A DNA stretch of 64,000 bases from an uncultured Desulfocapsaceae bacterium (GTDB taxonomy: Bacteria; Desulfobacterota; Desulfobulbia; Desulfobulbales; Desulfocapsaceae), in the NCBI GenBank assembly GCA_964623625.1, contig CAZUUJ010000014.1:110-64109 (forward strand). The letters run 5' to 3'. The notes beneath the pieces are model-generated. The model ran no database searches. It had not been told where the DNA came from and saw nothing but the letters and a program-made list of their open reading frames with translations. Positions 1-64,000 of this stretch are shown here, piece after piece. The position numbers and the translations under genes are program-made. Each line of letters starts with the position of its first letter. Positions within the stretch are counted from its first letter, which is position 1.

Positions 1-1
1 T

Positions 2-829
2 GAGATTGATGAGGCCATAGACGATAACACGTGTGCCGTCTTTCTGGAGAGCATAACAAACCCGCAACTCGAAGTTGCCGATTGCGCTTCTATCAGTGAC
101 ATCACAAGAAGCCGCAGTGTTCCCCTGGTGCTTGATAATACGGTAACAACGCCCTATCTATTTAACAGTAAACAGGCGGCTGTCGATATCGAGATACTCT
201 CAAGCACAAAATACATCTCAGGTGGGGCAACGTCTGTTGGTGGAGTGATCATAGACAATGGCACTTTTGACTGGCGGCAATCGGAAAAGCTGGAGGCAAG
301 AGCGAAGAAATATGGAAAGATGGCCTTGATCAGTGGTCTGAGACAAGAAGTCTACAGGAATGTCGGTGCCTGCCTTTCTCCCCACAATGCCTTCCTGCAA
401 AGCCTTGGCCTGGAAACGATGGGGCTGAGGATTGATAAAAGTTGTCAGAATGCGCTGCTCATTGCCGATTTTCTCCAACACCACCCGAAAGTAGTGGATG
501 TCCACTATCCCGGTCTTCAAAATTCGGCCTATTATTCGACAGCAACTTCTCAGTTTAACGATAAATATGGCGGCCTTCTCACCTTTGATCTGGACAGTAT
601 TGAACATTGCTTTTCATTGATCAATCGTTTGCAGGTGATCAGGAGGGCGACCAATATCAATGACAATAAAACACTTATTCTTCACCCTGCATCTACAATT
701 TTTGCGGAATACAGTGAAGAGGAACGGATAGTAATGGCAATACGGCCGACAATGCTGCGCTTATCCGTCGGCATTGAAGATTATGATGATCTGATAGACG
801 ATCTAGAAAGGGGGCTTGACTCAATATGA
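2..829 (+). CDS. metY: O-acetylhomoserine/O-acetylserine sulfhydrylase-family PLP enzyme, C-terminal part (5' end lies outside the window)
   Basis: The frame is open from base 2. The translation contains SSTKYISGGATSVGG, the PLP-lysine region of the Cys/Met-metabolism PLP family, plus the C-terminal domain. The stop overlaps the next start (ATGA at 826-829). Confidence 0.8.
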   Translation, partial: EIDEAIDDNTCAVFLESITNPQLEVADCASISDITRSRSVPLVLDNTVTTPYLFNSKQAAVDIEILSSTKYISGGATSVGGVIIDNGTFDWRQSEKLEARAKKYGKMALISGLRQEVYRNVGACLSPHNAFLQSLGLETMGLRIDKSCQNALLIADFLQHHPKVVDVHYPGLQNSAYYSTATSQFNDKYGGLLTFDLDSIEHCFSLINRLQVIRRATNINDNKTLILHPASTIFAEYSEEERIVMAIRPTMLRLSVGIEDYDDLIDDLERGLDSI

Positions 830-1629
830 TGGATTTTTCACAGGAACAACTCGAGCGTTTCAGCAGGCACATCCTGCTCCAGGATGTTGGGGTGGAAGGG
901 CAGTTAAAACTTCTACAGGCAAAGGTGCTCATTGTCGGTGCCGGTGGTCTGGGTTGTCCGACCGCACTGTACCTGGCTGCGGCAGGAGTTGGAACGATAG
1001 GTATCATTGACAGCGACACTGTCGAAATCTCAAACCTTCAGCGGCAGATTGCTCACTTTACCAAAGATATTGGTGTATCAAAAGTTGTTTCCGCAAAGGA
1101 AAAGATGCATGCCATCAATCCGGACCTTACAATCAACACCTACCAGGACAAATTGCTGGCAAACAATGTTCGCGAAATCATACGCGATTATGACTTCGTC
1201 GTCGATGGCACAGATAATTTCCCGACTAAATTCCTGATTAACGATGCCTGTGTAATGGAAAATATTCCCCTGTCCCATGGCGGTATTCTCCGCTTTGATG
1301 GCCAGACCATGACCATTATTCCAGGCAAAACGACATGCTACCGCTGCTCCTTTAAAGCACCTCCGCCTCCGGAGGCGGTGCCCACCTGTTCCCAGGCAGG
1401 GGTACTCGGGGCTATTGCAGGGATGCTGGGTACTATTCAGGCGGCAGAAGCGCTCAAATACATAACCGGCGTCGGAGACCTGTTGACCGACACCCTGCTC
1501 TCTTTTAATGCCAAAACCATGGATTTCAGAAAGGTTAAATTGCATAAACAGGCCGATTGCCGAATCTGTGGCGAAAACCCTTCAATAACTGAGCTTTCCG
1601 ACGCAGAACAGGCCGTTTGCGGAATATAA
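826..1629 (+). CDS. ThiF/MoeB/HesA-family E1-like adenylyltransferase (sulfur-carrier activating enzyme)
   Basis: Has the nucleotide-binding motif VGAGGLGCP and two CxxC pairs (CYRC, CRIC) typical of MoeB/ThiF. No rhodanese domain. Translationally coupled to the upstream PLP enzyme. Confidence 0.85.
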   Translation: MMDFSQEQLERFSRHILLQDVGVEGQLKLLQAKVLIVGAGGLGCPTALYLAAAGVGTIGIIDSDTVEISNLQRQIAHFTKDIGVSKVVSAKEKMHAINPDLTINTYQDKLLANNVREIIRDYDFVVDGTDNFPTKFLINDACVMENIPLSHGGILRFDGQTMTIIPGKTTCYRCSFKAPPPPEAVPTCSQAGVLGAIAGMLGTIQAAEALKYITGVGDLLTDTLLSFNAKTMDFRKVKLHKQADCRICGENPSITELSDAEQAVCGI

Positions 1630-1804
1630 GACGAAAGAACAGCACAGAGAAATATCAGCTGAAATGTGTAGATGCGGAAGATGGATCTCACACCTGAAAA
1701 AGTAATGTCACATCAAAACAAATACAGTTTTTAATAAACGACCCCATTGCAAGTTGCAGGGTAGTAAACCCGAGCTACATAATTATAAAATTGAGGAGTA
1801 GACC

Positions 1805-2038
1805 ATGATTAAAGAAGATTCTTCAAAAGATTGTCGAGGTATAGGCTGCCCAATGAATATGGTTCATGCCAAGGTAGGACTCTCCCATCTCAAATCGGGC
1901 CAGATTTTCAAACTGATCATTGATGATGGCCCCCCGATAAACAATGTACCGCGATCTGTGGAAAAAGAAGGCCATACCATTTTAGAAAAGACGCAGTTGG
2001 ACGATGGTAACTGGCAGCTTATGATCCAAAAGATGTGA
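1805..2038 (+). CDS. TusA/SirA-like sulfurtransferase
   Basis: 77 aa with the CRGIGCPMN motif (the CPxP-type active-site Cys of the TusA family). A GGAG Shine-Dalgarno sits upstream of the ATG. Confidence 0.75.
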   Translation: MIKEDSSKDCRGIGCPMNMVHAKVGLSHLKSGQIFKLIIDDGPPINNVPRSVEKEGHTILEKTQLDDGNWQLMIQKM

Positions 2039-2092
2039 TCTGTATTCCTTTCAACTCATTCCCGGCTTTATACCACATTGTGTCATAAATTC

Positions 2093-2121
2093 TTGACAAC
2101 AGGTTGCTCCTCAGGCATACT
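2093..2121 (+). promoter_or_regulatory. Candidate sigma-70 promoter for ycaO-like/JAMM genes
   Basis: TTGACA (2093-2098), a 17-nt spacer, then CATACT (2116-2121), about 75 nt upstream of the YcaO start. Confidence 0.35.
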
Positions 2122-2197
2122 TTCTCGCGAATAAAAACAACAGACAACAATGAACAGAGGCAAATCATCTGTGTGAGAAAAATACCCTGGAAGCATC

Positions 2198-4012
2198 ATG
2201 AGTAAAACAACCCTAAGGCCGCCCAAGCCGGAACCGGTCAACTATGAAGATTGTTTTAAGAACTACACCTACGATCAGGATAAGGTCTGTACTCCTGAGG
2301 AGACCATAGCTAACTTTAAAAAGAGATTAGATGAGATTGATCTTGAGATCTTGACGGATGTACAGCGTGTTGACAACGGCCGCCTTGCTATCCCTGTCTA
2401 TTTCAGTGTCTGCGGCAAGGAAGCTTATGAGGTGATCCGCAACAAGAAACAGATGGGCAAGGGCTGTACTGTGGCCCAGTCTCAGGCCAGCGCCTGTATG
2501 GAACTTGCCGAACGGTTCTCATTTTTCAGCTTCAAACAGAATCCAAACAATTTTATATTGGCAACCTATGCTGAATTGAAAGAAGAAGGGATGCCGCTTT
2601 TGGAGTTGAAATATCTACTACAGTCGGTGCATGACGAACACACCTCAGAGGAAACTTTGGCCAAATTGATTGGAGATATTCCGATCAGGTGGGCCTGGGG
2701 AACGAACCTCAAGCGGAGGGAAGTCGTTCTTATTCCCTATTCGTGGTTTTATGCCATCAATGAGTTTAACGGTCCTTCTGCCGGCAATTCGTATGAAGAG
2801 GCAATTCTTCAAGGGCTGAGCGAGATTGTCGAACGGCATGTCTGTGCCGTCATCACCCGTGAACGGATTAAGGCTCCACGGATTGATCCCGATTCCATTA
2901 CCGACCCTGTAGCCGTTGATCTGCTTAAAAAATTTACCCGCCATGGGATTCAGGTTTATCTGAATGATTTCACCTTGGATACCGGCATTCCTACGGTTGG
3001 GGCCATGGCGATGGATCCATCAACCTTCCCGGAAGCGAGTGAAATTGTTTATACCGCCGGGACCACCCCGGAACCGAACAAAGCCCTTATTCGAGCATTG
3101 ACTGAAGTTGCGCAATTGGCAGGCGATTTCAATACAAAGGCGAACTATGAAGCCAGCGGACTGCCTAAACCCATGTCACTAGATGAGATGAATTATATTG
3201 TCAATCCAGGTCGTATGGTCAGGTTGGCAGACCTTCCCGACCACGGTGACAACAACATGAAGGTGGAGATCGATAACTGCCTGGCAGCTTTAACCAAGTT
3301 GAACATGGAGGTGTTTCTCATTGACATACAACATCCGGATTTGCGGATTCCGGCGATCTACACCATTGTTCCCGGTGCTCATTTCCGTGAGCGTTCTACG
3401 AACCGGAATGCCGGGTTGTTTGCCGCTAAACTGGCCCACGAACTCATCAGCAACCCCGATACCCAGATCAGGCAACTTGAGAAAATGAGTGAAATTCTCC
3501 CCCCCTCTTATTTCATCGAATTTTACTTTGGCAAAAAAAAGGCACAAATCGGCCTTTTTGATGAGGCGATAATGCACTTCAGCCGTTCTTTGGAACTCGA
3601 TCCGGACGAAGAGGATATGCCGGTTATTTGCTCATTCATGGGTGAATGTCTGAAAGACATGGGAGAATTCAGAAAGGCATTGAAAGTTCTTCACTTGGGC
3701 GTTGAACACAATGATGAGCGGGAGGACCTTCATAACCTGCTTGGCTTTTGCTATTACAAACTTGAAGAATATGAAAGTGCCGTCACCCATTTTCAAAGAT
3801 CAATCGAAGTTGACCCGTCCAAAGCGATTGATTATGCGAATCTTGGTGTCAACCTGCGTAAGCTCAACCGTATCGACGAGGCTGTCCATTATTTTAAAAT
3901 TGCCTTAGCAATGGAACCGTATCTGGAACTGGCCAGAAATCATCTGGATGAACTGCATGCGTTATATGGCCAGGTTGGTGACACGCCATCCAGTGACGTT
4001 GCGTCATGCTGA
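2198..4012 (+). CDS. YcaO-domain protein with C-terminal TPR repeats
   Basis: 604 aa. The N-terminal two thirds show YcaO hallmarks (KQMGKGCTVAQSQASACMELAERFS, and later EALTEVAQL-type motifs). The C-terminal roughly 150 aa form TPR-like repeats. Confidence 0.8.
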   Translation: MSKTTLRPPKPEPVNYEDCFKNYTYDQDKVCTPEETIANFKKRLDEIDLEILTDVQRVDNGRLAIPVYFSVCGKEAYEVIRNKKQMGKGCTVAQSQASACMELAERFSFFSFKQNPNNFILATYAELKEEGMPLLELKYLLQSVHDEHTSEETLAKLIGDIPIRWAWGTNLKRREVVLIPYSWFYAINEFNGPSAGNSYEEAILQGLSEIVERHVCAVITRERIKAPRIDPDSITDPVAVDLLKKFTRHGIQVYLNDFTLDTGIPTVGAMAMDPSTFPEASEIVYTAGTTPEPNKALIRALTEVAQLAGDFNTKANYEASGLPKPMSLDEMNYIVNPGRMVRLADLPDHGDNNMKVEIDNCLAALTKLNMEVFLIDIQHPDLRIPAIYTIVPGAHFRERSTNRNAGLFAAKLAHELISNPDTQIRQLEKMSEILPPSYFIEFYFGKKKAQIGLFDEAIMHFSRSLELDPDEEDMPVICSFMGECLKDMGEFRKALKVLHLGVEHNDEREDLHNLLGFCYYKLEEYESAVTHFQRSIEVDPSKAIDYANLGVNLRKLNRIDEAVHYFKIALAMEPYLELARNHLDELHALYGQVGDTPSSDVASC

Positions 4013-4042
4013 GCATGATTGATTTAAAATGAGGAATTTTCA

Positions 4043-4462
4043 ATGACAATGCAGATAGAGGAAAAGATCCTGCAAGCCATGCTGGCCCACGGTCGACGAG
4101 AAGAACCTAATGAGGCCTGTGGATATCTGGCCTCAAAAGATGGCGTGGTAAGGCATCATTTTGAATTACATAATATGGATGCCGCTCCAGATCACTATAC
4201 TATGGATCCAAAGGAGCAATTTGCCACTATTCGGCAGATACGAGAGAAGGGATTACAGGTGGCAGCAGTCTATCACACCCATCCTGAAACTCCGGCCCGG
4301 CCTTCTGTGGAAGATATTCGACTGGCGCATGACCCCAATATGACCTACGTCATCGCCAGCCTGATGGCAGGGGTGGAGCCGGTCAAAGCCTACAAAATTA
4401 AAAAAGGGAATGTCGAGGAAGTCCCGTTGAAAGTGATGGCACCCCAAAAACAGTCAACTTAA
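4043..4462 (+). CDS. JAMM/MPN+ (Mov34) metalloprotease
   Basis: Has the JAMM motif HTHPETPARPSVEDI (HxHx7Sx2D) and an upstream EPNEACG glutamate motif. GAGGA Shine-Dalgarno. Confidence 0.85.
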   Translation: MTMQIEEKILQAMLAHGRREEPNEACGYLASKDGVVRHHFELHNMDAAPDHYTMDPKEQFATIRQIREKGLQVAAVYHTHPETPARPSVEDIRLAHDPNMTYVIASLMAGVEPVKAYKIKKGNVEEVPLKVMAPQKQST

Positions 4463-5252
4463 ACACACATGAATCCTTGAACATCGGAGCTCAACACATC
4501 TCTGAACCCCATAGAAAAACCTACTTGTCAGATAGACCAAAACAGAGTTCAAATGACACACTTCACGCACGTACAGATACCATGACTCGTGAATACCCCT
4601 GGATCAGCCGTCATATCTCGACATATTTTAGCCTGCTCCGTAGACGATATGATAACTGCCATTCCCTTCATCACTTTTGCAATTTTCAACCGAAATTTCT
4701 TTATGTGACTATCTATGGTTCTATCGCTGATAATACGCTAATCCGGATAAATAGTATCAATGAGCTGGCCGGGTGAATAAATCCTGCCCGGCTGTTTATA
4801 GAAAGTGACAAAGAGTTAAAATTTAACAACTGTCAGTTCCAGGTCCGTTCCCGTTAAAAGAATTGTTTATCCGGACTCGTCCACGGTAACCAGGCCAGAA
4901 GATACCTGCCGTCCAGCCAGGACTGTCTAAACTCTTTCTGTCAGCACAGAAATTCTGGAAGTCATAGCCTTTACTAAAATACGACTTCACCGAAAGGAAC
5001 AACTGAGCTGGAATTTACCGGTTCGGAAGAAATGGCGGGAGGTTTTTAAACTAAAATTTTTGTGAAAATCCCGAATTGTTAGCTTGGGTCAGCAAGGAAG
5101 TCAGTGATTTTATAAGCAAGATTAACGGTTAATGCTGTGTACGTGACACCTTGTCCAGCATTAACCTGAGCTTGAAATCCGGGGTGAAGCAGGCGGCATC
5201 CAACGTTGAATTCAGGCAAAAGCAATATACAAGCATTTGATATCGATCTGAC

Positions 5253-5675
5253 CTATTTGTCCAGATCATCCATATCGGCCTGCCCGGATATGCGGCGCCG
5301 GATATGGGACCAGGAGATGCCGATGGCCAGAACACCTGAAAATGCTATAAGCACCAGCCAGGTAATGATATCTTTATTATCGGTTGGCACCAATCCATAA
5401 TCGACGACCAGCCAGAGCAGCGTACCGAAAAAGGCACAGGCCAGTGCCAGGCCGATCGGGCCAAGGGAGCGCAGGGTCGCCCGCAGGTAAATAACCCAGA
5501 GAATAACAAGAACAACACCGCTGAACAGCAGCAGTACATCGGGGGTACCGCCTTTCTCCAGACTTTGTTTCAGCCAGCGGAAATAGGAATAGTCGCTGGG
5601 GTTGTATGTGGAAAAGACTAGGGTAAAGGCAACAAACAGCCGGACCAGGCCGTTTTTCCAAGTAAAGTTAGCCAC
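5253..5675 (-). CDS. Small polytopic membrane protein, unknown function
   Basis: About 4 hydrophobic segments. GTG start at 5675 with an AGGAG Shine-Dalgarno 7 nt upstream; the longer ORF-track start at 5708 has no Shine-Dalgarno. Confidence 0.55.
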   Translation of the reverse strand: MANFTWKNGLVRLFVAFTLVFSTYNPSDYSYFRWLKQSLEKGGTPDVLLLFSGVVLVILWVIYLRATLRSLGPIGLALACAFFGTLLWLVVDYGLVPTDNKDIITWLVLIAFSGVLAIGISWSHIRRRISGQADMDDLDK

Positions 5676-5689
5676 AGTTTTTCTCCTGA

Positions 5690-5776
5690 GTAAACAACCA
5701 CGCGTCAAACGCGTGGCTTTGATTCCCGGCGTAGCCGGGGAGCAAATGTGCGAAGCACTTATGTTTTAATGAGCAG
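5690..5776 (-). repeat. About 85-nt structured repeat, copy 1 (partner at 52133-52214)
   Basis: The reverse complement aligns by eye with 52133-52214 across its whole length. Contains the hairpins GTGCttcGCAC, CCCGGCtacGCCGGG and CCACGCGTttgACGCGTGG. Confidence 0.6.
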
Positions 5777-6098
5777 CGTTATCCGCCGGCGGTTTTCTAC
5801 AGCTAGCGGGAAAACCGCTATGCAATAATAATTCTTGTTAGCGCATCGGGCATGACTCGATTCAACCTCCATTCAAACCGCTTAACTATTTCGTCCGAAT
5901 ACTCTGCAATAGAGAACCCCAATGTTTTGAGTGTGTCATTTTAACCTTTCAACCATGTCCCATCAACTCTTTCCTGGTACCAAACCATATCATCCATTCC
6001 GCTCCCGGGGAGCCTGATTGTTGTTGAGTAGTTTTTCTGGTATACATCTGTTTTATAAGAAGACAATACACAACTAACCATCTATTTTGGATAACAAT

Positions 6099-6614
6099 AT
6101 GAAAGGATATGTACAGGTCTATACCGGTGACGGCAAAGGAAAGACAACAGCTGCCCTGGGAGTGGCGTTACGTGCTGCTGGAGCCGGTTACCAGGTATTC
6201 ATCGGCCAATTCATCAAGGCCGGGGAGTTCTCTGAGATCAAAGCGCTGCGCCGCTTCGACGATCTGATCTCAATCCATCAATTTGGGAAAGGACGATTCA
6301 TCAAAACCACTCCCACCAAAGAGGATATCCAATCAGCTCGTATAGGACTGGCAAAACTCAAAGAGGCTGCCGGCTCAGGTGATTATCAGCTGGTTATTGT
6401 CGATGAGGGCAATGTGGCCGTTTCATGCCAACTCTTTCCACTCTCCGAGCTTGTTGAACTGATTGATGGACGCCACCCCGACACCGAATTGATCATCACC
6501 GGCCGCGGAGCAAAACCCGAGGTAATAGACAAAGCCGACCTGGTGACTGAAATGCGACCGATCAAGCACTATTATGATCAGGGTGTTGCGGCCCGTGTAG
6601 GCATTGAGAAATAG
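6099..6614 (+). CDS. cobO: Cob(I)yrinic acid a,c-diamide adenosyltransferase
   Basis: MKGYVQVYTGDGKGKTTAALG matches the P-loop N-terminus typical of CobO/BtuR. The ATG at 6099 is preferred over the TTG at 6087. Confidence 0.85.
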   Translation: MKGYVQVYTGDGKGKTTAALGVALRAAGAGYQVFIGQFIKAGEFSEIKALRRFDDLISIHQFGKGRFIKTTPTKEDIQSARIGLAKLKEAAGSGDYQLVIVDEGNVAVSCQLFPLSELVELIDGRHPDTELIITGRGAKPEVIDKADLVTEMRPIKHYYDQGVAARVGIEK

Positions 6615-6783
6615 AACCAGCCCTCATTTGCAGTCCGCATCCGTTCATATTCAAGCCCTTTATCTGTCATAGATCGCTGGGAAGCTAAAGAGAGACATTC
6701 GTACAGAAAGGCTTGAAAGCTGTCGTTAACAGATTGCCAGGCATTTATGTTGTTGATTTAACTGTTTAATTTTCCACCATCTT

Positions 6784-8691
6784 TTGCCGGATCAAATCGA
6801 AACTTGGGCGAAGAGCGTGAATAGAGCACGCATGCAGATGCTAGCTGGAACAAATAATCGTCAGACAGGACTATTGATTCGGAGCCTCTATTTGTTCGGG
6901 CTCTTTCTATCAGGATCAATAATCGGATTCCTTGTGTGGGACCATGTTACACTTGCCTATACCAATCCCTATAATATTATCGGTCCGCTATCCTTGTCAC
7001 AGACCAACCCGAACAATGATATCGTTCGATTTATAATATATGTTTCAATCCCGTCTCTGCTCCTCTTCATAACCTATGTGCTGTTTGCACGAAAGCTTAT
7101 ACTCTGGAAAACCAACATAAAAGAGAGAAAAGGTGAAAAAGAGACTATTCCCTGCCTTTCTCCGCTCGTTATAGCTTTGTGCATCCTTATCTCGCTGACG
7201 ACCCCGACTCATCATGCCAGCGGTCCGTTTGACTCCTATCACGAAGGTGAAAGCATCGGTCTTGCCACCTCATATATGGCCGGCAAAGTTCCTTATAAAG
7301 ATTACGTCTTCTCCCATGGAGTATTTCTCGATCCACTTCGATCCGTTATAGCCTACAAATTATTTGGAAAATCGATAGGTGCCAGCAGGGCAATGATGTC
7401 TATTGTGAAAATTGTTTGCTATATTCTCTTTGGAATTCTCCTGCTAACCATCTACGGTGGAAACGCAACCTGGTCACTCATAACGCTTTTACTTCTTTTC
7501 GGTCTCCTTCCTAAGCAGTCGTTTATCCTGCTGCCAAGAGAATTCATTACGTTCTCCTTCCTGATACTCCTGAGTTACCTGGGAAACCTGAAAAAAAATA
7601 GTTATTCGTTGTTAAAGATATCCGTCATCAGCTTTCTGCTTGCATTTATTCCGATATTCTCATTTGCCATATCGGTTGACCGCGCCTTTTATATAACAGC
7701 ATTGTATTGTCTCCTGTTGCCGGTACTTCCACTTATCTATTTTCGCAAGCAACAGTGTAGAACAAGGTACATACTCTTTTCCATCCTGGGACTGGCTGCA
7801 GGTATTCTCTCTTTATGGCTTCTGTTAAAAGGCGGGTTTGCAGAATTCTTGGCATTTGTCTTCATTTATATTCCCCAAACAAAAGAGCTGTCGGACGGTC
7901 TCATCTTCACGGTGTCCGAGTATCGACCTTTAGCAATCATTACCGTTATAAGTGCCATGGGATTCTGGCTGTTGAGCAGACTGCTTATGACATTCTCCGA
8001 TAAAAAAAGATATACATTGCTGTTTGCTGTTTTTATAAAAAAATATTTCTCACCGATTTTTATTTTCCTCATTGCTGTGTTTTGTTTCAGGAGTGCACTC
8101 GGCCGTTCGGATGTTGAACATATCCAGTACAGCTCTTTGCTACCCATCTTCGGATTATTATTCATTCTGATCCATTACTATTTTAGAAACCGGATCAACC
8201 GACGGTTATTTGAACGGATATCAACAACTATAGTAATAACTTGCTGTCTTTACTCCCTATTCCTGGTCACCAAAATCATTAACAACGATAGTCTTACCGA
8301 AAATTTCCCAATCGCTGCCAGGGACAGCCGTTTTATCCCGGTTGAATATAAGGAAACCATATCGTATCTCAAACAAAACCTTGGTGAGCACGAAATGTTT
8401 ATAACCCTTACCAGTGAAGCGTCATGGTACTATTTCCTAAACCAACCGTGTCCGACACGATTTCCGATTACCCATTTTGCCTCTTCGCAGTTTTTCCAAA
8501 ATGAGGTTATTGAGACGCTTCGGCAAAAAAATATTCGTTTCATTCTCTACAAAAACAGCTATTGGGCCAATGCCATCGACAACATTTCCAACGAACAACG
8601 ATTACCCTTATTATACAGCTATATCCATAGTGCTTATAGCCCACACATAACTATTGATGAAAATGAGATCTGGCAAAAAAATATGAGGTAG
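6784..8691 (+). CDS. Large polytopic membrane protein with a C-terminal soluble domain, unknown function
   Basis: 635-aa uninterrupted ORF with more than 10 hydrophobic segments. It is visibly more AT-rich than its neighbours. The start is uncertain (TTG 6784 or ATG 6832). Confidence 0.6.
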   Translation: MPDQIETWAKSVNRARMQMLAGTNNRQTGLLIRSLYLFGLFLSGSIIGFLVWDHVTLAYTNPYNIIGPLSLSQTNPNNDIVRFIIYVSIPSLLLFITYVLFARKLILWKTNIKERKGEKETIPCLSPLVIALCILISLTTPTHHASGPFDSYHEGESIGLATSYMAGKVPYKDYVFSHGVFLDPLRSVIAYKLFGKSIGASRAMMSIVKIVCYILFGILLLTIYGGNATWSLITLLLLFGLLPKQSFILLPREFITFSFLILLSYLGNLKKNSYSLLKISVISFLLAFIPIFSFAISVDRAFYITALYCLLLPVLPLIYFRKQQCRTRYILFSILGLAAGILSLWLLLKGGFAEFLAFVFIYIPQTKELSDGLIFTVSEYRPLAIITVISAMGFWLLSRLLMTFSDKKRYTLLFAVFIKKYFSPIFIFLIAVFCFRSALGRSDVEHIQYSSLLPIFGLLFILIHYYFRNRINRRLFERISTTIVITCCLYSLFLVTKIINNDSLTENFPIAARDSRFIPVEYKETISYLKQNLGEHEMFITLTSEASWYYFLNQPCPTRFPITHFASSQFFQNEVIETLRQKNIRFILYKNSYWANAIDNISNEQRLPLLYSYIHSAYSPHITIDENEIWQKNMR

Positions 8692-8890
8692 TTAGGGCGT
8701 AAACAGACCGCTGTTAGAAAAGTGCCACAGAGAGCTGCTGATACTTATTGGAATTGCGAACCTTTCAGTTTCGAGGCTTTTTTTGCCGGCAACTACAAAT
8801 ATTCTCTTTCGCAATCGATCTGATACAGTACTTTGAAAAACCAGTGGATTCAGCCATATTTGTAAGGTTACCAATGATTTTCAGTCGGGA

Positions 8891-9056
8891 TTGAAAAAGA
8901 GGTGTTGTCGGTTTGACAAACGTATTTCAAGGATCATGTATGTCAACCAGGTTTTTGCTGTAAACCTTGAAATACCGATATAATATTGAGCTGTATTACC
9001 CAATAAAGAATGATCCTCGACCGGGGGCTAGATTGGCAAATCAACAACACCTCGTG
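8891..9056 (+). mobile_element. MITE-like element, family 2, copy 1
   Basis: About 166 bp with terminal inverted repeats (GAGGTGTTGTCGGTTTGAC ... GGCAAATCAACAACACCTC). Aligns along its full length with 46360-46525. Confidence 0.7.
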
Positions 9057-9131
9057 GTATGTTGAATAGTATGGGTCATCAGGTAATTATATGTTTGCGG
9101 TTTACCTCATACACACATTTTAAAGGAGATC

Positions 9132-9685
9132 ATGATGAAAAAATTCAGTTGTACCTTGTGCGGTTATATCCATGTGGGCGAAAAACCTCCAGCCAGATGT
9201 CCCCAGTGTGGCGCCACCCAGGATAAATTCATTGAAATAAAAAAGTAGTTCCAGTTAGATGGAATGGGTCGATCAGCGCGTTGCCGGTGTGCCTCAGGGA
9301 TGTGATGAAGAGATCATGCAGGTTTATAGAACAATTTCATGGGGGAATCTACCGAGGTCGGAATGTATCGGGCAATGAGCCGGATGGCCGATCGAGAAGG
9401 ATATCCCGAAGTCGCGGAGGCTTATATACGGATTGCCTGGGAAGAGGCGGAGCATGCCGTCAGATTCGCCGAGCTGATCGGTGAGGAAGTTGAAGAAGGC
9501 ACCGAGGCCAATCTGCTAGCCAGGGTGGCCGCTGAGAAAGGCGCCTGTAAAGGAAAAAAATTGGTACCGAGGCCAGAGAACTTGGTTATGACGCCATCCA
9601 TGACACTGTCCATGAGATGTGCAAGGATGAAGCTCGCCACGGTATGGCCTTTGCCGGTCTACTCAAGCGGTATTTCAGCGGATAA
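9132..9685 (+). pseudogene. Rubrerythrin with N-terminal rubredoxin-like domain, disrupted by a stop codon and frameshifts
   Basis: The gene is split into four segments. 9132-9245 encodes [17 protein letters not shown] and ends at TAG 9246. The MEWVDQR.. segment is in another frame from 9259. 9339-9556 carries EVGMY..EEAEH. About 9556-9685 carries [15 protein letters not shown] in a third frame. Together these reconstitute one rubrerythrin. Confidence 0.8.
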
Positions 9686-9757
9686 GGTATAATAAAGCCA
9701 ACAATTTACAAACCCTGTTACTGTTCAAGTTAAGACGCCAAGGCTGAAAAAGGAATA

Positions 9758-9795
9758 GGGCTTGCGAAGATATGTTCGCAAGCCCTTTTTTTTTT
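9758..9795 (+). terminator. Rho-independent terminator
   Basis: GGGCTTGCGAA-gatatg-TTCGCAAGCCC followed by a run of 10 T. Confidence 0.85.
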
Positions 9796-9798
9796 ATA

Positions 9799-9952
9799 CC
9801 TGAATCCGTGACAGAAACCGTGGCTATCGTTTATAACATATTTATATTATATAGAAATTACTGATGTAACTATTAAACCTTGAATAACAAATACCCTTAG
9901 GGGCATCCGCTAGCACTGCAAGAGCACTTCCTGTGGGGCGCTCACGGATTTT
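9799..9952 (+). mobile_element. MITE-like element, family 1, copy A
   Basis: Left end is CCTGAATCCGTGACAGAAA, the core is AT-rich, the right arm is conserved (..GCATCCGCTAGCACTGCAAGAGCACTTCC..) and the right inverted end is GCGCTCACGGATT. TTATA flanks both ends. Confidence 0.75.
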
Positions 9953-9979
9953 GGTTATAGTGAATCTCGGATGGGTCGA

Positions 9980-10303
9980 TCAGTCGACTGGTTCCATCGG
10001 TTTACCGCAGCAGACAGGAATGGCATCGCCACCCTTCAACTGCATATATTTATTGCATGTCATGCAGAATACGGTGCACTCTTCCACAGCCTTGTCTTCT
10101 GTATAGGTGGTAGTTCCGGGCACCCCTTCAATAACGAATCGTGCCAGATTCTCCTTTGAGGGTATATACTCTCCGATGGCGGTCATCCGCTTATTAGTAC
10201 CTGCACAGTCAACAACAACGCGCCACAACGTCTCCAGGGATGATGTTTCCTGCTCGCTCTCCGGCAGAAATTCGATAACGTTTTTGTCAATATAAATTTT
10301 CAT
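9980..10303 (-). CDS. Hypothetical protein with a C-terminal desulforedoxin-like CxxC...CC motif
   Basis: 107 aa. The C-terminus CMTCNKYMQLKGGDAIPVCCGKPME mirrors the Dx motif of the dfx N-terminus in this same window ([25 protein letters not shown]). Lies 27 nt downstream of the flavodiiron gene on the same strand. Confidence 0.65.
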   Translation of the reverse strand: MKIYIDKNVIEFLPESEQETSSLETLWRVVVDCAGTNKRMTAIGEYIPSKENLARFVIEGVPGTTTYTEDKAVEECTVFCMTCNKYMQLKGGDAIPVCCGKPMEPVD

Positions 10304-10330
10304 AGTATGACCTCTTTTGTTTTCGCTGAC

Positions 10331-11542
10331 TCAACTCTGCTGAGCCTGCTTTTCTTTCATAGCCTGACCCACTTTTCGTCCCAGCTCGATGCAGGTAGGC
10401 AGATCAGATTTCTCAGGAACGTATTTGATCCTGACACCTTCATCAATCACATCAAACTTCATTTCCTCCATGGCCCCGTTTAACAGCTTGACCGACTCAC
10501 CGGACCAGCCGAATGAACCGAAAGCGGCACCAATCTTATTTGTCGGCCGCAGCCCCCTCATATACATGAGAAACCCGGCCATTCTCGGTAACAGACCGTT
10601 GTTCAATGTCGGGCAACCCAGGATGATGGCGCTGGCATTGAGTACTTCCCGCATGACATCACTGCGGTGGTTGTACCGCAGATTGACCAACTGATAGGAT
10701 ATACCCTCCTGCTGCAGGCCGGCACCGATCTCTTTTGCCATAATCTCGGTGGAGTGCCACATGGTATCGTAAATGACCATGGCATATCCCTGGCCTTCAT
10801 GGCGGCTCCACTTATCATAAGCCTCAATTGCTTTCATCGGATCTTGGCGCCAGATGATTCCATGATCAGGTGCCATCATGTCGATCTCAAGATTCATCTC
10901 TTTTACTTTGGCTATCAGCTTTCTGACAAGAGGTGAATAAAGCGTCAGAATATTGGCATAATATTTTGTCAACTCTTCCATGAGAATTGCCTGATCGGAT
11001 TCATCATCAAACCGTTCGCTGGTTCCCAGATGCTGACCAAAGGCATCACTGGTAAACAGAATTTTGTCTTCCTTCACATAAGTGAACATCGAGTCCGGCC
11101 AATGTAGCATCCTGGTTTCAAGAAAAGAGAGTGTCTTCTTTCCCAGGCTGTAGTCCTCTTTGGGATTGACAACTTCGTAAGGCCAATCTTCACGGTGAAA
11201 GTGTTGAAGCAACGCCTTGTGACCCATTTTTGAGCAGATGACTTTCTCAGGCTGGATCAATTCAATCATTTCCGGAAGGCAGCCGGAATGGTCCATCTCA
11301 ACATGGTTGACAACAATATAATCGATCTTCTTCGGGTCGATGACTTCACTGATCCGGCTGATCAGATCCTGCTTCTTACCCTTCTTTACACAATCGATCA
11401 GGGTTACTTTCTCATCGAGAATGAGATATGCATTATAAGTTGTCCCTCTATTTGTGGAATATCCATGGAAATCACGTACATCCCAGTCAATGGCACCGAC
11501 CCAATAGATATTGTCTTTCAATTTTACAGGGTTCATCGTCAT
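10331..11542 (-). CDS. Flavodiiron protein (rubredoxin:oxygen oxidoreductase / FprA type)
   Basis: 403 aa with the metallo-beta-lactamase-like diiron motif NHVEMDHSG (HxExDH) and a C-terminal flavodoxin-like domain. Confidence 0.9.
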   Translation of the reverse strand: MTMNPVKLKDNIYWVGAIDWDVRDFHGYSTNRGTTYNAYLILDEKVTLIDCVKKGKKQDLISRISEVIDPKKIDYIVVNHVEMDHSGCLPEMIELIQPEKVICSKMGHKALLQHFHREDWPYEVVNPKEDYSLGKKTLSFLETRMLHWPDSMFTYVKEDKILFTSDAFGQHLGTSERFDDESDQAILMEELTKYYANILTLYSPLVRKLIAKVKEMNLEIDMMAPDHGIIWRQDPMKAIEAYDKWSRHEGQGYAMVIYDTMWHSTEIMAKEIGAGLQQEGISYQLVNLRYNHRSDVMREVLNASAIILGCPTLNNGLLPRMAGFLMYMRGLRPTNKIGAAFGSFGWSGESVKLLNGAMEEMKFDVIDEGVRIKYVPEKSDLPTCIELGRKVGQAMKEKQAQQS

Positions 11543-11855
11543 ATCCTCCGGTTACAAACTAAAAAAATAAAACTTCCATATATTATTTTTAGCTATTCCG
11601 CCCTTTGCCCTACTAAAGTACGGAAAGCCTGTATTCTCATGCGTAAATTGCTTACCTGTCATGTTTTTTTTGGCAATGACCTGCTTGAATATTGACGGTT
11701 TCCACGCCGTCAACACCTTGCAGCGCCTACCGATGAAATTATTGGCGAGCCGGATACATCTTTTCCGGCCAAACGTATACTGTGGAGATTGCCCTCCCCT
11801 AGGAGGCTGTCCAAAAATGACCTCTCGGACAGCCTGCTAGACAATTTCCTCTTGC

Positions 11856-12014
11856 TTAGATTTCGGAAAACTCATCTTTTCCGGCTGCGCAGACCGGACA
11901 CTCGAAATCATCGTCAAGATCATCGAAAGCCGTACCGGGCTCAATACCCTGACCGGGCTCTCCTTCAGCAGGATCGTACACCCAGCCGCACATATCACAT
12001 CTGTATTTCATCAT
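11856..12014 (-). CDS. Rubredoxin
   Basis: 52-aa ORF below the ORF-track cutoff: [20 protein letters not shown]...[16 protein letters not shown], with CxxCG and CPxC motifs. Confidence 0.9.
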
Positions 12015-12085
12015 GATATTCCTTTTTTATTATTACAGTTATCTAACAGCCGTTTGACACCCTCGGCCACCTCTTTCAATACTGT

Positions 12086-12216
12086 CCTGAATCCGTGACA
12101 GAAATCTTTTTAACCTTGATAATATCCTGATATGACAGACGATTAAATCAAACAAAGCTACAGCACTATCGAATGCACTCCAAGAGCACTTCCTTTAGGG
12201 CGCTCCCGGATTCAGG
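12086..12216 (+). mobile_element. MITE-like element, family 1, copy B
   Basis: CCTGAATCCGTGACAGAAAT ... AAGAGCACTTCCTTTAGGGCGCTCCCGGATTCAGG. ACTGT is present on both flanks. Sits between the rubredoxin and dfx genes. Confidence 0.75.
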
Positions 12217-12250
12217 CACTGTCTTTATTTACCTTATACCTGCAGGTAGA

Positions 12251-12625
12251 TCAAGCCTTCCAGACACCATGAAGATTACAGTGTTCTCTTGCAACTACGT
12301 TATCGGCCTCCACCATGAATGTAGCCACAGGCTGGTCTCCGGGGTTAAGGAACTGACGGTAGCAGGCGTCACCGGCAATGAGTTCGATCCATTCAATATA
12401 ATGATCATCCGCCATGGGATGGGCAACGGAACCAACAGTTACCTGATAACCACCCTCGATCTTTTCCACTACCGGTACATGCTTCTCAGTGGCCGCGTCA
12501 ACGGTATTTTCAGACAAATGCTTCATCGGTGCTCCGCAGCAGCTCATATCGCCTTTGCCTGCGTGAACAACCTCAACAACATTTCCACAGATATCACATT
12601 TATAGATGTTTAATTTGTCAGCCAT
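12251..12625 (-). CDS. dfx: Desulfoferrodoxin (2Fe superoxide reductase)
   Basis: 124 aa. N-terminal Dx domain CDICG..CCG. The centre II ligands are in context (EKHVP, HPM, CNLHG). Confidence 0.9.
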
Positions 12626-12683
12626 TTTAAATCTCCTAATAGTTTTGTTATTCGGCTATGGATAAAACAATAATTACCAGCCG

Positions 12684-12720
12684 AAAAAAAAAGCGGATAC
12701 CGAAGTATTTTTCTGTATCC
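12684..12720 (-). terminator. Candidate terminator after the peroxiredoxin gene
   Basis: On the minus strand: GGATAC, a 14-nt loop, GTATCC, then GC and a T-run. Confidence 0.4.
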
Positions 12721-12759
12721 ACCTTGAATGGTTTTTAATCAGTCTTGCAGATACTGAAA

Positions 12760-13356
12760 TCAGTCATTGCTGTGCTTGGCCAGGTATTCTGCAACACCTT
12801 CAGCAGTCGGTGTCATTGCGTCTTCACCTTTCTTCCAGTTGGCAGGACAAACTTCACCATGCTCTTCGGTGAACTGCAGGGCGTCAAGAACGCGCAGGGA
12901 CTCTTCCACTGAACGCCCAAGAGGCAGATCGTTAACAACCTGGCTTCTGATAACTCCGTCTTTGTCGATCAGAAACAGACCGCGAAGGGCAATGGCGTTA
13001 TTGAAGAGTACGCCGTACTCCTCGGAAATCTTCTTGTCCAGATCGGCAACCAGCGGGTACTGAATGTTGCCGATACCACCCTGATCAACCGGAGTGTTTT
13101 TCCAGGCCAGGTGAGAGAAATGTGAGTCAATGGAGATACCGACGACTTCGCAATTTCGCTTCTTAAACTCGTCAAGAGCCCTGTTGAATGCGAGAATCTC
13201 TGAAGGACAGACAAAGGTGAAGTCCAGGGGATAAAAATACAGGACTACATACTTGCCCTTCAGAGCTGAAAGCTTGAACTCTTCATTAAAAGTATTATCC
13301 GGCATTACAGCGGTTGCCGTAAAATCCGGTGCTTCATTTGTTACAAGTGGCTTCAT
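12760..13356 (-). CDS. ahpC: Typical 2-Cys peroxiredoxin (AhpC/Prx family)
   Basis: Peroxidatic motif DFTFVCPSE and resolving Cys in GEVCPANW. Confidence 0.9.
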   Translation of the reverse strand: MKPLVTNEAPDFTATAVMPDNTFNEEFKLSALKGKYVVLYFYPLDFTFVCPSEILAFNRALDEFKKRNCEVVGISIDSHFSHLAWKNTPVDQGGIGNIQYPLVADLDKKISEEYGVLFNNAIALRGLFLIDKDGVIRSQVVNDLPLGRSVEESLRVLDALQFTEEHGEVCPANWKKGEDAMTPTAEGVAEYLAKHSND

Positions 13357-13404
13357 GTTGTTCTCCGTATTGGTTTTGTATATATATGAATTATAAATTG
13401 CACG

Positions 13405-14052
13405 CTAGGCATCCAAAGCATGTTTTCCTTCATCGGTGATTGAGTACTTACATCGGACCGGACTGTCAACATAGCCCTTCTTCTTTAAAGCGGTTATCCT
13501 GCAGCTGACCTGTTTCGGCTCGAGGCCGGTTGCTGCTGCAATATCTTTAGAACCGCAAGGTTCGTCGCAATTTGCCATGGCATTCAATACACTCTTTTGC
13601 TCTTCAGTGAGAGGTTTAGGTCCACATCCTTTCGTTCCACATCCCATTTCCTGACTCCCTTTCTTTTCTAGTTTTTTTTGACATTCCGGACACAAACCAC
13701 TTACTTCAAGCCTGCACCCCGTTATTGTGTATCCATCACTGTGAATCATGGATGGATCATGAATCGGTTTCTGATCAAGGGTCAGGTTATCGACCCGGTT
13801 ACAGTTGACACAGTAGATATGATCATGGTTTTCCACATCATAATCAAACCGTTTCTGCCGACCGCCTACTTCGAGTTTGGCAACAATTCCGGCCTCTGAT
13901 AGAATTTCCAGATTCCTGTAGACGGTTGCCAGGCTGATTCTGGGCATTCTCTTCTTTATCCGTTCATAAAGCTCATCGGCGCTTAGATGCTCCTTGCTGA
14001 GCTTCAGCTCTTTTAAGATCATCTCGCGCTGATTTGTCATTCGTAACTGCAT
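13405..14052 (-). CDS. Fur/PerR-family regulator fused to a C-terminal Cys-rich linker and a second winged-helix-like domain
   Basis: Residues 1-130 are Fur-like (wHTH, HDH, CVNC...CPEC). Residues 135-215 (CGTKGCG.. LTEEQKSVLNAM..KDIAAATGLEPKQVSCRITALKKKGYV) look like an extra wHTH. Confidence 0.75.
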   Translation of the reverse strand: MQLRMTNQREMILKELKLSKEHLSADELYERIKKRMPRISLATVYRNLEILSEAGIVAKLEVGGRQKRFDYDVENHDHIYCVNCNRVDNLTLDQKPIHDPSMIHSDGYTITGCRLEVSGLCPECQKKLEKKGSQEMGCGTKGCGPKPLTEEQKSVLNAMANCDEPCGSKDIAAATGLEPKQVSCRITALKKKGYVDSPVRCKYSITDEGKHALDA

Positions 14053-14086
14053 AATTAATCCTTTCAGTAATCATTCGCTAATGTAA

Positions 14087-14103
14087 ATGATAACCATTAT
14101 CAT
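14087..14103. promoter_or_regulatory. Fur/PerR-box-like palindrome
   Basis: ATGATAAccaTTATCAT is a perfect 7-3-7 inverted repeat, 35-51 nt upstream of the Fur-like gene start. Confidence 0.55.
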
Positions 14104-14233
14104 GTCAAGCCAAAAAAGAGATCTTTTTCCATTTTCTTTGCCGACACAGTCAAACAAAATAATGACGCAACATTAACCTGTTATAACAAACACGCCTGAG
14201 GGGAACTGGTGCATGGAGGGGACTGAATAATAT

Positions 14234-15820
14234 TTAATTTTCAGTCGGAAAGTGGTCTAAAAACTCAGAAGAGACGGTTCTCACATGCAGATCTCTCTGT
14301 GGGAATGGGATCTCGATATCATTCTCCTTGAGAATGCGCCAGATGGCCAACAGAATCTCACTGCTCACATTCCTTATTCCATGCTCGGGATCTCGAATCC
14401 ATACTCGCAGCTCCAGATCAATGGAGTTGTCACCGAATCCTTTCAGTAGACATTTGGGAGCCGGATTCTTCAGCAGCCGATCTATTCTTTCAGGTACCTG
14501 AAGGCACAGTTTCATGGCAAGATCGACATCACAATCATAGGAGACACCGACAGGAATCTTCAACCTCAACTTGGAGTCACTGTGCGTCCAGTTAATGACA
14601 TTGTTGACCAGCAACGACTCATTGGGAACAAGATATTCTTTGCCGTCTCGTGTTCGGACAAAAACACTCCTGGCACGCATGGAGGTAACCACCCCATACA
14701 CATCTTCAATCTCGATTGTGTCGCCACGCTTGATCGATCTATCCAGGAGCAGGATGATCCCTGAAATAAGATTTGAGAAAATCTTCTGCAAGCCGAAACC
14801 GATACCAACGGACAGGGCCGAAACAAACAGGGTGATCTTGGTCATATCCAGGCCAAGCCCGTATAGAACAACCGGGACCATGGCCATATACATGGCATAT
14901 CGTACCAGAACCCGGATAACGTAACGTCTTCCCGGATCCACGGCACGCGCTTTCAGATAAAAGCGAATACCTCTATACAGGGCGATAAGAACTAGAACAC
15001 CGACAATGACCCTGATGATGTTGAGCGGAGTAACCTTTTTATTCTCAAGTATATAGAGCTCATGGTTGAGAATATTGCCAAAAAAGGTAGCAACACCGGA
15101 AAATGAGCTTTGGGTAGCCTCTCCCAGCTTTCCTCCCCCGGAGATTTCAGAGGCAAGCTGCTTAAACCTGTTTGCCAGGTCAACTGCTTCCGGAGACTTG
15201 CCTGCCTGCTTTAATCCTCTTTTGACAAGCTTTCTGTACTCTCGTATTGAGATTGTCTCATTTTTGAAATCTTCAAGATGGGAAACCAGCAATGCCGTAA
15301 AGCCGCGCAATCCACCACTTTTGGTCTCTGCAAGCTTAACCTGGATGGTTTTCCTCTTCATCAAGGTGAGAAGAATTCCAAAATCCTTGTCGATGGCCTG
15401 CAGACTTTCTTCAGCGTAGCGGATGTTCTTTTCAACAAACTTGAAATCGAGAATTCGCCTGATCGCCTCAGGAGATGTCAACACCTGTTCTTTTAAGATC
15501 CGCTCCCGGATAGTCCCGGCCTCTTTGGTGTATTCTTCGATATTTGAGTTGAGATCCTTGGAGAGAGAATAAAAATCTATCACCTGAAAAAACAACTGAT
15601 TAAAACTATCGACATCCACATCAAGATGGAGAAGATCTCGGGTATTGGAGAGCCTGTCCAGCTTCTCATAAAGCTGTGGCATTTTTCCCTTGATAAAACT
15701 GGTGAACTGCGGTTCTTGAAGAAGGATGGTATCGCCAGTGATTGTGACAATATCACCTTGAGCCAACACCATTATGGGATGCAGCAGGAGGAAAACGAAA
15801 ATAAGGAAAAGTCGTTTCAT
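14234..15820 (-). CDS. MscS-family mechanosensitive channel with a large N-terminal periplasmic/coiled region
   Basis: Has a signal peptide and TM helices, followed by the MscS core (LISGIILLLDRSIKRGDTIEI). Confidence 0.8.
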   Translation of the reverse strand: MKRLFLIFVFLLLHPIMVLAQGDIVTITGDTILLQEPQFTSFIKGKMPQLYEKLDRLSNTRDLLHLDVDVDSFNQLFFQVIDFYSLSKDLNSNIEEYTKEAGTIRERILKEQVLTSPEAIRRILDFKFVEKNIRYAEESLQAIDKDFGILLTLMKRKTIQVKLAETKSGGLRGFTALLVSHLEDFKNETISIREYRKLVKRGLKQAGKSPEAVDLANRFKQLASEISGGGKLGEATQSSFSGVATFFGNILNHELYILENKKVTPLNIIRVIVGVLVLIALYRGIRFYLKARAVDPGRRYVIRVLVRYAMYMAMVPVVLYGLGLDMTKITLFVSALSVGIGFGLQKIFSNLISGIILLLDRSIKRGDTIEIEDVYGVVTSMRARSVFVRTRDGKEYLVPNESLLVNNVINWTHSDSKLRLKIPVGVSYDCDVDLAMKLCLQVPERIDRLLKNPAPKCLLKGFGDNSIDLELRVWIRDPEHGIRNVSSEILLAIWRILKENDIEIPFPQRDLHVRTVSSEFLDHFPTEN

Positions 15821-16326
15821 TTCGCCTTGGTCTGAGAAGCCCTGTAGACCTTCATCCGGCTAACAATCTTTTGGTGGGAAATGATCTTCTGTTTACAGTT
15901 ATACACATCGAGGGAAAAGGGCTCAAACTCTTCATGTCCTTGTTCCGTGGGAGGATAAAAAGCCAGTTCGATTTCGAAACCATTCATGAGTCGAATGACA
16001 AGAGAACCATCCTTACCTAAGCTGAATTGATTATCCTCCGACCTAGCCTGCTTGAGCAGTATCTTTCTGGAATATCGGGAACCATTCAAAGACAGGAACC
16101 TGAATCCATTTCTGTTCCAACCGGAAGTCAGTCGGACCTGAAAGGTCGTGGCGACAGAAACTTTGGCCCTTTTTGCTGGTTGGGCAACTTCTTTTTTTGA
16201 TCGGGCATCGTTCTTGACAATCTTGATCGGCAAAGCATCGGCCACCTTCTTTACCTTTTCCACGCAGCCAGCCTGGAGCAGGAGAATTAAAAAAACGGCA
16301 CCGATTATAGACAACCTGATAGTCAT
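15817..16326 (-). CDS. Lipoprotein, unknown function
   Basis: Signal peptide with lipobox LLQAGC. Stop/start overlap with the mscS-like gene. Confidence 0.6.
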   Translation of the reverse strand: MTIRLSIIGAVFLILLLQAGCVEKVKKVADALPIKIVKNDARSKKEVAQPAKRAKVSVATTFQVRLTSGWNRNGFRFLSLNGSRYSRKILLKQARSEDNQFSLGKDGSLVIRLMNGFEIELAFYPPTEQGHEEFEPFSLDVYNCKQKIISHQKIVSRMKVYRASQTKAK

Positions 16327-16736
16327 AGCGGATTAAATACCTATCCTTACTATTCGCAGTTGTTTTAAAACAAACAGTATCACCATTGATTTCGCCGGCA
16401 AATGATACTGCCGGGAAAAAACTTGTCCTGCACATTGCTCTTCCCCATGTAACCTGGAAGAACAGCCACACCTCAAGTAGGTAATCGTTTATTCCTCGTT
16501 AGAACACTGTTTGCTCAGTTGCTCAACCTTCAGCCAACCAATACATACAGTGCCCTTTTCGCATATCATTCAATGGTGGTAGCAAAAAGGAATAAAAAAA
16601 TCAAATACTTTCTTCTTAAGAACCGGAAATAGCCCTCAATCCTAAAGAGGTTGTTTTGAATTTGAGACAGAATATTTATTATTCGAATATGACTTTTTCA
16701 GAGACCTGAATCCGTAAGCATCCTCAAGCACTACCC

Positions 16737-19157
16737 TTACTCATCTTTCTTTTCCGATTTGTCTTTTTCCTTCTGGCCAAATTTCCGGATATCGGTGGCA
16801 AAACGATGAAGGGTTGACTCCACCAAACCGTTGATCGACCCCCCCGGATAGTTACCGCTGTCATCGGGGCTGCCCGCTTCAATTCCGGTCAGTAATTCAA
16901 TGGCCTCATCGACTGTCGAAACCGCGTAAACACTAAAGTTTCCTTCTTTGATAGCGGCAACCACATCCTGTCTGAGCATCAGATGACGGATGTTGGCCTT
17001 TGGAATAATTACTGCTTCCTCTCCGCTGTACTTGCGCTTTCTGCAGATATCGAAAAAACCCTCGATTTTCTCATTGACTCCGCCGATTGCCTGCACTTCT
17101 CCCTTCTGACTGATCGATCCGGTTATCCCCATACATTGCTTAATTGGGACATCGGCCAGTGACGATAGCAGAGTGCACAACTCGGCGCATGAAGCACTGT
17201 CACCGTCCACCCCACCGTAGGATTGCTCAAAAACAAGGCTGGCCTTGAGACCAAGGGGAATCTGTCTGGCGTAGCGTGAACTTAAAAAAGAACTGAGGAT
17301 CATCACTCCCTTGGAATGAATGGGCCCACCCAGATCAACCTCACGCTCGATATCAACAATCTCGCCTTTGCCGGGGCGAGTGAGTGCGGTAATCCGGGTC
17401 GGCATACCGAACATGTCATCACCCAGTGAAATAATGGACAGACCGTTAATCTGCCCCACCTTTTCACCGGCTGTTTCTATGTTCTTTATCCCCTTTTCAA
17501 TGGCCTCAAAAACCCGGTCCCTGATCCTGCCTCCTCTGCGCTTTCTGGCATTGATAGCCTCTTCGACCTCAGTTACTTCGATGTGGTTCTTGCCTTTTTT
17601 TTGTGCCAGATAATCGGCTTCGTGAACAAGATCGGAGAATTTTTCAATATGCAATGACAGTTTGTCTGAATCGCCCGCTTCTCTTGACCCCTGTTCGATC
17701 ACTCTGGCAACGGCTGCTTTATGCAGTGGCAGCAGCTTCTTGTCTCTTGCAAGGTTAGCAAGCAGTTCGCCAAACAATCGCTGGCTGTCGGCGCTGCGGT
17801 CCATAGTCTGTTCAAAGTCCGCCTGAACCTTGAACAGCGAACTGAACTCGGGATCATAATAGTTCAGCAGATAATAGATATACGGTTCACCGACCAGCAC
17901 CACTTTGACATCTAGCGGGATCGGTTCCGGCTCCAGTGAAGCGGTGCTCATCAAGCCAAGCAGTCGTTCAATGGGTTCAATGCGAATTATCTGGGATCTC
18001 AGCGTCCGCTTAAGCCCTTCGTAGGCGTATGGCTGCATCAGCAATCTTCTGGCATCGATAATGATATAGCCGCCATTGGCCCGGTGCAGCGAACCAGGTT
18101 TTATCAGGGTGAAATGGGTGGAAAGCACCCCCATCTTCACCTTATGTTCGATCCGGCCATGCAGGTTCTGAAAGGTGGGCATATCTTCATAGATCACCGG
18201 TGCTCCATTTTTTTCGTCGCTGACCAGCACATTCACCTCATATTGATCAAAGGTCGGCGCCTGTCTGGAAACAAGCGACATTATCGATTCTTTCTCACCT
18301 GGGGACTGATGAATGAAATCATCTACCCGCTCGGTAATCTCCTCTTCGACTTCTGACAGATATTCAGTTATATGGTGCTGACCGGCGTATTTTGATCGCA
18401 GGGTATTAATCATATAGGAAACGGAGAGTGTGGCTGTTTCTTTTTTAAGCTTTCTATGCAGTTTCTCCGCATCCCGTTTAATGATACTGATCTTGTTGAT
18501 GGCATCCTGAAGTTGGCGCTGATACTTCTCGATCAGCTTTTCAATCTTTTTACGCCGTTCTTCGGGCAGCTTTAAAAAGGCGTCGGTATCAAGGGGTTTG
18601 CCGTCATCGCCCATAGTGGTGAACAAAATACCCTGCTCGCTCTTGACCACCGCGATATTCTCGCTCTTGGCTTCCTTTTCAACTTCATTGTAGAGCTTAT
18701 CGATTTTCTGGTTGGTAACGTTATTAATGGCGTTTGATCTGGCCCGATAATCCTCTCCTTCAAAAACTGCCGGGATGGTTGTTTTCAGCATGTCGATCAG
18801 ATCATGCATCTCCTTTTTAAATATCGTGCTCTCACTGGATGGGAAACGAAGGGCATACGGCTTGTGGGTGTCCCTGAAATTCTGCACGTAACACCAATCA
18901 AAAGACTCGGGATCTTCCTTGGCCTTTTTATCTATAAAGGCCTGAATGACACTGTGTCGCCCCGTTCCCTGTGGTCCAACAACAAAAAGGTTAAAACCCC
19001 GGTGGCCGATACCGATACCAAAATCGACAGCCTCAAGCGCCCGTTCCTGACCGAGGAACATGGTTATGTCTTCGATTTCATCGGTAGAAGTGAAACCTAA
19101 GCTATCCGGGTCGCACTTGCGATAGGCTTCCTGGGGTGTAATTGTGTGGATGCTCAT
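16737..19157 (-). CDS. Lon-like (LonC-type) protease with a degenerate AAA-like domain
   Basis: C-terminal S16 protease motifs (DGDSAS; IGGVNEKIEGF). The N-terminal P-loop-like sequence GPQGTGRHS lacks the Walker A Lys. The ATG at 19157 has an AAGGA Shine-Dalgarno, so it is preferred over the TTG at 19187. Confidence 0.8.
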   Translation of the reverse strand: MSIHTITPQEAYRKCDPDSLGFTSTDEIEDITMFLGQERALEAVDFGIGIGHRGFNLFVVGPQGTGRHSVIQAFIDKKAKEDPESFDWCYVQNFRDTHKPYALRFPSSESTIFKKEMHDLIDMLKTTIPAVFEGEDYRARSNAINNVTNQKIDKLYNEVEKEAKSENIAVVKSEQGILFTTMGDDGKPLDTDAFLKLPEERRKKIEKLIEKYQRQLQDAINKISIIKRDAEKLHRKLKKETATLSVSYMINTLRSKYAGQHHITEYLSEVEEEITERVDDFIHQSPGEKESIMSLVSRQAPTFDQYEVNVLVSDEKNGAPVIYEDMPTFQNLHGRIEHKVKMGVLSTHFTLIKPGSLHRANGGYIIIDARRLLMQPYAYEGLKRTLRSQIIRIEPIERLLGLMSTASLEPEPIPLDVKVVLVGEPYIYYLLNYYDPEFSSLFKVQADFEQTMDRSADSQRLFGELLANLARDKKLLPLHKAAVARVIEQGSREAGDSDKLSLHIEKFSDLVHEADYLAQKKGKNHIEVTEVEEAINARKRRGGRIRDRVFEAIEKGIKNIETAGEKVGQINGLSIISLGDDMFGMPTRITALTRPGKGEIVDIEREVDLGGPIHSKGVMILSSFLSSRYARQIPLGLKASLVFEQSYGGVDGDSASCAELCTLLSSLADVPIKQCMGITGSISQKGEVQAIGGVNEKIEGFFDICRKRKYSGEEAVIIPKANIRHLMLRQDVVAAIKEGNFSVYAVSTVDEAIELLTGIEAGSPDDSGNYPGGSINGLVESTLHRFATDIRKFGQKEKDKSEKKDE

Positions 19158-19741
19158 TTTTTTCCTTAATCCCTGATTCCGTACCAAGGGCAGTCTTTAT
19201 ATAATTTGCTGATATAACGGAATGTATCAGTTTTCAGGTACCCTATCGTTACTACTTTATTATACCTCCTTTTATGCGGTCTTATCCAGCAAATAAACGG
19301 GAGCGGAAAGCCAGAGGCTCCCAAGACGGTCAGCGGAAAACAACTGTTGCTAAAAATGATTGGTATGGGATATTGGTGAAACGTTTTCTGATTACCGCTA
19401 AAGTTCAGCAAAAAAGGAATAACTTTCTGATTTCACCTTAAGATTCATGTGCTTACTGATAAACGTCCTCGCTCATTCTTCACTTGCGGGATCGGAGTCT
19501 ACGCTTACCTGTTTATCAGCCAGCGCCTGAATCCTTGGCCACAGCACAAAGTAATCTGGCAATAGTTCATCTTAATGTTGAGTTATGGTGGTAATCAGCA
19601 TCCCATCCGGCGCGCCCGGTTAGGAATTAAAACTAACATTTACATGAAAACCAATATCTTGAGTTTTGTTGGTTAGAAGAATACCTATTCTCTGGACGAC
19701 CAATCTTGTAAACGTATCAATCCGCTGGATAACCAAAGCCG

Positions 19742-20449
19742 ATGTTTCCACTACGCGACGAAAACCCTTCATCGACTTTTCCTGTCGTAACCATAACCAT
19801 TATTGTGCTTTGCGCTGTTGCCTGGATTTTAGTCCAGGGAATGGGTGAGACTCGCGCCTTTGCTGGATCTCTCTGCCATTTCGCGCTGATCCCCGGCAAG
19901 GTGTTTGGTCTGTTGCCTGCCGGTATCCATATCCCAATGAGTGAAACATTGACCTGCGTTGTTCAGAGTCAGGGCGGCATCTACACCATCATCACCCATA
20001 TGTTTCTCCATGGCGGCTGGTTTCACCTGATCGGCAACCTGTGGTTTCTCTGGGTATTTGGCGATAACATTGAGGATTCCATGGGCCACATCCCCTTTCT
20101 TGTCTTCTATCTGATCTGCGGTATCGCCGCGGCCGCCGCCCAGGTAATTACCAATCCAGCCAGCGCGGTGCCGATGGTCGGCGCCTCCGGCGCCATCGGC
20201 GGCGTGATGGGTGCCTATGCCCGCCTCTATCCAAAAGCAAAAGTCTACACCCTGATTTTTCTCGGTTTCTTTATCACAATGGCCTCCATTCCAGCCGTCT
20301 TTATGCTTGGCTACTGGTTTATCATCCAGCTGATAGGCGGGTTGCCTGCCCTTCAATCATCAGGAGGAGGTGTTGCCTTCTGGGCCCACATCGGAGGTTT
20401 TCTGACCGGTCTGCTGGTTGTCCCCCTTTTCCGCCGCCGCTCTGTCTGA
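19742..20449 (+). CDS. Rhomboid-family intramembrane serine protease
   Basis: GASGAIGG (catalytic Ser) and HIGGFLTG (His), in a 6-TM layout. Confidence 0.85.
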   Translation: MFPLRDENPSSTFPVVTITIIVLCAVAWILVQGMGETRAFAGSLCHFALIPGKVFGLLPAGIHIPMSETLTCVVQSQGGIYTIITHMFLHGGWFHLIGNLWFLWVFGDNIEDSMGHIPFLVFYLICGIAAAAAQVITNPASAVPMVGASGAIGGVMGAYARLYPKAKVYTLIFLGFFITMASIPAVFMLGYWFIIQLIGGLPALQSSGGGVAFWAHIGGFLTGLLVVPLFRRRSV

Positions 20450-20492
20450 CCTGAATCCGTGACGGAGCTTGAGACATGCTTAGCGTTTAGGA
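20450..20492 (+). repeat. Miniature or internally deleted family-1 MITE remnant
   Basis: Starts with an exact CCTGAATCCGTGAC and ends with a degenerate ..GCTTAGCGTTTAGG. Fills the gap between two convergent genes. Confidence 0.35.
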
Positions 20493-23195
20493 TCAATTGG
20501 TAGATGGTCGCAGGGAAGCCAGAATCTGCCCGAGAATAAGCGGTAGAAAAGACATACCCAGGACAAGTGCCATTCCCACCATTCCCGGATGTTCGACTTT
20601 CAGGACCGTCGACAGCAGCGGCACATGGATGGTAAGCATAAGCAGACACGTGCATAACGCCAGAGCTCCCCAGATAAACGGATTTTTAACCATCGCATTT
20701 TTTGTAAAACTGCTCCCCCTCTCCCTCATGTTAAACACGTGCCAGAGTTGAGCAAAGGCCAAGGTCAGAAAAGAGATGGTTATCGCTTCTTTTTCTGTCA
20801 TATTGAGAACCTCCAAGGCAATGAAGAATGCCCCAAGTACGGCAATGGTAATCATCAACCCGTAACCGCTGACTTCAATCCAATGTTTTGGGGTCATAAT
20901 CGGTTCATTTTTCGACCGGGGAGGGTTCTCCATGATCCTGGGATTTCCCTCGCCTGCTGCCAGGGCCAGCGCCGGAAAAACATCGGTGACAATGTTTAAA
21001 AAGAGAATCTGCAGGGGAAGCAGAGGAAGGGGCAGGCCTAAGAAGGCGGCAAAGGAGACCGTCATGATTTCACTTAAATTACAGGAGAGCAGATATCGGA
21101 CAAAAGCCCTGATATTCTTGAATATAATCCTTCCCTGTCTCACCGCGTGCACGATGGAGGAGAAGCTGTCGTCTTTTAGGATCATCTCGGCCGCCTCGCG
21201 AGCAACCTGAGTACCCCGCTTACCCATGGCAATACCGATATCCGCTTTTTTCAGGGCCGGGGCATCGTTGACACCATCACCGGTCATGGCTACGATGGCG
21301 CCGCGCTCTCTGTGCAGTTCTATCAGGTCGAGCTTCTGGGCCGGACTGACCCGGGCAAAAAGCGATGCCGCAGCCAGCTTCTTTTTCTCTTCTTCGGTGT
21401 GCAATTCCATCTTTTTAAGATCGCTGCCATGAACAACCATGGCGTCTTCCTCATCGACCAGACCGACGGCACGACCAATGGCTCTTGCCGAAACCGGCTG
21501 ATCTCCGGTAGCCATGATCACTCTGATACCGGCATCCTTACACTGTTTCAGAACCTCTTTCACATCTTCTCTTGGAGGATCCATCAGGCCGACCAGACCG
21601 ACCAGCTTCAGATCCGAATACGGTTCCTCATCCAATGAGGTCACCTCTTTCTCAGCAAAGGCTAAAACCCGCAATCCCCGCGCGGCCATCTCCTCGTTAT
21701 CTGTTGTCCATTTTTGTCGATCCTTATCGGACATCTTCTGCCAGTCCCCATCCGCAAACATACCGAGGCAACTCTCCAGCACTCCTTCAGGGGCCCCTTT
21801 AACTGCAACACGGTATCCTGAATCGATTCGATGATAGGTCGCCATCATTTTGATTTCCGAATCAAAGGCAACCTCTTTCTCCTCCGGAAAGCTGGAAGAA
21901 ATTCCTTTTCGGATGACACCGGCAGCAGCACCCATAGAAAGCAAGGCAATTTCCAATGGATCGCCGACCGACCTCTTATGCGCTCCACCCGATCCCTCAC
22001 CCAGTTCGGCATTGTTACACAAGACACTCAGTTCAATTGCCTTCTGTAAAACCTTTGATTGGTCAGTCGAAAGCGGTTCTCCATCTGTTGATACAAAGAC
22101 TCGACTCGACTCAGCCTGTTCGTCGATATTGACTGCTGTTTGTGCAAAACAGAATTCCACGGCTGTCAGACGGTTCTCGGTTAAGGTCCCGGTTTTATCG
22201 GTACAGATGATGCTGGTGGCTCCCAGGGTCTCGACAGCTGACAACTCCTTGATCAGAGCATTGCGCCTTGCCATTCGCCACACACCCCTGGCAAGAGCAA
22301 TGGTGGCAACAATGGGAAGCCCTTCTGGAATAGATGCCACGGCCAGGGCGATACCCGTTTCGATCATCAGCAACATATCCTTTCCGGACATAATGCCAGC
22401 CACCGAAACCATGGCGGCCAATCCCAGGCTGACCCAGATCAGCCAGTTACCCAATTGATTCAACCGCTTTTCTAAAGGCGTATCCTCTTCCAGGGTCTCC
22501 TCCACCAGAGAAGATATCTTGCCCAGTTCTGTTCCCATCCCGGTTGCAACAACCACCGCCTCTCCTGCCCCTCTGGTAAGGGCCGTACCTTTAAAGAGCA
22601 TATTGGCTCTGTCTGCAAGCAATGTTTCAGCAGGTAATTTTTCTATATCCTTGCTTACTGGAAGCGATTCACCGGTCAGTACAGATTCATTGGACTGCAA
22701 TTTTGAACCGCTGATAATCCGCAAATCGGCGGTCACAATATCTCCACCCTCCAGGATAACGATATCACCAACAACCAATGCCTTTGCCGGAATCACACTC
22801 TCTTTGCCATTACGTCGGACCCGGGAACTGACAGACCCGAGTTTTCTCAGGGCCTCAATGGAACGTGCTCCTTTGAGTTCGGTAACAAAGCCGATTACCG
22901 CATTAATAACTATAACAACTGCAATGGCAAACCCCTCTACATGATCTCCAAAAATGAATGAGACCAGGGCCGCGGTAACCAGGAAGAAAACGATGAGATT
23001 CTTAAATTGATTAATAAGAATAGTAAGAGCGCTCTTAGGCTTTACTTCTTTCAACATATTGGCGCCGTAGAGCTGACGGTTTTTACGAATCTGCAGACGA
23101 GACAAGCCCTTTTGCGGATTGACGTTGATACGTTCTGTTATTTCCGACGGCTCAAGAGACCAGGGATCTGAGGACAGCGTTGCTTTGGGTTTCAT
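20493..23195 (-). CDS. P-type cation-transporting ATPase (type II, Ca2+/Mg2+-like)
   Basis: Contains CTDKTGTLTENR, TGDQPV and TGDGVNDAPALK in a 10-TM architecture. Confidence 0.9.
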   Translation of the reverse strand: MKPKATLSSDPWSLEPSEITERINVNPQKGLSRLQIRKNRQLYGANMLKEVKPKSALTILINQFKNLIVFFLVTAALVSFIFGDHVEGFAIAVVIVINAVIGFVTELKGARSIEALRKLGSVSSRVRRNGKESVIPAKALVVGDIVILEGGDIVTADLRIISGSKLQSNESVLTGESLPVSKDIEKLPAETLLADRANMLFKGTALTRGAGEAVVVATGMGTELGKISSLVEETLEEDTPLEKRLNQLGNWLIWVSLGLAAMVSVAGIMSGKDMLLMIETGIALAVASIPEGLPIVATIALARGVWRMARRNALIKELSAVETLGATSIICTDKTGTLTENRLTAVEFCFAQTAVNIDEQAESSRVFVSTDGEPLSTDQSKVLQKAIELSVLCNNAELGEGSGGAHKRSVGDPLEIALLSMGAAAGVIRKGISSSFPEEKEVAFDSEIKMMATYHRIDSGYRVAVKGAPEGVLESCLGMFADGDWQKMSDKDRQKWTTDNEEMAARGLRVLAFAEKEVTSLDEEPYSDLKLVGLVGLMDPPREDVKEVLKQCKDAGIRVIMATGDQPVSARAIGRAVGLVDEEDAMVVHGSDLKKMELHTEEEKKKLAAASLFARVSPAQKLDLIELHRERGAIVAMTGDGVNDAPALKKADIGIAMGKRGTQVAREAAEMILKDDSFSSIVHAVRQGRIIFKNIRAFVRYLLSCNLSEIMTVSFAAFLGLPLPLLPLQILFLNIVTDVFPALALAAGEGNPRIMENPPRSKNEPIMTPKHWIEVSGYGLMITIAVLGAFFIALEVLNMTEKEAITISFLTLAFAQLWHVFNMRERGSSFTKNAMVKNPFIWGALALCTCLLMLTIHVPLLSTVLKVEHPGMVGMALVLGMSFLPLILGQILASLRPSTN

Positions 23196-23201
23196 AGATT
23201 A

Positions 23202-24101
23202 TCAGTTCTCTTCCAACAGGTTTTTCAGTTGAGTTTTATTTTTTTCCATTTTTTGATATCCAAAGGAAATCAGCTCTCTGCTTCGGTCAAAATCGAGTGT
23301 TCCGCATATATTTCTAGGTATATCGATAACCAGATCCGGTGGATAAGCCGCAAGTTTCTGACGGGCAATGGAACCTTGCATGGCTTCAAACGACTGACTG
23401 GCTATATAGTACATTGACCAGTCGCCGAAATTCTTCTTCATATCCGTTCCTGGCAGATTGTCAAAAAACTGTTTGATCTTCTCTTTAAACGGGAAAAAAG
23501 GTGATTCGTCAACGACCTCTTTGGTCATAATATGCTCTTCGGCAGCAGGCTGTCCATTCAGGTTAACGGCAATAGTAACATCTGTATGGTCCTGAAAAGT
23601 TGGGGCAATGGGAACAGGGTTTAACACACCGCCATCGATAAGATTGGTCCCCAGGTAGTTGAAAGGAGTCAATAAAAAGGGCAGAGATATGGAAGCCCGA
23701 ATCGCATCAAAAAGGCTGCCCTTGGTTATCCACACCTCCCGTTCCTGGTCGATGTCGGAAGCCACTGCCGTAAAGGTGATCGGCAGAGTCTCAATCTGTC
23801 TTTCTCCAACAAGCTCCTTTAAGGCATCGATAATCTTCTCACCTTTTAAAAAACCTTCTTTTGCCAAAGTGAAATCCATAAAGGTCAGAATATCGAATTT
23901 GGAGATCGACAGCACCCATTGCTCAAAATCCGACAACTTCCCTGCTCCGTAAACACCGCCAACAAGGGCGCCAATCGAACTGCCGGAGATCGATTCGATA
24001 GAAAAGGAGTTTTCTTCGAGCCATTTGATAACCCCGATATGAGCCAGCCCACGGGCGCCGCCTGAGCCGAGAACAAGGGAAACGCTGTTTGCAGTTTTCA
24101 C
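23202..24101 (-). CDS. Patatin-like phospholipase
   Basis: GSGGARG oxyanion motif, GSSIG nucleophile elbow and DGG. Confidence 0.85.
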   Translation of the reverse strand: MKTANSVSLVLGSGGARGLAHIGVIKWLEENSFSIESISGSSIGALVGGVYGAGKLSDFEQWVLSISKFDILTFMDFTLAKEGFLKGEKIIDALKELVGERQIETLPITFTAVASDIDQEREVWITKGSLFDAIRASISLPFLLTPFNYLGTNLIDGGVLNPVPIAPTFQDHTDVTIAVNLNGQPAAEEHIMTKEVVDESPFFPFKEKIKQFFDNLPGTDMKKNFGDWSMYYIASQSFEAMQGSIARQKLAAYPPDLVIDIPRNICGTLDFDRSRELISFGYQKMEKNKTQLKNLLEEN

Positions 24102-24131
24102 GGATGTCTCATTATAGAGTGAATTTCAACT

Positions 24132-24153
24132 ATTATCACAACATTATCACAAC
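24132..24153. promoter_or_regulatory. Perfect tandem 11-mer (ATTATCACAAC x2), candidate operator
   Basis: Two exact adjacent copies, one helical turn apart, in the divergent intergenic region upstream of the radical SAM/ACP operon. Confidence 0.3.
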
Positions 24154-24335
24154 GTAACAGTAATGTACTACCGTATTCCCATCCAATCAAGCCCGAGATG
24201 AGATCAACTTAGCTGTTTAACGTTAAAGGAAAATACCCATAGACATGAAAGAAGAGATGTGTAATTATTCCATCTTTTCAGTACGATTGGCCGAATTTTA
24301 AATTCATTCAATTAGGGCTGAAAATCTATTGAATT

Positions 24336-25895
24336 ATGTCTGTCACCATGAAACGGCAACAACATCGATATTCCCTTCTCTTAATTAATCCTAAAAGAAA
24401 ACTGCGTTACCTCTGGGATTTTAAAGAGCTGTGTGAGGTCATGGGGAAAAAAACCCCGGTCCCACCTCTGTCGCTGCCCACCGTTGCCGCACTCACTCCC
24501 TCCCAATACGATATCAGGATTATCGATGAAGAGATTGAACAGATCGATTTCTCACTGAGACCCGATATCGTCGGCATCACTGCCCTTGGCAACACGGTCA
24601 AACGTGCCTATGAAATCGGTGATTTATTCAGAGAGCAGGGGGTGACCGTTGTCATGGGCGGCCCCCAGATCAGTTTTAATGTAAGCGAAAGTCTGGAGCA
24701 CGCGGACTCCATCGTCATCGGTGAGGCGGAAGGAGCCTGGCAGGACCTACTGGACGATTTTGAACAGGGTACAATCCAGCCCCGCTATAAGAGCAAAAGA
24801 CCCTGCGAATATAGAATCAGCCCCCTTCCCCGCTGGGACCTGATCCAAACCGATGCGATCATGGCCATGCCGGTCCAGGTCTCAAGGGGCTGTCCGTATA
24901 AGTGTGAATTCTGCGTCGTTCGCAATATGTTGGGCAGGCGACATCGTTATCGCAATATCGATAATGTGATCGATGAGATCAAAGCTCTACCCAAACGGCA
25001 GTTAACCTTTGCCGATGATAACCTGACCGCCGACAAAAAATACGCCCACGAGCTGATGAACAGGCTGCGCCCTTTAAAGGTTTCCTGGATGTGTCAGGCA
25101 AGCCTGGATCTGTGCGAAGACCCTGAGCTGCTGGCCAAAATGGCCCGGGCCGGCTGCACCTCCATCCTGCTCGGCATCGAATCACTGGATGATGCAGCTC
25201 TGAAAGAGGCAGGAAAACATCAGAACAACATCGAGAAATACGAAAAAGGGATACAAACCATTCACAATCATGGCATCCATGCGATCGGCTCATTTATTGT
25301 GGGCTTTGACACCGACAATCTTGATGCCTTTGACAAGATTTTTGATTTTACCCTGAAAACGGGAATTACTATGGTCACGCTCAATGTCCTGAGCGCCTAT
25401 CCCGGAACGGATCTGTATGAACGTATGAAAGCGGATGGCCGGATAAGCAATCTCGATACCGATATGCTGGGGATTTACCCGACTATGCGGTACAACCTGG
25501 TCTCCCAGAGCGATATGTTCTCGAAATTCTTTACCATATTAGAAAAGATGTATTCCTACGAGGTGACTCTGAAAAAAGCCCGCAACATTTTAGCAAACGG
25601 CAGGTTCACCCACTACAACGAAGCGGATATCGGTGCGCTCGACAAGCTGCGGTCCATGGCCTATCTGTTTCGCCAATACCTTATTACTGATAATACGGCT
25701 AAACGTGAGATGTTTCGGTTCTTATTCTCCCTCGCCCGAAAGGGCACCATTAATATGGGCAATGTGGTCGAGTATCTGCTGCTCCTGGCTTCTTTCAACG
25801 GCTACCTGGACACCACCCGTGAACATCGTGCCGAGATTCTAAGAATAATCAAAAAAAATGATCCAGGACCATTGATGGCTACAGACAAGAATTAA
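24336..25895 (+). CDS. B12-binding-domain radical SAM enzyme (1 of 3)
   Basis: N-terminal B12-binding-like domain (LLLINP...PPLSLPTVAAL...PDIVGITAL) and the cluster motif SRGCPYKCEFCVV. Confidence 0.85.
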   Translation: MSVTMKRQQHRYSLLLINPKRKLRYLWDFKELCEVMGKKTPVPPLSLPTVAALTPSQYDIRIIDEEIEQIDFSLRPDIVGITALGNTVKRAYEIGDLFREQGVTVVMGGPQISFNVSESLEHADSIVIGEAEGAWQDLLDDFEQGTIQPRYKSKRPCEYRISPLPRWDLIQTDAIMAMPVQVSRGCPYKCEFCVVRNMLGRRHRYRNIDNVIDEIKALPKRQLTFADDNLTADKKYAHELMNRLRPLKVSWMCQASLDLCEDPELLAKMARAGCTSILLGIESLDDAALKEAGKHQNNIEKYEKGIQTIHNHGIHAIGSFIVGFDTDNLDAFDKIFDFTLKTGITMVTLNVLSAYPGTDLYERMKADGRISNLDTDMLGIYPTMRYNLVSQSDMFSKFFTILEKMYSYEVTLKKARNILANGRFTHYNEADIGALDKLRSMAYLFRQYLITDNTAKREMFRFLFSLARKGTINMGNVVEYLLLLASFNGYLDTTREHRAEILRIIKKNDPGPLMATDKN

Positions 25896-26042
25896 GTCGA
25901 CAATCATTATTGATAAAAGCTATTACTCTTGATATGATGGTTTGCCTTTGCGGACAAGGGCAGTGTATTGGTTTTCAGTAAATAATACTCAGACAAATCG
26001 GCTGAGTCTCAACTATCCAATAGAGGGTGACAACTATCAGGA

Positions 26043-26351
26043 ATGAAACAGATAACCTCTGACATGGAAACGGAAATCAGAGATATGGTATTCGACTATT
26101 TCTCTGAAGAATGTGATATCGACAAGCAAGAGTTGGGTGACGACACCGACATCATTGAGGAGCTTGAGGGCGATTCATTGATGCTGCTCTCTCTTCTTGA
26201 GCTTGTCCGAAAAAAATACGACCTCACCATTGAACTGAGAACCCTGGGCCGGCACCTCATGGAAAAACCGGCCCACACCCTCGGGCAGGTCATCCTTTTA
26301 ACCAAAGCGATTATTCAACACGGTAACAATATCGTTAATGTGGAGCTTTAG
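26043..26351 (+). CDS. Acyl carrier protein (1 of 2)
   Basis: 102 aa with the phosphopantetheine attachment motif LEGDSLMLLSLLE. Confidence 0.8.
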   Translation: MKQITSDMETEIRDMVFDYFSEECDIDKQELGDDTDIIEELEGDSLMLLSLLELVRKKYDLTIELRTLGRHLMEKPAHTLGQVILLTKAIIQHGNNIVNVEL

Positions 26352-26475
26352 GATCCCACCCCAGGTTATCTCTCTCACAACTGGTTTGAAAACAACCACT
26401 GTTTTTAAACTATTGGAGTCCTTACCCATATTTACGTTTTCCTGCCCGTCCCGGTAGCCGGATATACTGCCCGCC

Positions 26476-26886
26476 GTGTTGTCAACAACCACCCACATAA
26501 CCTTTCGATCGAGACATCCCTTGATCGGTTGCGGTATTGACGCCGAAAGTATCTCAAGATTTGCTTCCTACTCCTGCGCGGTGAACCCACTGCCCATGGT
26601 CTTTTCCGAAAAGGAACTCGAACATATAAAAACCCTTGACGACCAGCCCCTTGGTTTCTGTGCCTCGTTTTGCTGTAAAGAAGCATTTTCCAAGGCTGTA
26701 GGTGTGCCAATCAATTTCACCGAATGCGAACTGTTTTACAATCCAGCCAAATCCTTTTTTCAACCGAATATCTCCTGTTCCACCGATAATCTGCCGGGGT
26801 TCAACGATTGCAGCATCCGGTTTTTTCACCCTCAAGCGGATGAGTTGGTAGCAGCCCTGTTTCTCTATGGAGCACGCGGCCAATGA
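26476..26886 (+). CDS. AcpS-type 4'-phosphopantetheinyl transferase
   Basis: Contains IGCGIDAESISRF ... FCCKEAFSKAVG. The start is uncertain (GTG 26476 or TTG 26521). Confidence 0.7.
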   Translation: MLSTTTHITFRSRHPLIGCGIDAESISRFASYSCAVNPLPMVFSEKELEHIKTLDDQPLGFCASFCCKEAFSKAVGVPINFTECELFYNPAKSFFQPNISCSTDNLPGFNDCSIRFFHPQADELVAALFLYGARGQ

Positions 26887-28370
26887 ACAATCCGGTCTGC
26901 ATTATTGGCACTGGTATTGGCGGATTATCTGCCGGAATACGCCTTGCCCAGGCAGGCAGGAAGGTGCAGATCTTTGAAAAGGAACCCCGCACAGGCGGAT
27001 ACGCCATAGCCTATACCAGAAAGGGATATCGTTTCGACCTGGCGCTTCATGTGATCCCCTCGGGTGGCTCCGGGCAGGAATTTGCGATGATGATAGACAG
27101 ACTGGGTCTAAAAAAGGATGTCCGGTTTATTCGGCTGGCGCAGGGATTTGATGTGATCCTGGGCGACTACCGATTCCAGATGCCCAATTCCTATGAACAG
27201 CTGAAACAGAAGCTTGGTGATGAATTTCCCCATGAACGCACAGGACTTGCCCATTTCTTCTACGATCTGGAAAAAAATGCGAAGAGCTACGCGCCGCTCT
27301 TCGATTATTCCGTTTCTAAATATCGGTCTCTTCCTGCATTCCTCCCCAAAATTCCACTATTCCTTAAACACTCCGCTCAAAGCGCCAGGGATTATTTATT
27401 CAACTACTTCAGCAATGACCGGCTGGTAGCCATTTTGTTTCAGCCGGCTGTTTTTATGGGTATCCCCATGGACGATTTCCCCGCAGTCAACTTCATTCTG
27501 ATGTTCTATTTGTTGATGAAAAACGGCATGTACACCATCGAAGGGGGCGGGCAGGGATTAACGGATTGCCTGAAAAAACGCTTCCTGCAGCTTGGCGGGA
27601 CAATACAGACGAAGTCGGAAATAGGGAAAATCATCATCCAATCCAGGAAAGCCACCGGAGTGGTAACCACTGACGGTTCCCGATACGATTGCTCGTCAAT
27701 TATTTGTGCTTCTAATCTGTATGACGTGGTTAACAGACTGGTGGGTCGATCACATTTTTCACAACGCTATCTGGATGTCCTCGACGGGTTGTCTTGCTCG
27801 ATCTCTGTGATGGCCCTGAACATCGGTCTGAACCGAGACCCGAAAGAACTGGGAATAGAGAGCCACATCACCATGATCTTCCCTGACACCGATATCGATA
27901 GCTGCATGAAAAAGCAGGAAAATCGAACCACCATGGATGGTTTTTCAATCACCGCCCACTGCAATTCCGACCCAGGATTCTGCCAGAGTGGAAAATACAG
28001 TCTCAGTCTGGTCGGTGGCACCGATCCAAAAAAATGGTTAGCCTTGGACGAAAAGCAATACACATCCGAGAAAAAACGTGTTATCGGAAAAACCATTGAG
28101 CAGGTAAACAGGCTGTATCCCGGGTTGAAAGAGTGTGTTCAGGTTGCAGATCTGGCAACACCGAAAACCATGTTACGATACACAGCCAACCCACTGGGGG
28201 CAATTATGGGCCTCAAGTGCACCTGCGGCTCCCATCGACAAATTATGAAGGCTGCCAATCTTCCGATAAAGAATATTATAATGGGCGGGGCATGGACAAA
28301 CCGGCTGGGTGGATTTATGCAGTCAATGAAGTCAGGGATCTTAGCAGCGGAATCATTGATGAAATCCTGA
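26883..28370 (+). CDS. FAD-dependent oxidoreductase of the phytoene-desaturase/amine-oxidase (CrtI-like) type
   Basis: Dinucleotide fold VCIIGTGIGGLSAGIRLAQAG..IFEK. 495 aa. ATGA overlap with the PPTase gene. Its stop codon lies inside MITE copy C. Confidence 0.8.
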   Translation: MNNPVCIIGTGIGGLSAGIRLAQAGRKVQIFEKEPRTGGYAIAYTRKGYRFDLALHVIPSGGSGQEFAMMIDRLGLKKDVRFIRLAQGFDVILGDYRFQMPNSYEQLKQKLGDEFPHERTGLAHFFYDLEKNAKSYAPLFDYSVSKYRSLPAFLPKIPLFLKHSAQSARDYLFNYFSNDRLVAILFQPAVFMGIPMDDFPAVNFILMFYLLMKNGMYTIEGGGQGLTDCLKKRFLQLGGTIQTKSEIGKIIIQSRKATGVVTTDGSRYDCSSIICASNLYDVVNRLVGRSHFSQRYLDVLDGLSCSISVMALNIGLNRDPKELGIESHITMIFPDTDIDSCMKKQENRTTMDGFSITAHCNSDPGFCQSGKYSLSLVGGTDPKKWLALDEKQYTSEKKRVIGKTIEQVNRLYPGLKECVQVADLATPKTMLRYTANPLGAIMGLKCTCGSHRQIMKAANLPIKNIIMGGAWTNRLGGFMQSMKSGILAAESLMKS

Positions 28371-28511
28371 ATCCGTGAGCGCCCCTTAGGAAGTGCTCTT
28401 GGAGTGCATCCGTTAGCACTGCCTCTTTCGAGGTGAAACAGTTTAGTTTAGTATTTTTATGTGGTATCAAAATAGTAAAAGTGATAACCATGATTTCTGT
28501 CACGGATTCAG
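28366..28511 (-). mobile_element. MITE-like element, family 1, copy C (inverted relative to A and B)
   Basis: CCTGAATCCGTGAGCGCCCCTTAGGAAGTGCTCTTGGAGTGCATCCG ... TTTCTGTCACGGATTCAG. Its reverse complement aligns with copies A and B. Confidence 0.8.
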
Positions 28512-28515
28512 ATAA

Positions 28516-29766
28516 ATGAGATATTCAAACTCAATTGTAATCACCGGGCTCGGACTGATGACCGGACTGGGCATGAATGTTGAAGAGTGCTGGCATGGTC
28601 TGACAACAGGGCGCTCGGTTACCGCTCCGTTCAACGCCTTTGACACGGCTGGGCTTTCCTGCGGTTATGGTGTTGAACTACCGGAAAACGCAGAGGAATT
28701 CTTTGGTGGCCGAATAAAAAAACGCAAGCGCTCCCAGATGACCAGGTCGACAAAAATGTGTGTGGTAACCGCAGAGATGGCCATAGAGGATGGCGGGCTC
28801 GACTTTGATACCTTGGACAGAGGCCGGATCGGTGTGATCATCGGTACCACCGGCACCGCCCATATTTCTGCCGAAGGACAACCGGAGAATATGCGCATCC
28901 TCAAAAATATGTCGAACTCGCCCGCCTCCTGGATATCGCTTTCTCATAAACTGTCAGGACCTTCTTTTGTTATAGGCACGGCATGTTCATCCGGTGTCTA
29001 TGCCATGGCTGCCGCTTACGGCTTGATTCGGGGTGGATTGTGCGATGTAGTGATCTGTGGCTCTATCGACTCCTCTATCAACTATGTCGATGTCGAGGGC
29101 TTCTGTAACCTGATGGCCCTGGCCGGTTCTGAACAGAAGCCGGAATCGGCTTCCAGGCCTTTTGACCGTAAACGGTCCGGTTTTGTCATAGGAGAAGGCG
29201 CAGGCCTTCTGATTCTGGAATCGGAAGAACATGCCCGAAAAAGAGGGACGGACATCTACGCCCGTACCTATTACCCCGGACTATATACCGAGTCGTACAA
29301 TATCCTCTCACCTGAACCGGACGGTGAAGGGATGGCCCGCTGCATGGAACTGGCTCTTCATGAAAGCGGGCTGCTCCCCGAAGACATAGACTATATCAAC
29401 GCCCACGGAACATCGACCCATCTCAACGATCTGTATGAGACCATGGCTATAAATAAGCTGTTCGGCAATCACGCTGCTAAACTCGCCATCTCCTCAACTA
29501 AATCGATGACCGGCCACTGTCTTGCTGGGGGGGCGGGTGTTGAAGCTGTGATCTGCTGCCTGGCGCTGCGGGACAATATCATTCCCCCGACAATTAATCT
29601 TACCGATCCGGACCCCGAGCTGGACCTTGATTATATCGCTGGTACGGCTCGCCAACAGCAACTGCGCCATGTGATGTCCAACTCCTTTGCCTTCGGCGGT
29701 CATAACGGAGTCCATATCTTTTCCCAGCCGGATCAGCCGCAACCGCAACTACAACGTCATGCATGA
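28516..29766 (+). CDS. Beta-ketoacyl-ACP synthase, KAS-I/II (FabF-like)
   Basis: Active-site Cys in GTACSSG and both His in context (NAHGTSTHLND; KSMTGHCLAG). Confidence 0.9.
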   Translation: MRYSNSIVITGLGLMTGLGMNVEECWHGLTTGRSVTAPFNAFDTAGLSCGYGVELPENAEEFFGGRIKKRKRSQMTRSTKMCVVTAEMAIEDGGLDFDTLDRGRIGVIIGTTGTAHISAEGQPENMRILKNMSNSPASWISLSHKLSGPSFVIGTACSSGVYAMAAAYGLIRGGLCDVVICGSIDSSINYVDVEGFCNLMALAGSEQKPESASRPFDRKRSGFVIGEGAGLLILESEEHARKRGTDIYARTYYPGLYTESYNILSPEPDGEGMARCMELALHESGLLPEDIDYINAHGTSTHLNDLYETMAINKLFGNHAAKLAISSTKSMTGHCLAGGAGVEAVICCLALRDNIIPPTINLTDPDPELDLDYIAGTARQQQLRHVMSNSFAFGGHNGVHIFSQPDQPQPQLQRHA

Positions 29767-30880
29767 TAATCCAGTCTATATATGTGGATCCGGTTCTTAT
29801 CTTCCCGGCGAGCCGGTTCCTTTCCAGGAGATCGATCATTTTTTAGGCGAGTTGACCAAGGCTCCCAAGAAAATCCGGAAATGGATAGCAAGAAGCCATC
29901 CGGTCATGGGAGAACTACTCGATATCGACTATGTTCATTACGGCATCGATCCGGACACCGGCAAGTTCAATGAGGACAATATTTCTCTTGCGGTGGAAGC
30001 CGCCCGAAAAGCTTTGGCTATGACCTCCATGAAGCCAGGAGATATTGACCTGATCTGTTATGGCTCGGCCCACCAGGACCAGATGCCAACCGCTTCGGTC
30101 AGAATCCAGGAAGCCCTTGGCATCGACAGCTGTGACGAGCTCTCCATTCACGCCAACTGCACTTCCGCCTACAAGGCACTCTATCTCGGTCACCAGTTGA
30201 TCAGAAGCGGCCAGAATCGCAACGCTCTTATTCTATCCGCCTCCATGTCATCTTCCGAGCTGCGGGCCGATTACTACAATCAGGAACTTGTCGACAAAGA
30301 GTCGCTTTTCCTTCGCTGGTTCCTCTCCGACGGCGGCGGCGCTGTTATTCTGTCATCGGATGGATCACGATCAAAAGGATACCGGATTGAGTCCACCTAT
30401 ATTGAGTCGGTGGGCGGCAACAGACCATCGCTGATGTACAATCATCGTCCGGCACTGTGGCTTAATCCCCGGAAGGAATATGAAGAAGGTCGTCACCACC
30501 TGCGCCAGAACTTTCGAAACGCTCTGTCGACCTCCCATTTCCAGGAAGAGGGCGGTTCCGTTTTCTTCAACGGCTTTGGGCGGATGATCAAACGAGCCCG
30601 GATTGATCCTGACACAATCCGCTGTTTCCAGATCAACCTGCCCACCAGACATATTGTTGATTCTATCAAGGAAGAGATGATCACAATCGGCATCGATCCA
30701 TCCATCTTCTATTCCAAGCTTGACCAGCTTGGCTATTGCGGCCCGCCGATGGTGTTCATCTGCCTCGATAAAATCATCCGGGAAGAATCGTTTCAACGGG
30801 GCGACAGGATCGCAAGCTTTGTCACCGAGGTATCAAAATTCATGCAAGCCGGATACATATTGCGATATGACCCTGTTTGA
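29759..30880 (+). CDS. KAS-III/FabH-like condensing enzyme (divergent)
   Basis: Thiolase-fold protein with Cys in HANCTSAY. The FabH-type Asn context is not obvious (LGYCGPP). The ATG at 29759 overlaps the upstream stop. Confidence 0.7.
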   Translation: MHDNPVYICGSGSYLPGEPVPFQEIDHFLGELTKAPKKIRKWIARSHPVMGELLDIDYVHYGIDPDTGKFNEDNISLAVEAARKALAMTSMKPGDIDLICYGSAHQDQMPTASVRIQEALGIDSCDELSIHANCTSAYKALYLGHQLIRSGQNRNALILSASMSSSELRADYYNQELVDKESLFLRWFLSDGGGAVILSSDGSRSKGYRIESTYIESVGGNRPSLMYNHRPALWLNPRKEYEEGRHHLRQNFRNALSTSHFQEEGGSVFFNGFGRMIKRARIDPDTIRCFQINLPTRHIVDSIKEEMITIGIDPSIFYSKLDQLGYCGPPMVFICLDKIIREESFQRGDRIASFVTEVSKFMQAGYILRYDPV

Positions 30881-31802
30881 GCATCAGCAAATCCAGGCAA
30901 TTCTTTTTCCCGGTATCGGTGTAAAACCGTTTGGCAAGGAACGGGATTTTTTTCTCAGGTACAGGAAAATCATCCAGCCCTACCTGGAAACAGCATCGCA
31001 GTCTGTTAATATCGATCTTGTCCAATCGCTGGAGAAGCAGGCGACGTTTGAAGAGGATCAGCCGGCCAGGGAGGTCTTTGCCTACTCCTTTTCCTGCGGT
31101 ACATTTGATGTTTTTCGCGGGCTCGGTCTCACTCCAAGCTACCTGGCCGGACACAGCCTCGGTGTTTACGCCGCTCTGGTGGCTGCCGAAGCTATCGACT
31201 TTGCTGCCGGATTACGGATCACCGCAAAAGCGCTCCGACTTGGCAAAACGTGCTGCCCCGAAAAGAAATTCGGCGTTGTGGTCATTATCGGCCTTGATCA
31301 CAAAGACGTTTTAAACATCATAACTGACCGTAACTATTCAAGTATCAATCTTGCCAATCTCAACAACAACTGCTCCGGAGTCTATGTGGGGCTCCGGCAT
31401 GAGACCGACGCACTGCTCACCATTGCCGAGCAATTGGGTGCGATCAAGACCATACGGCTACGGATCGACAGCCCCTACCACCATCCCGGGTTTATGAAAG
31501 GGATCGCCAAGGACTTTCGTTCCTTTCTTTGCGACATGAAGTGGCGCCGGCCAACCTGCCCTGTCCTTTCAGCCCTGGATCACACCATCTGCGACACTAT
31601 TGAGTCGTTGATCGATATGACCACAGCCAACATCGCCCAGCCCATTCACTGGCCCGGAGTGCTGAACAAACTCCATGCACTCGGTATCAACTCAGTCATT
31701 GAATGTGGAGTCGGGGTATCACTTAGCCAACATGCCCGATTTATCGAGCCGGCCCCCAGACATTACAATTTAAAAAACCTCAGACGACGATTGGACTATT
31801 GA
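30867..31802 (+). CDS. Acyltransferase, FabD-like (malonyl-CoA:ACP transacylase family)
   Basis: GHSLGVYAALVAA nucleophile elbow. The ATG at 30867 overlaps the previous gene by 14 nt. Confidence 0.8.
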   Translation: MTLFEHQQIQAILFPGIGVKPFGKERDFFLRYRKIIQPYLETASQSVNIDLVQSLEKQATFEEDQPAREVFAYSFSCGTFDVFRGLGLTPSYLAGHSLGVYAALVAAEAIDFAAGLRITAKALRLGKTCCPEKKFGVVVIIGLDHKDVLNIITDRNYSSINLANLNNNCSGVYVGLRHETDALLTIAEQLGAIKTIRLRIDSPYHHPGFMKGIAKDFRSFLCDMKWRRPTCPVLSALDHTICDTIESLIDMTTANIAQPIHWPGVLNKLHALGINSVIECGVGVSLSQHARFIEPAPRHYNLKNLRRRLDY

Positions 31803-32809
31803 ATCCCCAGCTTGTCATCGCCGGTTCCGGTAAAATGGCTGTCAATATCGGCCTTTTCTTTCTCCAGAAAGGATATCCGGTCCACTGGTTCTCCCATTCC
31901 GGGGAGCAATTGCAGCTCCTTGAGAAAAAAACAGCCAAAACCGCCAAACGACTGCAGAGGCTCTTTCCCGAGCAGAGTGGTTCTTTTCAAGCAAGCTTCT
32001 CCAATTACGAGACCCAGATCAAACAACCGCAAATCGTCATTGAATCGAGCCGGGAAGATCTGGAGATAAAAAAGAGTATCTTTAAAAAAATCGAGTCTAC
32101 CATCACTGACCGGACCCTGCTGCTCAGTAACTCGTCCTCCATTTTGCCGGACAGGATTCATCCGCGATGCCTGGGCTCCCATTTTTTCTACCCCGTTGAA
32201 TTGACATCATTGGTGGAACTGATTTCCTGCAAAGGTAGTAATAACCAGAAGACTCAACAGGTCCAAACCTTTCTTGAAAAAAACGGATTTGACCTAATTA
32301 GGCAGAATGAACGATCGGCATTTACTATTAATCGATTGCTGCTTCCTCTCCAGACGCTTTGCTTTGAGGCTTTAAGAGAAGGCTTCTCCCCGAATGAGGT
32401 TGAGCAGACCTCCAAGTCGGAGCTGATCGGATTCGGTCAGTTGTCGCTGATGGACTCCATCGGCCTGGATGTTGTCAGAGGTGCGGTAGACGGATATAAA
32501 GATCACAAGCCAGCCATCGTTGAACCCAATTATAAACTCCTTATCTCCTCCCTTGACCGGCTGCTTGGTATGGGGAAGCTTGGGCTAAAAAACAGAGACG
32601 GTCTACTCCATGGCCGGAAGCTGCCATGGCCTGAAACCAATAAGGACAGGAAATCATTGCATCAACTGCACAAACGATTTAAACAACTGTTGAAAGACTC
32701 TATTCATTCGGCATTACAGCAGCAAGCGATCACTAAAAAAGAACTGGCTATGTGTATGGACAGAATCTTCCATGCTTCCTTGATACCTGACGTTCTCACA
32801 AGTGAGTAA
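31799..32809 (+). CDS. 3-hydroxyacyl-CoA dehydrogenase-family NAD-binding protein
   Basis: N-terminal Rossmann fold VIAGSGKMAVNIG and the overall 3HCDH layout. TTG start overlapping the upstream stop. Confidence 0.65.
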   Translation: MNPQLVIAGSGKMAVNIGLFFLQKGYPVHWFSHSGEQLQLLEKKTAKTAKRLQRLFPEQSGSFQASFSNYETQIKQPQIVIESSREDLEIKKSIFKKIESTITDRTLLLSNSSSILPDRIHPRCLGSHFFYPVELTSLVELISCKGSNNQKTQQVQTFLEKNGFDLIRQNERSAFTINRLLLPLQTLCFEALREGFSPNEVEQTSKSELIGFGQLSLMDSIGLDVVRGAVDGYKDHKPAIVEPNYKLLISSLDRLLGMGKLGLKNRDGLLHGRKLPWPETNKDRKSLHQLHKRFKQLLKDSIHSALQQQAITKKELAMCMDRIFHASLIPDVLTSE

Positions 32810-32820
32810 TCATTTAATCT

Positions 32821-33573
32821 ATGCAGATTTTATTCGATATATATGAACGGCTCGGCACGATCACTCTGTCCAACCCTCCCCACAATAATCTGAGCCATCC
32901 GGTTTTCTGTGACAAAGAGGAGTTGCTCGATTTTTTAAGTAATCCCGCATTGACACATGTGATCCTTAGAGGCGATGGGAAGCATTTCTGCGGCGGGGCT
33001 GACATGGAATGCCTCAAGGAATTAGCCACGGAACCAAAAACACTTAAACAAGCCTTGGATCAGGGAAAAGAGCTGCTGCAGGCCCTATCAAATGCCCCTG
33101 TTCCGGTGGCCGCTCTCATCCGGGGAAGCTGCCTGGGCGGTGGTCTTGAACTGGCATTGAGCTGTCATTTCCGCTTTGCTTCCAAAAACGCGATGCTCGG
33201 TTTTCCTGAGAGCGGGCACGGATTGATGCCGGGAATGGGAGGCACCATCCTCTCAGGCAAAAACCTCACCAGATATAATCTGATAGACCTGCTGCTCAGC
33301 GGCCGGATGATCAGAGGTGAAGAGGCTCTGGAGATGGGACTGGTTGACACTGTTTACCCGTCAAAAGAAGTAGAAGAGAGGCTGCTTGTTTTTCTGCAAG
33401 GACTCACAGAGCGACATACACCGAAGCTGATCCGTTCGGTCATGCAATCAATCCATAACGGCAGCCAATTACCGACGGAAAAAGCCCTGGCCGAAGAGTC
33501 CAGACTGTTCTGCGAGCTGGTTCGCGAAAGCCGTCTTCAGCCACATCTGGACAGAGAATCCAATGACTGCTGA
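32821..33573 (+). CDS. Enoyl-CoA hydratase/isomerase (crotonase) family protein 1
   Basis: HFCGGADM and GSCLGGGLELALSCHFRFAS crotonase signatures. Confidence 0.85.
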   Translation: MQILFDIYERLGTITLSNPPHNNLSHPVFCDKEELLDFLSNPALTHVILRGDGKHFCGGADMECLKELATEPKTLKQALDQGKELLQALSNAPVPVAALIRGSCLGGGLELALSCHFRFASKNAMLGFPESGHGLMPGMGGTILSGKNLTRYNLIDLLLSGRMIRGEEALEMGLVDTVYPSKEVEERLLVFLQGLTERHTPKLIRSVMQSIHNGSQLPTEKALAEESRLFCELVRESRLQPHLDRESNDC

Positions 33574-33943
33574 TTATTCAGTCTTCTCAGTGGTGGAAAT
33601 GGTGAATATCCAGGAAATACGAAACAATCACCAGGCTGTGCTTGATTTATCCTTTTCTCCTGAAGAACAACTCGAACTTGCCAAACGGCACATCCGTTCC
33701 ACTGCCGGTGTGCTTGCACTTAAAAAAGCACTAAGTAGTTTGATCCTGAAAACTACAGGTCGCTCAGTTGATGAAAAAGAGTTGACCATTACCCGATTAA
33801 AAACTGGAAAGCCATCTCTTGTTTCCTGGCCAAGCAGCTTGTTGGCATCGAGCCTGCAAACAGAAAATCTCTTGCTCTCCATCTCCCATTCACGGACCAC
33901 CGCTTATGGGCTTGCCGTTTATCAGGAGCCTGCCGATGGCTAG
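33563..33943 (+). CDS. Second AcpS-like phosphopantetheinyl-transferase-like protein
   Basis: 126 aa with LALKKALSS.. and LSISHSRTTAYGLAV, resembling AcpS. The N-terminal metal-binding Asp appears replaced (VVEMVNI). Confidence 0.5.
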   Translation: MTADYSVFSVVEMVNIQEIRNNHQAVLDLSFSPEEQLELAKRHIRSTAGVLALKKALSSLILKTTGRSVDEKELTITRLKTGKPSLVSWPSSLLASSLQTENLLLSISHSRTTAYGLAVYQEPADG

Positions 33944-34562
33944 CCAACGTTTAACACTGAAAAGCAAAAGAGATATCTTTTATCTCGAGCTGTGCGCTCC
34001 ACCAGGCAACATAACCGATCGTCTTTTTTTTCATGAACTGACTGAAATCATCCCTGAGCTTGAAAAGCACACATCCGTTCGTGGATGTATTATTTCCGGT
34101 CAGGGCCGCCATTTCTCTTCCGGCGCTGATATTGATGAACTCAAACTCCATCTCCAGGACCCGGAGCGCCGTTTTGTGACCGAGACCCTGGAGCATTCCG
34201 CCTCTCTTTTTAACAGGTTGGCCAGTCTACCCTACCCGGTTGTCGCCGCCATCAGGGGCTGCTGTATGGGCTCAGGGCTTGAGCTGGCCCTCGCCTGCCA
34301 TTACCGAATTGCTGTAAAAAACGCGCTGTTCTCCCTGCCGGAGACGACATTCTCTCTGATGCCAGGTTGCGGCGGTACCGTGCGGTTGCCCAAACTGATC
34401 GGTGTGGCCAGGGCAATCGAGATGATCCTCTCTGGTGAACCGGTTCTGGCAGTAGAGGCCTTCAAAACCGGACTGATCAACTCCATGGTCCCAAAAAAAG
34501 AACTGCTGGCCAAGGCAGAACAACTGGTGAATATCCTGCAAACTCCTGGTTCTCGTGTATGA
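33936..34562 (+). CDS. Enoyl-CoA hydratase/isomerase (crotonase) family protein 2
   Basis: HFSSGADI and GCCMGSGLELALACHYRIAV. The ATG at 33936 overlaps the upstream stop. Confidence 0.8.
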   Translation: MASQRLTLKSKRDIFYLELCAPPGNITDRLFFHELTEIIPELEKHTSVRGCIISGQGRHFSSGADIDELKLHLQDPERRFVTETLEHSASLFNRLASLPYPVVAAIRGCCMGSGLELALACHYRIAVKNALFSLPETTFSLMPGCGGTVRLPKLIGVARAIEMILSGEPVLAVEAFKTGLINSMVPKKELLAKAEQLVNILQTPGSRV

Positions 34563-35899
34563 AAGTCTCTCTCATCAACCCGCCCCGCTCACCTCACAAT
34601 AATATCCTGAGCCATGCATCACCTGAAGCCAAGCAGTTCATCCACAGAAAACTGATCGGCCCACCTCTTGGTCTTCTCACACTGGCCGGCCTGGTAAATG
34701 ATCATGATATCAGCCTGCTGGAGATGAAGGGGGAATATGATCTGATCCCGGACAGCCCAGAACCGGCTGAAATGGTGCACAAATTTCTGCAAAGAGAGAA
34801 TCCGGATATCGTCGGGGTCACCTTTATCGCTTCTGAATTTCCCTACGGCTTGGAAATCCTTAAAACAGTCAAACAATTCAATCCTGAAATCATCACGGTA
34901 GCGGGTGGGCTACATGCTGCCCTCTGCTCAGATGATTTCATCGATCCAAGTGTCGATATCGTCTGTCCGGGACCGGGAGCTTACGTTTTTAGAGATATCG
35001 TCCAGGCTGTGGAGCGACAGACGGATTTTGATCATATCGGTGGAATTCTTATTAACCGCGACAGTCATTTGCAAGCCACTCCAGCGCCTGTATCTGTTAT
35101 CAACCCCGCTGACAACGACTTTGTTACGCCGGACAGAAGCCTGCTGAAGCGGTGGGTTTCAACCTATGTGGTCGGTAAAGCGCCGGGGCCTTCGACGTAT
35201 GTATTCACCTCGCTTGGTTGCCCGTACACCTGCTCCTTCTGTTCCATCTGGCCCCAGTTCAACAGGCGATACCTGCAGCGGGACGTCGAATCGGTGATCA
35301 GTGAACTGCAAAGCCTGGATGAGTATGATGTGATTCGTTTTTCTGATGCCAACACCCTGGTCAATCTCGACTTTGCCCATCGACTTTTTGACCGCATAGA
35401 GGAAGAATCCATCAAAAAGACCTTTATCATGGACATCCGGGTGGACACGGCTGCAAAGCATCCGGAGCTTATAAAAAAGCTGGCCCGGGGCGGCCTGAAG
35501 GTGGTGATCACCGGTTTCGAATCGATGCGCCAGGAAGAGTTGAAGAACTACAACAAGCAGCTCAACGCAGACCTGATCGACATGGCCATCGATGTTTTTC
35601 ACGACAATGACATCATGTTGCGGGGCAACTATATCGTTCCCTGCTCTTATGATGAGGAGGATTTTAATTATCTGGCCGAATACGCTGGCAGCCACCGGGT
35701 CGCCTTTGCTGGTTACACCATCCTTACACCCTTTCCCGGAACTACCTTTTACCAGGAGGTAAAGGAGGAGATCGTCGACTTTGATCTTGCCAAATACAAC
35801 ATGTTTAATGCGGTGATGAAGACCAAATTGCCCCTTGATACGTTTTACCGGAAGGTCAGTGATCTGTGGCTGTTAAGGAAGGGAGAAGATATGATCTAA
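34559..35899 (+). CDS. B12-binding-domain radical SAM enzyme (2 of 3)
   Basis: Contains MKVSLINPP..PPLGLLTLAGL..PDIVGVTFI and SLGCPYTCSFCSI. ATGA overlap with the crotonase gene. Confidence 0.85.
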   Translation: MKVSLINPPRSPHNNILSHASPEAKQFIHRKLIGPPLGLLTLAGLVNDHDISLLEMKGEYDLIPDSPEPAEMVHKFLQRENPDIVGVTFIASEFPYGLEILKTVKQFNPEIITVAGGLHAALCSDDFIDPSVDIVCPGPGAYVFRDIVQAVERQTDFDHIGGILINRDSHLQATPAPVSVINPADNDFVTPDRSLLKRWVSTYVVGKAPGPSTYVFTSLGCPYTCSFCSIWPQFNRRYLQRDVESVISELQSLDEYDVIRFSDANTLVNLDFAHRLFDRIEEESIKKTFIMDIRVDTAAKHPELIKKLARGGLKVVITGFESMRQEELKNYNKQLNADLIDMAIDVFHDNDIMLRGNYIVPCSYDEEDFNYLAEYAGSHRVAFAGYTILTPFPGTTFYQEVKEEIVDFDLAKYNMFNAVMKTKLPLDTFYRKVSDLWLLRKGEDMI

Positions 35900-36058
35900 C
35901 CATAAACAGCCACAGGTACCCCATTTTCGCGTGGTTTCTTCAGTCCGCATAGGTTGAACTATAGCACACAGAAGAAGCCATGCGAAACTGGAGCACCTGT
36001 GACAATTTATGATTTTAACAAACTTCTAAAAGTTCGAAATTACAAGGGAACAATAACA

Positions 36059-36247
36059 ATGAAAATTTTACGCTTTCTACTTCTAATCGTTCTACTCTTT
36101 ACCCTTAATGGCTGCTTTTTAACGAAGATCGTCACCGTTCCCATGCGAGTGGGTGCGGCGGTTATTTCCATCGTTCCGGTTGTCGGTAACACAGCCCATG
36201 ATGCCATTGATGAAGCCGCGCAAGTAGTGGATGAAATCCCGCTGTAA
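36059..36247 (+). CDS. Small lipoprotein, unknown function
   Basis: MKILRFLLLIVLLFTLNGC lipobox; 62 aa. Confidence 0.5.
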   Translation: MKILRFLLLIVLLFTLNGCFLTKIVTVPMRVGAAVISIVPVVGNTAHDAIDEAAQVVDEIPL

Positions 36248-36262
36248 CTGATATCCACAAGT

Positions 36263-36300
36263 AAAAAAAGGCCCTATCTCCTCTAAAAGGGGATAGGGCC
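36263..36300 (-). terminator. Rho-independent terminator (minus strand)
   Basis: On the minus strand: GGCCCTATCCCC-ttttaga-GGAGATAGGGCC followed by T7. Lies downstream of the Tim44-like gene. Confidence 0.8.
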
Positions 36301-36335
36301 TGATGGTTGTTTGATCGTGACGACAATTTGAACGG

Positions 36336-37289
36336 TTATTCTTCTTCCGCTTCAATTCCCTCGAGTTTCCAATCTTCAGTATTCACTGGTCGGGCCCAAG
36401 TCCAACGCTCGGCGAATTTCACCGGCTCTGTCATGGAACCGTCAATCAACTCACCTGACCGATCATCGACCGTGTAGTCGAGCAGACTGGCTGTAAAAAG
36501 AATAGTGAGATAATCCTCTGATCCGTCACTGCCGGCATCGACGATTTCCACATCCCTGATAGCAATGGATTCGAGTTTATTGATATGCCCTTTGCGGCGC
36601 ATCTCCTCAAAATGCTTTTCATATTCAACAGCCAGTTGTTGCCCCAGCAGATGTTCGTAAGACGACAGATCACGCCGCATCCAGCCGGCCTGCACCTGGA
36701 AGAACACATCGGCAGCCACCTCGACAAAATAGTTTTCATCGAATCCCGGATCGGTTGCCCTGATTTCCGTAAAACCGGCCTCCAATGAATGGACAGGTGA
36801 CTGCGGTTTAGGCGGAATATCGACACTGTCCATGGCGCCTGGAAATCCGGCGCCGAATGGAGACTGTCCCTCACCCGTCGGTGGAGGCCGAAAACCGGGG
36901 GATGAGTCGGACACCGGCCGTCTGCGGCTGGCCTTAAAGAGAAAATAGCCGACCAGACCAAGCAGCAAAAGCGGTAGGATACCAAACCCGGTCCCACCAG
37001 CCCCGAACAGAGATCCAAAGAGAAAAGCACCGATGGCACCACCAAGCAGACCGCCCATCAATCCCCGGCCAAAACCCTGTCGGTTTGCCTGAGTTCCTTT
37101 GTTCACAGCCTGATTCGTGCGCTGCTGCGCTTTCGGCACCGCCTGCTTCCTCGGCATGGTCCGCTTAAACATCCGTCCACCCATCCGCGACCGCGCATCA
37201 GCATATTCTGCAATAATCCCCGCTTCGATAAAACTGATAGCGAAAAGGACAAGAAACAACGGAACGAGTTTTTGCATTGCGTTATTCAT
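36336..37289 (-). CDS. Tim44-like domain membrane protein
   Basis: Signal/TM segment, Gly-rich TM region, Pro-rich linker and a C-terminal Tim44-like domain (YFVEVAADVFFQVQAGWMRRDL). Confidence 0.7.
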   Translation of the reverse strand: MNNAMQKLVPLFLVLFAISFIEAGIIAEYADARSRMGGRMFKRTMPRKQAVPKAQQRTNQAVNKGTQANRQGFGRGLMGGLLGGAIGAFLFGSLFGAGGTGFGILPLLLLGLVGYFLFKASRRRPVSDSSPGFRPPPTGEGQSPFGAGFPGAMDSVDIPPKPQSPVHSLEAGFTEIRATDPGFDENYFVEVAADVFFQVQAGWMRRDLSSYEHLLGQQLAVEYEKHFEEMRRKGHINKLESIAIRDVEIVDAGSDGSEDYLTILFTASLLDYTVDDRSGELIDGSMTEPVKFAERWTWARPVNTEDWKLEGIEAEEE

Positions 37290-37512
37290 TTTTAAAATCC
37301 CATATAAAATATTTTATGGATTCCGGCTTTCGCTGGAATGACAAAAAAGAAGTATGCTAAAATTTTTACATACATCATATTCCCAGCTTTTCTACTGTAA
37401 ATAAGAACTCTCTGCAAATAGTATCTTGGGTGTCCAACTTGCACAAAAAGATCAACACATTATAGCTAACTTTGTGTATGCCCTGTTTTCTTGTTCAACA
37501 CATCCCAGTTTG

Positions 37513-37626
37513 AAAAAAAGTTATCAGAAGTGCTCAGGTTTGATTTGCTGGGTTCAACCGCTATAGCTCATCCTATGCGGTTGAGCCCAGGGGATCAAAG
37601 ATGAGTGCTTCTGGTAACTTTTTTTT
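37513..37626 (+). other. Long imperfect hairpin (about 45 bp of helix) flanked by A7 and T8; bidirectional terminator and/or plus-strand structured RNA
   Basis: Arms 37520-37561 and 37577-37618 pair. All six non-Watson-Crick positions are T-G (G-U) on the plus strand. T8 follows at 37619-37626. Confidence 0.6.
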
Positions 37627-37945
37627 AGATTGGGGGGGCTATTGTTACTACAACCCTCATATCAGTCGTCGCCCGTACCCCATGGGGATCGGCAATATCA
37701 CACAGCAGCATATCCCCTGTTTTCGCTTCCATTGAAGCATCATCCGTCAAGAACTCCCCTTCCCCTTCCACAACCAGGATTGAGAGCTGGCCTTCAATGT
37801 CGTGGGAGTGTACCGGAAAAAGGGTGCCTGCCATCAGATTGAAATTGATGATTTTAAAAAATTCCGAATCGTGGAGGACAATCGATTTCATTCCCATCGG
37901 ATTAAATTCTCTTGTCTCGGAAAGCTTCAGTTTTTTCATTTCCAT
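37625..37945 (-). CDS. Cupin-domain protein
   Basis: 106 aa with PVHSHDIEGQLSILVVEGEGEF, a cupin metal motif. Confidence 0.7.
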   Translation of the reverse strand: MEMKKLKLSETREFNPMGMKSIVLHDSEFFKIINFNLMAGTLFPVHSHDIEGQLSILVVEGEGEFLTDDASMEAKTGDMLLCDIADPHGVRATTDMRVVVTIAPPI

Positions 37946-37983
37946 AGTGTTCCTCTTCGAACTGATTTAATTTCGGATGGTTA

Positions 37984-39396
37984 TTATAACACTAAGTTTC
38001 TTTTTAAGCGAAGCAATGTCCGAAACATCGGCTCGGTCAATTTTTTCTCTTTTCGCTCTTTCATAGCAGCGGCCATTAACTCGGGCGGCGGTTTGGTCTC
38101 ACTTATACGAATGCAATTGGGCCGGCTCTTTATTTTGTCATCAATGATCTGTGTCAGCCCCTTTTCACCAAGAAGAGAAGAAACATAAAATACCGGATCG
38201 AGTAGTGACTGATCTTTTGAAATCAGCTTTTCCTTCAATGCTAAATTATACAACGGAGTGGAAGGATATATTCGCAGCCCTTCAGTGACATGAACCATAT
38301 CATCCTGATCGATGTAGGTATCGACAAACTCGAACGTCTCATCAACGGTTGTCACGCTCTCACCTGGACCGCCGAAGATAAAAAACCACATGGTCGGCAT
38401 TTGGTGCTTTCGGATCAGCCCTGCGCTCTGCTGCAACTGCTTGAGAGTAAAGTTCTTTCCCATCTTTTTCAACACTGTGGGGCTGGCGCTGTCGGGAGTC
38501 GAGTCAATCTGGGCAAAGCCCGCCCGCCGCATCAAATCCAATAGTTCATCGCTGACATTGGCTGGATTGATCCCCATGGTTCGTAGGTTCACCCGCAAAC
38601 CTCGACGGACAATCTCCCGGCAGATCGCCTCAGCGTGTCCCGGCGGATCGTTAAAAGTTGAATCGACAAACTCAAAGGTTGCCCGTTTCCCCATTCTTTT
38701 AGAGGCTGCCTCCAACTCATCGACCACATGGGTTGCCTGCCGCTTTCGATAACAACTTCCCTCAAGAACCGGATACGAGCAGTATATGCACCGGTGGATA
38801 CAGCCTCGTTTTGTCTGGATGGGATAGGCTCCCCGTTCCATATAGGGTGAATAATCGATCAGTCTGTCCAAGTCGGCGTAAAAGGGCTCACCCAGATCAA
38901 GATACTCTTTTGTCTGACGGGGTCCCTTCTGCGATCGGCTATCCAGCAGCCAGGGAAGTTCCGATAAATCGGTCCCGTTGTCCAGGCCGCGAAGAAGACG
39001 AAGGAGTTTCTCCTCAGCCTCTCCGGTTATACCATAGTCAGCTCCAGACAACCGCATCAGTTCACGTGGAAAGATGGTAAAACCGCTGCCGCCCAGGATG
39101 AGAAGACCATGGAACCGTTTTCTGATCGGCCCGATAAAGTCGGTAATCAGTTCCGGAATGAATGAATGGGCCGCGCCCTTGACCATATCGTCAATATTAC
39201 GGATTGAAATACCTACATAGTCGGGATCAAAATCGTCCAGACAGTCAAGAACAGTCTCTGTGGAAGCGGCCAGACCGTCTATAACTCTGACCTCATAGTC
39301 GGATTGAAGACGCTGGTGAAGATAACTGAGCCCCAGGGGCGGAACGGGATAGGGTGTTGAGGCCCGATTGGTGGAAATGAGAAGGACTTTTTTCAA
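37984..39396 (-). CDS. B12-binding-domain radical SAM enzyme (3 of 3)
   Basis: Contains MKKVLLISTN..PPLGLSYL..PDYVGISI and KRGCIHRCIYCSYP. Confidence 0.85.
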   Translation of the reverse strand: MKKVLLISTNRASTPYPVPPLGLSYLHQRLQSDYEVRVIDGLAASTETVLDCLDDFDPDYVGISIRNIDDMVKGAAHSFIPELITDFIGPIRKRFHGLLILGGSGFTIFPRELMRLSGADYGITGEAEEKLLRLLRGLDNGTDLSELPWLLDSRSQKGPRQTKEYLDLGEPFYADLDRLIDYSPYMERGAYPIQTKRGCIHRCIYCSYPVLEGSCYRKRQATHVVDELEAASKRMGKRATFEFVDSTFNDPPGHAEAICREIVRRGLRVNLRTMGINPANVSDELLDLMRRAGFAQIDSTPDSASPTVLKKMGKNFTLKQLQQSAGLIRKHQMPTMWFFIFGGPGESVTTVDETFEFVDTYIDQDDMVHVTEGLRIYPSTPLYNLALKEKLISKDQSLLDPVFYVSSLLGEKGLTQIIDDKIKSRPNCIRISETKPPPELMAAAMKERKEKKLTEPMFRTLLRLKRNLVL

Positions 39397-39419
39397 TGAT
39401 TGAATGTAAGACGAATGGG

Positions 39420-39683
39420 CTATTTTTTTTCTGATTCGACAAATTCGGCAATGGTGTCCACAGTCTGCAGGATATTGTGGGCATGGTTCTGATCATTGAT
39501 CACAACCGAGAACTCTCTCTGAATGCCCATCACCAGTTCCAGACCGTCGAGGGAATCAAGACCGAGTTTCTCACTTTCAAAAATCATCTCATTATTACTG
39601 ATCTCTTCCGGTGTCACATCGGAAATGTTCAACACATCGATGATCATCTTCTTGATTCGATAGTGCAGATTATCTTCGCTCAT
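39420..39683 (-). CDS. Acyl carrier protein (2 of 2)
   Basis: 87 aa with the LGLDSLDGLELVMGIQ attachment motif. Confidence 0.85.
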   Translation of the reverse strand: MSEDNLHYRIKKMIIDVLNISDVTPEEISNNEMIFESEKLGLDSLDGLELVMGIQREFSVVINDQNHAHNILQTVDTIAEFVESEKK

Positions 39684-39746
39684 ATTTCCTGGTTGGTTAA
39701 AACGATTGATTCGAGATTGAATATACAGTCGTGATTGACTTACGAT

Positions 39747-40754
39747 TTATAATGACCTGGCAATAGCGTATAACCGGTTGAACAGGCTATGCTCCACCCG
39801 GGCTCGTTCATGGATCATCCCTTTCAACTCATCTAATCTCTCGGGTCCAAGGTCTCTTGCCTTGCCGATCCGGGCAACGAACAGTGAAATCTGCCGCCAC
39901 TCATCACCATTGGCCATCATTTCCGCGGCCAGGCCATCCAGTTGATCATTGTCAAGGAGCTGTGCCGCTTCCTTTAGAAACGAGGCATAGAGAAAACGAA
40001 AGCCACCGCCGCCTGTTCCCCGGTCTTCCAGGATCACGTGGATCATCATGATTTCGTGGGAGAGATGGTCAATATCCCTGCATAACTCCGGCCATCGGGT
40101 CACCTTATCCCCGAACCGCCTGATGCCGCGAATACCCATTAACGGGATCGGCAACCGCAGCATGTAGAAACAGGTCTGCTTGATCCCATCTTTAATTCCG
40201 GCCCGCAGGTCGGCCTCAGGATCAACAGCGGTAACCCTGAATTGGAATCCGGAAGGCGCAAAAGGTCCCTTGACCGATCGCGCCGTTTTCAAGGTACCCT
40301 CATCGAGTTTCGCAATCACCGGGTGATAGGAGTCGCTAATCAGATAATCGGACCCCTCTTTACCGACCACATTGATATAGTGTGCGTTAAAATGCGCTCT
40401 GGCATAGGGGGGAATATAATTCATGTAGAAAAAATCGACCTGAACCGCTACCGGTAAACCTTGTTCGAGCAGTCCGTCCAGCTCTGCCATCGACCGAGCA
40501 GGATCTTTCTGACGGCTTGATTCGATCTGAAGGTTGAGTCTTTTCTGTACCTTTTGCCGAATTTTCCCCGGCTGATTTCTCAGCACAAAGGTGGGAAAAT
40601 CCATGGTCGGCAATTTGAAATAACCGAAGAACAGACCTCCGGAAATACCAAACACCATCGGCTCCGAAATAGCCAGCCCCGCATGATTGATCTGGGTTGT
40701 GACCGCCCCTGATTCACAGTGGGCAGCCATTTTATGGTTAAAGTTGATAGTCAT
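39747..40754 (-). CDS. BtrH-N-like (papain-like) ACP-dependent transferase family protein
   Basis: The N-terminus KMAAHCESGAVTTQINHAGLAISEPMVFGISGGLFFGYF resembles the BtrH N-terminal domain family. Encoded directly upstream of an ACP gene. Confidence 0.6.
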   Translation of the reverse strand: MTINFNHKMAAHCESGAVTTQINHAGLAISEPMVFGISGGLFFGYFKLPTMDFPTFVLRNQPGKIRQKVQKRLNLQIESSRQKDPARSMAELDGLLEQGLPVAVQVDFFYMNYIPPYARAHFNAHYINVVGKEGSDYLISDSYHPVIAKLDEGTLKTARSVKGPFAPSGFQFRVTAVDPEADLRAGIKDGIKQTCFYMLRLPIPLMGIRGIRRFGDKVTRWPELCRDIDHLSHEIMMIHVILEDRGTGGGGFRFLYASFLKEAAQLLDNDQLDGLAAEMMANGDEWRQISLFVARIGKARDLGPERLDELKGMIHERARVEHSLFNRLYAIARSL

Positions 40755-40827
40755 CTGATCGTGTTCGGGTAACCCGCTAGACTATAGGTTAAGACCTATT
40801 CGTTGTTGATCTAATGGTTTATGACAG

Positions 40828-41292
40828 TTAGTCTTTATTTGTAATCCGGCTAATAATAACCTGGGGCAGACCCGTCTTTTCATAACCAATTTCAATCCGT
40901 TCATCATCGCAGAGAACGATCTGGAACAGTTGGGCAACCGGAATGCCAAAAACCTCCGCGTACTTTTCAAGCAGGGCAACGCTGATGGTACTAAAACCTT
41001 TGGGGGTCATATGGTACCGGAGCTTCCTCTTGCTGACGCCGACCCGGACCGCCAAATCCCCCTCACCGATCTCGACCAGATCCTTATAATAGGCAAGCGG
41101 TGAAATTTCCCCCCGCACCAACTCTTCCAGCCGCTGTTGTCTGAGCTTATCGCGTTTTTCAAAGAAATCATCAAGATAGTTGTCAGCCATATAAGAGCCG
41201 GTCTGCATAGGACCGTATGACTGGTCCTCCTTTTCAACGTAGAGGATCAGCTGATGGCTGTGGTCGATTTTAAGATCCTTTTCTTTCATCAA
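40828..41292 (-). CDS. Putative HTH (XRE-like) regulator
   Basis: 154 aa. The central segment DLAVRVGVSKRKLRYHMTPKG..LLEKYAEVFGIPVAQLF resembles a Cro/C1-type HTH. Confidence 0.45.
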   Translation of the reverse strand: MMKEKDLKIDHSHQLILYVEKEDQSYGPMQTGSYMADNYLDDFFEKRDKLRQQRLEELVRGEISPLAYYKDLVEIGEGDLAVRVGVSKRKLRYHMTPKGFSTISVALLEKYAEVFGIPVAQLFQIVLCDDERIEIGYEKTGLPQVIISRITNKD

Positions 41293-41554
41293 ACAGTTTG
41301 TTTATTTGAAATAATCGGAATTGGATACGTCTACTCAAAAACAAGGTGAAACAATTACTATCAGCTACAAGGTTTGTAAATATGGCATTTGACACATTTC
41401 CACCTTCCTTTTCACCTGAATTGCCGTTAAGATATACCGTCATTGTAAAAAAACAAGAGAAATTGAACGATTGTTTTAAAGCAGCCCACTTTTCTCCCGG
41501 TACTCAACCTGTCAATAATACAACCCGGGCAGTCCCATCGATCTGAAACCGGAA

Positions 41555-42343
41555 ATGACTCCTGCTACCACCGAATCAGCAAGCCAAACCACATCGAATA
41601 TGTCCGTCATTAAAGCCGATTCGATCAATAAAACATATAAAGATGCCACTGAACCGGCATTGGACGGGTTTTATCTGAGCATCCCTTCGGCCTCTTTTTA
41701 CGGACTTCTCGGGCCCAACGGAGCCGGAAAGACCACAGCCATCTCCATCCTCACCGGCTTACTGGCTGCCGATTCCGGCGAAGTTACCATTCTTGGCTAC
41801 AGCCTGAAAGACGAAAAAACAACCATTCAGCAGAAGATCGGATTTGTCCCCCAGGATCTGGCCATTTATGAAAAAATGACCGGGTATGAAAACCTGAAAT
41901 TTTTCGCCAGACTCTACGGCCTATCAGGTGCTCTTCTTGCTGAACGAATATCCGAATGCCTTGAGTTCACCAGGTTGACCGATCGGGCATCGCGACTGGT
42001 GTCCAGTTATTCCGGGGGGATGAAAAGACGGCTCAATCTGGCCGCCGCTATGCTCCACAATCCCAAAATTCTTTTCCTTGATGAACCGACGGTTGGCATC
42101 GACGCTCAGTCCAGACAACTCATCCATGAACGGCTCACCGAGATCAACCATTCAGGAACAACTATTATTTACACAACTCATTATATGGAAGAGGCTCAGG
42201 ATCTCTGCTCCCATGTGGCCATTATCGACAAGGGGAATATTATCCAGGAGGGAACGACCGAAGAATTGACTACCGGACAGGGTTACACTAATCTCAACGA
42301 TCTCTTTTTTGCTATTACAGGTAAACAACTGCGCGATGAATAG
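41555..42343 (+). CDS. ABC transporter ATP-binding protein
   Basis: Walker A GPNGAGKTT, signature YSGGMKRRL and Walker B ILFLDEPT. Confidence 0.9.
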   Translation: MTPATTESASQTTSNMSVIKADSINKTYKDATEPALDGFYLSIPSASFYGLLGPNGAGKTTAISILTGLLAADSGEVTILGYSLKDEKTTIQQKIGFVPQDLAIYEKMTGYENLKFFARLYGLSGALLAERISECLEFTRLTDRASRLVSSYSGGMKRRLNLAAAMLHNPKILFLDEPTVGIDAQSRQLIHERLTEINHSGTTIIYTTHYMEEAQDLCSHVAIIDKGNIIQEGTTEELTTGQGYTNLNDLFFAITGKQLRDE

Positions 42344-43637
42344 ATTCCTATCTCATATCATTACCTCGACATGGAAGGAGTTCAAGCTGCTCTCGCGAGA
42401 CAAAGTGGGACTGATCGTCATGTTCATGATGCCTTCCATCCTGGTGATTATTGTCACTCTGGTTCAGGAAAACGTGATGGAGATGTCCGGTGAAAAAAAA
42501 TCCACAATCCTTTTCCTGGATATGGATAACGATCTGTTGGCTTATAAGCTGAAAAAGGCATTACTAGATACCGGCAGGATCACCCTCAAAGAACTGGATA
42601 GTAGAACCCAGAGCGCAACAGATGCCAAGATGATGGTTCAGAGCGGTGATTTTCAGCTCTGTATTATTGTACCAGAAGGGGCGACCCCAAAGCTGAAAGA
42701 ACGAATAAAGCATCTTTTCGATAAACCGAAAACCGGTTCATCAACAGCACAAAGTTTCGATGAACTGGTTATTTACTTTGATCCGGGCGTTCTGCCGGGA
42801 TTTCGTTCATCCATCTCATCCGTTCTGCAGATGGCTGTATCCAGCGTTGAAATGGATTTGAAACTGGCCGCTTTTGAACAGCGCTCCAAACGATTGCTGG
42901 ACCAGATCACTCCGCTTCTTGAGATGGGTGGCGAGCCCATTGATCTGGGACTGGAGAAATTAAAGATACCCCTTCTCACATTAACCGAAAGGGATGTGGC
43001 TGGTGAGAAGCTGGTTGATCCCATCAGCGCCGTTCAACACAATATTCCTTCATGGTCTCTTTTCGGCCTTTTTTTTACAGCCATCCCTCTTGCCGGCTCC
43101 CTTCTGCTGGAACGCAAGTCCGGAATCTGGCGCAGGCTGCTGACCATGCCGATCTCTCCGGTCACTCTGCTGATCGGTAAAATCATCGCCTACACAGGGG
43201 TCTGCTTTTCCCAGTTGCTGCTGATCGTTTCCATCGGCCGTTTTCTGTTTCCTTTTCTCGGCCTGCCCCCGTTTATCATCGAGGTTGATGTCCTGCCCCT
43301 CGTCTGCATCACCCTTTGCTGCTCTCTGGCCGCCTGCGGCTACGGGATTCTGTTGGGCAGCGCCTGCTCAACCATGGAACAGGCATCGATGTTCGGTTCG
43401 ATTTCCATCGTGGTCGCAGCGGCACTTGGCGGCACCATGGTCCCCAGCCATGCCATGCCCGCAGTCATGCAGAAAATCAGCACTCTTTCACCGCTCAACT
43501 GGGGCTTGACCAGTTTTCAGGATATTATGATCAGGGGATACGGGCTGGCGGATATTACGTTGAACCTCTCTCTGCTGCTGCTCTTTTTTGGAGTGACGCT
43601 ATTGATTTCATGGAGGCTTGTCAGGTCGGTTGGTTGA
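42336..43637 (+). CDS. ABC-2 type transporter permease
   Basis: N-terminal TM, a large extracytoplasmic loop and 5 C-terminal TMs. The start overlaps the ATPase gene stop. Confidence 0.8.
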   Translation: MNRFLSHIITSTWKEFKLLSRDKVGLIVMFMMPSILVIIVTLVQENVMEMSGEKKSTILFLDMDNDLLAYKLKKALLDTGRITLKELDSRTQSATDAKMMVQSGDFQLCIIVPEGATPKLKERIKHLFDKPKTGSSTAQSFDELVIYFDPGVLPGFRSSISSVLQMAVSSVEMDLKLAAFEQRSKRLLDQITPLLEMGGEPIDLGLEKLKIPLLTLTERDVAGEKLVDPISAVQHNIPSWSLFGLFFTAIPLAGSLLLERKSGIWRRLLTMPISPVTLLIGKIIAYTGVCFSQLLLIVSIGRFLFPFLGLPPFIIEVDVLPLVCITLCCSLAACGYGILLGSACSTMEQASMFGSISIVVAAALGGTMVPSHAMPAVMQKISTLSPLNWGLTSFQDIMIRGYGLADITLNLSLLLLFFGVTLLISWRLVRSVG

Positions 43638-43641
43638 ATAA

Positions 43642-44637
43642 TCAGATCGCGATTTTACTGATATTCGACCGTTTATAGTCCATGGCTTCGTCGACCAGCA
43701 TCTGAAAATTATCCTGGGTCAACATGGCAGCCTGGACTTCAAGAAGGTGGCTGATACGAACGCAGAATTGCCGGAATTCCCTCATCAGGCGGGTGGATAT
43801 CTTTTTCTTATGTTCGATGATACTGAGTTGCCGCTGCATATCAACACCGTCTAAGACAATCTGCTTCAGTGAACCTTCGGCAATTTCATGGCAGACGGTC
43901 AGGTTCGATAGACAGCCGACACCTGAGCCGACCTTGATGGCATTTTTGATAGCCTCGGTGTGCCCCAGTTTCATAACGATATTCAGATCAGTCATGTAGT
44001 CGCCAAGTTTTCTTTGAAAGACCTGAGCGGTGCCCGAACCCTCTTCCCGTGTAACCCATTGATATTTTTCCAGGTCACCAGAATCCACATCTACCTTGTC
44101 CATAATGGCAGATAGTTCAGGACAGGCCAGCATCATCAATTCGTCTTTGAACCAGGGGGAGACCTTGATCATTTCGTTATTGACCTCACCCTCCACAAAG
44201 CCCATATCGACTTTTCTCTCAACCAGTAACTTTTCAGCTTTCTGGGTGTTATGGACACGAAGATTAAAGACAACCTCAGGATGTATTTTTTTAAACGCGC
44301 TGATGAGATACGGCATGACGTAATTGCCGATGGTAGAAGAGGCAACCAGATTGAGCGTGCCGACTACTTCCCCCTCCTTTTCATTCATCAGGGCGCAAAC
44401 ATTGGACATTTTGCTCAACACATCTCTTGCCAGAGGCAGTAGAAACCGGCCTCGGTCATTTAAAATCAGTGATCGGCCATGACGGTCAAACAGCATTCCG
44501 CCGAGTTGATTTTCCATTTCACCCAATGCAAGGCTGACGGCTGATTGGGTAACAAAGAGCTTTTTACTGGCCCTGGTGACCTGTTTGGTCTCGACTACTG
44601 CTATAAAAATTTCCAGCTGCCGCAAGGTTACTGTCAT
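43642..44637 (-). CDS. LysR-family transcriptional regulator
   Basis: N-terminal HTH LRQLEIFIAVVETKQVTRASKKLFVTQSAVSLAL plus a substrate-binding domain. Confidence 0.9.
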   Translation of the reverse strand: MTVTLRQLEIFIAVVETKQVTRASKKLFVTQSAVSLALGEMENQLGGMLFDRHGRSLILNDRGRFLLPLARDVLSKMSNVCALMNEKEGEVVGTLNLVASSTIGNYVMPYLISAFKKIHPEVVFNLRVHNTQKAEKLLVERKVDMGFVEGEVNNEMIKVSPWFKDELMMLACPELSAIMDKVDVDSGDLEKYQWVTREEGSGTAQVFQRKLGDYMTDLNIVMKLGHTEAIKNAIKVGSGVGCLSNLTVCHEIAEGSLKQIVLDGVDMQRQLSIIEHKKKISTRLMREFRQFCVRISHLLEVQAAMLTQDNFQMLVDEAMDYKRSNISKIAI

Positions 44638-45021
44638 TTTTTCCCCAATTTTAAGGATTTCGCTAAAGGAATTTCATCTAAAATATCAGACAACTAGTAT
44701 ATACACAGCAGCTGAATCGCGCTTCATATTGATTTCTCTAATATTTTCCATTTCAATTATAAATTATACTTTTTCTAATTTGTTTGCTACTCCTTTTCAA
44801 CAGAAGACAACGTAGGGCAGTTTGCTGTTTTCATGGGATAAGACAGTCGTTTTGCAACGGCGGAGAGTTTGTAAGCTACCTGGAAACTCTCGAATATCTG
44901 ATATCGAATTATCAGGGATTTCCAGGATACATATTATATTTCTATTCGATGGTCGTTCATCCGATTGAGAGATTCTTTTTAAGACTGATGGATGACGAAA
45001 AACACTTACTGGAGATTGATT

Positions 45022-45300
45022 ATGGCAGCACAAACAATGTGGTCCTGTAGAGACTCTGTGAGGCGCGAAGAAAAGACCCGATATCCGGTCAAAGATTCAG
45101 GGGCGAAAGCCTGCTGGGAGATTGTCCGTGAGGTGGATGCTTTTTCGTTCAATGTCTGCAGCGACTGCCTTGTTTATATTGCCGGGCAGAAAGATTCCAT
45201 CCTTTCCCGGAATGAAATCCAGGAAATCATGATGTTCAAAGGCATCAATACATTAAGCGGCAGCCATTGCCAACAGTTTACCAACGCCATGGCAAAATAG
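45022..45300 (+). CDS. Small Cys-containing hypothetical protein
   Basis: ATG with a GGAG Shine-Dalgarno 7 nt upstream. No recognisable family. Confidence 0.35.
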   Translation: MAAQTMWSCRDSVRREEKTRYPVKDSGAKACWEIVREVDAFSFNVCSDCLVYIAGQKDSILSRNEIQEIMMFKGINTLSGSHCQQFTNAMAK

Positions 45301-45504
45301 TGGCCGCACTTGTATTTACGACAAAAACATCTTCACGAAAACCTACCAACAACTTGCCGGGAGATCATCCATCCCCGATCACTTCTCCCCCTGACTGGGA
45401 ATGGATGGTCCTCCCGTGTGTTACACTTCATTTTATCTTATTAACTCACTTTTTGCTAACCAAAATCTGTGAGAGCCTTGCAGGAAATACTCTTGTAACG
45501 CACT

Positions 45505-46343
45505 CTAAGTCGTTGCCGTCTGCTGGTATCTCCGGTTCTTTTTAAGAATTGATTCTAGCCGTTGGTCGCTGACCGACAAACTTTTCCAGACAATCTTGAA
45601 CTTATCGGTAATAAAATCATCAGGGACAAGAATCCGTTTTCTGAGCACCCCAACATATCTTGTCTTCAAATAAACATCATAAGATGACATCAGGTTTCTG
45701 CAGCTTTCATAGACAAACTGGGTGCACGACAAATCGTTATATCTGGTGAAGTTTAACAGGAAATCGTACTCTTTTCTCAGGTGCTGCATGGCCTCATTGT
45801 AAACGGTTCGAAAATCGACCGTTGTAACTCCTCGTGCTCCTGCTCCGGTCTTCTTCTTAAAATGACCATGGAGTCGCACCGGCAGAAGTTCAGCACATCT
45901 TCCATGAACACACCTTGGGCCATGGCATGGATAACCATCTGTTTTCCGGCCCGATAATACTCCTTCCCACTTTCCGGCAGTTTCACTTCGGGTTTAGGGG
46001 GAATATCACCAAGATACAAACCGACATGACTGAAAAAACCGGGAATGAGGTAGCCGTCCAGGTAATCTTTATAGCCGCGGATAAGAATATCTCCCGGTCG
46101 AATCAATTCAATGACCTGCCGCATCTCCTCCCCCTTGATCTCATAGCTTTTAGGAAAGAGAAGAAGAAAAAACGGCGTCCCATAGATTTTAACATCACCC
46201 AAAAACTTGAGGAATTTCTTCCACAATTCATGAATAATCCGCATACCTTTTCTCCGTGTTGAATTTGATAGGCCCAACATATCAATGAAACACTTTCCTG
46301 ACAATTTGTTTTCGGGTGGAACAAATCTCTTCCTGATTACCAA
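45505..46343 (-). pseudogene. YiiX-like permuted papain/NlpC-P60-fold protein, frameshifted
   Basis: Two overlapping ORFs (46343-45777 and 45879-45505) together give one protein (..PGDILIRG..FSHVGLY..VIHAMAQG..MVILR | KKKTG..YDFLLNF..LSCTQFVYESC). The frame changes near 45850-45865. Confidence 0.6.
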
Positions 46344-46359
46344 TTATTCTATGCCTGGT

Positions 46360-46525
46360 TTGAAAAAGAGGTGTTGTCGCTTTGTCAGACGTATTTAAAG
46401 GATCATGTATGTCAACCGAGTTTTTACTGTAAACCAAGAAGTATCGATCAAATACAGAAAGCTATTGTCCAAGAAGGAATGATCCTTGACCGGAGGCTAG
46501 CCTGGCAAATCGACAACACTTCGTG
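46360..46525 (+). mobile_element. MITE-like element, family 2, copy 2
   Basis: Aligns over its full length with 8891-9056. Ends are GAGGTGTTGTCGCTTTG ... CAAATCGACAACACTTC. Confidence 0.7.
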
Positions 46526-46659
46526 TTAGGCTGAGCTTTGTGGGTAATCAGAAATCTCTTTATGGGACAAACAAGTATGTTTACTATTAAGAGTAATGTT
46601 ATCTGCCAGCCTTTTCCTGGCAGTTGCAACCCTTAAAAATTGTATATAATGAATATGAT

Positions 46660-48183
46660 ATGGCAGCAAAACGATTTCTAGAAAAGGTACTGACCGCGCG
46701 AGTGTATGACGTCGCTGACCAGACACCGCTGGAAGAAATGACAATTCTTTCAAAGCGATTGGACAACAAGGTGTTGTTAAAGCGTGAAGATCTGCAACCG
46801 GTTTTCTCCTTCAAATTGCGAGGCGCCTTCAATAAGGTACACAAGGCTCTGCAAAAAGATCCCAAATTACCCGGCATCATCGCCGCCTCGGCGGGAAATC
46901 ACGCCCAGGGCGTCGCTCTGGCCGCAAAAAAGCTTAAACTTAAAGCCGTTATCGTTATGCCCAAGACCACACCTGAAATCAAGGTGAACGCAGTTCGCTC
47001 CCATGGGGCTAAAACGGTACTCTTTGGTGAAAATTTCGATGAGGCCTACAGCCGCTCCCGTGAGCTGGCCAACAAGCAAGGGTTGACTTTTATTCACCCC
47101 TACGACGATTACGATGTGATGGCCGGACAGGCCACCATCGGTCATGAAATCATTCGTCAGCACCAGGACGACATCGAGGCCATTTTTGTTCCGGTGGGCG
47201 GTGGTGGGTTATTAGCAGGGATTGCCGGATTTATCCACGCGGTCAGACCATCTATCAAGGTCATCGGGGTGGAGCCGGAGGAAGCCGCCTGCCTGGCAGC
47301 CGCCATGAAAGTCGGCAAACGGATCACACTCAAAGAGGTTGGCATCTTTGCCGATGGCGTTGCAGTCAAGCAGATCGGCAAGAAGACCTTCAAAATGGTC
47401 CGTAATATCGTTGATGATGTGATCACCGTGTCAACCGATCAGATCTGTGCCGCCATCAAGGAAACGTACGACGACACCCGGGCCATCTGCGAACCTGCCG
47501 GAGCTGTTTCACTAGCAGGATTAAAGAAATATGTCGAGATGCATGGCATCAAAGACAAAACCCTGGTAGCGATCAACAGCGGCGCCAACATGAATTTTGA
47601 CCGCCTGAGGCATGTGTCTGAACGAGCCGAAATCGGTGAACAACGTGAAGCGCTGCTGGCAGTTGAGATTCCTGAGCGGCCCGGCAGCTTTAAACAGTTC
47701 TGCAAATCGATCGGTAAACGCCAGATTACCGAATTCAACTACCGCTATTCGGATCCGGACCGGGCCATGGTCTTTGTCGGTATCCAGTTGTTCCATGGGA
47801 ACGAGGAGAAAGATCAGATCATCAGGGAGCTTCAGAAAAAGAAGTACAATGTTGAAGATATGACAGACAACGAAGTAGCCAAGCTGCATACCCGCTATAT
47901 GGTCGGTGGTCATCCAGGCCCCGGAGTGGACAACGAACTGCTTTACCGCTTCCAGTTTCCGGAAAAGCTGGGAGCCCTTTTCCAGTTTCTAACAGCTCTG
48001 AGTAAACGATGGTCGATCAGCCTGTTCCATTACCGGAATCACGGCGCCGACTATGGCCGTATCCTGATCGGTATCCAGGTAAACCCGAATGAATATAAAG
48101 ACTTTAACGACTTCCTTGGTGAACTCGACTTTCCCCACTGGGAAGAAACCGACAATCGCGCTTATCAGCTGTTTTTGAAATGA
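46660..48183 (+). CDS. ilvA: Biosynthetic threonine dehydratase
   Basis: PLP motif SFKLRGA, GGGGL and two C-terminal ACT-like regulatory repeats. An alternative TTG start at 46624 is possible. Confidence 0.9.
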   Translation: MAAKRFLEKVLTARVYDVADQTPLEEMTILSKRLDNKVLLKREDLQPVFSFKLRGAFNKVHKALQKDPKLPGIIAASAGNHAQGVALAAKKLKLKAVIVMPKTTPEIKVNAVRSHGAKTVLFGENFDEAYSRSRELANKQGLTFIHPYDDYDVMAGQATIGHEIIRQHQDDIEAIFVPVGGGGLLAGIAGFIHAVRPSIKVIGVEPEEAACLAAAMKVGKRITLKEVGIFADGVAVKQIGKKTFKMVRNIVDDVITVSTDQICAAIKETYDDTRAICEPAGAVSLAGLKKYVEMHGIKDKTLVAINSGANMNFDRLRHVSERAEIGEQREALLAVEIPERPGSFKQFCKSIGKRQITEFNYRYSDPDRAMVFVGIQLFHGNEEKDQIIRELQKKKYNVEDMTDNEVAKLHTRYMVGGHPGPGVDNELLYRFQFPEKLGALFQFLTALSKRWSISLFHYRNHGADYGRILIGIQVNPNEYKDFNDFLGELDFPHWEETDNRAYQLFLK

Positions 48184-48258
48184 TTCAAATTCATTAAACA
48201 ATTCAAACCTGAAATAAAAAAGCACTTAACCAATAACGAGTGAAGTGCTTGATATATC

Positions 48259-48305
48259 TGGTGCGCCAGGGAGGATTCGAACCCCCGACCTATGGATTCG
48301 TAGTC
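48259..48305 (-). repeat. Duplicated 3' portion of tRNA-Arg (att-type direct repeat)
   Basis: 47 nt, identical at 46 positions to 49784-49830. Preceded by a diverged copy of the tRNA terminator hairpin (48220-48250). Confidence 0.85.
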
Positions 48306-48927
48306 ATCGTCCTCTGAGCTTCACACCCTCAACATCTACAATAACATTATGAAATCACAACAAAAGTTCTTTGTATACTTTATCTCATTTCACACCTGGT
48401 AGCAGATTTTAGAAAAAAAGTCTCACACAGATTCTCACATGGTTTTTCTTCAACAACAATCACCCAGCCAATTTAACCTGCAAAGTGTGTCCACTTGGCT
48501 ACCCAAAACCAATAATGAATAACGAACACACAACCTTGTCAGATTGTAATCGGCTTAATGGTTTGCTGTAATTCATGCGTTATTACAGTGTGTTGTGCTG
48601 TAATTACCGGGCTTGTCAAATCGTAATTTTAGCTGCCTCTCTACCAGTTTGGTCATCTGCTGCCACAGGGAATGAAAATAGGAATAAATGTGTTAAAAAA
48701 GGAAGTGTAATGTGTATGTGGTTGTATCGTCAGCTTCCTTTTTAAGGTTTATTACATTATATTCATGTAGGGTTACAACCTTTAAACAAGATGACAAAGG
48801 CGAAAGGGATGGATTTCTGTACAATTACAAAATGTTAATGTAGTGTGTATTGTTCTTTAAGAGGTTTTTTAATTGGGCCACTTATGCGGCTCTTGAAAAA
48901 TTTGATTCTTCTGGAGGAGGGGGAAAA

Positions 48928-49167
48928 ATGAAGTTTTCGATTTCTATGTTGATCTTTTTTATATTTTTAATTTCTTCTTCGTTAGCTTTTTCTGAGATAA
49001 AGACGATGGAGAAAAGGGAGAGGCACGACAAGACAGTCGATCGTGTAATGTGTGTAGATGGACTTAAGGTCTTTCAGACTGCTTCTTACTACAAAGGAGT
49101 AGCTATTTCGACAATTCAGCTGTATGAGACTAAAAATGGTAAAGTAGTGCCTGCCACCTGTAAGTAA
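48928..49167 (+). CDS. Small secreted hypothetical protein (island cargo)
   Basis: Strong Shine-Dalgarno (GGAGGAGG) and a signal peptide MKFSISMLIFFIFLISSSLAFS. AT-rich. Confidence 0.45.
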   Translation: MKFSISMLIFFIFLISSSLAFSEIKTMEKRERHDKTVDRVMCVDGLKVFQTASYYKGVAISTIQLYETKNGKVVPATCK

Positions 49168-49535
49168 TCACGACACTGCTCCATTGCCGAACTGCTATCC
49201 TGCTGTAAGACGGTCTGAAAGACAAAGTGGATCCATCCGGTCCAACGCCGAACATACCTTCCCATGCGCCCGTTGGACACATTTTGCTCATAAAGCCGGT
49301 TCAGCCGTCCGGTATATGCCTGGAATGCTGCGTCTGCCAACCGGCAACCGCTCGGTGAAAAATGGATACTTAAGAAACTGAAACCTCTGCTGATGCGGCC
49401 GATAAAGGTCTTGTCCGGGTGGATGGAAAGTTTCAGCTCTGCCAAAGTCTCATGCATGATACGAACTGCCCTGCACAATTTCCAGTGACTGGGTGCTGTA
49501 ATAAGCCAATCATGCATGTAGCGGACATACCTTAC
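49116..49535 (-). pseudogene. Reverse-transcriptase fragment (group-II-intron-like/retron-type), N-terminally truncated
   Basis: Contains VRYVRYMHDWLI (the YxDD box reads YMHD), then ..HPDKTFIGRISRGFSFLS.. Fingers/palm motifs 1-4 are absent. Confidence 0.6.
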
Positions 49536-49754
49536 TTCCGCTATCACGCACTCAAGCATGCTGGTGCATCCATTATGGACTACAACCAGGTATCGATCGG
49601 AGCCATACAACGAATTTTAAGTCACGGAAACAGGACAACAACCGAAATCTACTTACATAGTCTTGGTAACGCAGAGATTGAAGCTGTAAAGACTCTTGAG
49701 CGGGCCAGAGAAGTTTCTCACACAGATTCTCACACGGAACAAAAAAGCGCTTAA
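49524..49754 (+). pseudogene. Tyrosine recombinase (integrase) C-terminal fragment
   Basis: Contains FRYHALKHAGASIM...IQRILSHGNRTTTEIYLH (the R/H-x-x-R..H..Y catalytic region). Upstream, the reading frame is antisense RT sequence. Confidence 0.65.
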
Positions 49755-49775
49755 CCCGAAACGAGTTAAGCGCTT
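49741..49775 (-). terminator. tRNA-Arg terminator hairpin
   Basis: On the minus strand: AAGCGCTTAAC-loop-GTTAAGCGCTT followed by a T-run. Confidence 0.7.
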
Positions 49776-49783
49776 GAATTTCC

Positions 49784-49860
49784 TGGTGCGCCAGGGAGGA
49801 TTCGAACCCCCGACCTACGGATTCGTAGTCCGTCGCTCTATCCAGCTGAGCCACTGGCGC
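49784..49860 (-). tRNA. tRNA-Arg (anticodon ACG)
   Basis: Folded by hand. Acceptor GCGCCAG/CUGGCGC, D stem GCUC/GAGC, anticodon stem ACGGA/UCCGU with loop CUACGAA, T arm GGGGG-UUCGAAU-CCUCC, and an encoded CCA. Confidence 0.9.
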
Positions 49861-50034
49861 AAAATGTGTGAGAGGTATACCCTCTTTTCCCTCTTTCCTC
49901 AAGAAAAGTTTTTGACTGTTGTGAAAAAGCTGGTTCGTGATTCATTATAACTTCGAGCTCGCAACAATCCCGTTGTTCCTTTGCAACAACAGAAGGGAAG
50001 TTCCTTTGTTTCGAGAGAAATATCCGGGTTGCCT

Positions 50035-51963
50035 TTACCCCTTCTTTTCCCCTTGCTCTTTGTGAAAAACGATATCATTATCCGTTGGTTTCATGACCGG
50101 TTCGGGGATAATATCCACCTCGGTTTTGTACTTGTTCTCCAGTTCCAGCAGTTCCTGGCGCTTATTGTTGAGCAGGTATCTGGCAATATCGACAGGTAAA
50201 CGGGCCTCCACCCGGATAACAGGTTTACGGGTAGCACCGGTATGGATTCGTCTTAGATAGTAGAGAGCCTGGGTCTCGACGGAACGTACCATCCCCCTGC
50301 CTTTACAGTGGTTGCACACTTGATAGCTGCCCGCTTCGATAGGCGCGCCCAGCTTCTGCCGTGAGATCTGCATCAGACCGAATTTTGAGATACGGCTGAT
50401 AGCCACTTTAGCCTTATCCCTCTTCATGGCACCTTTTACCTGTTTCTCCACCTCGCGGATATTTTTCTTGTTCCGCATATCGATAAAATCAACAACGATC
50501 AGACCACCGAGGTCCCGTAAACGCAACTGTCGGGCCAACTCGGTGGCCGCCTCTGTATTGGCCTGAAAGATTGTCTGTTCAAAATTTCTGCCCTTGGAGG
50601 TAGACCCCGAGTTGACATCAATGGATACCAGGGCTTCGGTGGGTTCAATGACGATTGAACCGCCGGAAGGCAGATTCACCCTGGGTTGATAGATCGATTC
50701 GATCTGATCTTCAACACTGTACTGGTTGAATATGGGCCGCGCTCCCCGGTGAAGTTTAACATTGACTGTTCTCTGCTTGGCCGGCAGCATGGCGATAAAC
50801 TCTTTCACCTTGTCATAGGCCTCCTGATCATCCACCAGGATTTCCTTAATCGCCGGGTCAAACTGTTCTCTCAGAAAACGAAGGACACAATCATGGTCCT
50901 GGTAGATCAGACCGACGCCATCGCGTTCGATACCCTTCTTTTTGATATCCTTCCATAATCTTTTCAGATAGTTGACATCCTTGGAAAGAGCGGTCTTGGT
51001 GATATCAAGGCTGGCGGTGCGTACAATCCAGCCAATTCCTTCAGGGATGGAAAGAGAGTTCATGATGTCCCGCAACTGATTTCTCCGTTCCTCACCGACT
51101 ATCTTTCTTGAGATACCTGCGGAATCGGAGCCGGGCATCAGGACGACACAGCGACCGGGCAGAGACAGATAGGTCGTCAGGTTGGCTCCTTTGGTGCCCA
51201 CCTCCTCTTTGACCACCTGGACCAGCAGTTCTCGACCCTTTTCCATAACATCGCCAATGGAGAGTTTTTTCCACTGATGATTGACAACCAGCTCCCTGAT
51301 CTTGTCGGGAAGATCCTGTTTAAAATATTCGGGGTGGATTTCGGAAAAAGGCAGGAAACCGTTCTTGTTAGTCCCGTAGTCGATAAAGGCGGCCTGCAGA
51401 TTATTCTCTATGGAAACGACTTTTGCCTTGTAGATATTGGTTTTAGTATGCTTGCGATTAACGGTTGTTACATGCAGAGATTCCAGACGACCGTTTTCCA
51501 GCAGGACAAGGCGGCACTCTTCCGGTTCCTCGGTGTTGACCAGCAGCTTGATGACCGTGTCCTTCTGGCTGACAGTTTCATGCTGTCGACTACCCTTTGC
51601 TTCCTCCTCTTTTCTGGCAGCTGGCTTCTGGTCGGACTTTTTTCCCTCTTTTTTCTTCTGGGGAACTTTTACTTTACTCTGACGGGTTGTTGTGTCTTCT
51701 CGGTTTTTTTCCGTGGCCTTTTTACCGCCCCTGGCACCAGCCGACTTGCTGGACCGTCTTCTGCCACCACTTCTCTTCCTGCCCGTAGTTTGATCGGTTT
51801 TGCCCTTACGTGTGGATTGTTTTCCAGTCTGCCTGTTTTGGGGTTGTTGCTGTTCTTTGTCATTTTCCGTAGAGTTATCCTGGATAACAGATTTCCACCA
51901 GGCCCCTATGGATGCTTTTATCTTTGCAGATTTCTTTTGATTTTCCTCTTTCTTTTCTGTCAT
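50035..51963 (-). CDS. rne: Ribonuclease E/G family with an N-terminal Lys/Arg-rich extension
   Basis: S1 domain (IYKAKVVSIENNLQAAFIDYG) and catalytic core (..GGLIVVDFIDM..). The first 130 or so residues are low-complexity and basic. Confidence 0.85.
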   Translation of the reverse strand: MTEKKEENQKKSAKIKASIGAWWKSVIQDNSTENDKEQQQPQNRQTGKQSTRKGKTDQTTGRKRSGGRRRSSKSAGARGGKKATEKNREDTTTRQSKVKVPQKKKEGKKSDQKPAARKEEEAKGSRQHETVSQKDTVIKLLVNTEEPEECRLVLLENGRLESLHVTTVNRKHTKTNIYKAKVVSIENNLQAAFIDYGTNKNGFLPFSEIHPEYFKQDLPDKIRELVVNHQWKKLSIGDVMEKGRELLVQVVKEEVGTKGANLTTYLSLPGRCVVLMPGSDSAGISRKIVGEERRNQLRDIMNSLSIPEGIGWIVRTASLDITKTALSKDVNYLKRLWKDIKKKGIERDGVGLIYQDHDCVLRFLREQFDPAIKEILVDDQEAYDKVKEFIAMLPAKQRTVNVKLHRGARPIFNQYSVEDQIESIYQPRVNLPSGGSIVIEPTEALVSIDVNSGSTSKGRNFEQTIFQANTEAATELARQLRLRDLGGLIVVDFIDMRNKKNIREVEKQVKGAMKRDKAKVAISRISKFGLMQISRQKLGAPIEAGSYQVCNHCKGRGMVRSVETQALYYLRRIHTGATRKPVIRVEARLPVDIARYLLNNKRQELLELENKYKTEVDIIPEPVMKPTDNDIVFHKEQGEKKG

Positions 51964-52132
51964 GAATTCCTCTTTCGCACCATGCCGGCTTAAATTGTAT
52001 AACCGGTCACAGTGTCTTCGACTTCACGTCCATCACCATACATCCAATTGATGGTAACAGACGATCCAATTATTATTATACAGCAGTGTTACAGCAAGCT
52101 GTAACTACCTCCGGCTTCACCAGCGGAAGAAG

Positions 52133-52214
52133 CTGTTTTAAATATAAATGCTTCGCATTTTGCTTCCCGACTTTGGCGGGGAAAAGCAACACGTTTTCTG
52201 CGCATTTGTTTATC
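52133..52214 (+). repeat. About 85-nt structured repeat, copy 2 (partner at 5690-5776, opposite strand)
   Basis: Aligns with the reverse complement of 5690-5776. Its hairpin ATGCttcGCAT corresponds to GTGCttcGCAC in copy 1. Confidence 0.6.
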
Positions 52215-52832
52215 TATTCAATTCCATTTGAGAAAGTCCGATAACCGCCAAACAACCCACCTCCAAACAGACTTCTTGCCGATCATCATTCGCTTTCTTT
52301 TTTTGTGAATTGAAAGGAAATAGTAAAATCAACAAACATCCCCGATACGTTGTCAGGATACTTGACGGAAGGAAGGATTGATCCGTCCACTTAATCTGTC
52401 GGTCACACTGGTATATACCCGAATCCGCAAGGGTTCGATATAGAGATAAAAAAGTGGACTTTCTTCATTAGGAAAAGTAAACTGCCTGAAAATATACTAA
52501 TTTTCGTGCAGAATCAAGTTCTATTTCCCTTTCAGGGCCGGGGAGGACCGGGCTTTATCCATTCAGGACTCTTCACCAACCCATCAACAAAGCTCTTTTT
52601 TCATGGAACCGGTGATTTGACAGAAAAGCCCGAAAAATATCTGCAGCAAACCACTCTGTCCTTGTCGAAATAAGGTGAAATAATGTATGATTCACCGCGA
52701 AACTGAAAAGAGAAGACGAGAGTGCGCTTTCCACACGCAGACACGGGGAGTCAAAAGAGGTCTGCACTCCGTCAGCCAAACAGAATACATAACGATTCAT
52801 CATCCAACAATCACCCTGAATAGGAGTTTGCT

Positions 52833-55196
52833 GTGACATTGTATTTGCCGCGCACAATTGGAGAGAAGAAAAGGTTCATCTGGATATTCTCACTCATCCT
52901 GATCCTGTTGCCGTCCTTCGTTGTTGGAGCCGAGACCGTGGATACAGAGGAGTGGCAGATATCGGCAGATAAGATCACCCGCTACGAAAATCCCGAATCC
53001 ATAGTGGCCGAGGGAAGTATCGTGCTCAAAAAAATGAAAAAGCTGCCGCCCAAAAAAGCCGAAAAGAAATCGGATGAAACCGATTGGAGCGTCCTGCTCG
53101 AAGAAGAGGCAGTAAAAAAAGATGTCACTCCTGAAGAGCTTGCCGACACCGGTGAGGTTCGTTATGAGACCGATGTCGTCATTAAGGCCGACTGGATGGC
53201 CTATGACGTAGCTCTCGAGTCTATCCGGGCCCGCGGAAACATCTCGATTAAAACCGATTCGGATGAGCTGTACGCGGAAAAGGGCACCGTCAACCTCAAA
53301 CAGATGACCGGTAAATTCAACAACGCAACGGTTATCCGTGATGAAAAAGATTTTCATCTCCAAGGCGAGACCGTCGAGAAAACCGGGCTAAAAACCTACC
53401 ATGTGGAAGACGGCTGGGTGATCACCTGTAAGATCGACAAGGATGAAACACCTCCATGGAGCTTTGCCGCCAGCGATACTCAGGTAACCAAGGGTGGTTA
53501 CGCTCATCTGAAACATGTGCGTTTCAACATTCTCGATATACCGGTTTTCTATCTCCCCTACTTGATCCTGCCGGCTAAGGACACCAGGCAGACCGGTGTA
53601 CTGTTCCCCGAACTGTCCTATTCTACCAACAACGGATTCGGTATCAATCTGCCGATCTTTATCAATCTTTCCGATTCAGCCGATATAACTCTCTATCCTG
53701 AATTTTTATCAAACCGTGGTCTCATGGCCGGTCTAGAATTTCGGTATGTGTCAACCGAAAAGAACAAAGGGATGTTCATGGGCTCATATCTCTATGACAA
53801 CTTAAGTGACCCTTCGGAGACAGCCTACTACAACGATACCGGTTATACCCATACCAACAAGGATCGCTACTGGCTGCGGGGAAAGATAGACCACACCTTT
53901 GGGAATAACTGGATCACCCGCCTCGATATTGATATCGTGTCCGATCGTGACTACCTGGAGGAGTTCGACTTCAGCATGGCCGGTCATGAAGAATCCAATG
54001 CGAAATTCATCGATGCTTTCGGCCGTGGTTTTGAAAACAACAACGACTCACGCAGGGAAAACAGTCTGAAAGTCCTGAAAGACTGGGGCGATATTTCCTT
54101 TGAGGCCACATTTCTTGCCATCAACGATGCCAGTGATGACCCGGCAACTACTACAACAGTGGCCGATGACGGCACTGTCACAACCGTCACCAACCCGACC
54201 CAGCTCTGGCAACTACCGGCTATCGATATCGGAGGTGTGCACACAATCGGGGAAACAACCGTCAGTTTCACCTGGGATGTCGATTACGTGAACTACTGGC
54301 GTGAAGAGGGTGTCGGCGGTCAGCGTATCGATATACATCCCCGCTTGAGTATGCCCGTTCCTCTGGGTCAGTATCTGGAATCAAGGGCGGAAGCCGGAAT
54401 CCGGGAAACCCTGTATCTGGTCAAAGCATACGGCGACTCCGAATGGACGGCAGACGATACCCCCAGCCGTTTCATGTACGATTTCAATATCGAAGTCGGT
54501 ACCACCCTGCTGCGGGAGTTCATGCTGAACAACCCATCCTACGATGGCTGGAGTCATGAGGTCAGGCCGTTTATCAGGTACGCCTATGTGGCCGATGTGG
54601 ATCAGGATGATCTGCCCAGCTACAACTCGGTCGATCGGATTGGTGCTCAAAACGGTATTACCTATGGTTTCAGTAACTTCTTCGATCTTTTCGGCACCAA
54701 AGACGGCGAAGAATTCTCCGACCGGATAGCCAAAGTGACCCTTCAGCAGAGTTACGACTTTCGCAGTGAAGCCTCCGATGAGCCGTTCGGTCCCATCGAG
54801 ATGGAAGTTAAGCTGACACCCTGGGAGAAATTCAATCTCGATTACACAACTTGGTATGATGTGTATGACAACGACTTCACCTATCACCGGCTGTCCACCG
54901 ACTACACTAACAGCCGGGGCGACAAATTCGACCTGGATTATCTCTATAACGACAGCGGCGCCACCGAACAGGTCAACGCCAAGATTAACGTTAAACTGCT
55001 TGCCGGTCTGACAGGCGCCTATGAGATCAAATACTCTATAGACCAGGAAGAAATCGATGAACAGAACATCGGATTGACCTATCAGGCAAATTGCTGGTCG
55101 GTGACCTTTAAGTCCACCTATACTCCGGAAGACACCAGCGTCATCGTCATGTTCGAGCTGCTCAATATCGGTTCTCCACTGCAGGTCAGCATGTAA
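52833..55196 (+). CDS. lptD: LPS-assembly outer-membrane protein LptD (OstA family)
   Basis: Signal peptide, an OstA-like N-terminal domain and a large beta-barrel C-terminal region. 787 aa, GTG start. Confidence 0.8.
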   Translation: MTLYLPRTIGEKKRFIWIFSLILILLPSFVVGAETVDTEEWQISADKITRYENPESIVAEGSIVLKKMKKLPPKKAEKKSDETDWSVLLEEEAVKKDVTPEELADTGEVRYETDVVIKADWMAYDVALESIRARGNISIKTDSDELYAEKGTVNLKQMTGKFNNATVIRDEKDFHLQGETVEKTGLKTYHVEDGWVITCKIDKDETPPWSFAASDTQVTKGGYAHLKHVRFNILDIPVFYLPYLILPAKDTRQTGVLFPELSYSTNNGFGINLPIFINLSDSADITLYPEFLSNRGLMAGLEFRYVSTEKNKGMFMGSYLYDNLSDPSETAYYNDTGYTHTNKDRYWLRGKIDHTFGNNWITRLDIDIVSDRDYLEEFDFSMAGHEESNAKFIDAFGRGFENNNDSRRENSLKVLKDWGDISFEATFLAINDASDDPATTTTVADDGTVTTVTNPTQLWQLPAIDIGGVHTIGETTVSFTWDVDYVNYWREEGVGGQRIDIHPRLSMPVPLGQYLESRAEAGIRETLYLVKAYGDSEWTADDTPSRFMYDFNIEVGTTLLREFMLNNPSYDGWSHEVRPFIRYAYVADVDQDDLPSYNSVDRIGAQNGITYGFSNFFDLFGTKDGEEFSDRIAKVTLQQSYDFRSEASDEPFGPIEMEVKLTPWEKFNLDYTTWYDVYDNDFTYHRLSTDYTNSRGDKFDLDYLYNDSGATEQVNAKINVKLLAGLTGAYEIKYSIDQEEIDEQNIGLTYQANCWSVTFKSTYTPEDTSVIVMFELLNIGSPLQVSM

Positions 55197-55279
55197 CCGA
55201 ATATTGGAATATACAACTTCACAACGGGTTATGGGGATTTTCCTCATAGCCCGTTTCTTTTGTTTCCACCTTCCTCTCT

Positions 55280-56236
55280 ATGACACAATACGATCTCTTT
55301 AACGGCGATGCTGACGGCATCTGCGCCCTGCACCAACTGCGGCTTGCCGATCCGAAGCCGGATGCCGTAATCATTACAGGTGTTAAGCGGGATATCAATT
55401 TGCTCGCACGGCTGCAGGATGTGTCCGATGGATTGATTACCATATTGGACATATCCCTGGATAAGAACCGCGGCGATCTGGTGCGGCTGCTTGATCGGAA
55501 CAATCACGTCACCTATATCGACCACCATTTTGGTGGCGACATCCCCGACAACCCCCTTCTAACGGCCCATATCAATCCGGCTGCCGACATCTGCACCTCC
55601 CTCATCGTCGATTCTCTGCTCGATGGCAGACACCGAAAATGGGCCGTTTGCGGAGCATTCGGCGACAACATGTTCCAATCAGCCTATAAAGCTGCCTCCA
55701 CCCTTTTCTTAAACGAAAAGGAAGTTGACCGGCTGCGCGAACTGGGTGAGTTGCTCAACTACAACGGCTACGGACAGAGTGTTGATGATCTCCATTTTGC
55801 ACCCGATGATCTGTACCGCTCTCTGCATGGTTACCAGGACCCTCTTGATTACTGTTCATCACCAACTTTGGTGAAATTACGAGACGGTTTCAACAAAGAT
55901 CTTGGGCTGGCTAACGAACAGCAGGTAATCGACCCCAACCGGAAAAACAAGTTGTATCACTTTCCCGGTAAGCCCTGGTCGAATCGGATCGTCGGTATCT
56001 TCTCCAACATGAGGGCCAGGAAAAGTCCGGATAGAGCCCACGCTGTCCTGATCGACAACCCGGACGGGACACTGCGAATCAGTGTGCGCGCACCGCTGAA
56101 CAACCCCAAAGACGCTGACACCCTCTGCCGTCAGTTCCCCACCGGCGGCGGGCGGGCCGCAGCGGCAGGAATCAATAACCTGCCCTCCGAGAACAAGGAT
56201 GATTTTGCCGCCGCTTTTTACTCGATTTTTAGTTAA
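55280..56236 (+). CDS. DHH-superfamily phosphoesterase-like protein
   Basis: Motif I FNGDADGICA and motif III YIDHHF (DHH). Confidence 0.6.
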   Translation: MTQYDLFNGDADGICALHQLRLADPKPDAVIITGVKRDINLLARLQDVSDGLITILDISLDKNRGDLVRLLDRNNHVTYIDHHFGGDIPDNPLLTAHINPAADICTSLIVDSLLDGRHRKWAVCGAFGDNMFQSAYKAASTLFLNEKEVDRLRELGELLNYNGYGQSVDDLHFAPDDLYRSLHGYQDPLDYCSSPTLVKLRDGFNKDLGLANEQQVIDPNRKNKLYHFPGKPWSNRIVGIFSNMRARKSPDRAHAVLIDNPDGTLRISVRAPLNNPKDADTLCRQFPTGGGRAAAAGINNLPSENKDDFAAAFYSIFS

Positions 56237-56349
56237 CAATATCAATTAGTCGTGATATACTTTCAGCCCTGCACCGGTAAAGAAGCTGCCCATCAGATCA
56301 GTTTTTTCCGATTCTCTTTGAACTTTCATACCTTATAAGAGGTGACGTT

Positions 56350-57405
56350 ATTAAACACCTGTTCCACTATCCTATTGTCAGTGTTCTGCTCCTCACCGCA
56401 TTTCTATCGGTCATTCCTGATGTCAGTTTTGGTGGTAAAAAAAAGATCCTGGCAGCCGACCGGGTAAAAGACGGACAGCTCATTGACCTGAAACAGAAAA
56501 AGTACCAGCTGCTTTTCAGCGAGCTGCAAAACAAGCATAAGTTCACCTGGGCCGAGTTGGATAAATTGTTTGCAGGAGTCACCATCGACCGCAAGGTGCT
56601 GGTGCTGATGGACCATCAGTGGGAGGCAAGACCCTATTATAAATACTGGCCGCTCTTTATCACACCGCCTGTTATTGAAAAGGGAAAACAGAAGCTTGTT
56701 CAACATAAAACCATCCTCGACCGCATTGAAAAAGAACTGGGCGTTGACCGGGAGGTTGTCGTTGCCATCTGGGCAATCGAGTCGAAATTCGGACTCCATA
56801 AGGGAAAACACTCTGTCTTTCAGACCCTGAACACTCTTTTTAATAGTTATCCCCGGCGGTCCAAGTTCTTCCGTAAGCAACTTATCCATTTTATCGTTCT
56901 GTGCAAGGAAAACAGATTCGATCCGTTATCGATCAAGGGATCCTATGCCGGTGCCTTTGGCCAGACCCAGTTTATCCCCTCTTCTTACCGGGAATACGCT
57001 GTCAGCTTTGACGGGGACGATTATGCCGATGTGTTTCACTCAACTGACGATATCCTGGCCTCTATTGCCAATTATCTCCGGCGCTTTCACTACAAGCTCG
57101 ATAAGCCGATTTATGCCGATATCGGCAATGAGCTGAAATCTCCCAAACTGATTGCCGCCAATGTCAAGGGAAGAAAGGGACGGATAGGAAGAGAAGCTGT
57201 TACAAAAGCCCAAAAAGTGACACTGCCGCCTTCGCCGGGCAACAAGAAGCTTTCCATCGTCAGCCTTGAGCTTGACCCCAAAAAAGGAGGCGGCTACCGC
57301 TATGTTGCCGGCTATCCGAATTTCCATGCCATCACTCAATGGAACCATTCAAACAGGTACGCCATGGCGGTAACCGAATTAGCTGAGAAATTAGCTGTTA
57401 AATGA
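56350..57405 (+). CDS. mltB: Lytic murein transglycosylase B-like; start codon non-canonical or uncertain
   Basis: AIWAIESKFG and GAFGQTQFIPSSY motifs. The frame is open from 56281 and encodes a signal peptide upstream of the first canonical start (TTG 56557). AAGAGGTGA sits 7 nt before ATT 56350. Confidence 0.7.
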   Translation: MKHLFHYPIVSVLLLTAFLSVIPDVSFGGKKKILAADRVKDGQLIDLKQKKYQLLFSELQNKHKFTWAELDKLFAGVTIDRKVLVLMDHQWEARPYYKYWPLFITPPVIEKGKQKLVQHKTILDRIEKELGVDREVVVAIWAIESKFGLHKGKHSVFQTLNTLFNSYPRRSKFFRKQLIHFIVLCKENRFDPLSIKGSYAGAFGQTQFIPSSYREYAVSFDGDDYADVFHSTDDILASIANYLRRFHYKLDKPIYADIGNELKSPKLIAANVKGRKGRIGREAVTKAQKVTLPPSPGNKKLSIVSLELDPKKGGGYRYVAGYPNFHAITQWNHSNRYAMAVTELAEKLAVK

Positions 57406-58610
57406 GTTGGTCCGTGACCTGTACACAGAGCGATTCCCTTCAACCACCTTGTCGCTCGTTCGTTCTATATCTTATTATTTGCTTACTTATTGCAGGACTT
57501 ACAGGCTGTCCTATAAAGGAAGAACCCTCTCTCATTTCACCGCAGACAAACCCCTATTTTCTTGACGACGGTGACAGAGCATCCCTGAACTCTGCCATCG
57601 GCCATCAAGTAGATTATCTTAAAACCAGAAAGGACAGCTACACCCAATTAATTGGGGGAAACCGTTATTCAAAAGAGGATCTGCTGGAATCACTGGATTT
57701 GTTCCAACAACTTCTTGACGTTAGTCCCACAGCCTGGAAACTCAATGAAAAACTACGGGAACATTTTACTATTCTGCAGGCAGCCGGCCGCACGAATAGA
57801 CCATGGGGCGAAATGCTGATTACCGGGTACTTTGAGCCGGTGCTCGACGGCAGTCTGGTCAAAACGGACGAGTACCGCTATCCTATTTACCGGATTCCGG
57901 ACAATCTGGTGATTCGACGCGGTCAAGGCACTAAAAAAGAGATCGGCAGGTTCAATTCGTCAGGTCGATTGGTGCCTTACTGGTCAAGAAAAGAGATCGA
58001 AGAACAAGGTAAAGCCAAAGGATTTGAGATGGTCTATCTCAAGGACCCGCTCGACGCTTTTATCCTGCACGTTCAAGGATCCGGCAAGATCAGGCTGACC
58101 AGCGGCGAAATACGAAAAATCCGGTTTGGCTCATCCAACGGACACCACTATAACAGTATCGGTAAATTACTGGCCGATGAGGGAAAGATAGAGCGCAACA
58201 AGGTCTCTATACCGACGATCCGAGCCTACCTGGACGCCCATCCCCAGGATCAGCAGCGTGTTTTTTTCCATAATCCCCGCTTTATTTTCTTTCAATGGAG
58301 CAAAAACGATCATGTCATCGGCAGTCTGGGAAGCCCTTTGACCGCAGGACGTTCCATTGCCATCGACCACTCTGTGCTGCCCACCGGAGCCATCGGCTTT
58401 CTGGTTGGCCGCATGCCTCTTGTGGGCAGAGGCGGGCAAATGACCAGATGGATACAAATGAGCCGATTTGTACTGCCCCAGGACAGCGGCAGTGCTATCA
58501 AGGGGGCCGGCCGGGCCGATATATTTTGGGGCAGCGGAACCTATGCTGAAGCTGCAGCCGGCAGTATGAATGAAAAAGGAAGTCTCTATTTTTTGGTAAA
58601 GAAACGATAA
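57402..58610 (+). CDS. mltA: Membrane-bound lytic murein transglycosylase A
   Basis: Lipobox LTGC. MltA-specific and 3D domains (GYFEP.., AFILHVQGSG, ..GRADIFWG). ATGA overlap with mltB. Confidence 0.85.
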   Translation: MSWSVTCTQSDSLQPPCRSFVLYLIICLLIAGLTGCPIKEEPSLISPQTNPYFLDDGDRASLNSAIGHQVDYLKTRKDSYTQLIGGNRYSKEDLLESLDLFQQLLDVSPTAWKLNEKLREHFTILQAAGRTNRPWGEMLITGYFEPVLDGSLVKTDEYRYPIYRIPDNLVIRRGQGTKKEIGRFNSSGRLVPYWSRKEIEEQGKAKGFEMVYLKDPLDAFILHVQGSGKIRLTSGEIRKIRFGSSNGHHYNSIGKLLADEGKIERNKVSIPTIRAYLDAHPQDQQRVFFHNPRFIFFQWSKNDHVIGSLGSPLTAGRSIAIDHSVLPTGAIGFLVGRMPLVGRGGQMTRWIQMSRFVLPQDSGSAIKGAGRADIFWGSGTYAEAAAGSMNEKGSLYFLVKKR

Positions 58611-58718
58611 CCATCCAAAATTCGACTATCGAAATTCGTACTTTAACACTTCTGCTGTTAAAATTCACAATTGACCTGATTGAAGCAGATAAAAAAACCA
58701 ACAATACACGACAAACCT

Positions 58719-59504
58719 ATGTTTCCGATCATCACCCTGACCACCGACTTCGGCCTTGACGACTCCTATGTGGGCATCATGAAAGGGGTCATCCTTTCCC
58801 GTGCTCCCGATGCCCGAATTATCGATCTGACCCACAAGATCAAACCACAGGACATCCAAACGGCGGCCCTGACTCTCCAACACGGGTATCCCTTTTTCCC
58901 AAAAGGTTGTGTTCACCTGATTGTGGTTGACCCGGGTGTGGGCAGTGATCGCCGGATTATCTGCCTTGAGAATGACGGCCATTTTTTTATCGGCCCCGAC
59001 AACGGCGTGCTCAGTCCCTATTTTAAAAGCTGCACAACCCTGCATCAGGTGACAAACACTGATCTCTTCCTCAAAGAGATCAGTAACACCTTTCACGGTC
59101 GGGATATCATGGCCCCTGTCGCCGCCTCTCTGACGGCGGGACTTTCAATAAAAGAAGTCGGGCCGTCTATCAATCCGGACCAGTGTGTGTGGCTGGAGCT
59201 GCCGTCGGCCATCATTTCAGGTAGATCAATCAACGGCACGATCATTCACATCGATCATTTCGGCAATCTGCGGTCATCAATTACTAAAAACGATCTGAAA
59301 AACTGTGAAGACTGGAAGAATCTAAGGGTGTCCGTCGGTTTTCACTCAATTGAGGGCCTGTCGGATTCCTATGCGGATGTTGGGAATCACAAGACTCTGG
59401 CTATTATCGACAGTCAGGGCTATCTTGAAGTTGCGGTAAAAAACGGTAGCGGTGCTGAAAAGCTCAATGCCAAGGTAGGAGACCGGGTTGTGGTCCGCTG
59501 GTAA
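58719..59504 (+). CDS. SAM hydroxide adenosyltransferase family protein (DUF62; chlorinase/fluorinase-related)
   Basis: The N-terminus MFPIITLTTDFGLDDSYVGIMKGVI.. and FHGRDI are typical of the family. Confidence 0.8.
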   Translation: MFPIITLTTDFGLDDSYVGIMKGVILSRAPDARIIDLTHKIKPQDIQTAALTLQHGYPFFPKGCVHLIVVDPGVGSDRRIICLENDGHFFIGPDNGVLSPYFKSCTTLHQVTNTDLFLKEISNTFHGRDIMAPVAASLTAGLSIKEVGPSINPDQCVWLELPSAIISGRSINGTIIHIDHFGNLRSSITKNDLKNCEDWKNLRVSVGFHSIEGLSDSYADVGNHKTLAIIDSQGYLEVAVKNGSGAEKLNAKVGDRVVVRW

Positions 59505-59514
59505 GATTGGTGTG

Positions 59515-60801
59515 TTACATCTGTGAAGTGTCTTTTTGCAGTAATTCAAACCTCTCCCAGAAGTCAGGAAAAGACTTGGCCACACATTTTTCATCCAAAA
59601 TATTAACACCGGGAACCTTCAGACCGGCCACCGCAAAACTCATAGCCATCCTGTGATCGTTGTAGGTCTCAATCCGGGCTCCATGGAGAGCTTTGCCGCC
59701 GTCACCGTGGATGACTATTGAGTCCTCTTTTTCTTCCACTCTGGCCCCTATTTTTGAGAGCTCAGTCACTGTGGCATTGAGCCGGTCACATTCCTTGATC
59801 CGCAGATGAGCAATATTGGTAATGTGCGTTTTGCCTTTGGCAAAAGCGGCAACAACTGCCAATGTTGGGGCCACATCCGGCATATCGCCCATATCAACGG
59901 TAATTCCTTTGAGCTGTTGATTGCCGCAAACGGTAATCCCTTCTCCTGTCCGGCTGACCACGCATCCCATCCGGGCTAACAGCGCCACCAGGTCGGCATC
60001 GCCCTGAAGTGAGGGAACCGGTACATTGGATACCGTTACCCGGCCGCCGGTGATTGCAGCAGCAGCCCAGAAATAGGAAGCATTGGAAGCGTCGCCTTCT
60101 ACCTGATACTCCATGGCCCGGTAGCAGCCGCCAGGGATGGAAAATGAGGTAAAGTCACTGCTGCAGTCGACTTCCACGCCAAAATCGGCCATCACAGAGA
60201 GAGTCATGGCCACATAGGGTTTGGACAACACTTCACCGTCAACCATCAGCGTTGCCGGTTTTGCCGCAAACGGTGCTACCAGCAGCAGTGAGGATATATA
60301 CTGGCTCGATTTACCTTCAGGAAGGCGTGTATCCCCACCCTTTATCCCGCGTGATTCTATTTGCAGGGGCGGACAGCCGGTATCGCGTATCGATCTGATA
60401 TCGACTCCCCAGCTTTTCAAGGCCTCCATCAACGGACCGATTGGACGCTCATGCATGCGTTCGTCTCCATTGATGACAAAGGTTGAGTGCCCCAAGGCGA
60501 CAACGGATGTTAAAAACCTGGTGGCTGTGCCGTTGTTGCCTAAGAATATCTCTTGTGAACTCGGTCCAATCTTTCCACCCTGTCCATGGACCAGCCAGCC
60601 AGCCTCTTCCTTTTCTATTGAAATACCCATCTGGCTCAGGGCGGCTGAAGTGTACAGGGTATCTTCGCTGTCCAGCGGTCCGATAAGCCTCGAAGTTCCG
60701 TCGGCCAAGGCTGCTGCGATCAACGCCCGCTGGGTCAGACTCTTTGAGCCTGGCACGGTGACACTGGTATCGACAGTTGTAACTGGTTTTATTTCAATCA
60801 T
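59515..60801 (-). CDS. aroA: 3-phosphoshikimate 1-carboxyvinyltransferase (EPSP synthase)
   Basis: Contains VPGSKSLTQRAL and LGNNGTATRFL; 428 aa. Confidence 0.9.
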   Translation of the reverse strand: MIEIKPVTTVDTSVTVPGSKSLTQRALIAAALADGTSRLIGPLDSEDTLYTSAALSQMGISIEKEEAGWLVHGQGGKIGPSSQEIFLGNNGTATRFLTSVVALGHSTFVINGDERMHERPIGPLMEALKSWGVDIRSIRDTGCPPLQIESRGIKGGDTRLPEGKSSQYISSLLLVAPFAAKPATLMVDGEVLSKPYVAMTLSVMADFGVEVDCSSDFTSFSIPGGCYRAMEYQVEGDASNASYFWAAAAITGGRVTVSNVPVPSLQGDADLVALLARMGCVVSRTGEGITVCGNQQLKGITVDMGDMPDVAPTLAVVAAFAKGKTHITNIAHLRIKECDRLNATVTELSKIGARVEEKEDSIVIHGDGGKALHGARIETYNDHRMAMSFAVAGLKVPGVNILDEKCVAKSFPDFWERFELLQKDTSQM

Positions 60802-60843
60802 GCTTCCTTTTTCGAGTAGTCGGATTGTAATTCCTTCTTCAGT

Positions 60844-61527
60844 TCACTGATTACGCATTCGTTTATAAATCTGCCGCAAAGTAAAAACGGACAATTGGCC
60901 AGGAGCCACGGCATCGCCTTCGTCTGCCGCGCAGTAGGTCATATAACCGCCGAGCTCCAATGTAGCTACCCTGCTGATTGTCCCGGCCCGGCCCATACAG
61001 AAAGCGATCAATGGAAAATCTAATCTGGCTGCATCCTCCTGGAGCTGCAAAACCCGAAGCACATCATGATAATCGTGGGCCATGGTGATAATCTTGCCGA
61101 TATCACCTCCTGCCTCAGCCATTTGCTCAAGAATCTTGCTTAAATCTGGAGATGCAGGAGTCCTCTCGAAATTATGCCATGACACGATCAGATCAGTGTT
61201 GGTACTCTTGGTTTCCTCAAGCAGCCGATGACGGCTTTCTTCAGGAGCAAGCAGCTCGATGTCCACATAATCACAGCCAAGACCCATCGCCTCTTCAAGA
61301 AAAGTGATGCGTGTCCGCTCATCACCGGAATATTCTCCTCCCTCCCATTTCGGTCGGTTGGTCATCAACAGCGGCGTCTGGATGGTGCTGGTCAACAGCG
61401 GTAGATCGATCTCACCTAGCATGTCAAGCCGCACTTCGATCACATCGCTAACCGGTGCCACCCTCTTAGCCTGCTCAAGCACTTCAGAAACACTTTTTTT
61501 GCCAATGGATGTACAGACCCGCTTCAT
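60844..61527 (-). CDS. aroD: Type I 3-dehydroquinate dehydratase
   Basis: Contains IEVRLDML and GKIITMA (Schiff-base Lys context). Confidence 0.8.
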   Translation of the reverse strand: MKRVCTSIGKKSVSEVLEQAKRVAPVSDVIEVRLDMLGEIDLPLLTSTIQTPLLMTNRPKWEGGEYSGDERTRITFLEEAMGLGCDYVDIELLAPEESRHRLLEETKSTNTDLIVSWHNFERTPASPDLSKILEQMAEAGGDIGKIITMAHDYHDVLRVLQLQEDAARLDFPLIAFCMGRAGTISRVATLELGGYMTYCAADEGDAVAPGQLSVFTLRQIYKRMRNQ

Positions 61528-61784
61528 CTCAACTCTTCCTGTTTATCCCTATTTGGTTGACGATTTTGCAGGTCTGACTTCATCAGCTTATAGGCCAGGC
61601 CTATCAGAAGGGGCACAACTGCTGCGTCATCTACAATGCCCAGGCCGGCAACCCAGTCGGGAATCAGGTCAACAGGGGAAATCAGATAGACACCGGCCGC
61701 CGCCAGTAACCCCTTGACATACCAGGGTGTCTGAGGATGAAAAAAGAGTTTGACGGTGGCGATGAATCTATCCAAACTGTTCAC
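61524..61784 (-). CDS. DUF1232 (YkvA-like) small membrane protein
   Basis: Contains SPVDLIPDWVAGLGIVDD. Overlaps both neighbours by 4 nt. Confidence 0.7.
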   Translation of the reverse strand: MNSLDRFIATVKLFFHPQTPWYVKGLLAAAGVYLISPVDLIPDWVAGLGIVDDAAVVPLLIGLAYKLMKSDLQNRQPNRDKQEELR

Positions 61785-62713
61785 CGGGGGACCTCCAGGG
61801 TGCCGATAATATCTGAAATCGACCGCAGATTGTTCTTTTCTCCATAATCCTCAATTTCTTCAACAATCTCTTCGGTTGCCCGGGGGTTGACAAAATTTGC
61901 GGTACCGACCTGAATGGCGGTGGCCCCGGCTACCATAAACTCGAGGGCGTCCTCAGCCGTCTCAATACCTCCAATACCGATTACCGGGATAGAGACTGTC
62001 TGTGCCACCTGGTAGACCATACGAAGAGCCACCGGTTTAATGGCCGGGCCTGAAAGGCCGCCGATCACATTGCCCAGTTTCGGTTTTCTGGTGTTTAAAT
62101 CGATGGCCATACCGATCAGGGTATTGATCAGTGAAATGGAGTCAGCCCCCGCCTCCTCTACGGCCACGGCAACCCTGGTTACATCGGTAACATTGGGAGA
62201 GAGCTTGACCATGACCGGAACATCGGCCTGCTGCTTCACTACTTTGGTCACAGAGGCTGCCATTTTCGGGTCAGTACCGAAGGCCACACCGCCCTTTTTC
62301 ACGTTGGGGCATGAAATGTTGACCTCGAGAGCGGCAACCGACGACACTCCCCGTAGCCTTTTAGTTATTTCCTCATACTCATCCAGGGAATCACCGAGAA
62401 TATTAACAATCACAGGACATTCAAGACCGCTCAGATAGTCGTTTTTCTCACTGATAAAGCGATCGACACCCACATTTTGCAGGCCGATGGCATTGAGCAT
62501 CCCGCATGGGGTCTCGACGATTCTCGGAGGTGGATTGCCCTCCCGGGACTCAAGCGATATCCCTTTGACGATAACAGCCCCAAGCCGGTTCAGGTCGACA
62601 AGCTGTTCGAATTCTTTAGCATATCCGAAAGTACCTGATGCAGTCATCACCGGGTTGGCAAGACGCAAAGAGCCGATGTTCACGGTTAGATCAATTGAGT
62701 GCGGAATGGCCAT
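61781..62713 (-). CDS. pyrD: Dihydroorotate dehydrogenase, class 1B catalytic subunit
   Basis: Contains NPVMTASGTFGY, NISCPN and GIGGI. Confidence 0.9.
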   Translation of the reverse strand: MAIPHSIDLTVNIGSLRLANPVMTASGTFGYAKEFEQLVDLNRLGAVIVKGISLESREGNPPPRIVETPCGMLNAIGLQNVGVDRFISEKNDYLSGLECPVIVNILGDSLDEYEEITKRLRGVSSVAALEVNISCPNVKKGGVAFGTDPKMAASVTKVVKQQADVPVMVKLSPNVTDVTRVAVAVEEAGADSISLINTLIGMAIDLNTRKPKLGNVIGGLSGPAIKPVALRMVYQVAQTVSIPVIGIGGIETAEDALEFMVAGATAIQVGTANFVNPRATEEIVEEIEDYGEKNNLRSISDIIGTLEVPR

Positions 62714-62760
62714 ATAGTTTTAGTTTGTTTGCCGGTTACCAGACCGGTGTTTTAATCTTT

Positions 62761-62878
62761 CCTGAATCCGTGACGAAAAATAATATTTTTCGTGATATCA
62801 TTTTGATATATCATAAAATTATTGGGTTAAACAATTTTCACCTAAAAGAATAACTCGCCCTTCGGGTCATCCGCTAGC
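62761..62878 (+). mobile_element. MITE-like element, family 1, copy D (right arm truncated)
   Basis: CCTGAATCCGTGACGAAAAATAATATTTTTCGTGA ... CGCCCTTCGGGTCATCCGCTAGC. The homology to copy A stops at GCTAGC, and the copy overlaps the pyrK 3' end. Confidence 0.7.
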
Positions 62879-63655
62879 CCAGAGTAGCCTGTCAGACTCA
62901 AAAACCGGACCGTCTGTGCAGACGTGCAGATAGCCGCCGATATCGGCCGGCACAGAACAGCCGAGACAGGCGCCCATACCGCAGGCCATCTCGGCTTCAA
63001 TGGAGACCTGGCAGCGATTACCTTTACCTGCAGCATACGTATGAACCGCGTGCAGCATCGGCTTGGGACCACAGCAGTAAAGAACCGTATCAGACAAGGG
63101 TGTTACCATGTTGAGCACATCGGTAACCAGTCCATGGATACCGTAAGAACCGTCATCTGTTGCCGTAAACAGGTTGAAACCGAGCCCCTTAAAATCACTC
63201 ACCAGTGGCTCCAGTTCCGACCTATCCCTTCCCCCTAGAATAATCATATCATTGCTGCAGTCACCCTTCTCATTTTTCAGATGTTCCGCCAGAAATAACA
63301 TAGGCGCAATCCCCATACCTCCACCGACCAGACAGGCGGGTTTATTAAAATCGATATCAAAACCGTTGCCCAGAGGTCCGAGGACCGGGACGCTTGCACC
63401 AACAGCCAGATCCGCCAGAATGGCTGTCCCCCTCCCCACCACTTTGAAAAGGATACTGACCTGATCGTTTTCAATCCGGTTTATGGAAAAGGGCCTGCGG
63501 AGAAGCGGGTCGCTACCGCTACCCACACCGATCATGACAAACTGACCCGGCCGGGCTGTTCGTGCCGTCTGCACAGACCGCAGGGTTAACAGATGGTTAT
63601 CGGCACCGAGGCTCTCCAGCCGCTGAATTGTTGCTTTTTCCTGGAAAATTGACAT
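62867..63655 (-). CDS. pyrK: Dihydroorotate dehydrogenase electron-transfer subunit
   Basis: FAD/NAD-binding domain plus the 2Fe-2S motif CGMGACLGC..C. The last codons and the stop derive from MITE copy D. Confidence 0.85.
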   Translation of the reverse strand: MSIFQEKATIQRLESLGADNHLLTLRSVQTARTARPGQFVMIGVGSGSDPLLRRPFSINRIENDQVSILFKVVGRGTAILADLAVGASVPVLGPLGNGFDIDFNKPACLVGGGMGIAPMLFLAEHLKNEKGDCSNDMIILGGRDRSELEPLVSDFKGLGFNLFTATDDGSYGIHGLVTDVLNMVTPLSDTVLYCCGPKPMLHAVHTYAAGKGNRCQVSIEAEMACGMGACLGCSVPADIGGYLHVCTDGPVFESDRLLWASG

Positions 63656-63704
63656 GGTAAACTATATGATTGATCTGTACAGACTTAACTACAAAGAAAA
63701 TTTA

Positions 63705-63840
63705 TAAGCGATCACAGGGTACCCCAGGTTTGGACAGGTAAGCGGAGCAAAGCTTAGACTCCGAGCGGCATGGCGTTGTGTATTAGTAGCTACACAAGCC
63801 CTGCCGATCGTTCAAAAATGGGGTGCCCTGTGATCGCTTA
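63705..63840 (+). other. 136-nt element closed by a 22-bp inverted repeat; structured leader or MITE-like
   Basis: TAAGCGATCACAGGGTACCCCA ... TGGGGTGCCCTGTGATCGCTTA, with one G-U on the plus strand. Internal hairpins CGGAG/CTCCG and TTGTGTA/TACACAA. Confidence 0.55.
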
Positions 63841-63908
63841 CGAATAGTTTACAAGGAAAGTGAATAGAGCCGCAATTCTTTTTCACCTTTTATCAGCAAT
63901 TTCATCAC

Positions 63909-64000
63909 ATGGAAGCCGATTTCCTTATTTACTGTTTCACTTTTTGTTTGGGTGCTGTTGTCGGCAGCTTCTTAAATGTAGTCATTCTTCGATTGCCAAG
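63909..64000 (+). CDS. Prepilin peptidase (A24 family), N-terminal fragment continuing beyond the window
   Basis: MEADFLIYCFTFCLGAVVGSFLNVVILRLP matches the conserved GSFLNV..RLP N-terminus. Confidence 0.6.
   Translation, partial: MEADFLIYCFTFCLGAVVGSFLNVVILRLP

Follow-up and report, generated by a model that had tools for sequence, protein, structure and literature searches.

The window, a 64,000-nucleotide stretch of a metagenomic contig from an uncultured Desulfocapsaceae bacterium, carries twelve plus-strand genes at 24336–35899 that form a tightly coupled, acyl carrier protein (ACP)-dependent FAS-II/PKS-like operon. The functional unit is larger, extending to about position 43637 and containing three B12-binding radical SAM (B12-rSAM) enzymes in total. 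The similarity of one condensing enzyme to StlD/DarB, in sequence and in modelled fold, points to dialkylresorcinol/flexirubin chemistry, a reading absent from the preliminary description of this DNA, whose interpretation was partly supported overall. The cluster is tentatively viewed as a specialised-lipid, polyketide-like system that may, with somewhat less than even likelihood, produce a tailored cyclic phenolic lipid via a pathway related to those of dialkylresorcinols (DarAB/StlCD) and flexirubins.

Operon architecture and gene content

Families were assigned to the open reading frames (ORFs) using Pfam and NCBIfam models.

24336–25895, +, rSAM1, CPYKCEFC (Pfam B12-binding, Radical_SAM and a DUF4070 tail)
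26043–26351, +, ACP1, divergent dedicated acyl carrier protein, DSL with Ser45 (PP-binding 2.5e-8)
26476–26886, +, PPT1, AcpS-type phosphopantetheinyl transferase (PPTase; Pfam ACPS 5.5e-10)
26883–28370, +, CrtI/CRTISO-family FAD oxidoreductase, GxGxxG (Amino_oxidase 1.3e-24; crtI_fam 126 bits, cutoff 238)
28516–29766, +, FabF-type elongating ketosynthase (KS; fabF model 402 bits; PDB FabF 305 bits)
29759–30880, +, StlD/DarB-like thiolase-fold condensing enzyme, the signature gene of the family
30867–31802, +, FabD-like acyltransferase (AT), GHSLG (fabD 126 bits, cutoff 261; Acyl_transf_1 weak)
31799–32809, +, 3-hydroxyacyl-thioester dehydrogenase (HCDH), HAD family (3HCDH_N 1.3e-23; PDB HAD about 1e-16)
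32821–33573, +, ECH1, crotonase of the hydratase/dehydratase type (ECH_1 5e-37)
33563–33943, +, PPT2, small AcpS-superfamily protein (NCBIfam AcpS models only, E 2.8e-5 and 1.4e-4)
33936–34562, +, ECH2, crotonase of 208 aa (ECH_1 3.6e-39)
34559–35899, +, rSAM2, B12-binding radical SAM enzyme, HpnR/BchE-like, CPYTCSFC (B12-binding and Radical_SAM)
35954–36247, +, DUF6726 small lipoprotein (PF20487 9e-27)
36269–36301, +, terminator-like hairpin with a 14-bp stem, the strongest of the region, between convergent units

All twelve ORFs and all seven overlapping junctions of the preliminary description were recovered exactly, with overlaps in gene order of 4, 8, 14, 4, 11, 8 and 4 nt, the first between PPT1 and the CrtI-family gene (26883/26886). 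The starts coincide with those that JGI called independently on this metagenome contig, with the exception of PPT1, which is missing from the JGI annotation and replaced there by an unsupported minus-strand ORF. The proposal of a single translationally coupled operon is upheld, and its arrangement is far beyond chance since the same genes co-occur in 54 loci from several phyla. The DUF6726 gene, which also adjoins the operon in locus L004, is probably the final gene of the plus-strand transcription unit. Terminator-like hairpin matches overall did not outnumber those in shuffled controls.

Every family call was reproduced, that of the second PPTase-like protein weakly. The triad of the FabF-like KS is intact as Cys-His-His (GTACSSG, NAHGTST and MTGHCL), as had been described. 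ACP1 gave weak PDB matches to Iga10 and amxACP (E about 1e-3). The suggestion of private PPTases holds in that PPT1 carries GID and KEAFSKA, the motifs that, judged from sequence, would be required for activating ACP1; PPT2 lacks the catalytic Asp/Glu motifs and retains a conserved C-terminal SISHS. The FabD-like AT presumably loads malonyl onto ACP1. HCDH keeps its catalytic motifs (SNSSS, HFFYP-His and LVEL-Glu) and both catalytic Glu residues are present in ECH1, which has GGGLELAL and GFPES motifs, and in ECH2, which is C-terminally short, its alignment covering residues 1–200 of crotonases of roughly 260 aa. Neither FabG, FabZ nor FabI was detected within 24336–35899 by Pfam or NCBIfam, nor any enoyl reductase among the cluster genes, in line with the earlier view that CoA-type enzymes replace the three; action of HCDH and the crotonases on ACP thioesters is assumed.

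A condensing enzyme nearest to StlD/DarB

StlD/DarB enzymes are ketosynthases that build a cyclohexanedione or resorcinol ring by joining a 3-ketoacyl thioester to a 2-enoyl thioester. The product of 29759–30880 had been described as a divergent KAS-III-like enzyme, a family call that stands, and more specifically its nearest relatives are StlD/DarB by hidden Markov model, PDB profile and predicted fold. Among NCBIfam models it scored 125 bits (E 3.4e-36) against the StlD/DarB family, under the cutoff of 450, and 75 bits (3e-21) against FabH. Profile comparison with the PDB matched StlD over the full length (E 1.8e-27) and FabH at about 1e-17, and a fold search with the AF2 model (pLDDT 88.5) gave StlD at E 8e-28 (TM about 0.8) and FabH at 4e-22 (TMq 0.68).

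Of the canonical Cys-His-Asn triad the enzyme retains the catalytic Cys134, but its His and Asn positions are taken by Asn293 and Tyr326, invariant across 40–45 sequences, and Ser stands at the position of StlD Glu154. Because of these replacements the chemistry may differ from that of DarB, and it is possible that the enzyme instead performs acyl transfer or another condensation.

Radical SAM enzymes and the CrtI-like flavoenzyme

The preliminary description bounded the operon at 35899 between two rSAM enzymes, which proved too narrow. The extension at 37625–43637 brings a third such enzyme, a second carrier protein and an exporter, among others.

37625–37945, −, Cupin_2 small protein (Pfam label from JGI), at the downstream end of the minus-strand module
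37984–39396, −, rSAM3, B12-binding radical SAM enzyme of the TsrM/BzaD-like branch, CIHRCIYC
39420–39683, −, ACP2, second acyl carrier protein, DSL (NCBIfam ACP models E 1e-11; PDB ACPs)
39747–40754, −, BtrH-like (DarH-like) ACP-dependent acyltransferase (BtrH_N, DUF4872)
40828–41292, −, DarG-family small protein, a dialkylresorcinol/flexirubin accessory (NF053536 49.4 bits, cutoff of 70 not reached)
41555–42343, +, ABC transporter ATPase, DrrA-like, divergent from the DarG-like gene (TIGR01188 264 bits, cutoff 312)
42309–43637, +, ABC-2 type permease (DrrB/ABC-2 models)

The BtrH-like protein reached 292.9 bits with NCBIfam DarH_acyl, just under the cutoff of 300. From its position only, we infer that the Cupin_2 gene belongs to the cluster; the protein is 95–96% identical in L003 and L004.

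The best NCBIfam matches of rSAM1 (HpnJ, BchE and P-methylase-like) are all far under cutoff, and rSAM2 matched the PDB weakly (9ccb and TokK at about 1e-10). TsrM and BzaD are methylases of aromatic carbons. rSAM3 matched TsrM in the PDB (107.7 bits, E 4.5e-30) and, among NCBIfam models, BzaD (185 bits) and the lipid biosynthesis B12/rSAM model TIGR04072, ‘rSAM_ladder_B12’ (319.9 bits, under the cutoff of 360). Homologues of the CrtI-like protein make up a distinct family whose members reach down to about 36% identity, after which identity falls under 30%. The enzyme is proposed to act as a ring aromatase, or as a desaturase/saturase of an ACP-bound intermediate.

Distribution and conserved core

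The 54 related loci come from Desulfocapsaceae, Bacteroidales, Myxococcota, Spirochaetota, Methylomirabilia and others, all from metagenomes or metagenome-assembled genomes, and every carrier found is uncultured. Gene content across the loci indicates a conserved core of ECH1 (49/54), ECH2 (50/54), HCDH (45/54), the FabF-like KS (43/54) and the StlD-like KS; the FabD-like AT occurs in 31. ECH2 measures about 200–216 aa in most other lineages, and about half of the loci have a small ORF between the two ECH genes, in the slot of PPT2, whose L023 counterpart meets PF22624 at cutoff. ACP1 identity is 59–65% in L007 and L053–L056, which comprise Myxococcota and Methylomirabilia loci and two unassigned ones from JGI metagenomes, and about 40–48% in Bacteroidales and Spirochaetota loci.

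The CrtI-like desaturase and framing rSAM enzymes of the preliminary description are both present. By comparison across loci, they are add-ons to the core, the CrtI-like enzyme and rSAM1 being lineage-specific accessories. The CrtI-like gene occupies the same slot in Methylomirabilia (L053, L054) and is absent from Bacteroidales and Myxococcota loci. rSAM1 has a homologue in 29 loci, and rSAM3 adjoins the core in 20 and shares a contig with KS homologues in at least seven cases. rSAM2 is the most conserved of the three (53–62% identity across phyla) and the sole rSAM in L007, L055 and L056; a Bacteroidales variant has no rSAM whatever.

Genes of the extension recur beside the core. The BtrH-like gene does so in L004, L057 and L059; in the last, a Spirochaetota locus, it adjoins homologues of ACP2 and of the DarG-family protein (45% identical), repeating the trio. 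The core in L057 is likewise flanked by an ABC-2 pair, the permeases being 25% identical. In Prolixibacteraceae the core is embedded in a flexirubin-type cluster with LolA2_flexi (198, cutoff 125), LolB2_flexi (74, cutoff 60), KS/CLF, a FabA-like protein, 4HBT and GT2-DUF2062, and 14 loci carry LolA2 homologues. COMT-type O-methyltransferases are encoded within 10 kb at 14 loci from four lineages, and U32 peptidase-family genes stand beside the core in two, one with a UbiE-like methyltransferase; together with the likeness of rSAM3 to TsrM and BzaD, these hint at a phenolic or enolic product. The gene cluster is common to uncultured anaerobic bacteria of many phyla and so far uncharacterised.

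Proposed pathway

Under the dialkylresorcinol/flexirubin-related reading, AT and KS would build a 3-ketoacyl thioester by lengthening an acyl chain carried by ACP1, and HCDH and the crotonases would interconvert 3-keto, (S)-3-hydroxy and 2-enoyl forms, providing both substrate types for a DarB-type enzyme. The StlD-like enzyme would take one chain onto Cys134 and join the second chain to it, closing a ring of the carboxy-cyclohexanedione or resorcinol type, or at minimum yield a head-to-head condensation product. Tailoring after ring formation would be lineage-specific. In the Desulfocapsaceae genome the CrtI-family flavoenzyme is predicted to dehydrogenate the product, aromatising or desaturating it, and the three B12-rSAM enzymes to C-methylate it, the BtrH-like enzyme would move an acyl group onto it from ACP2, and the ABC-2 pump would export it to the envelope. 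The outcome is probably a methylated lipid with a ring, made by fusing two fatty-acyl chains, and not an anammox ladderane.

Comparison with known systems

A link to anammox ladderane lipids had been raised previously, and orthology was not found. The anammox clusters kuste3603-3608 and kuste2802-2805 contain FabZ and a mutated FabF, without ECH, HCDH or KAS-III (PMC4790861), whereas FabF is ordinary here and FabZ absent. Most matches of the CrtI-like protein and rSAM3 are nameless, and the top homologues that do carry a name include no anammox names; only rSAM3, outside 24336–35899, approaches TIGR04072. The resemblance to ladderane clusters is one of a shared parts list only. Literature searches for this gene set found nothing and no characterised product, and the orphan label stands because no characterised pathway proved clearly orthologous and syntenic.

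No model named DarA or StlC matched among the scanned cluster-region ORFs, in a library that may hold none. The substrates of DarB are acyl thioesters of the 3-keto and 2-enoyl types (PMC6836626). The core partners present here fit these needs: alongside a KS there are a 3-hydroxyacyl dehydrogenase and two crotonases of the dehydratase type, and no enoyl reductase. The accessory genes adjoining the core, for the DarH-like and DarG-family proteins, ACP2 and the ABC-2 pair, match the gene set of the Azoarcus dar cluster (PMC3949708).

Organization and boundaries of the cluster

The preliminary description had placed twelve genes on the plus strand between 24336 and 35899, and an ORF listing combined with a check of each junction confirmed all of them.

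Genes of the operon (position, strand, product)
24336-25895, plus: B12-binding radical SAM enzyme (rSAM1)
26043-26351, plus: acyl carrier protein (ACP1)
26476-26886, plus: AcpS-type phosphopantetheinyl transferase (PPT1)
26883-28370, plus: CrtI-like flavoenzyme
28516-29766, plus: FabF-like ketosynthase (KS)
29759-30880, plus: StlD-like, KAS-III-like ketosynthase (signature KS)
30867-31802, plus: FabD-like acyltransferase (AT)
31799-32809, plus: 3-hydroxyacyl-CoA-dehydrogenase-like protein (HCDH)
32821-33573, plus: crotonase (ECH1)
33563-33943, plus: AcpS-like protein (PPT2)
33936-34562, plus: short crotonase (ECH2)
34559-35899, plus: B12-binding radical SAM enzyme (rSAM2)

Seven of the junctions overlap exactly as had been described (-4, -8, -14, -4, -11, -8 and -4 nt), with the others separated by three gaps of 124-147 nt and one of 11 nt. 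All of the earlier family assignments, together with the absence of FabG, FabZ and FabI from the operon, were reproduced using Pfam and NCBIfam. Inspection of motifs located CxxxCxxC in the rSAM proteins, DSL in both ACPs of the region, an intact Cys-His-His set in the FabF-like KS with its Cys in GTACSSG, GHSLG in the AT and the HAD-family Ser/His/Glu motifs in HCDH. Each crotonase retains both catalytic Glu residues, and the AcpS motifs are present in PPT1 and missing in PPT2. ECH2 and its homologues are about 200-216 aa long in most lineages, and keep both catalytic Glu residues while being without the C-terminal ~50 residues of normal crotonases.

The window is contained in JGI metagenome contig Ga0115649_1000473 (112.8 kb), whose independent gene calls share the start sites with one exception. 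The AcpS-type ORF at 26476-26886 (plus strand) is missing from these calls and a 109-aa ORF on the minus strand (26554-26883) is given instead. This minus-strand ORF is without a family match; PPT1 on the plus strand has a Pfam ACPS match and the AcpS motifs, and the JGI call looks like an annotation error.

Downstream of the operon, the strongest terminator-like hairpin of the region (36269-36301) lies 3' of a DUF6726 lipoprotein gene (35954-36247), and the plus-strand transcription unit therefore probably ends there. This hairpin was the sole notable site of a promoter and terminator scan in which site counts were not above those of shuffled controls. Beyond it lies a second module, on the minus strand, with a transporter pair divergent from it.

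Genes beyond the hairpin (position, strand, product)
37625-37945, minus: cupin
37984-39396, minus: B12-binding radical SAM enzyme (rSAM3); TIGR04072 'rSAM_ladder_B12', 319.9 bits against a cutoff of 360
39420-39683, minus: second acyl carrier protein (ACP2)
39747-40754, minus: BtrH-like acyltransferase; DarH_acyl, 292.9 bits against a cutoff of 300
40828-41292, minus: DarG-family protein; 49.4 bits against a cutoff of 70
41555-43637, divergent from the minus-strand module: ABC ATPase and ABC-2 permease

The operon is real, tightly coupled and part of a larger cluster. Between both modules sits a Tim44-like domain protein with a Gly-rich membrane N-terminus (36336-37289, minus strand), which is kept at the same place in two related loci, L003 and L004, from Desulfocapsaceae MAGs (81-91% identity). 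On the other side, the divergent neighbour of rSAM1 is an RssA-like, patatin-like phospholipase (23202-24101, minus strand; 198 bits against a cutoff of 272) found at the same position in L004 with 88% identity. When Rfam families were searched over the whole window only a tRNA-Arg (49784-49860, minus strand) reached threshold, and no cobalamin riboswitch was present despite three B12-dependent enzymes. A SAM hydrolase/fluorinase-family gene (58680-59504, plus strand; 183 bits against a cutoff of 350 for the (R)-SAM hydrolase model) is by position unrelated to the cluster.

HCDH and the two ECH proteins find their best matches among enzymes of beta-oxidation, a likeness that would suit a role of the operon in the beta-oxidation-like breakdown of an unusual acyl or alicyclic substrate. 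However, the two ACPs, PPTase(s), FabD-like AT and elongating FabF, with their translational coupling to these enzymes, indicate biosynthesis, and genes for an acyl-CoA ligase, an acyl-CoA dehydrogenase or a true thiolase are missing. A catabolic role is considered extremely improbable.

The signature ketosynthase is StlD-like with an altered active site

The best-scoring NCBIfam family for the KAS-III-like protein encoded at 29759-30880 was StlD/DarB (NF005293; 125.1 bits, E 3.4e-36), with FabH at 75 bits, although the score fell far below the StlD/DarB threshold of 450 bits, as did that for DarB (NF053539; 96.3 versus 550 bits). A profile built from 40 family members and compared with the PDB matched StlD over its full length at E 1.8e-27, and FabH at about 1e-17. 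The AlphaFold (AF2) model of the protein (pLDDT 88.5, pTM 0.90) likewise gave StlD as its first PDB match (E 8e-28, TM 0.80-0.83) and FabH as the next (4e-22, TMq 0.68). The fold matches after StlD comprised FabH, AbyA1 and OleA at 1e-22 to 1e-20, with ChlB3 also among them. A plasmid tblastn for annotated DarB relatives returned only matches of at most 27% identity.

Residues of the signature KS were mapped from the alignment and the secondary structure of the model rather than from coordinates, and the roles of StlD residues were taken in part from PDB entry titles (H302A mutant). Cys134 aligns with StlD Cys126. StlD His302, the residue mutated in 5gk2, aligns with Asn293, and the Asn of the StlD GNTG loop aligns with Tyr326, which lies within the motif 'GYCGPPM'. 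Neither Asn293 nor Tyr326 varies among 40-45 sequences drawn from all lineages, and the Cys-His-Asn triad is thus not present; further invariant residues are H131, N133, H246, H247, H298 and E306. In the model, Asn293 is located two residues past strand 287-291, which is the site of the catalytic His in FabH-type enzymes. All KAS-III/CHS-type enzymes known to us carry His and Asn at the sites held here by Asn and Tyr. The family is StlD-like by fold and nearest ancestry, but is not a member of StlD/DarB by threshold or active site. An acyl-Cys that is kept alongside Asn and Tyr in place of His and Asn promises new thiolase-fold chemistry.

Distribution of the family and its conserved core

Homologues of the signature KS number more than 1,200 at E <= 1e-10, and identity holds at 55-67% across phyla. 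All 49 genome loci fetched with this protein were from MAGs, and were assigned to Desulfocapsaceae, Polyangia/Myxococcota, Fibrobacterota, many Bacteroidales/Prolixibacteraceae, Neomarinimicrobiota and one Alphaproteobacteria bin. Additional contexts were obtained from a Methylomirabilia MAG, a Spirochaetota-type contig and unassigned metagenome contigs, and named homologues also occur in Calditrichaceae, Chitinivibrionales and Thermodesulfobacteriota. The closest genomes are Desulfocapsaceae MAGs, in which the signature KS is 94% (L003) and 81% (L004) identical, and L004 retains both the operon and the minus-strand module. D. psychrophila was not among the 49 genome loci, in a pattern-based scan that does not prove absence. 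The cluster family is widespread and uncharacterised, and is found in uncultured bacteria, most from lineages known as anaerobes; we infer that the named carrier lineages are mostly anaerobic.

Gene conservation was counted by tblastn of the window proteins against all loci, with the 54 loci encoding the signature KS, many of them truncated at contig ends, as the denominator.

Occurrence of window genes in the 54 signature-KS loci
ECH2: 50/54
ECH1: 49/54
HCDH: 45/54
FabF-like KS: 43/54
ACP1: 31/54
AT: 31/54
rSAM1: 29/54
rSAM2: 24/54
rSAM3: 20/54
CrtI-like flavoenzyme: 6/54

In 37 loci the core is joined by a 4HBT thioesterase. Two gene orders were observed. The window type, found in Desulfocapsaceae, Myxococcota, Methylomirabilia and others, runs ACP, AcpS, (flavoenzyme), KS, StlD-like KS, AT, HCDH, ECH1, (PPT2), ECH2, rSAM2. 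The Bacteroidales type runs ECH1, ECH2, StlD-like KS, rSAM1, HCDH, Haem_bd, KS, ACP, AT, with rSAM3 and rSAM2 convergent. A minimal Bacteroidales variant, seen in L023 and ten other loci, has no rSAM, ACP or AT within 10 kb and carries a divergent COMT-type O-methyltransferase instead. Taken together, the locus counts and gene orders define a universal core of two ECH proteins, the StlD-like KS, HCDH and a KS, usually with the thioesterase. The operon had previously been portrayed as framed by B12-rSAM enzymes and containing a CrtI-like desaturase; these genes are indeed present, but on the locus counts they are tailoring add-ons and not part of the universal core. Within this tailoring set rSAM2 was regarded as the most widely kept.

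The window cluster itself is without the 4HBT thioesterase that accompanies the core elsewhere. In rSAM-bearing clusters of the Bacteroidales type a small Haem_bd protein (PF14376) is encoded between HCDH and the FabF-like KS (24 related loci, for example L046 13760-14161 and L058 15236-15628), and is absent from the window. It may serve as a candidate electron carrier for the rSAM enzymes.

Clues to the chemistry and a proposed pathway

DarB/StlD converts a 3-ketoacyl and a 2-enoyl thioester to a carboxy-cyclohexanedione via Michael addition and Claisen condensation, and DarA/StlC aromatises this compound to a resorcinol (PMC6836626). The invariant partners of the signature KS, namely an elongating KS, HCDH and dehydratase-type crotonases, are what would supply the two substrate types of DarB on a carrier, and no enoyl reductase is present in the cluster.

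Gene context offers independent hints in the same direction. The DarG-like, BtrH/DarH-like, ACP and ABC-2 genes of the window mirror the gene set of the Azoarcus dar cluster (PMC3949708). The first three recur beside the core in Spirochaetota (45%, 53% and 43% identity, respectively) and in part in L057. In Prolixibacteraceae the core lies inside a flexirubin-type cluster, where LolA2_flexi and LolB2_flexi score 198 and 74 bits against cutoffs of 125 and 60 (L046) and the other genes are KS/CLF, a FabA-like DH, 4HBT, a polysaccharide deacetylase and GT2-DUF2062. COMT-type (phenol) O-methyltransferases, with Methyltransf_2 and Dimerisation domains, occur within 10 kb of the core in 14 loci from four lineages (for example L023 6593-7699, minus strand; L053 8514-9563; L059 19345-20385), and adjoin it in several, including L023 and L053. 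Genes of the peptidase U32 family, to which the O2-independent hydroxylases UbiU/UbiV belong, border the core in two unrelated loci (L054 7469-9347 and L057 14756-15853), accompanied in L054 by a UbiE-like methyltransferase. Among solved structures rSAM3 is closest to TsrM (E 4.5e-30), and among NCBIfam models BzaD ranks second for it; TsrM and BzaD methylate aromatic carbon.

The flavoenzyme belongs to a discrete CrtI/CRTISO-like family. In a Hydrogenedentes MAG, a member with 42% identity stands at the end of an APE-like type II cluster (L052 2398-11488), which consists of KS, ACP, SPASM-rSAM, 4HBT, KS/CLF, ACP, KS and KS and is without the StlD-like KS. This position suggests that the family acts on carrier-bound acyl or polyene intermediates.

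A ring-forming, DAR-like model is proposed tentatively, at somewhat less than even confidence; counting against it are the change in the triad, the lack of a detected DarA and scores that fall below threshold. Catalytic motifs, gene coupling, the pattern of conservation and the nearest relatives are observed, and the steps that follow are predictions. The CoA-type HCDH and ECH proteins would act on ACP thioesters, for which RpfF and the ECH1/ECH2 enzymes of PKS systems are precedents, and the StlD-like enzyme would form the ring. The flavoenzyme would then aromatise or desaturate the product and the rSAM enzymes may methylate it, while the BtrH-like enzyme is a candidate for transfer of the acyl group bound to ACP2, and the ABC-2 pump for export.

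The replacement of the catalytic His and Asn would also fit a product that is a linear, modified acyl chain without a ring, as a membrane-lipid modification of anaerobes. Here KS, HCDH and ECH would build an unsaturated or hydroxy acyl-ACP, the StlD-like protein would only load the starter or transfer an acyl group, the B12-rSAM enzymes would put methyl branches on unactivated carbons, and the flavoenzyme would add or remove a double bond. KAS-III-like proteins with altered triads are known acyltransferases, and ChlB3 was among the fold matches of the signature KS. Most characterised class-B rSAM enzymes are methylases, the nearest relative of rSAM2 is the lipid C-methylase HpnR, and the strong conservation across phyla (55-67% identity) would fit a membrane function. 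However, a linear product leaves unexplained the strict pairing with two crotonases and a dehydrogenase, with no enoyl reductase, as well as the recurrent phenol-type O-methyltransferases, DarG/DarH-like genes and flexirubin LolA2/LolB2, and one variant of the core has no rSAM at all. It is judged fairly unlikely.

In outline the operon also resembles the beta-branching cassette of trans-AT PKS systems (AcpK/PksC/F/G/H/I; PksCFGHI/CurD-F type), which places an alkyl branch onto a 3-ketoacyl-ACP. The cassette consists of an ACP, a decarboxylating KS, an HMG-synthase-like enzyme, an ECH1 dehydratase and an ECH2 decarboxylase. Both have an AT, ACP, KS, thiolase-fold enzyme and two consecutive crotonases for carrier-bound intermediates, and ECH1 matches the PKS crotonase model PRK07110 at 87 bits. 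In contrast to the cassette, the thiolase-fold enzyme is not an HMG synthase, with HMG-CoA synthase models at 23-35 bits against cutoffs of 244-360 and StlD as its best fold match. Furthermore, the KS keeps its active-site Cys and is not of the Cys-to-Ser decarboxylating type, both crotonases are of the hydratase type with two Glu residues, HCDH is present, and no PKS assembly line lies nearby. An HMGS cassette was rejected on the HMGS scores and the retained KS Cys, and a beta-branching function is regarded as highly improbable.

A broader extension of the ring-forming model would have seemingly anaerobic, uncultured bacteria of at least eight phyla share an O2-independent, polyketide-type route to a ring-methylated phenolic or quinol-like lipid. 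Two fatty-acyl thioesters would be fused by a Cys-Asn-Tyr thiolase-fold enzyme, followed by C-methylation of aromatic carbon by TsrM/BzaD-like B12-rSAM enzymes and, in some lineages, U32 (UbiU/V-like) hydroxylation and O-methylation. This extension is speculative and rather improbable. If true, the product would belong to a new class of envelope lipids with redox or antioxidant activity, the Cys-Asn-Tyr active site would be unprecedented for a thiolase-fold enzyme, and the lipid might be what antiSMASH wrongly labels 'ladderane' in bacteria other than anammox.

Relationship to the putative anammox ladderane clusters

The preliminary description had stated that FAS-II parts, rSAM enzymes and a CrtI-like gene were discussed together for anammox bacteria; this was correct (Rattray 2009, PMC2649909). 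The window could accordingly be read as a homologue of the anammox 'ladderane' or anaerobic-PUFA clusters, in which KS, dehydratase and CrtI-like desaturase would make a polyunsaturated acyl-ACP for rearrangement or cyclisation by the B12-rSAM enzymes. The parts list is alike, with a private ACP, AcpS, FabF, phytoene-desaturase-like flavoprotein and B12-rSAM in common with KustE3603-3608 and Kuste2802-2805 (PMC4790861; bioRxiv 2026.05.19.726425) and with the D. psychrophila loci (Rattray et al. 2009). In addition, amxACP is among the weak PDB matches of ACP1, and rSAM3, which lies outside the interval originally described, is the sole rSAM of the cluster near TIGR04072, reaching 320 bits but remaining under the cutoff (rSAM1 and rSAM2, 69 and 21 bits). 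Clusters called 'ladderane' by antiSMASH, of unknown function, are also reported in Desulfobacterota, Fibrobacterota and Myxococcota (PMC9902471).

Despite these likenesses, the anammox clusters contain FabZ and a FabF2/FabF-mut heterodimer and are without ECH, HCDH and KAS-III-like genes (PMC4790861), whereas the StlD-like KS, HCDH and two ECH proteins are extra here and no amxFabZ or mutated FabF/CLF partner is found. No FabZ/FabA domain is present in 24336-43637, and the single FabF has its Cys-His-His intact. Orthology to anammox proteins was not supported: the FabF scores lower with anammox FabF2 (9s5h_B; 265 bits) than with B. subtilis FabF (305 bits), the match of ACP1 to amxACP does not go beyond E 4e-3, and the top homologues of the flavoenzyme and of rSAM3 that carry a name include none from anammox bacteria, most homologues being nameless. 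Other lineages dispense with the flavoenzyme and with two of the rSAM enzymes, and the window family is widespread in non-anammox phyla. An anammox-type function is judged very improbable, and the family may be one source of the non-anammox antiSMASH 'ladderane' calls.

Significance

The 54 loci define a conserved, uncharacterised cluster family found only in metagenomes and MAGs, with carriers in Desulfocapsaceae, Bacteroidales, Myxococcota, Fibrobacterota, Spirochaetota, Methylomirabilia and Marinimicrobia and named homologues in Calditrichaceae and Chitinivibrionales. The product of the family is therefore probably a lipid or pigment that is abundant in anoxic habitats but has so far gone unseen. 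The question shifts from ladderanes to testable DarB-type chemistry, with a minimal seven-gene core, comprising 4HBT, ECH1, a PPT2-like protein, ECH2, the StlD-like KS, HCDH and KS, fit for heterologous expression, and the enzymology of the cluster is probably new. A 2026 review names ladderanes and the jawsamycin (Jaw5) product as the only keto-acyl (non-isoprenoid) lipids for which modification by rSAM enzymes has so far been proposed (PMC13459092); the cluster offers up to three B12-rSAM candidates in a defined genetic context.

Comparison with known systems

Several systems were considered and set aside. A PUFA synthase was rejected on PfaA model scores of 83 and 25 bits against a cutoff of 1010 and, together with a heterocyst glycolipid (HglE-type) PKS, on the lack of multidomain PKS ORFs. 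The Ole pathway was rejected with OleA below StlD and FabH in the fold search. An aryl polyene cluster in the window itself was likewise rejected, as the APE/flexirubin genes (KS/CLF, FabG-type KR, FabZ/FabA-type DH, LolA-like, MMPL and GT2-DUF2062) are all absent from it.

The flexirubin/APE type II PKS clusters of Bacteroidota are met instead among the relatives of the window, where Bacteroidales, including Prolixibacteraceae, combine the core with above-cutoff LolA2/LolB2, KS/CLF pairs, ACP, a FabA-like dehydratase, 4HBT and GT2-DUF2062. Canonical flexirubin clusters use DarA/DarB, and we know of none with B12-rSAM enzymes.

Among characterised proteins, HMM, sequence and fold comparisons all place StlD/DarB of the DarAB(C)/StlCDE systems (Pseudomonas, Photorhabdus and Chitinophaga; BrtCD in cyanobacteria) closest to the signature enzyme. 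A dedicated ACP is shared with these systems, as are neighbours that would supply the 3-keto and 2-enoyl thioesters condensed by DarB, and BtrH-like, DarG-like, ACP and ABC-transporter genes, all scoring just under a curated cutoff or lacking one, lie nearby as in Azoarcus. In contrast, the signature KS is only about 20% identical to StlD, under the family cutoff, with Asn and Tyr at the His and Asn positions of the triad, and no DarA/StlC model match was found among the ORFs scanned at 23202-44637, an absence that is provisional. The window cluster further differs from DarAB/StlCD in having its own KS, AT, HCDH and ECH supply module, and its family in having up to three B12-rSAM enzymes and a CrtI-family flavoenzyme and in being known so far only from uncultured genomes and metagenome contigs. 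The cluster is best filed, as a variant, under the dialkylresorcinol/flexirubin kind of ACP-dependent lipid pathway rather than with the ladderanes.
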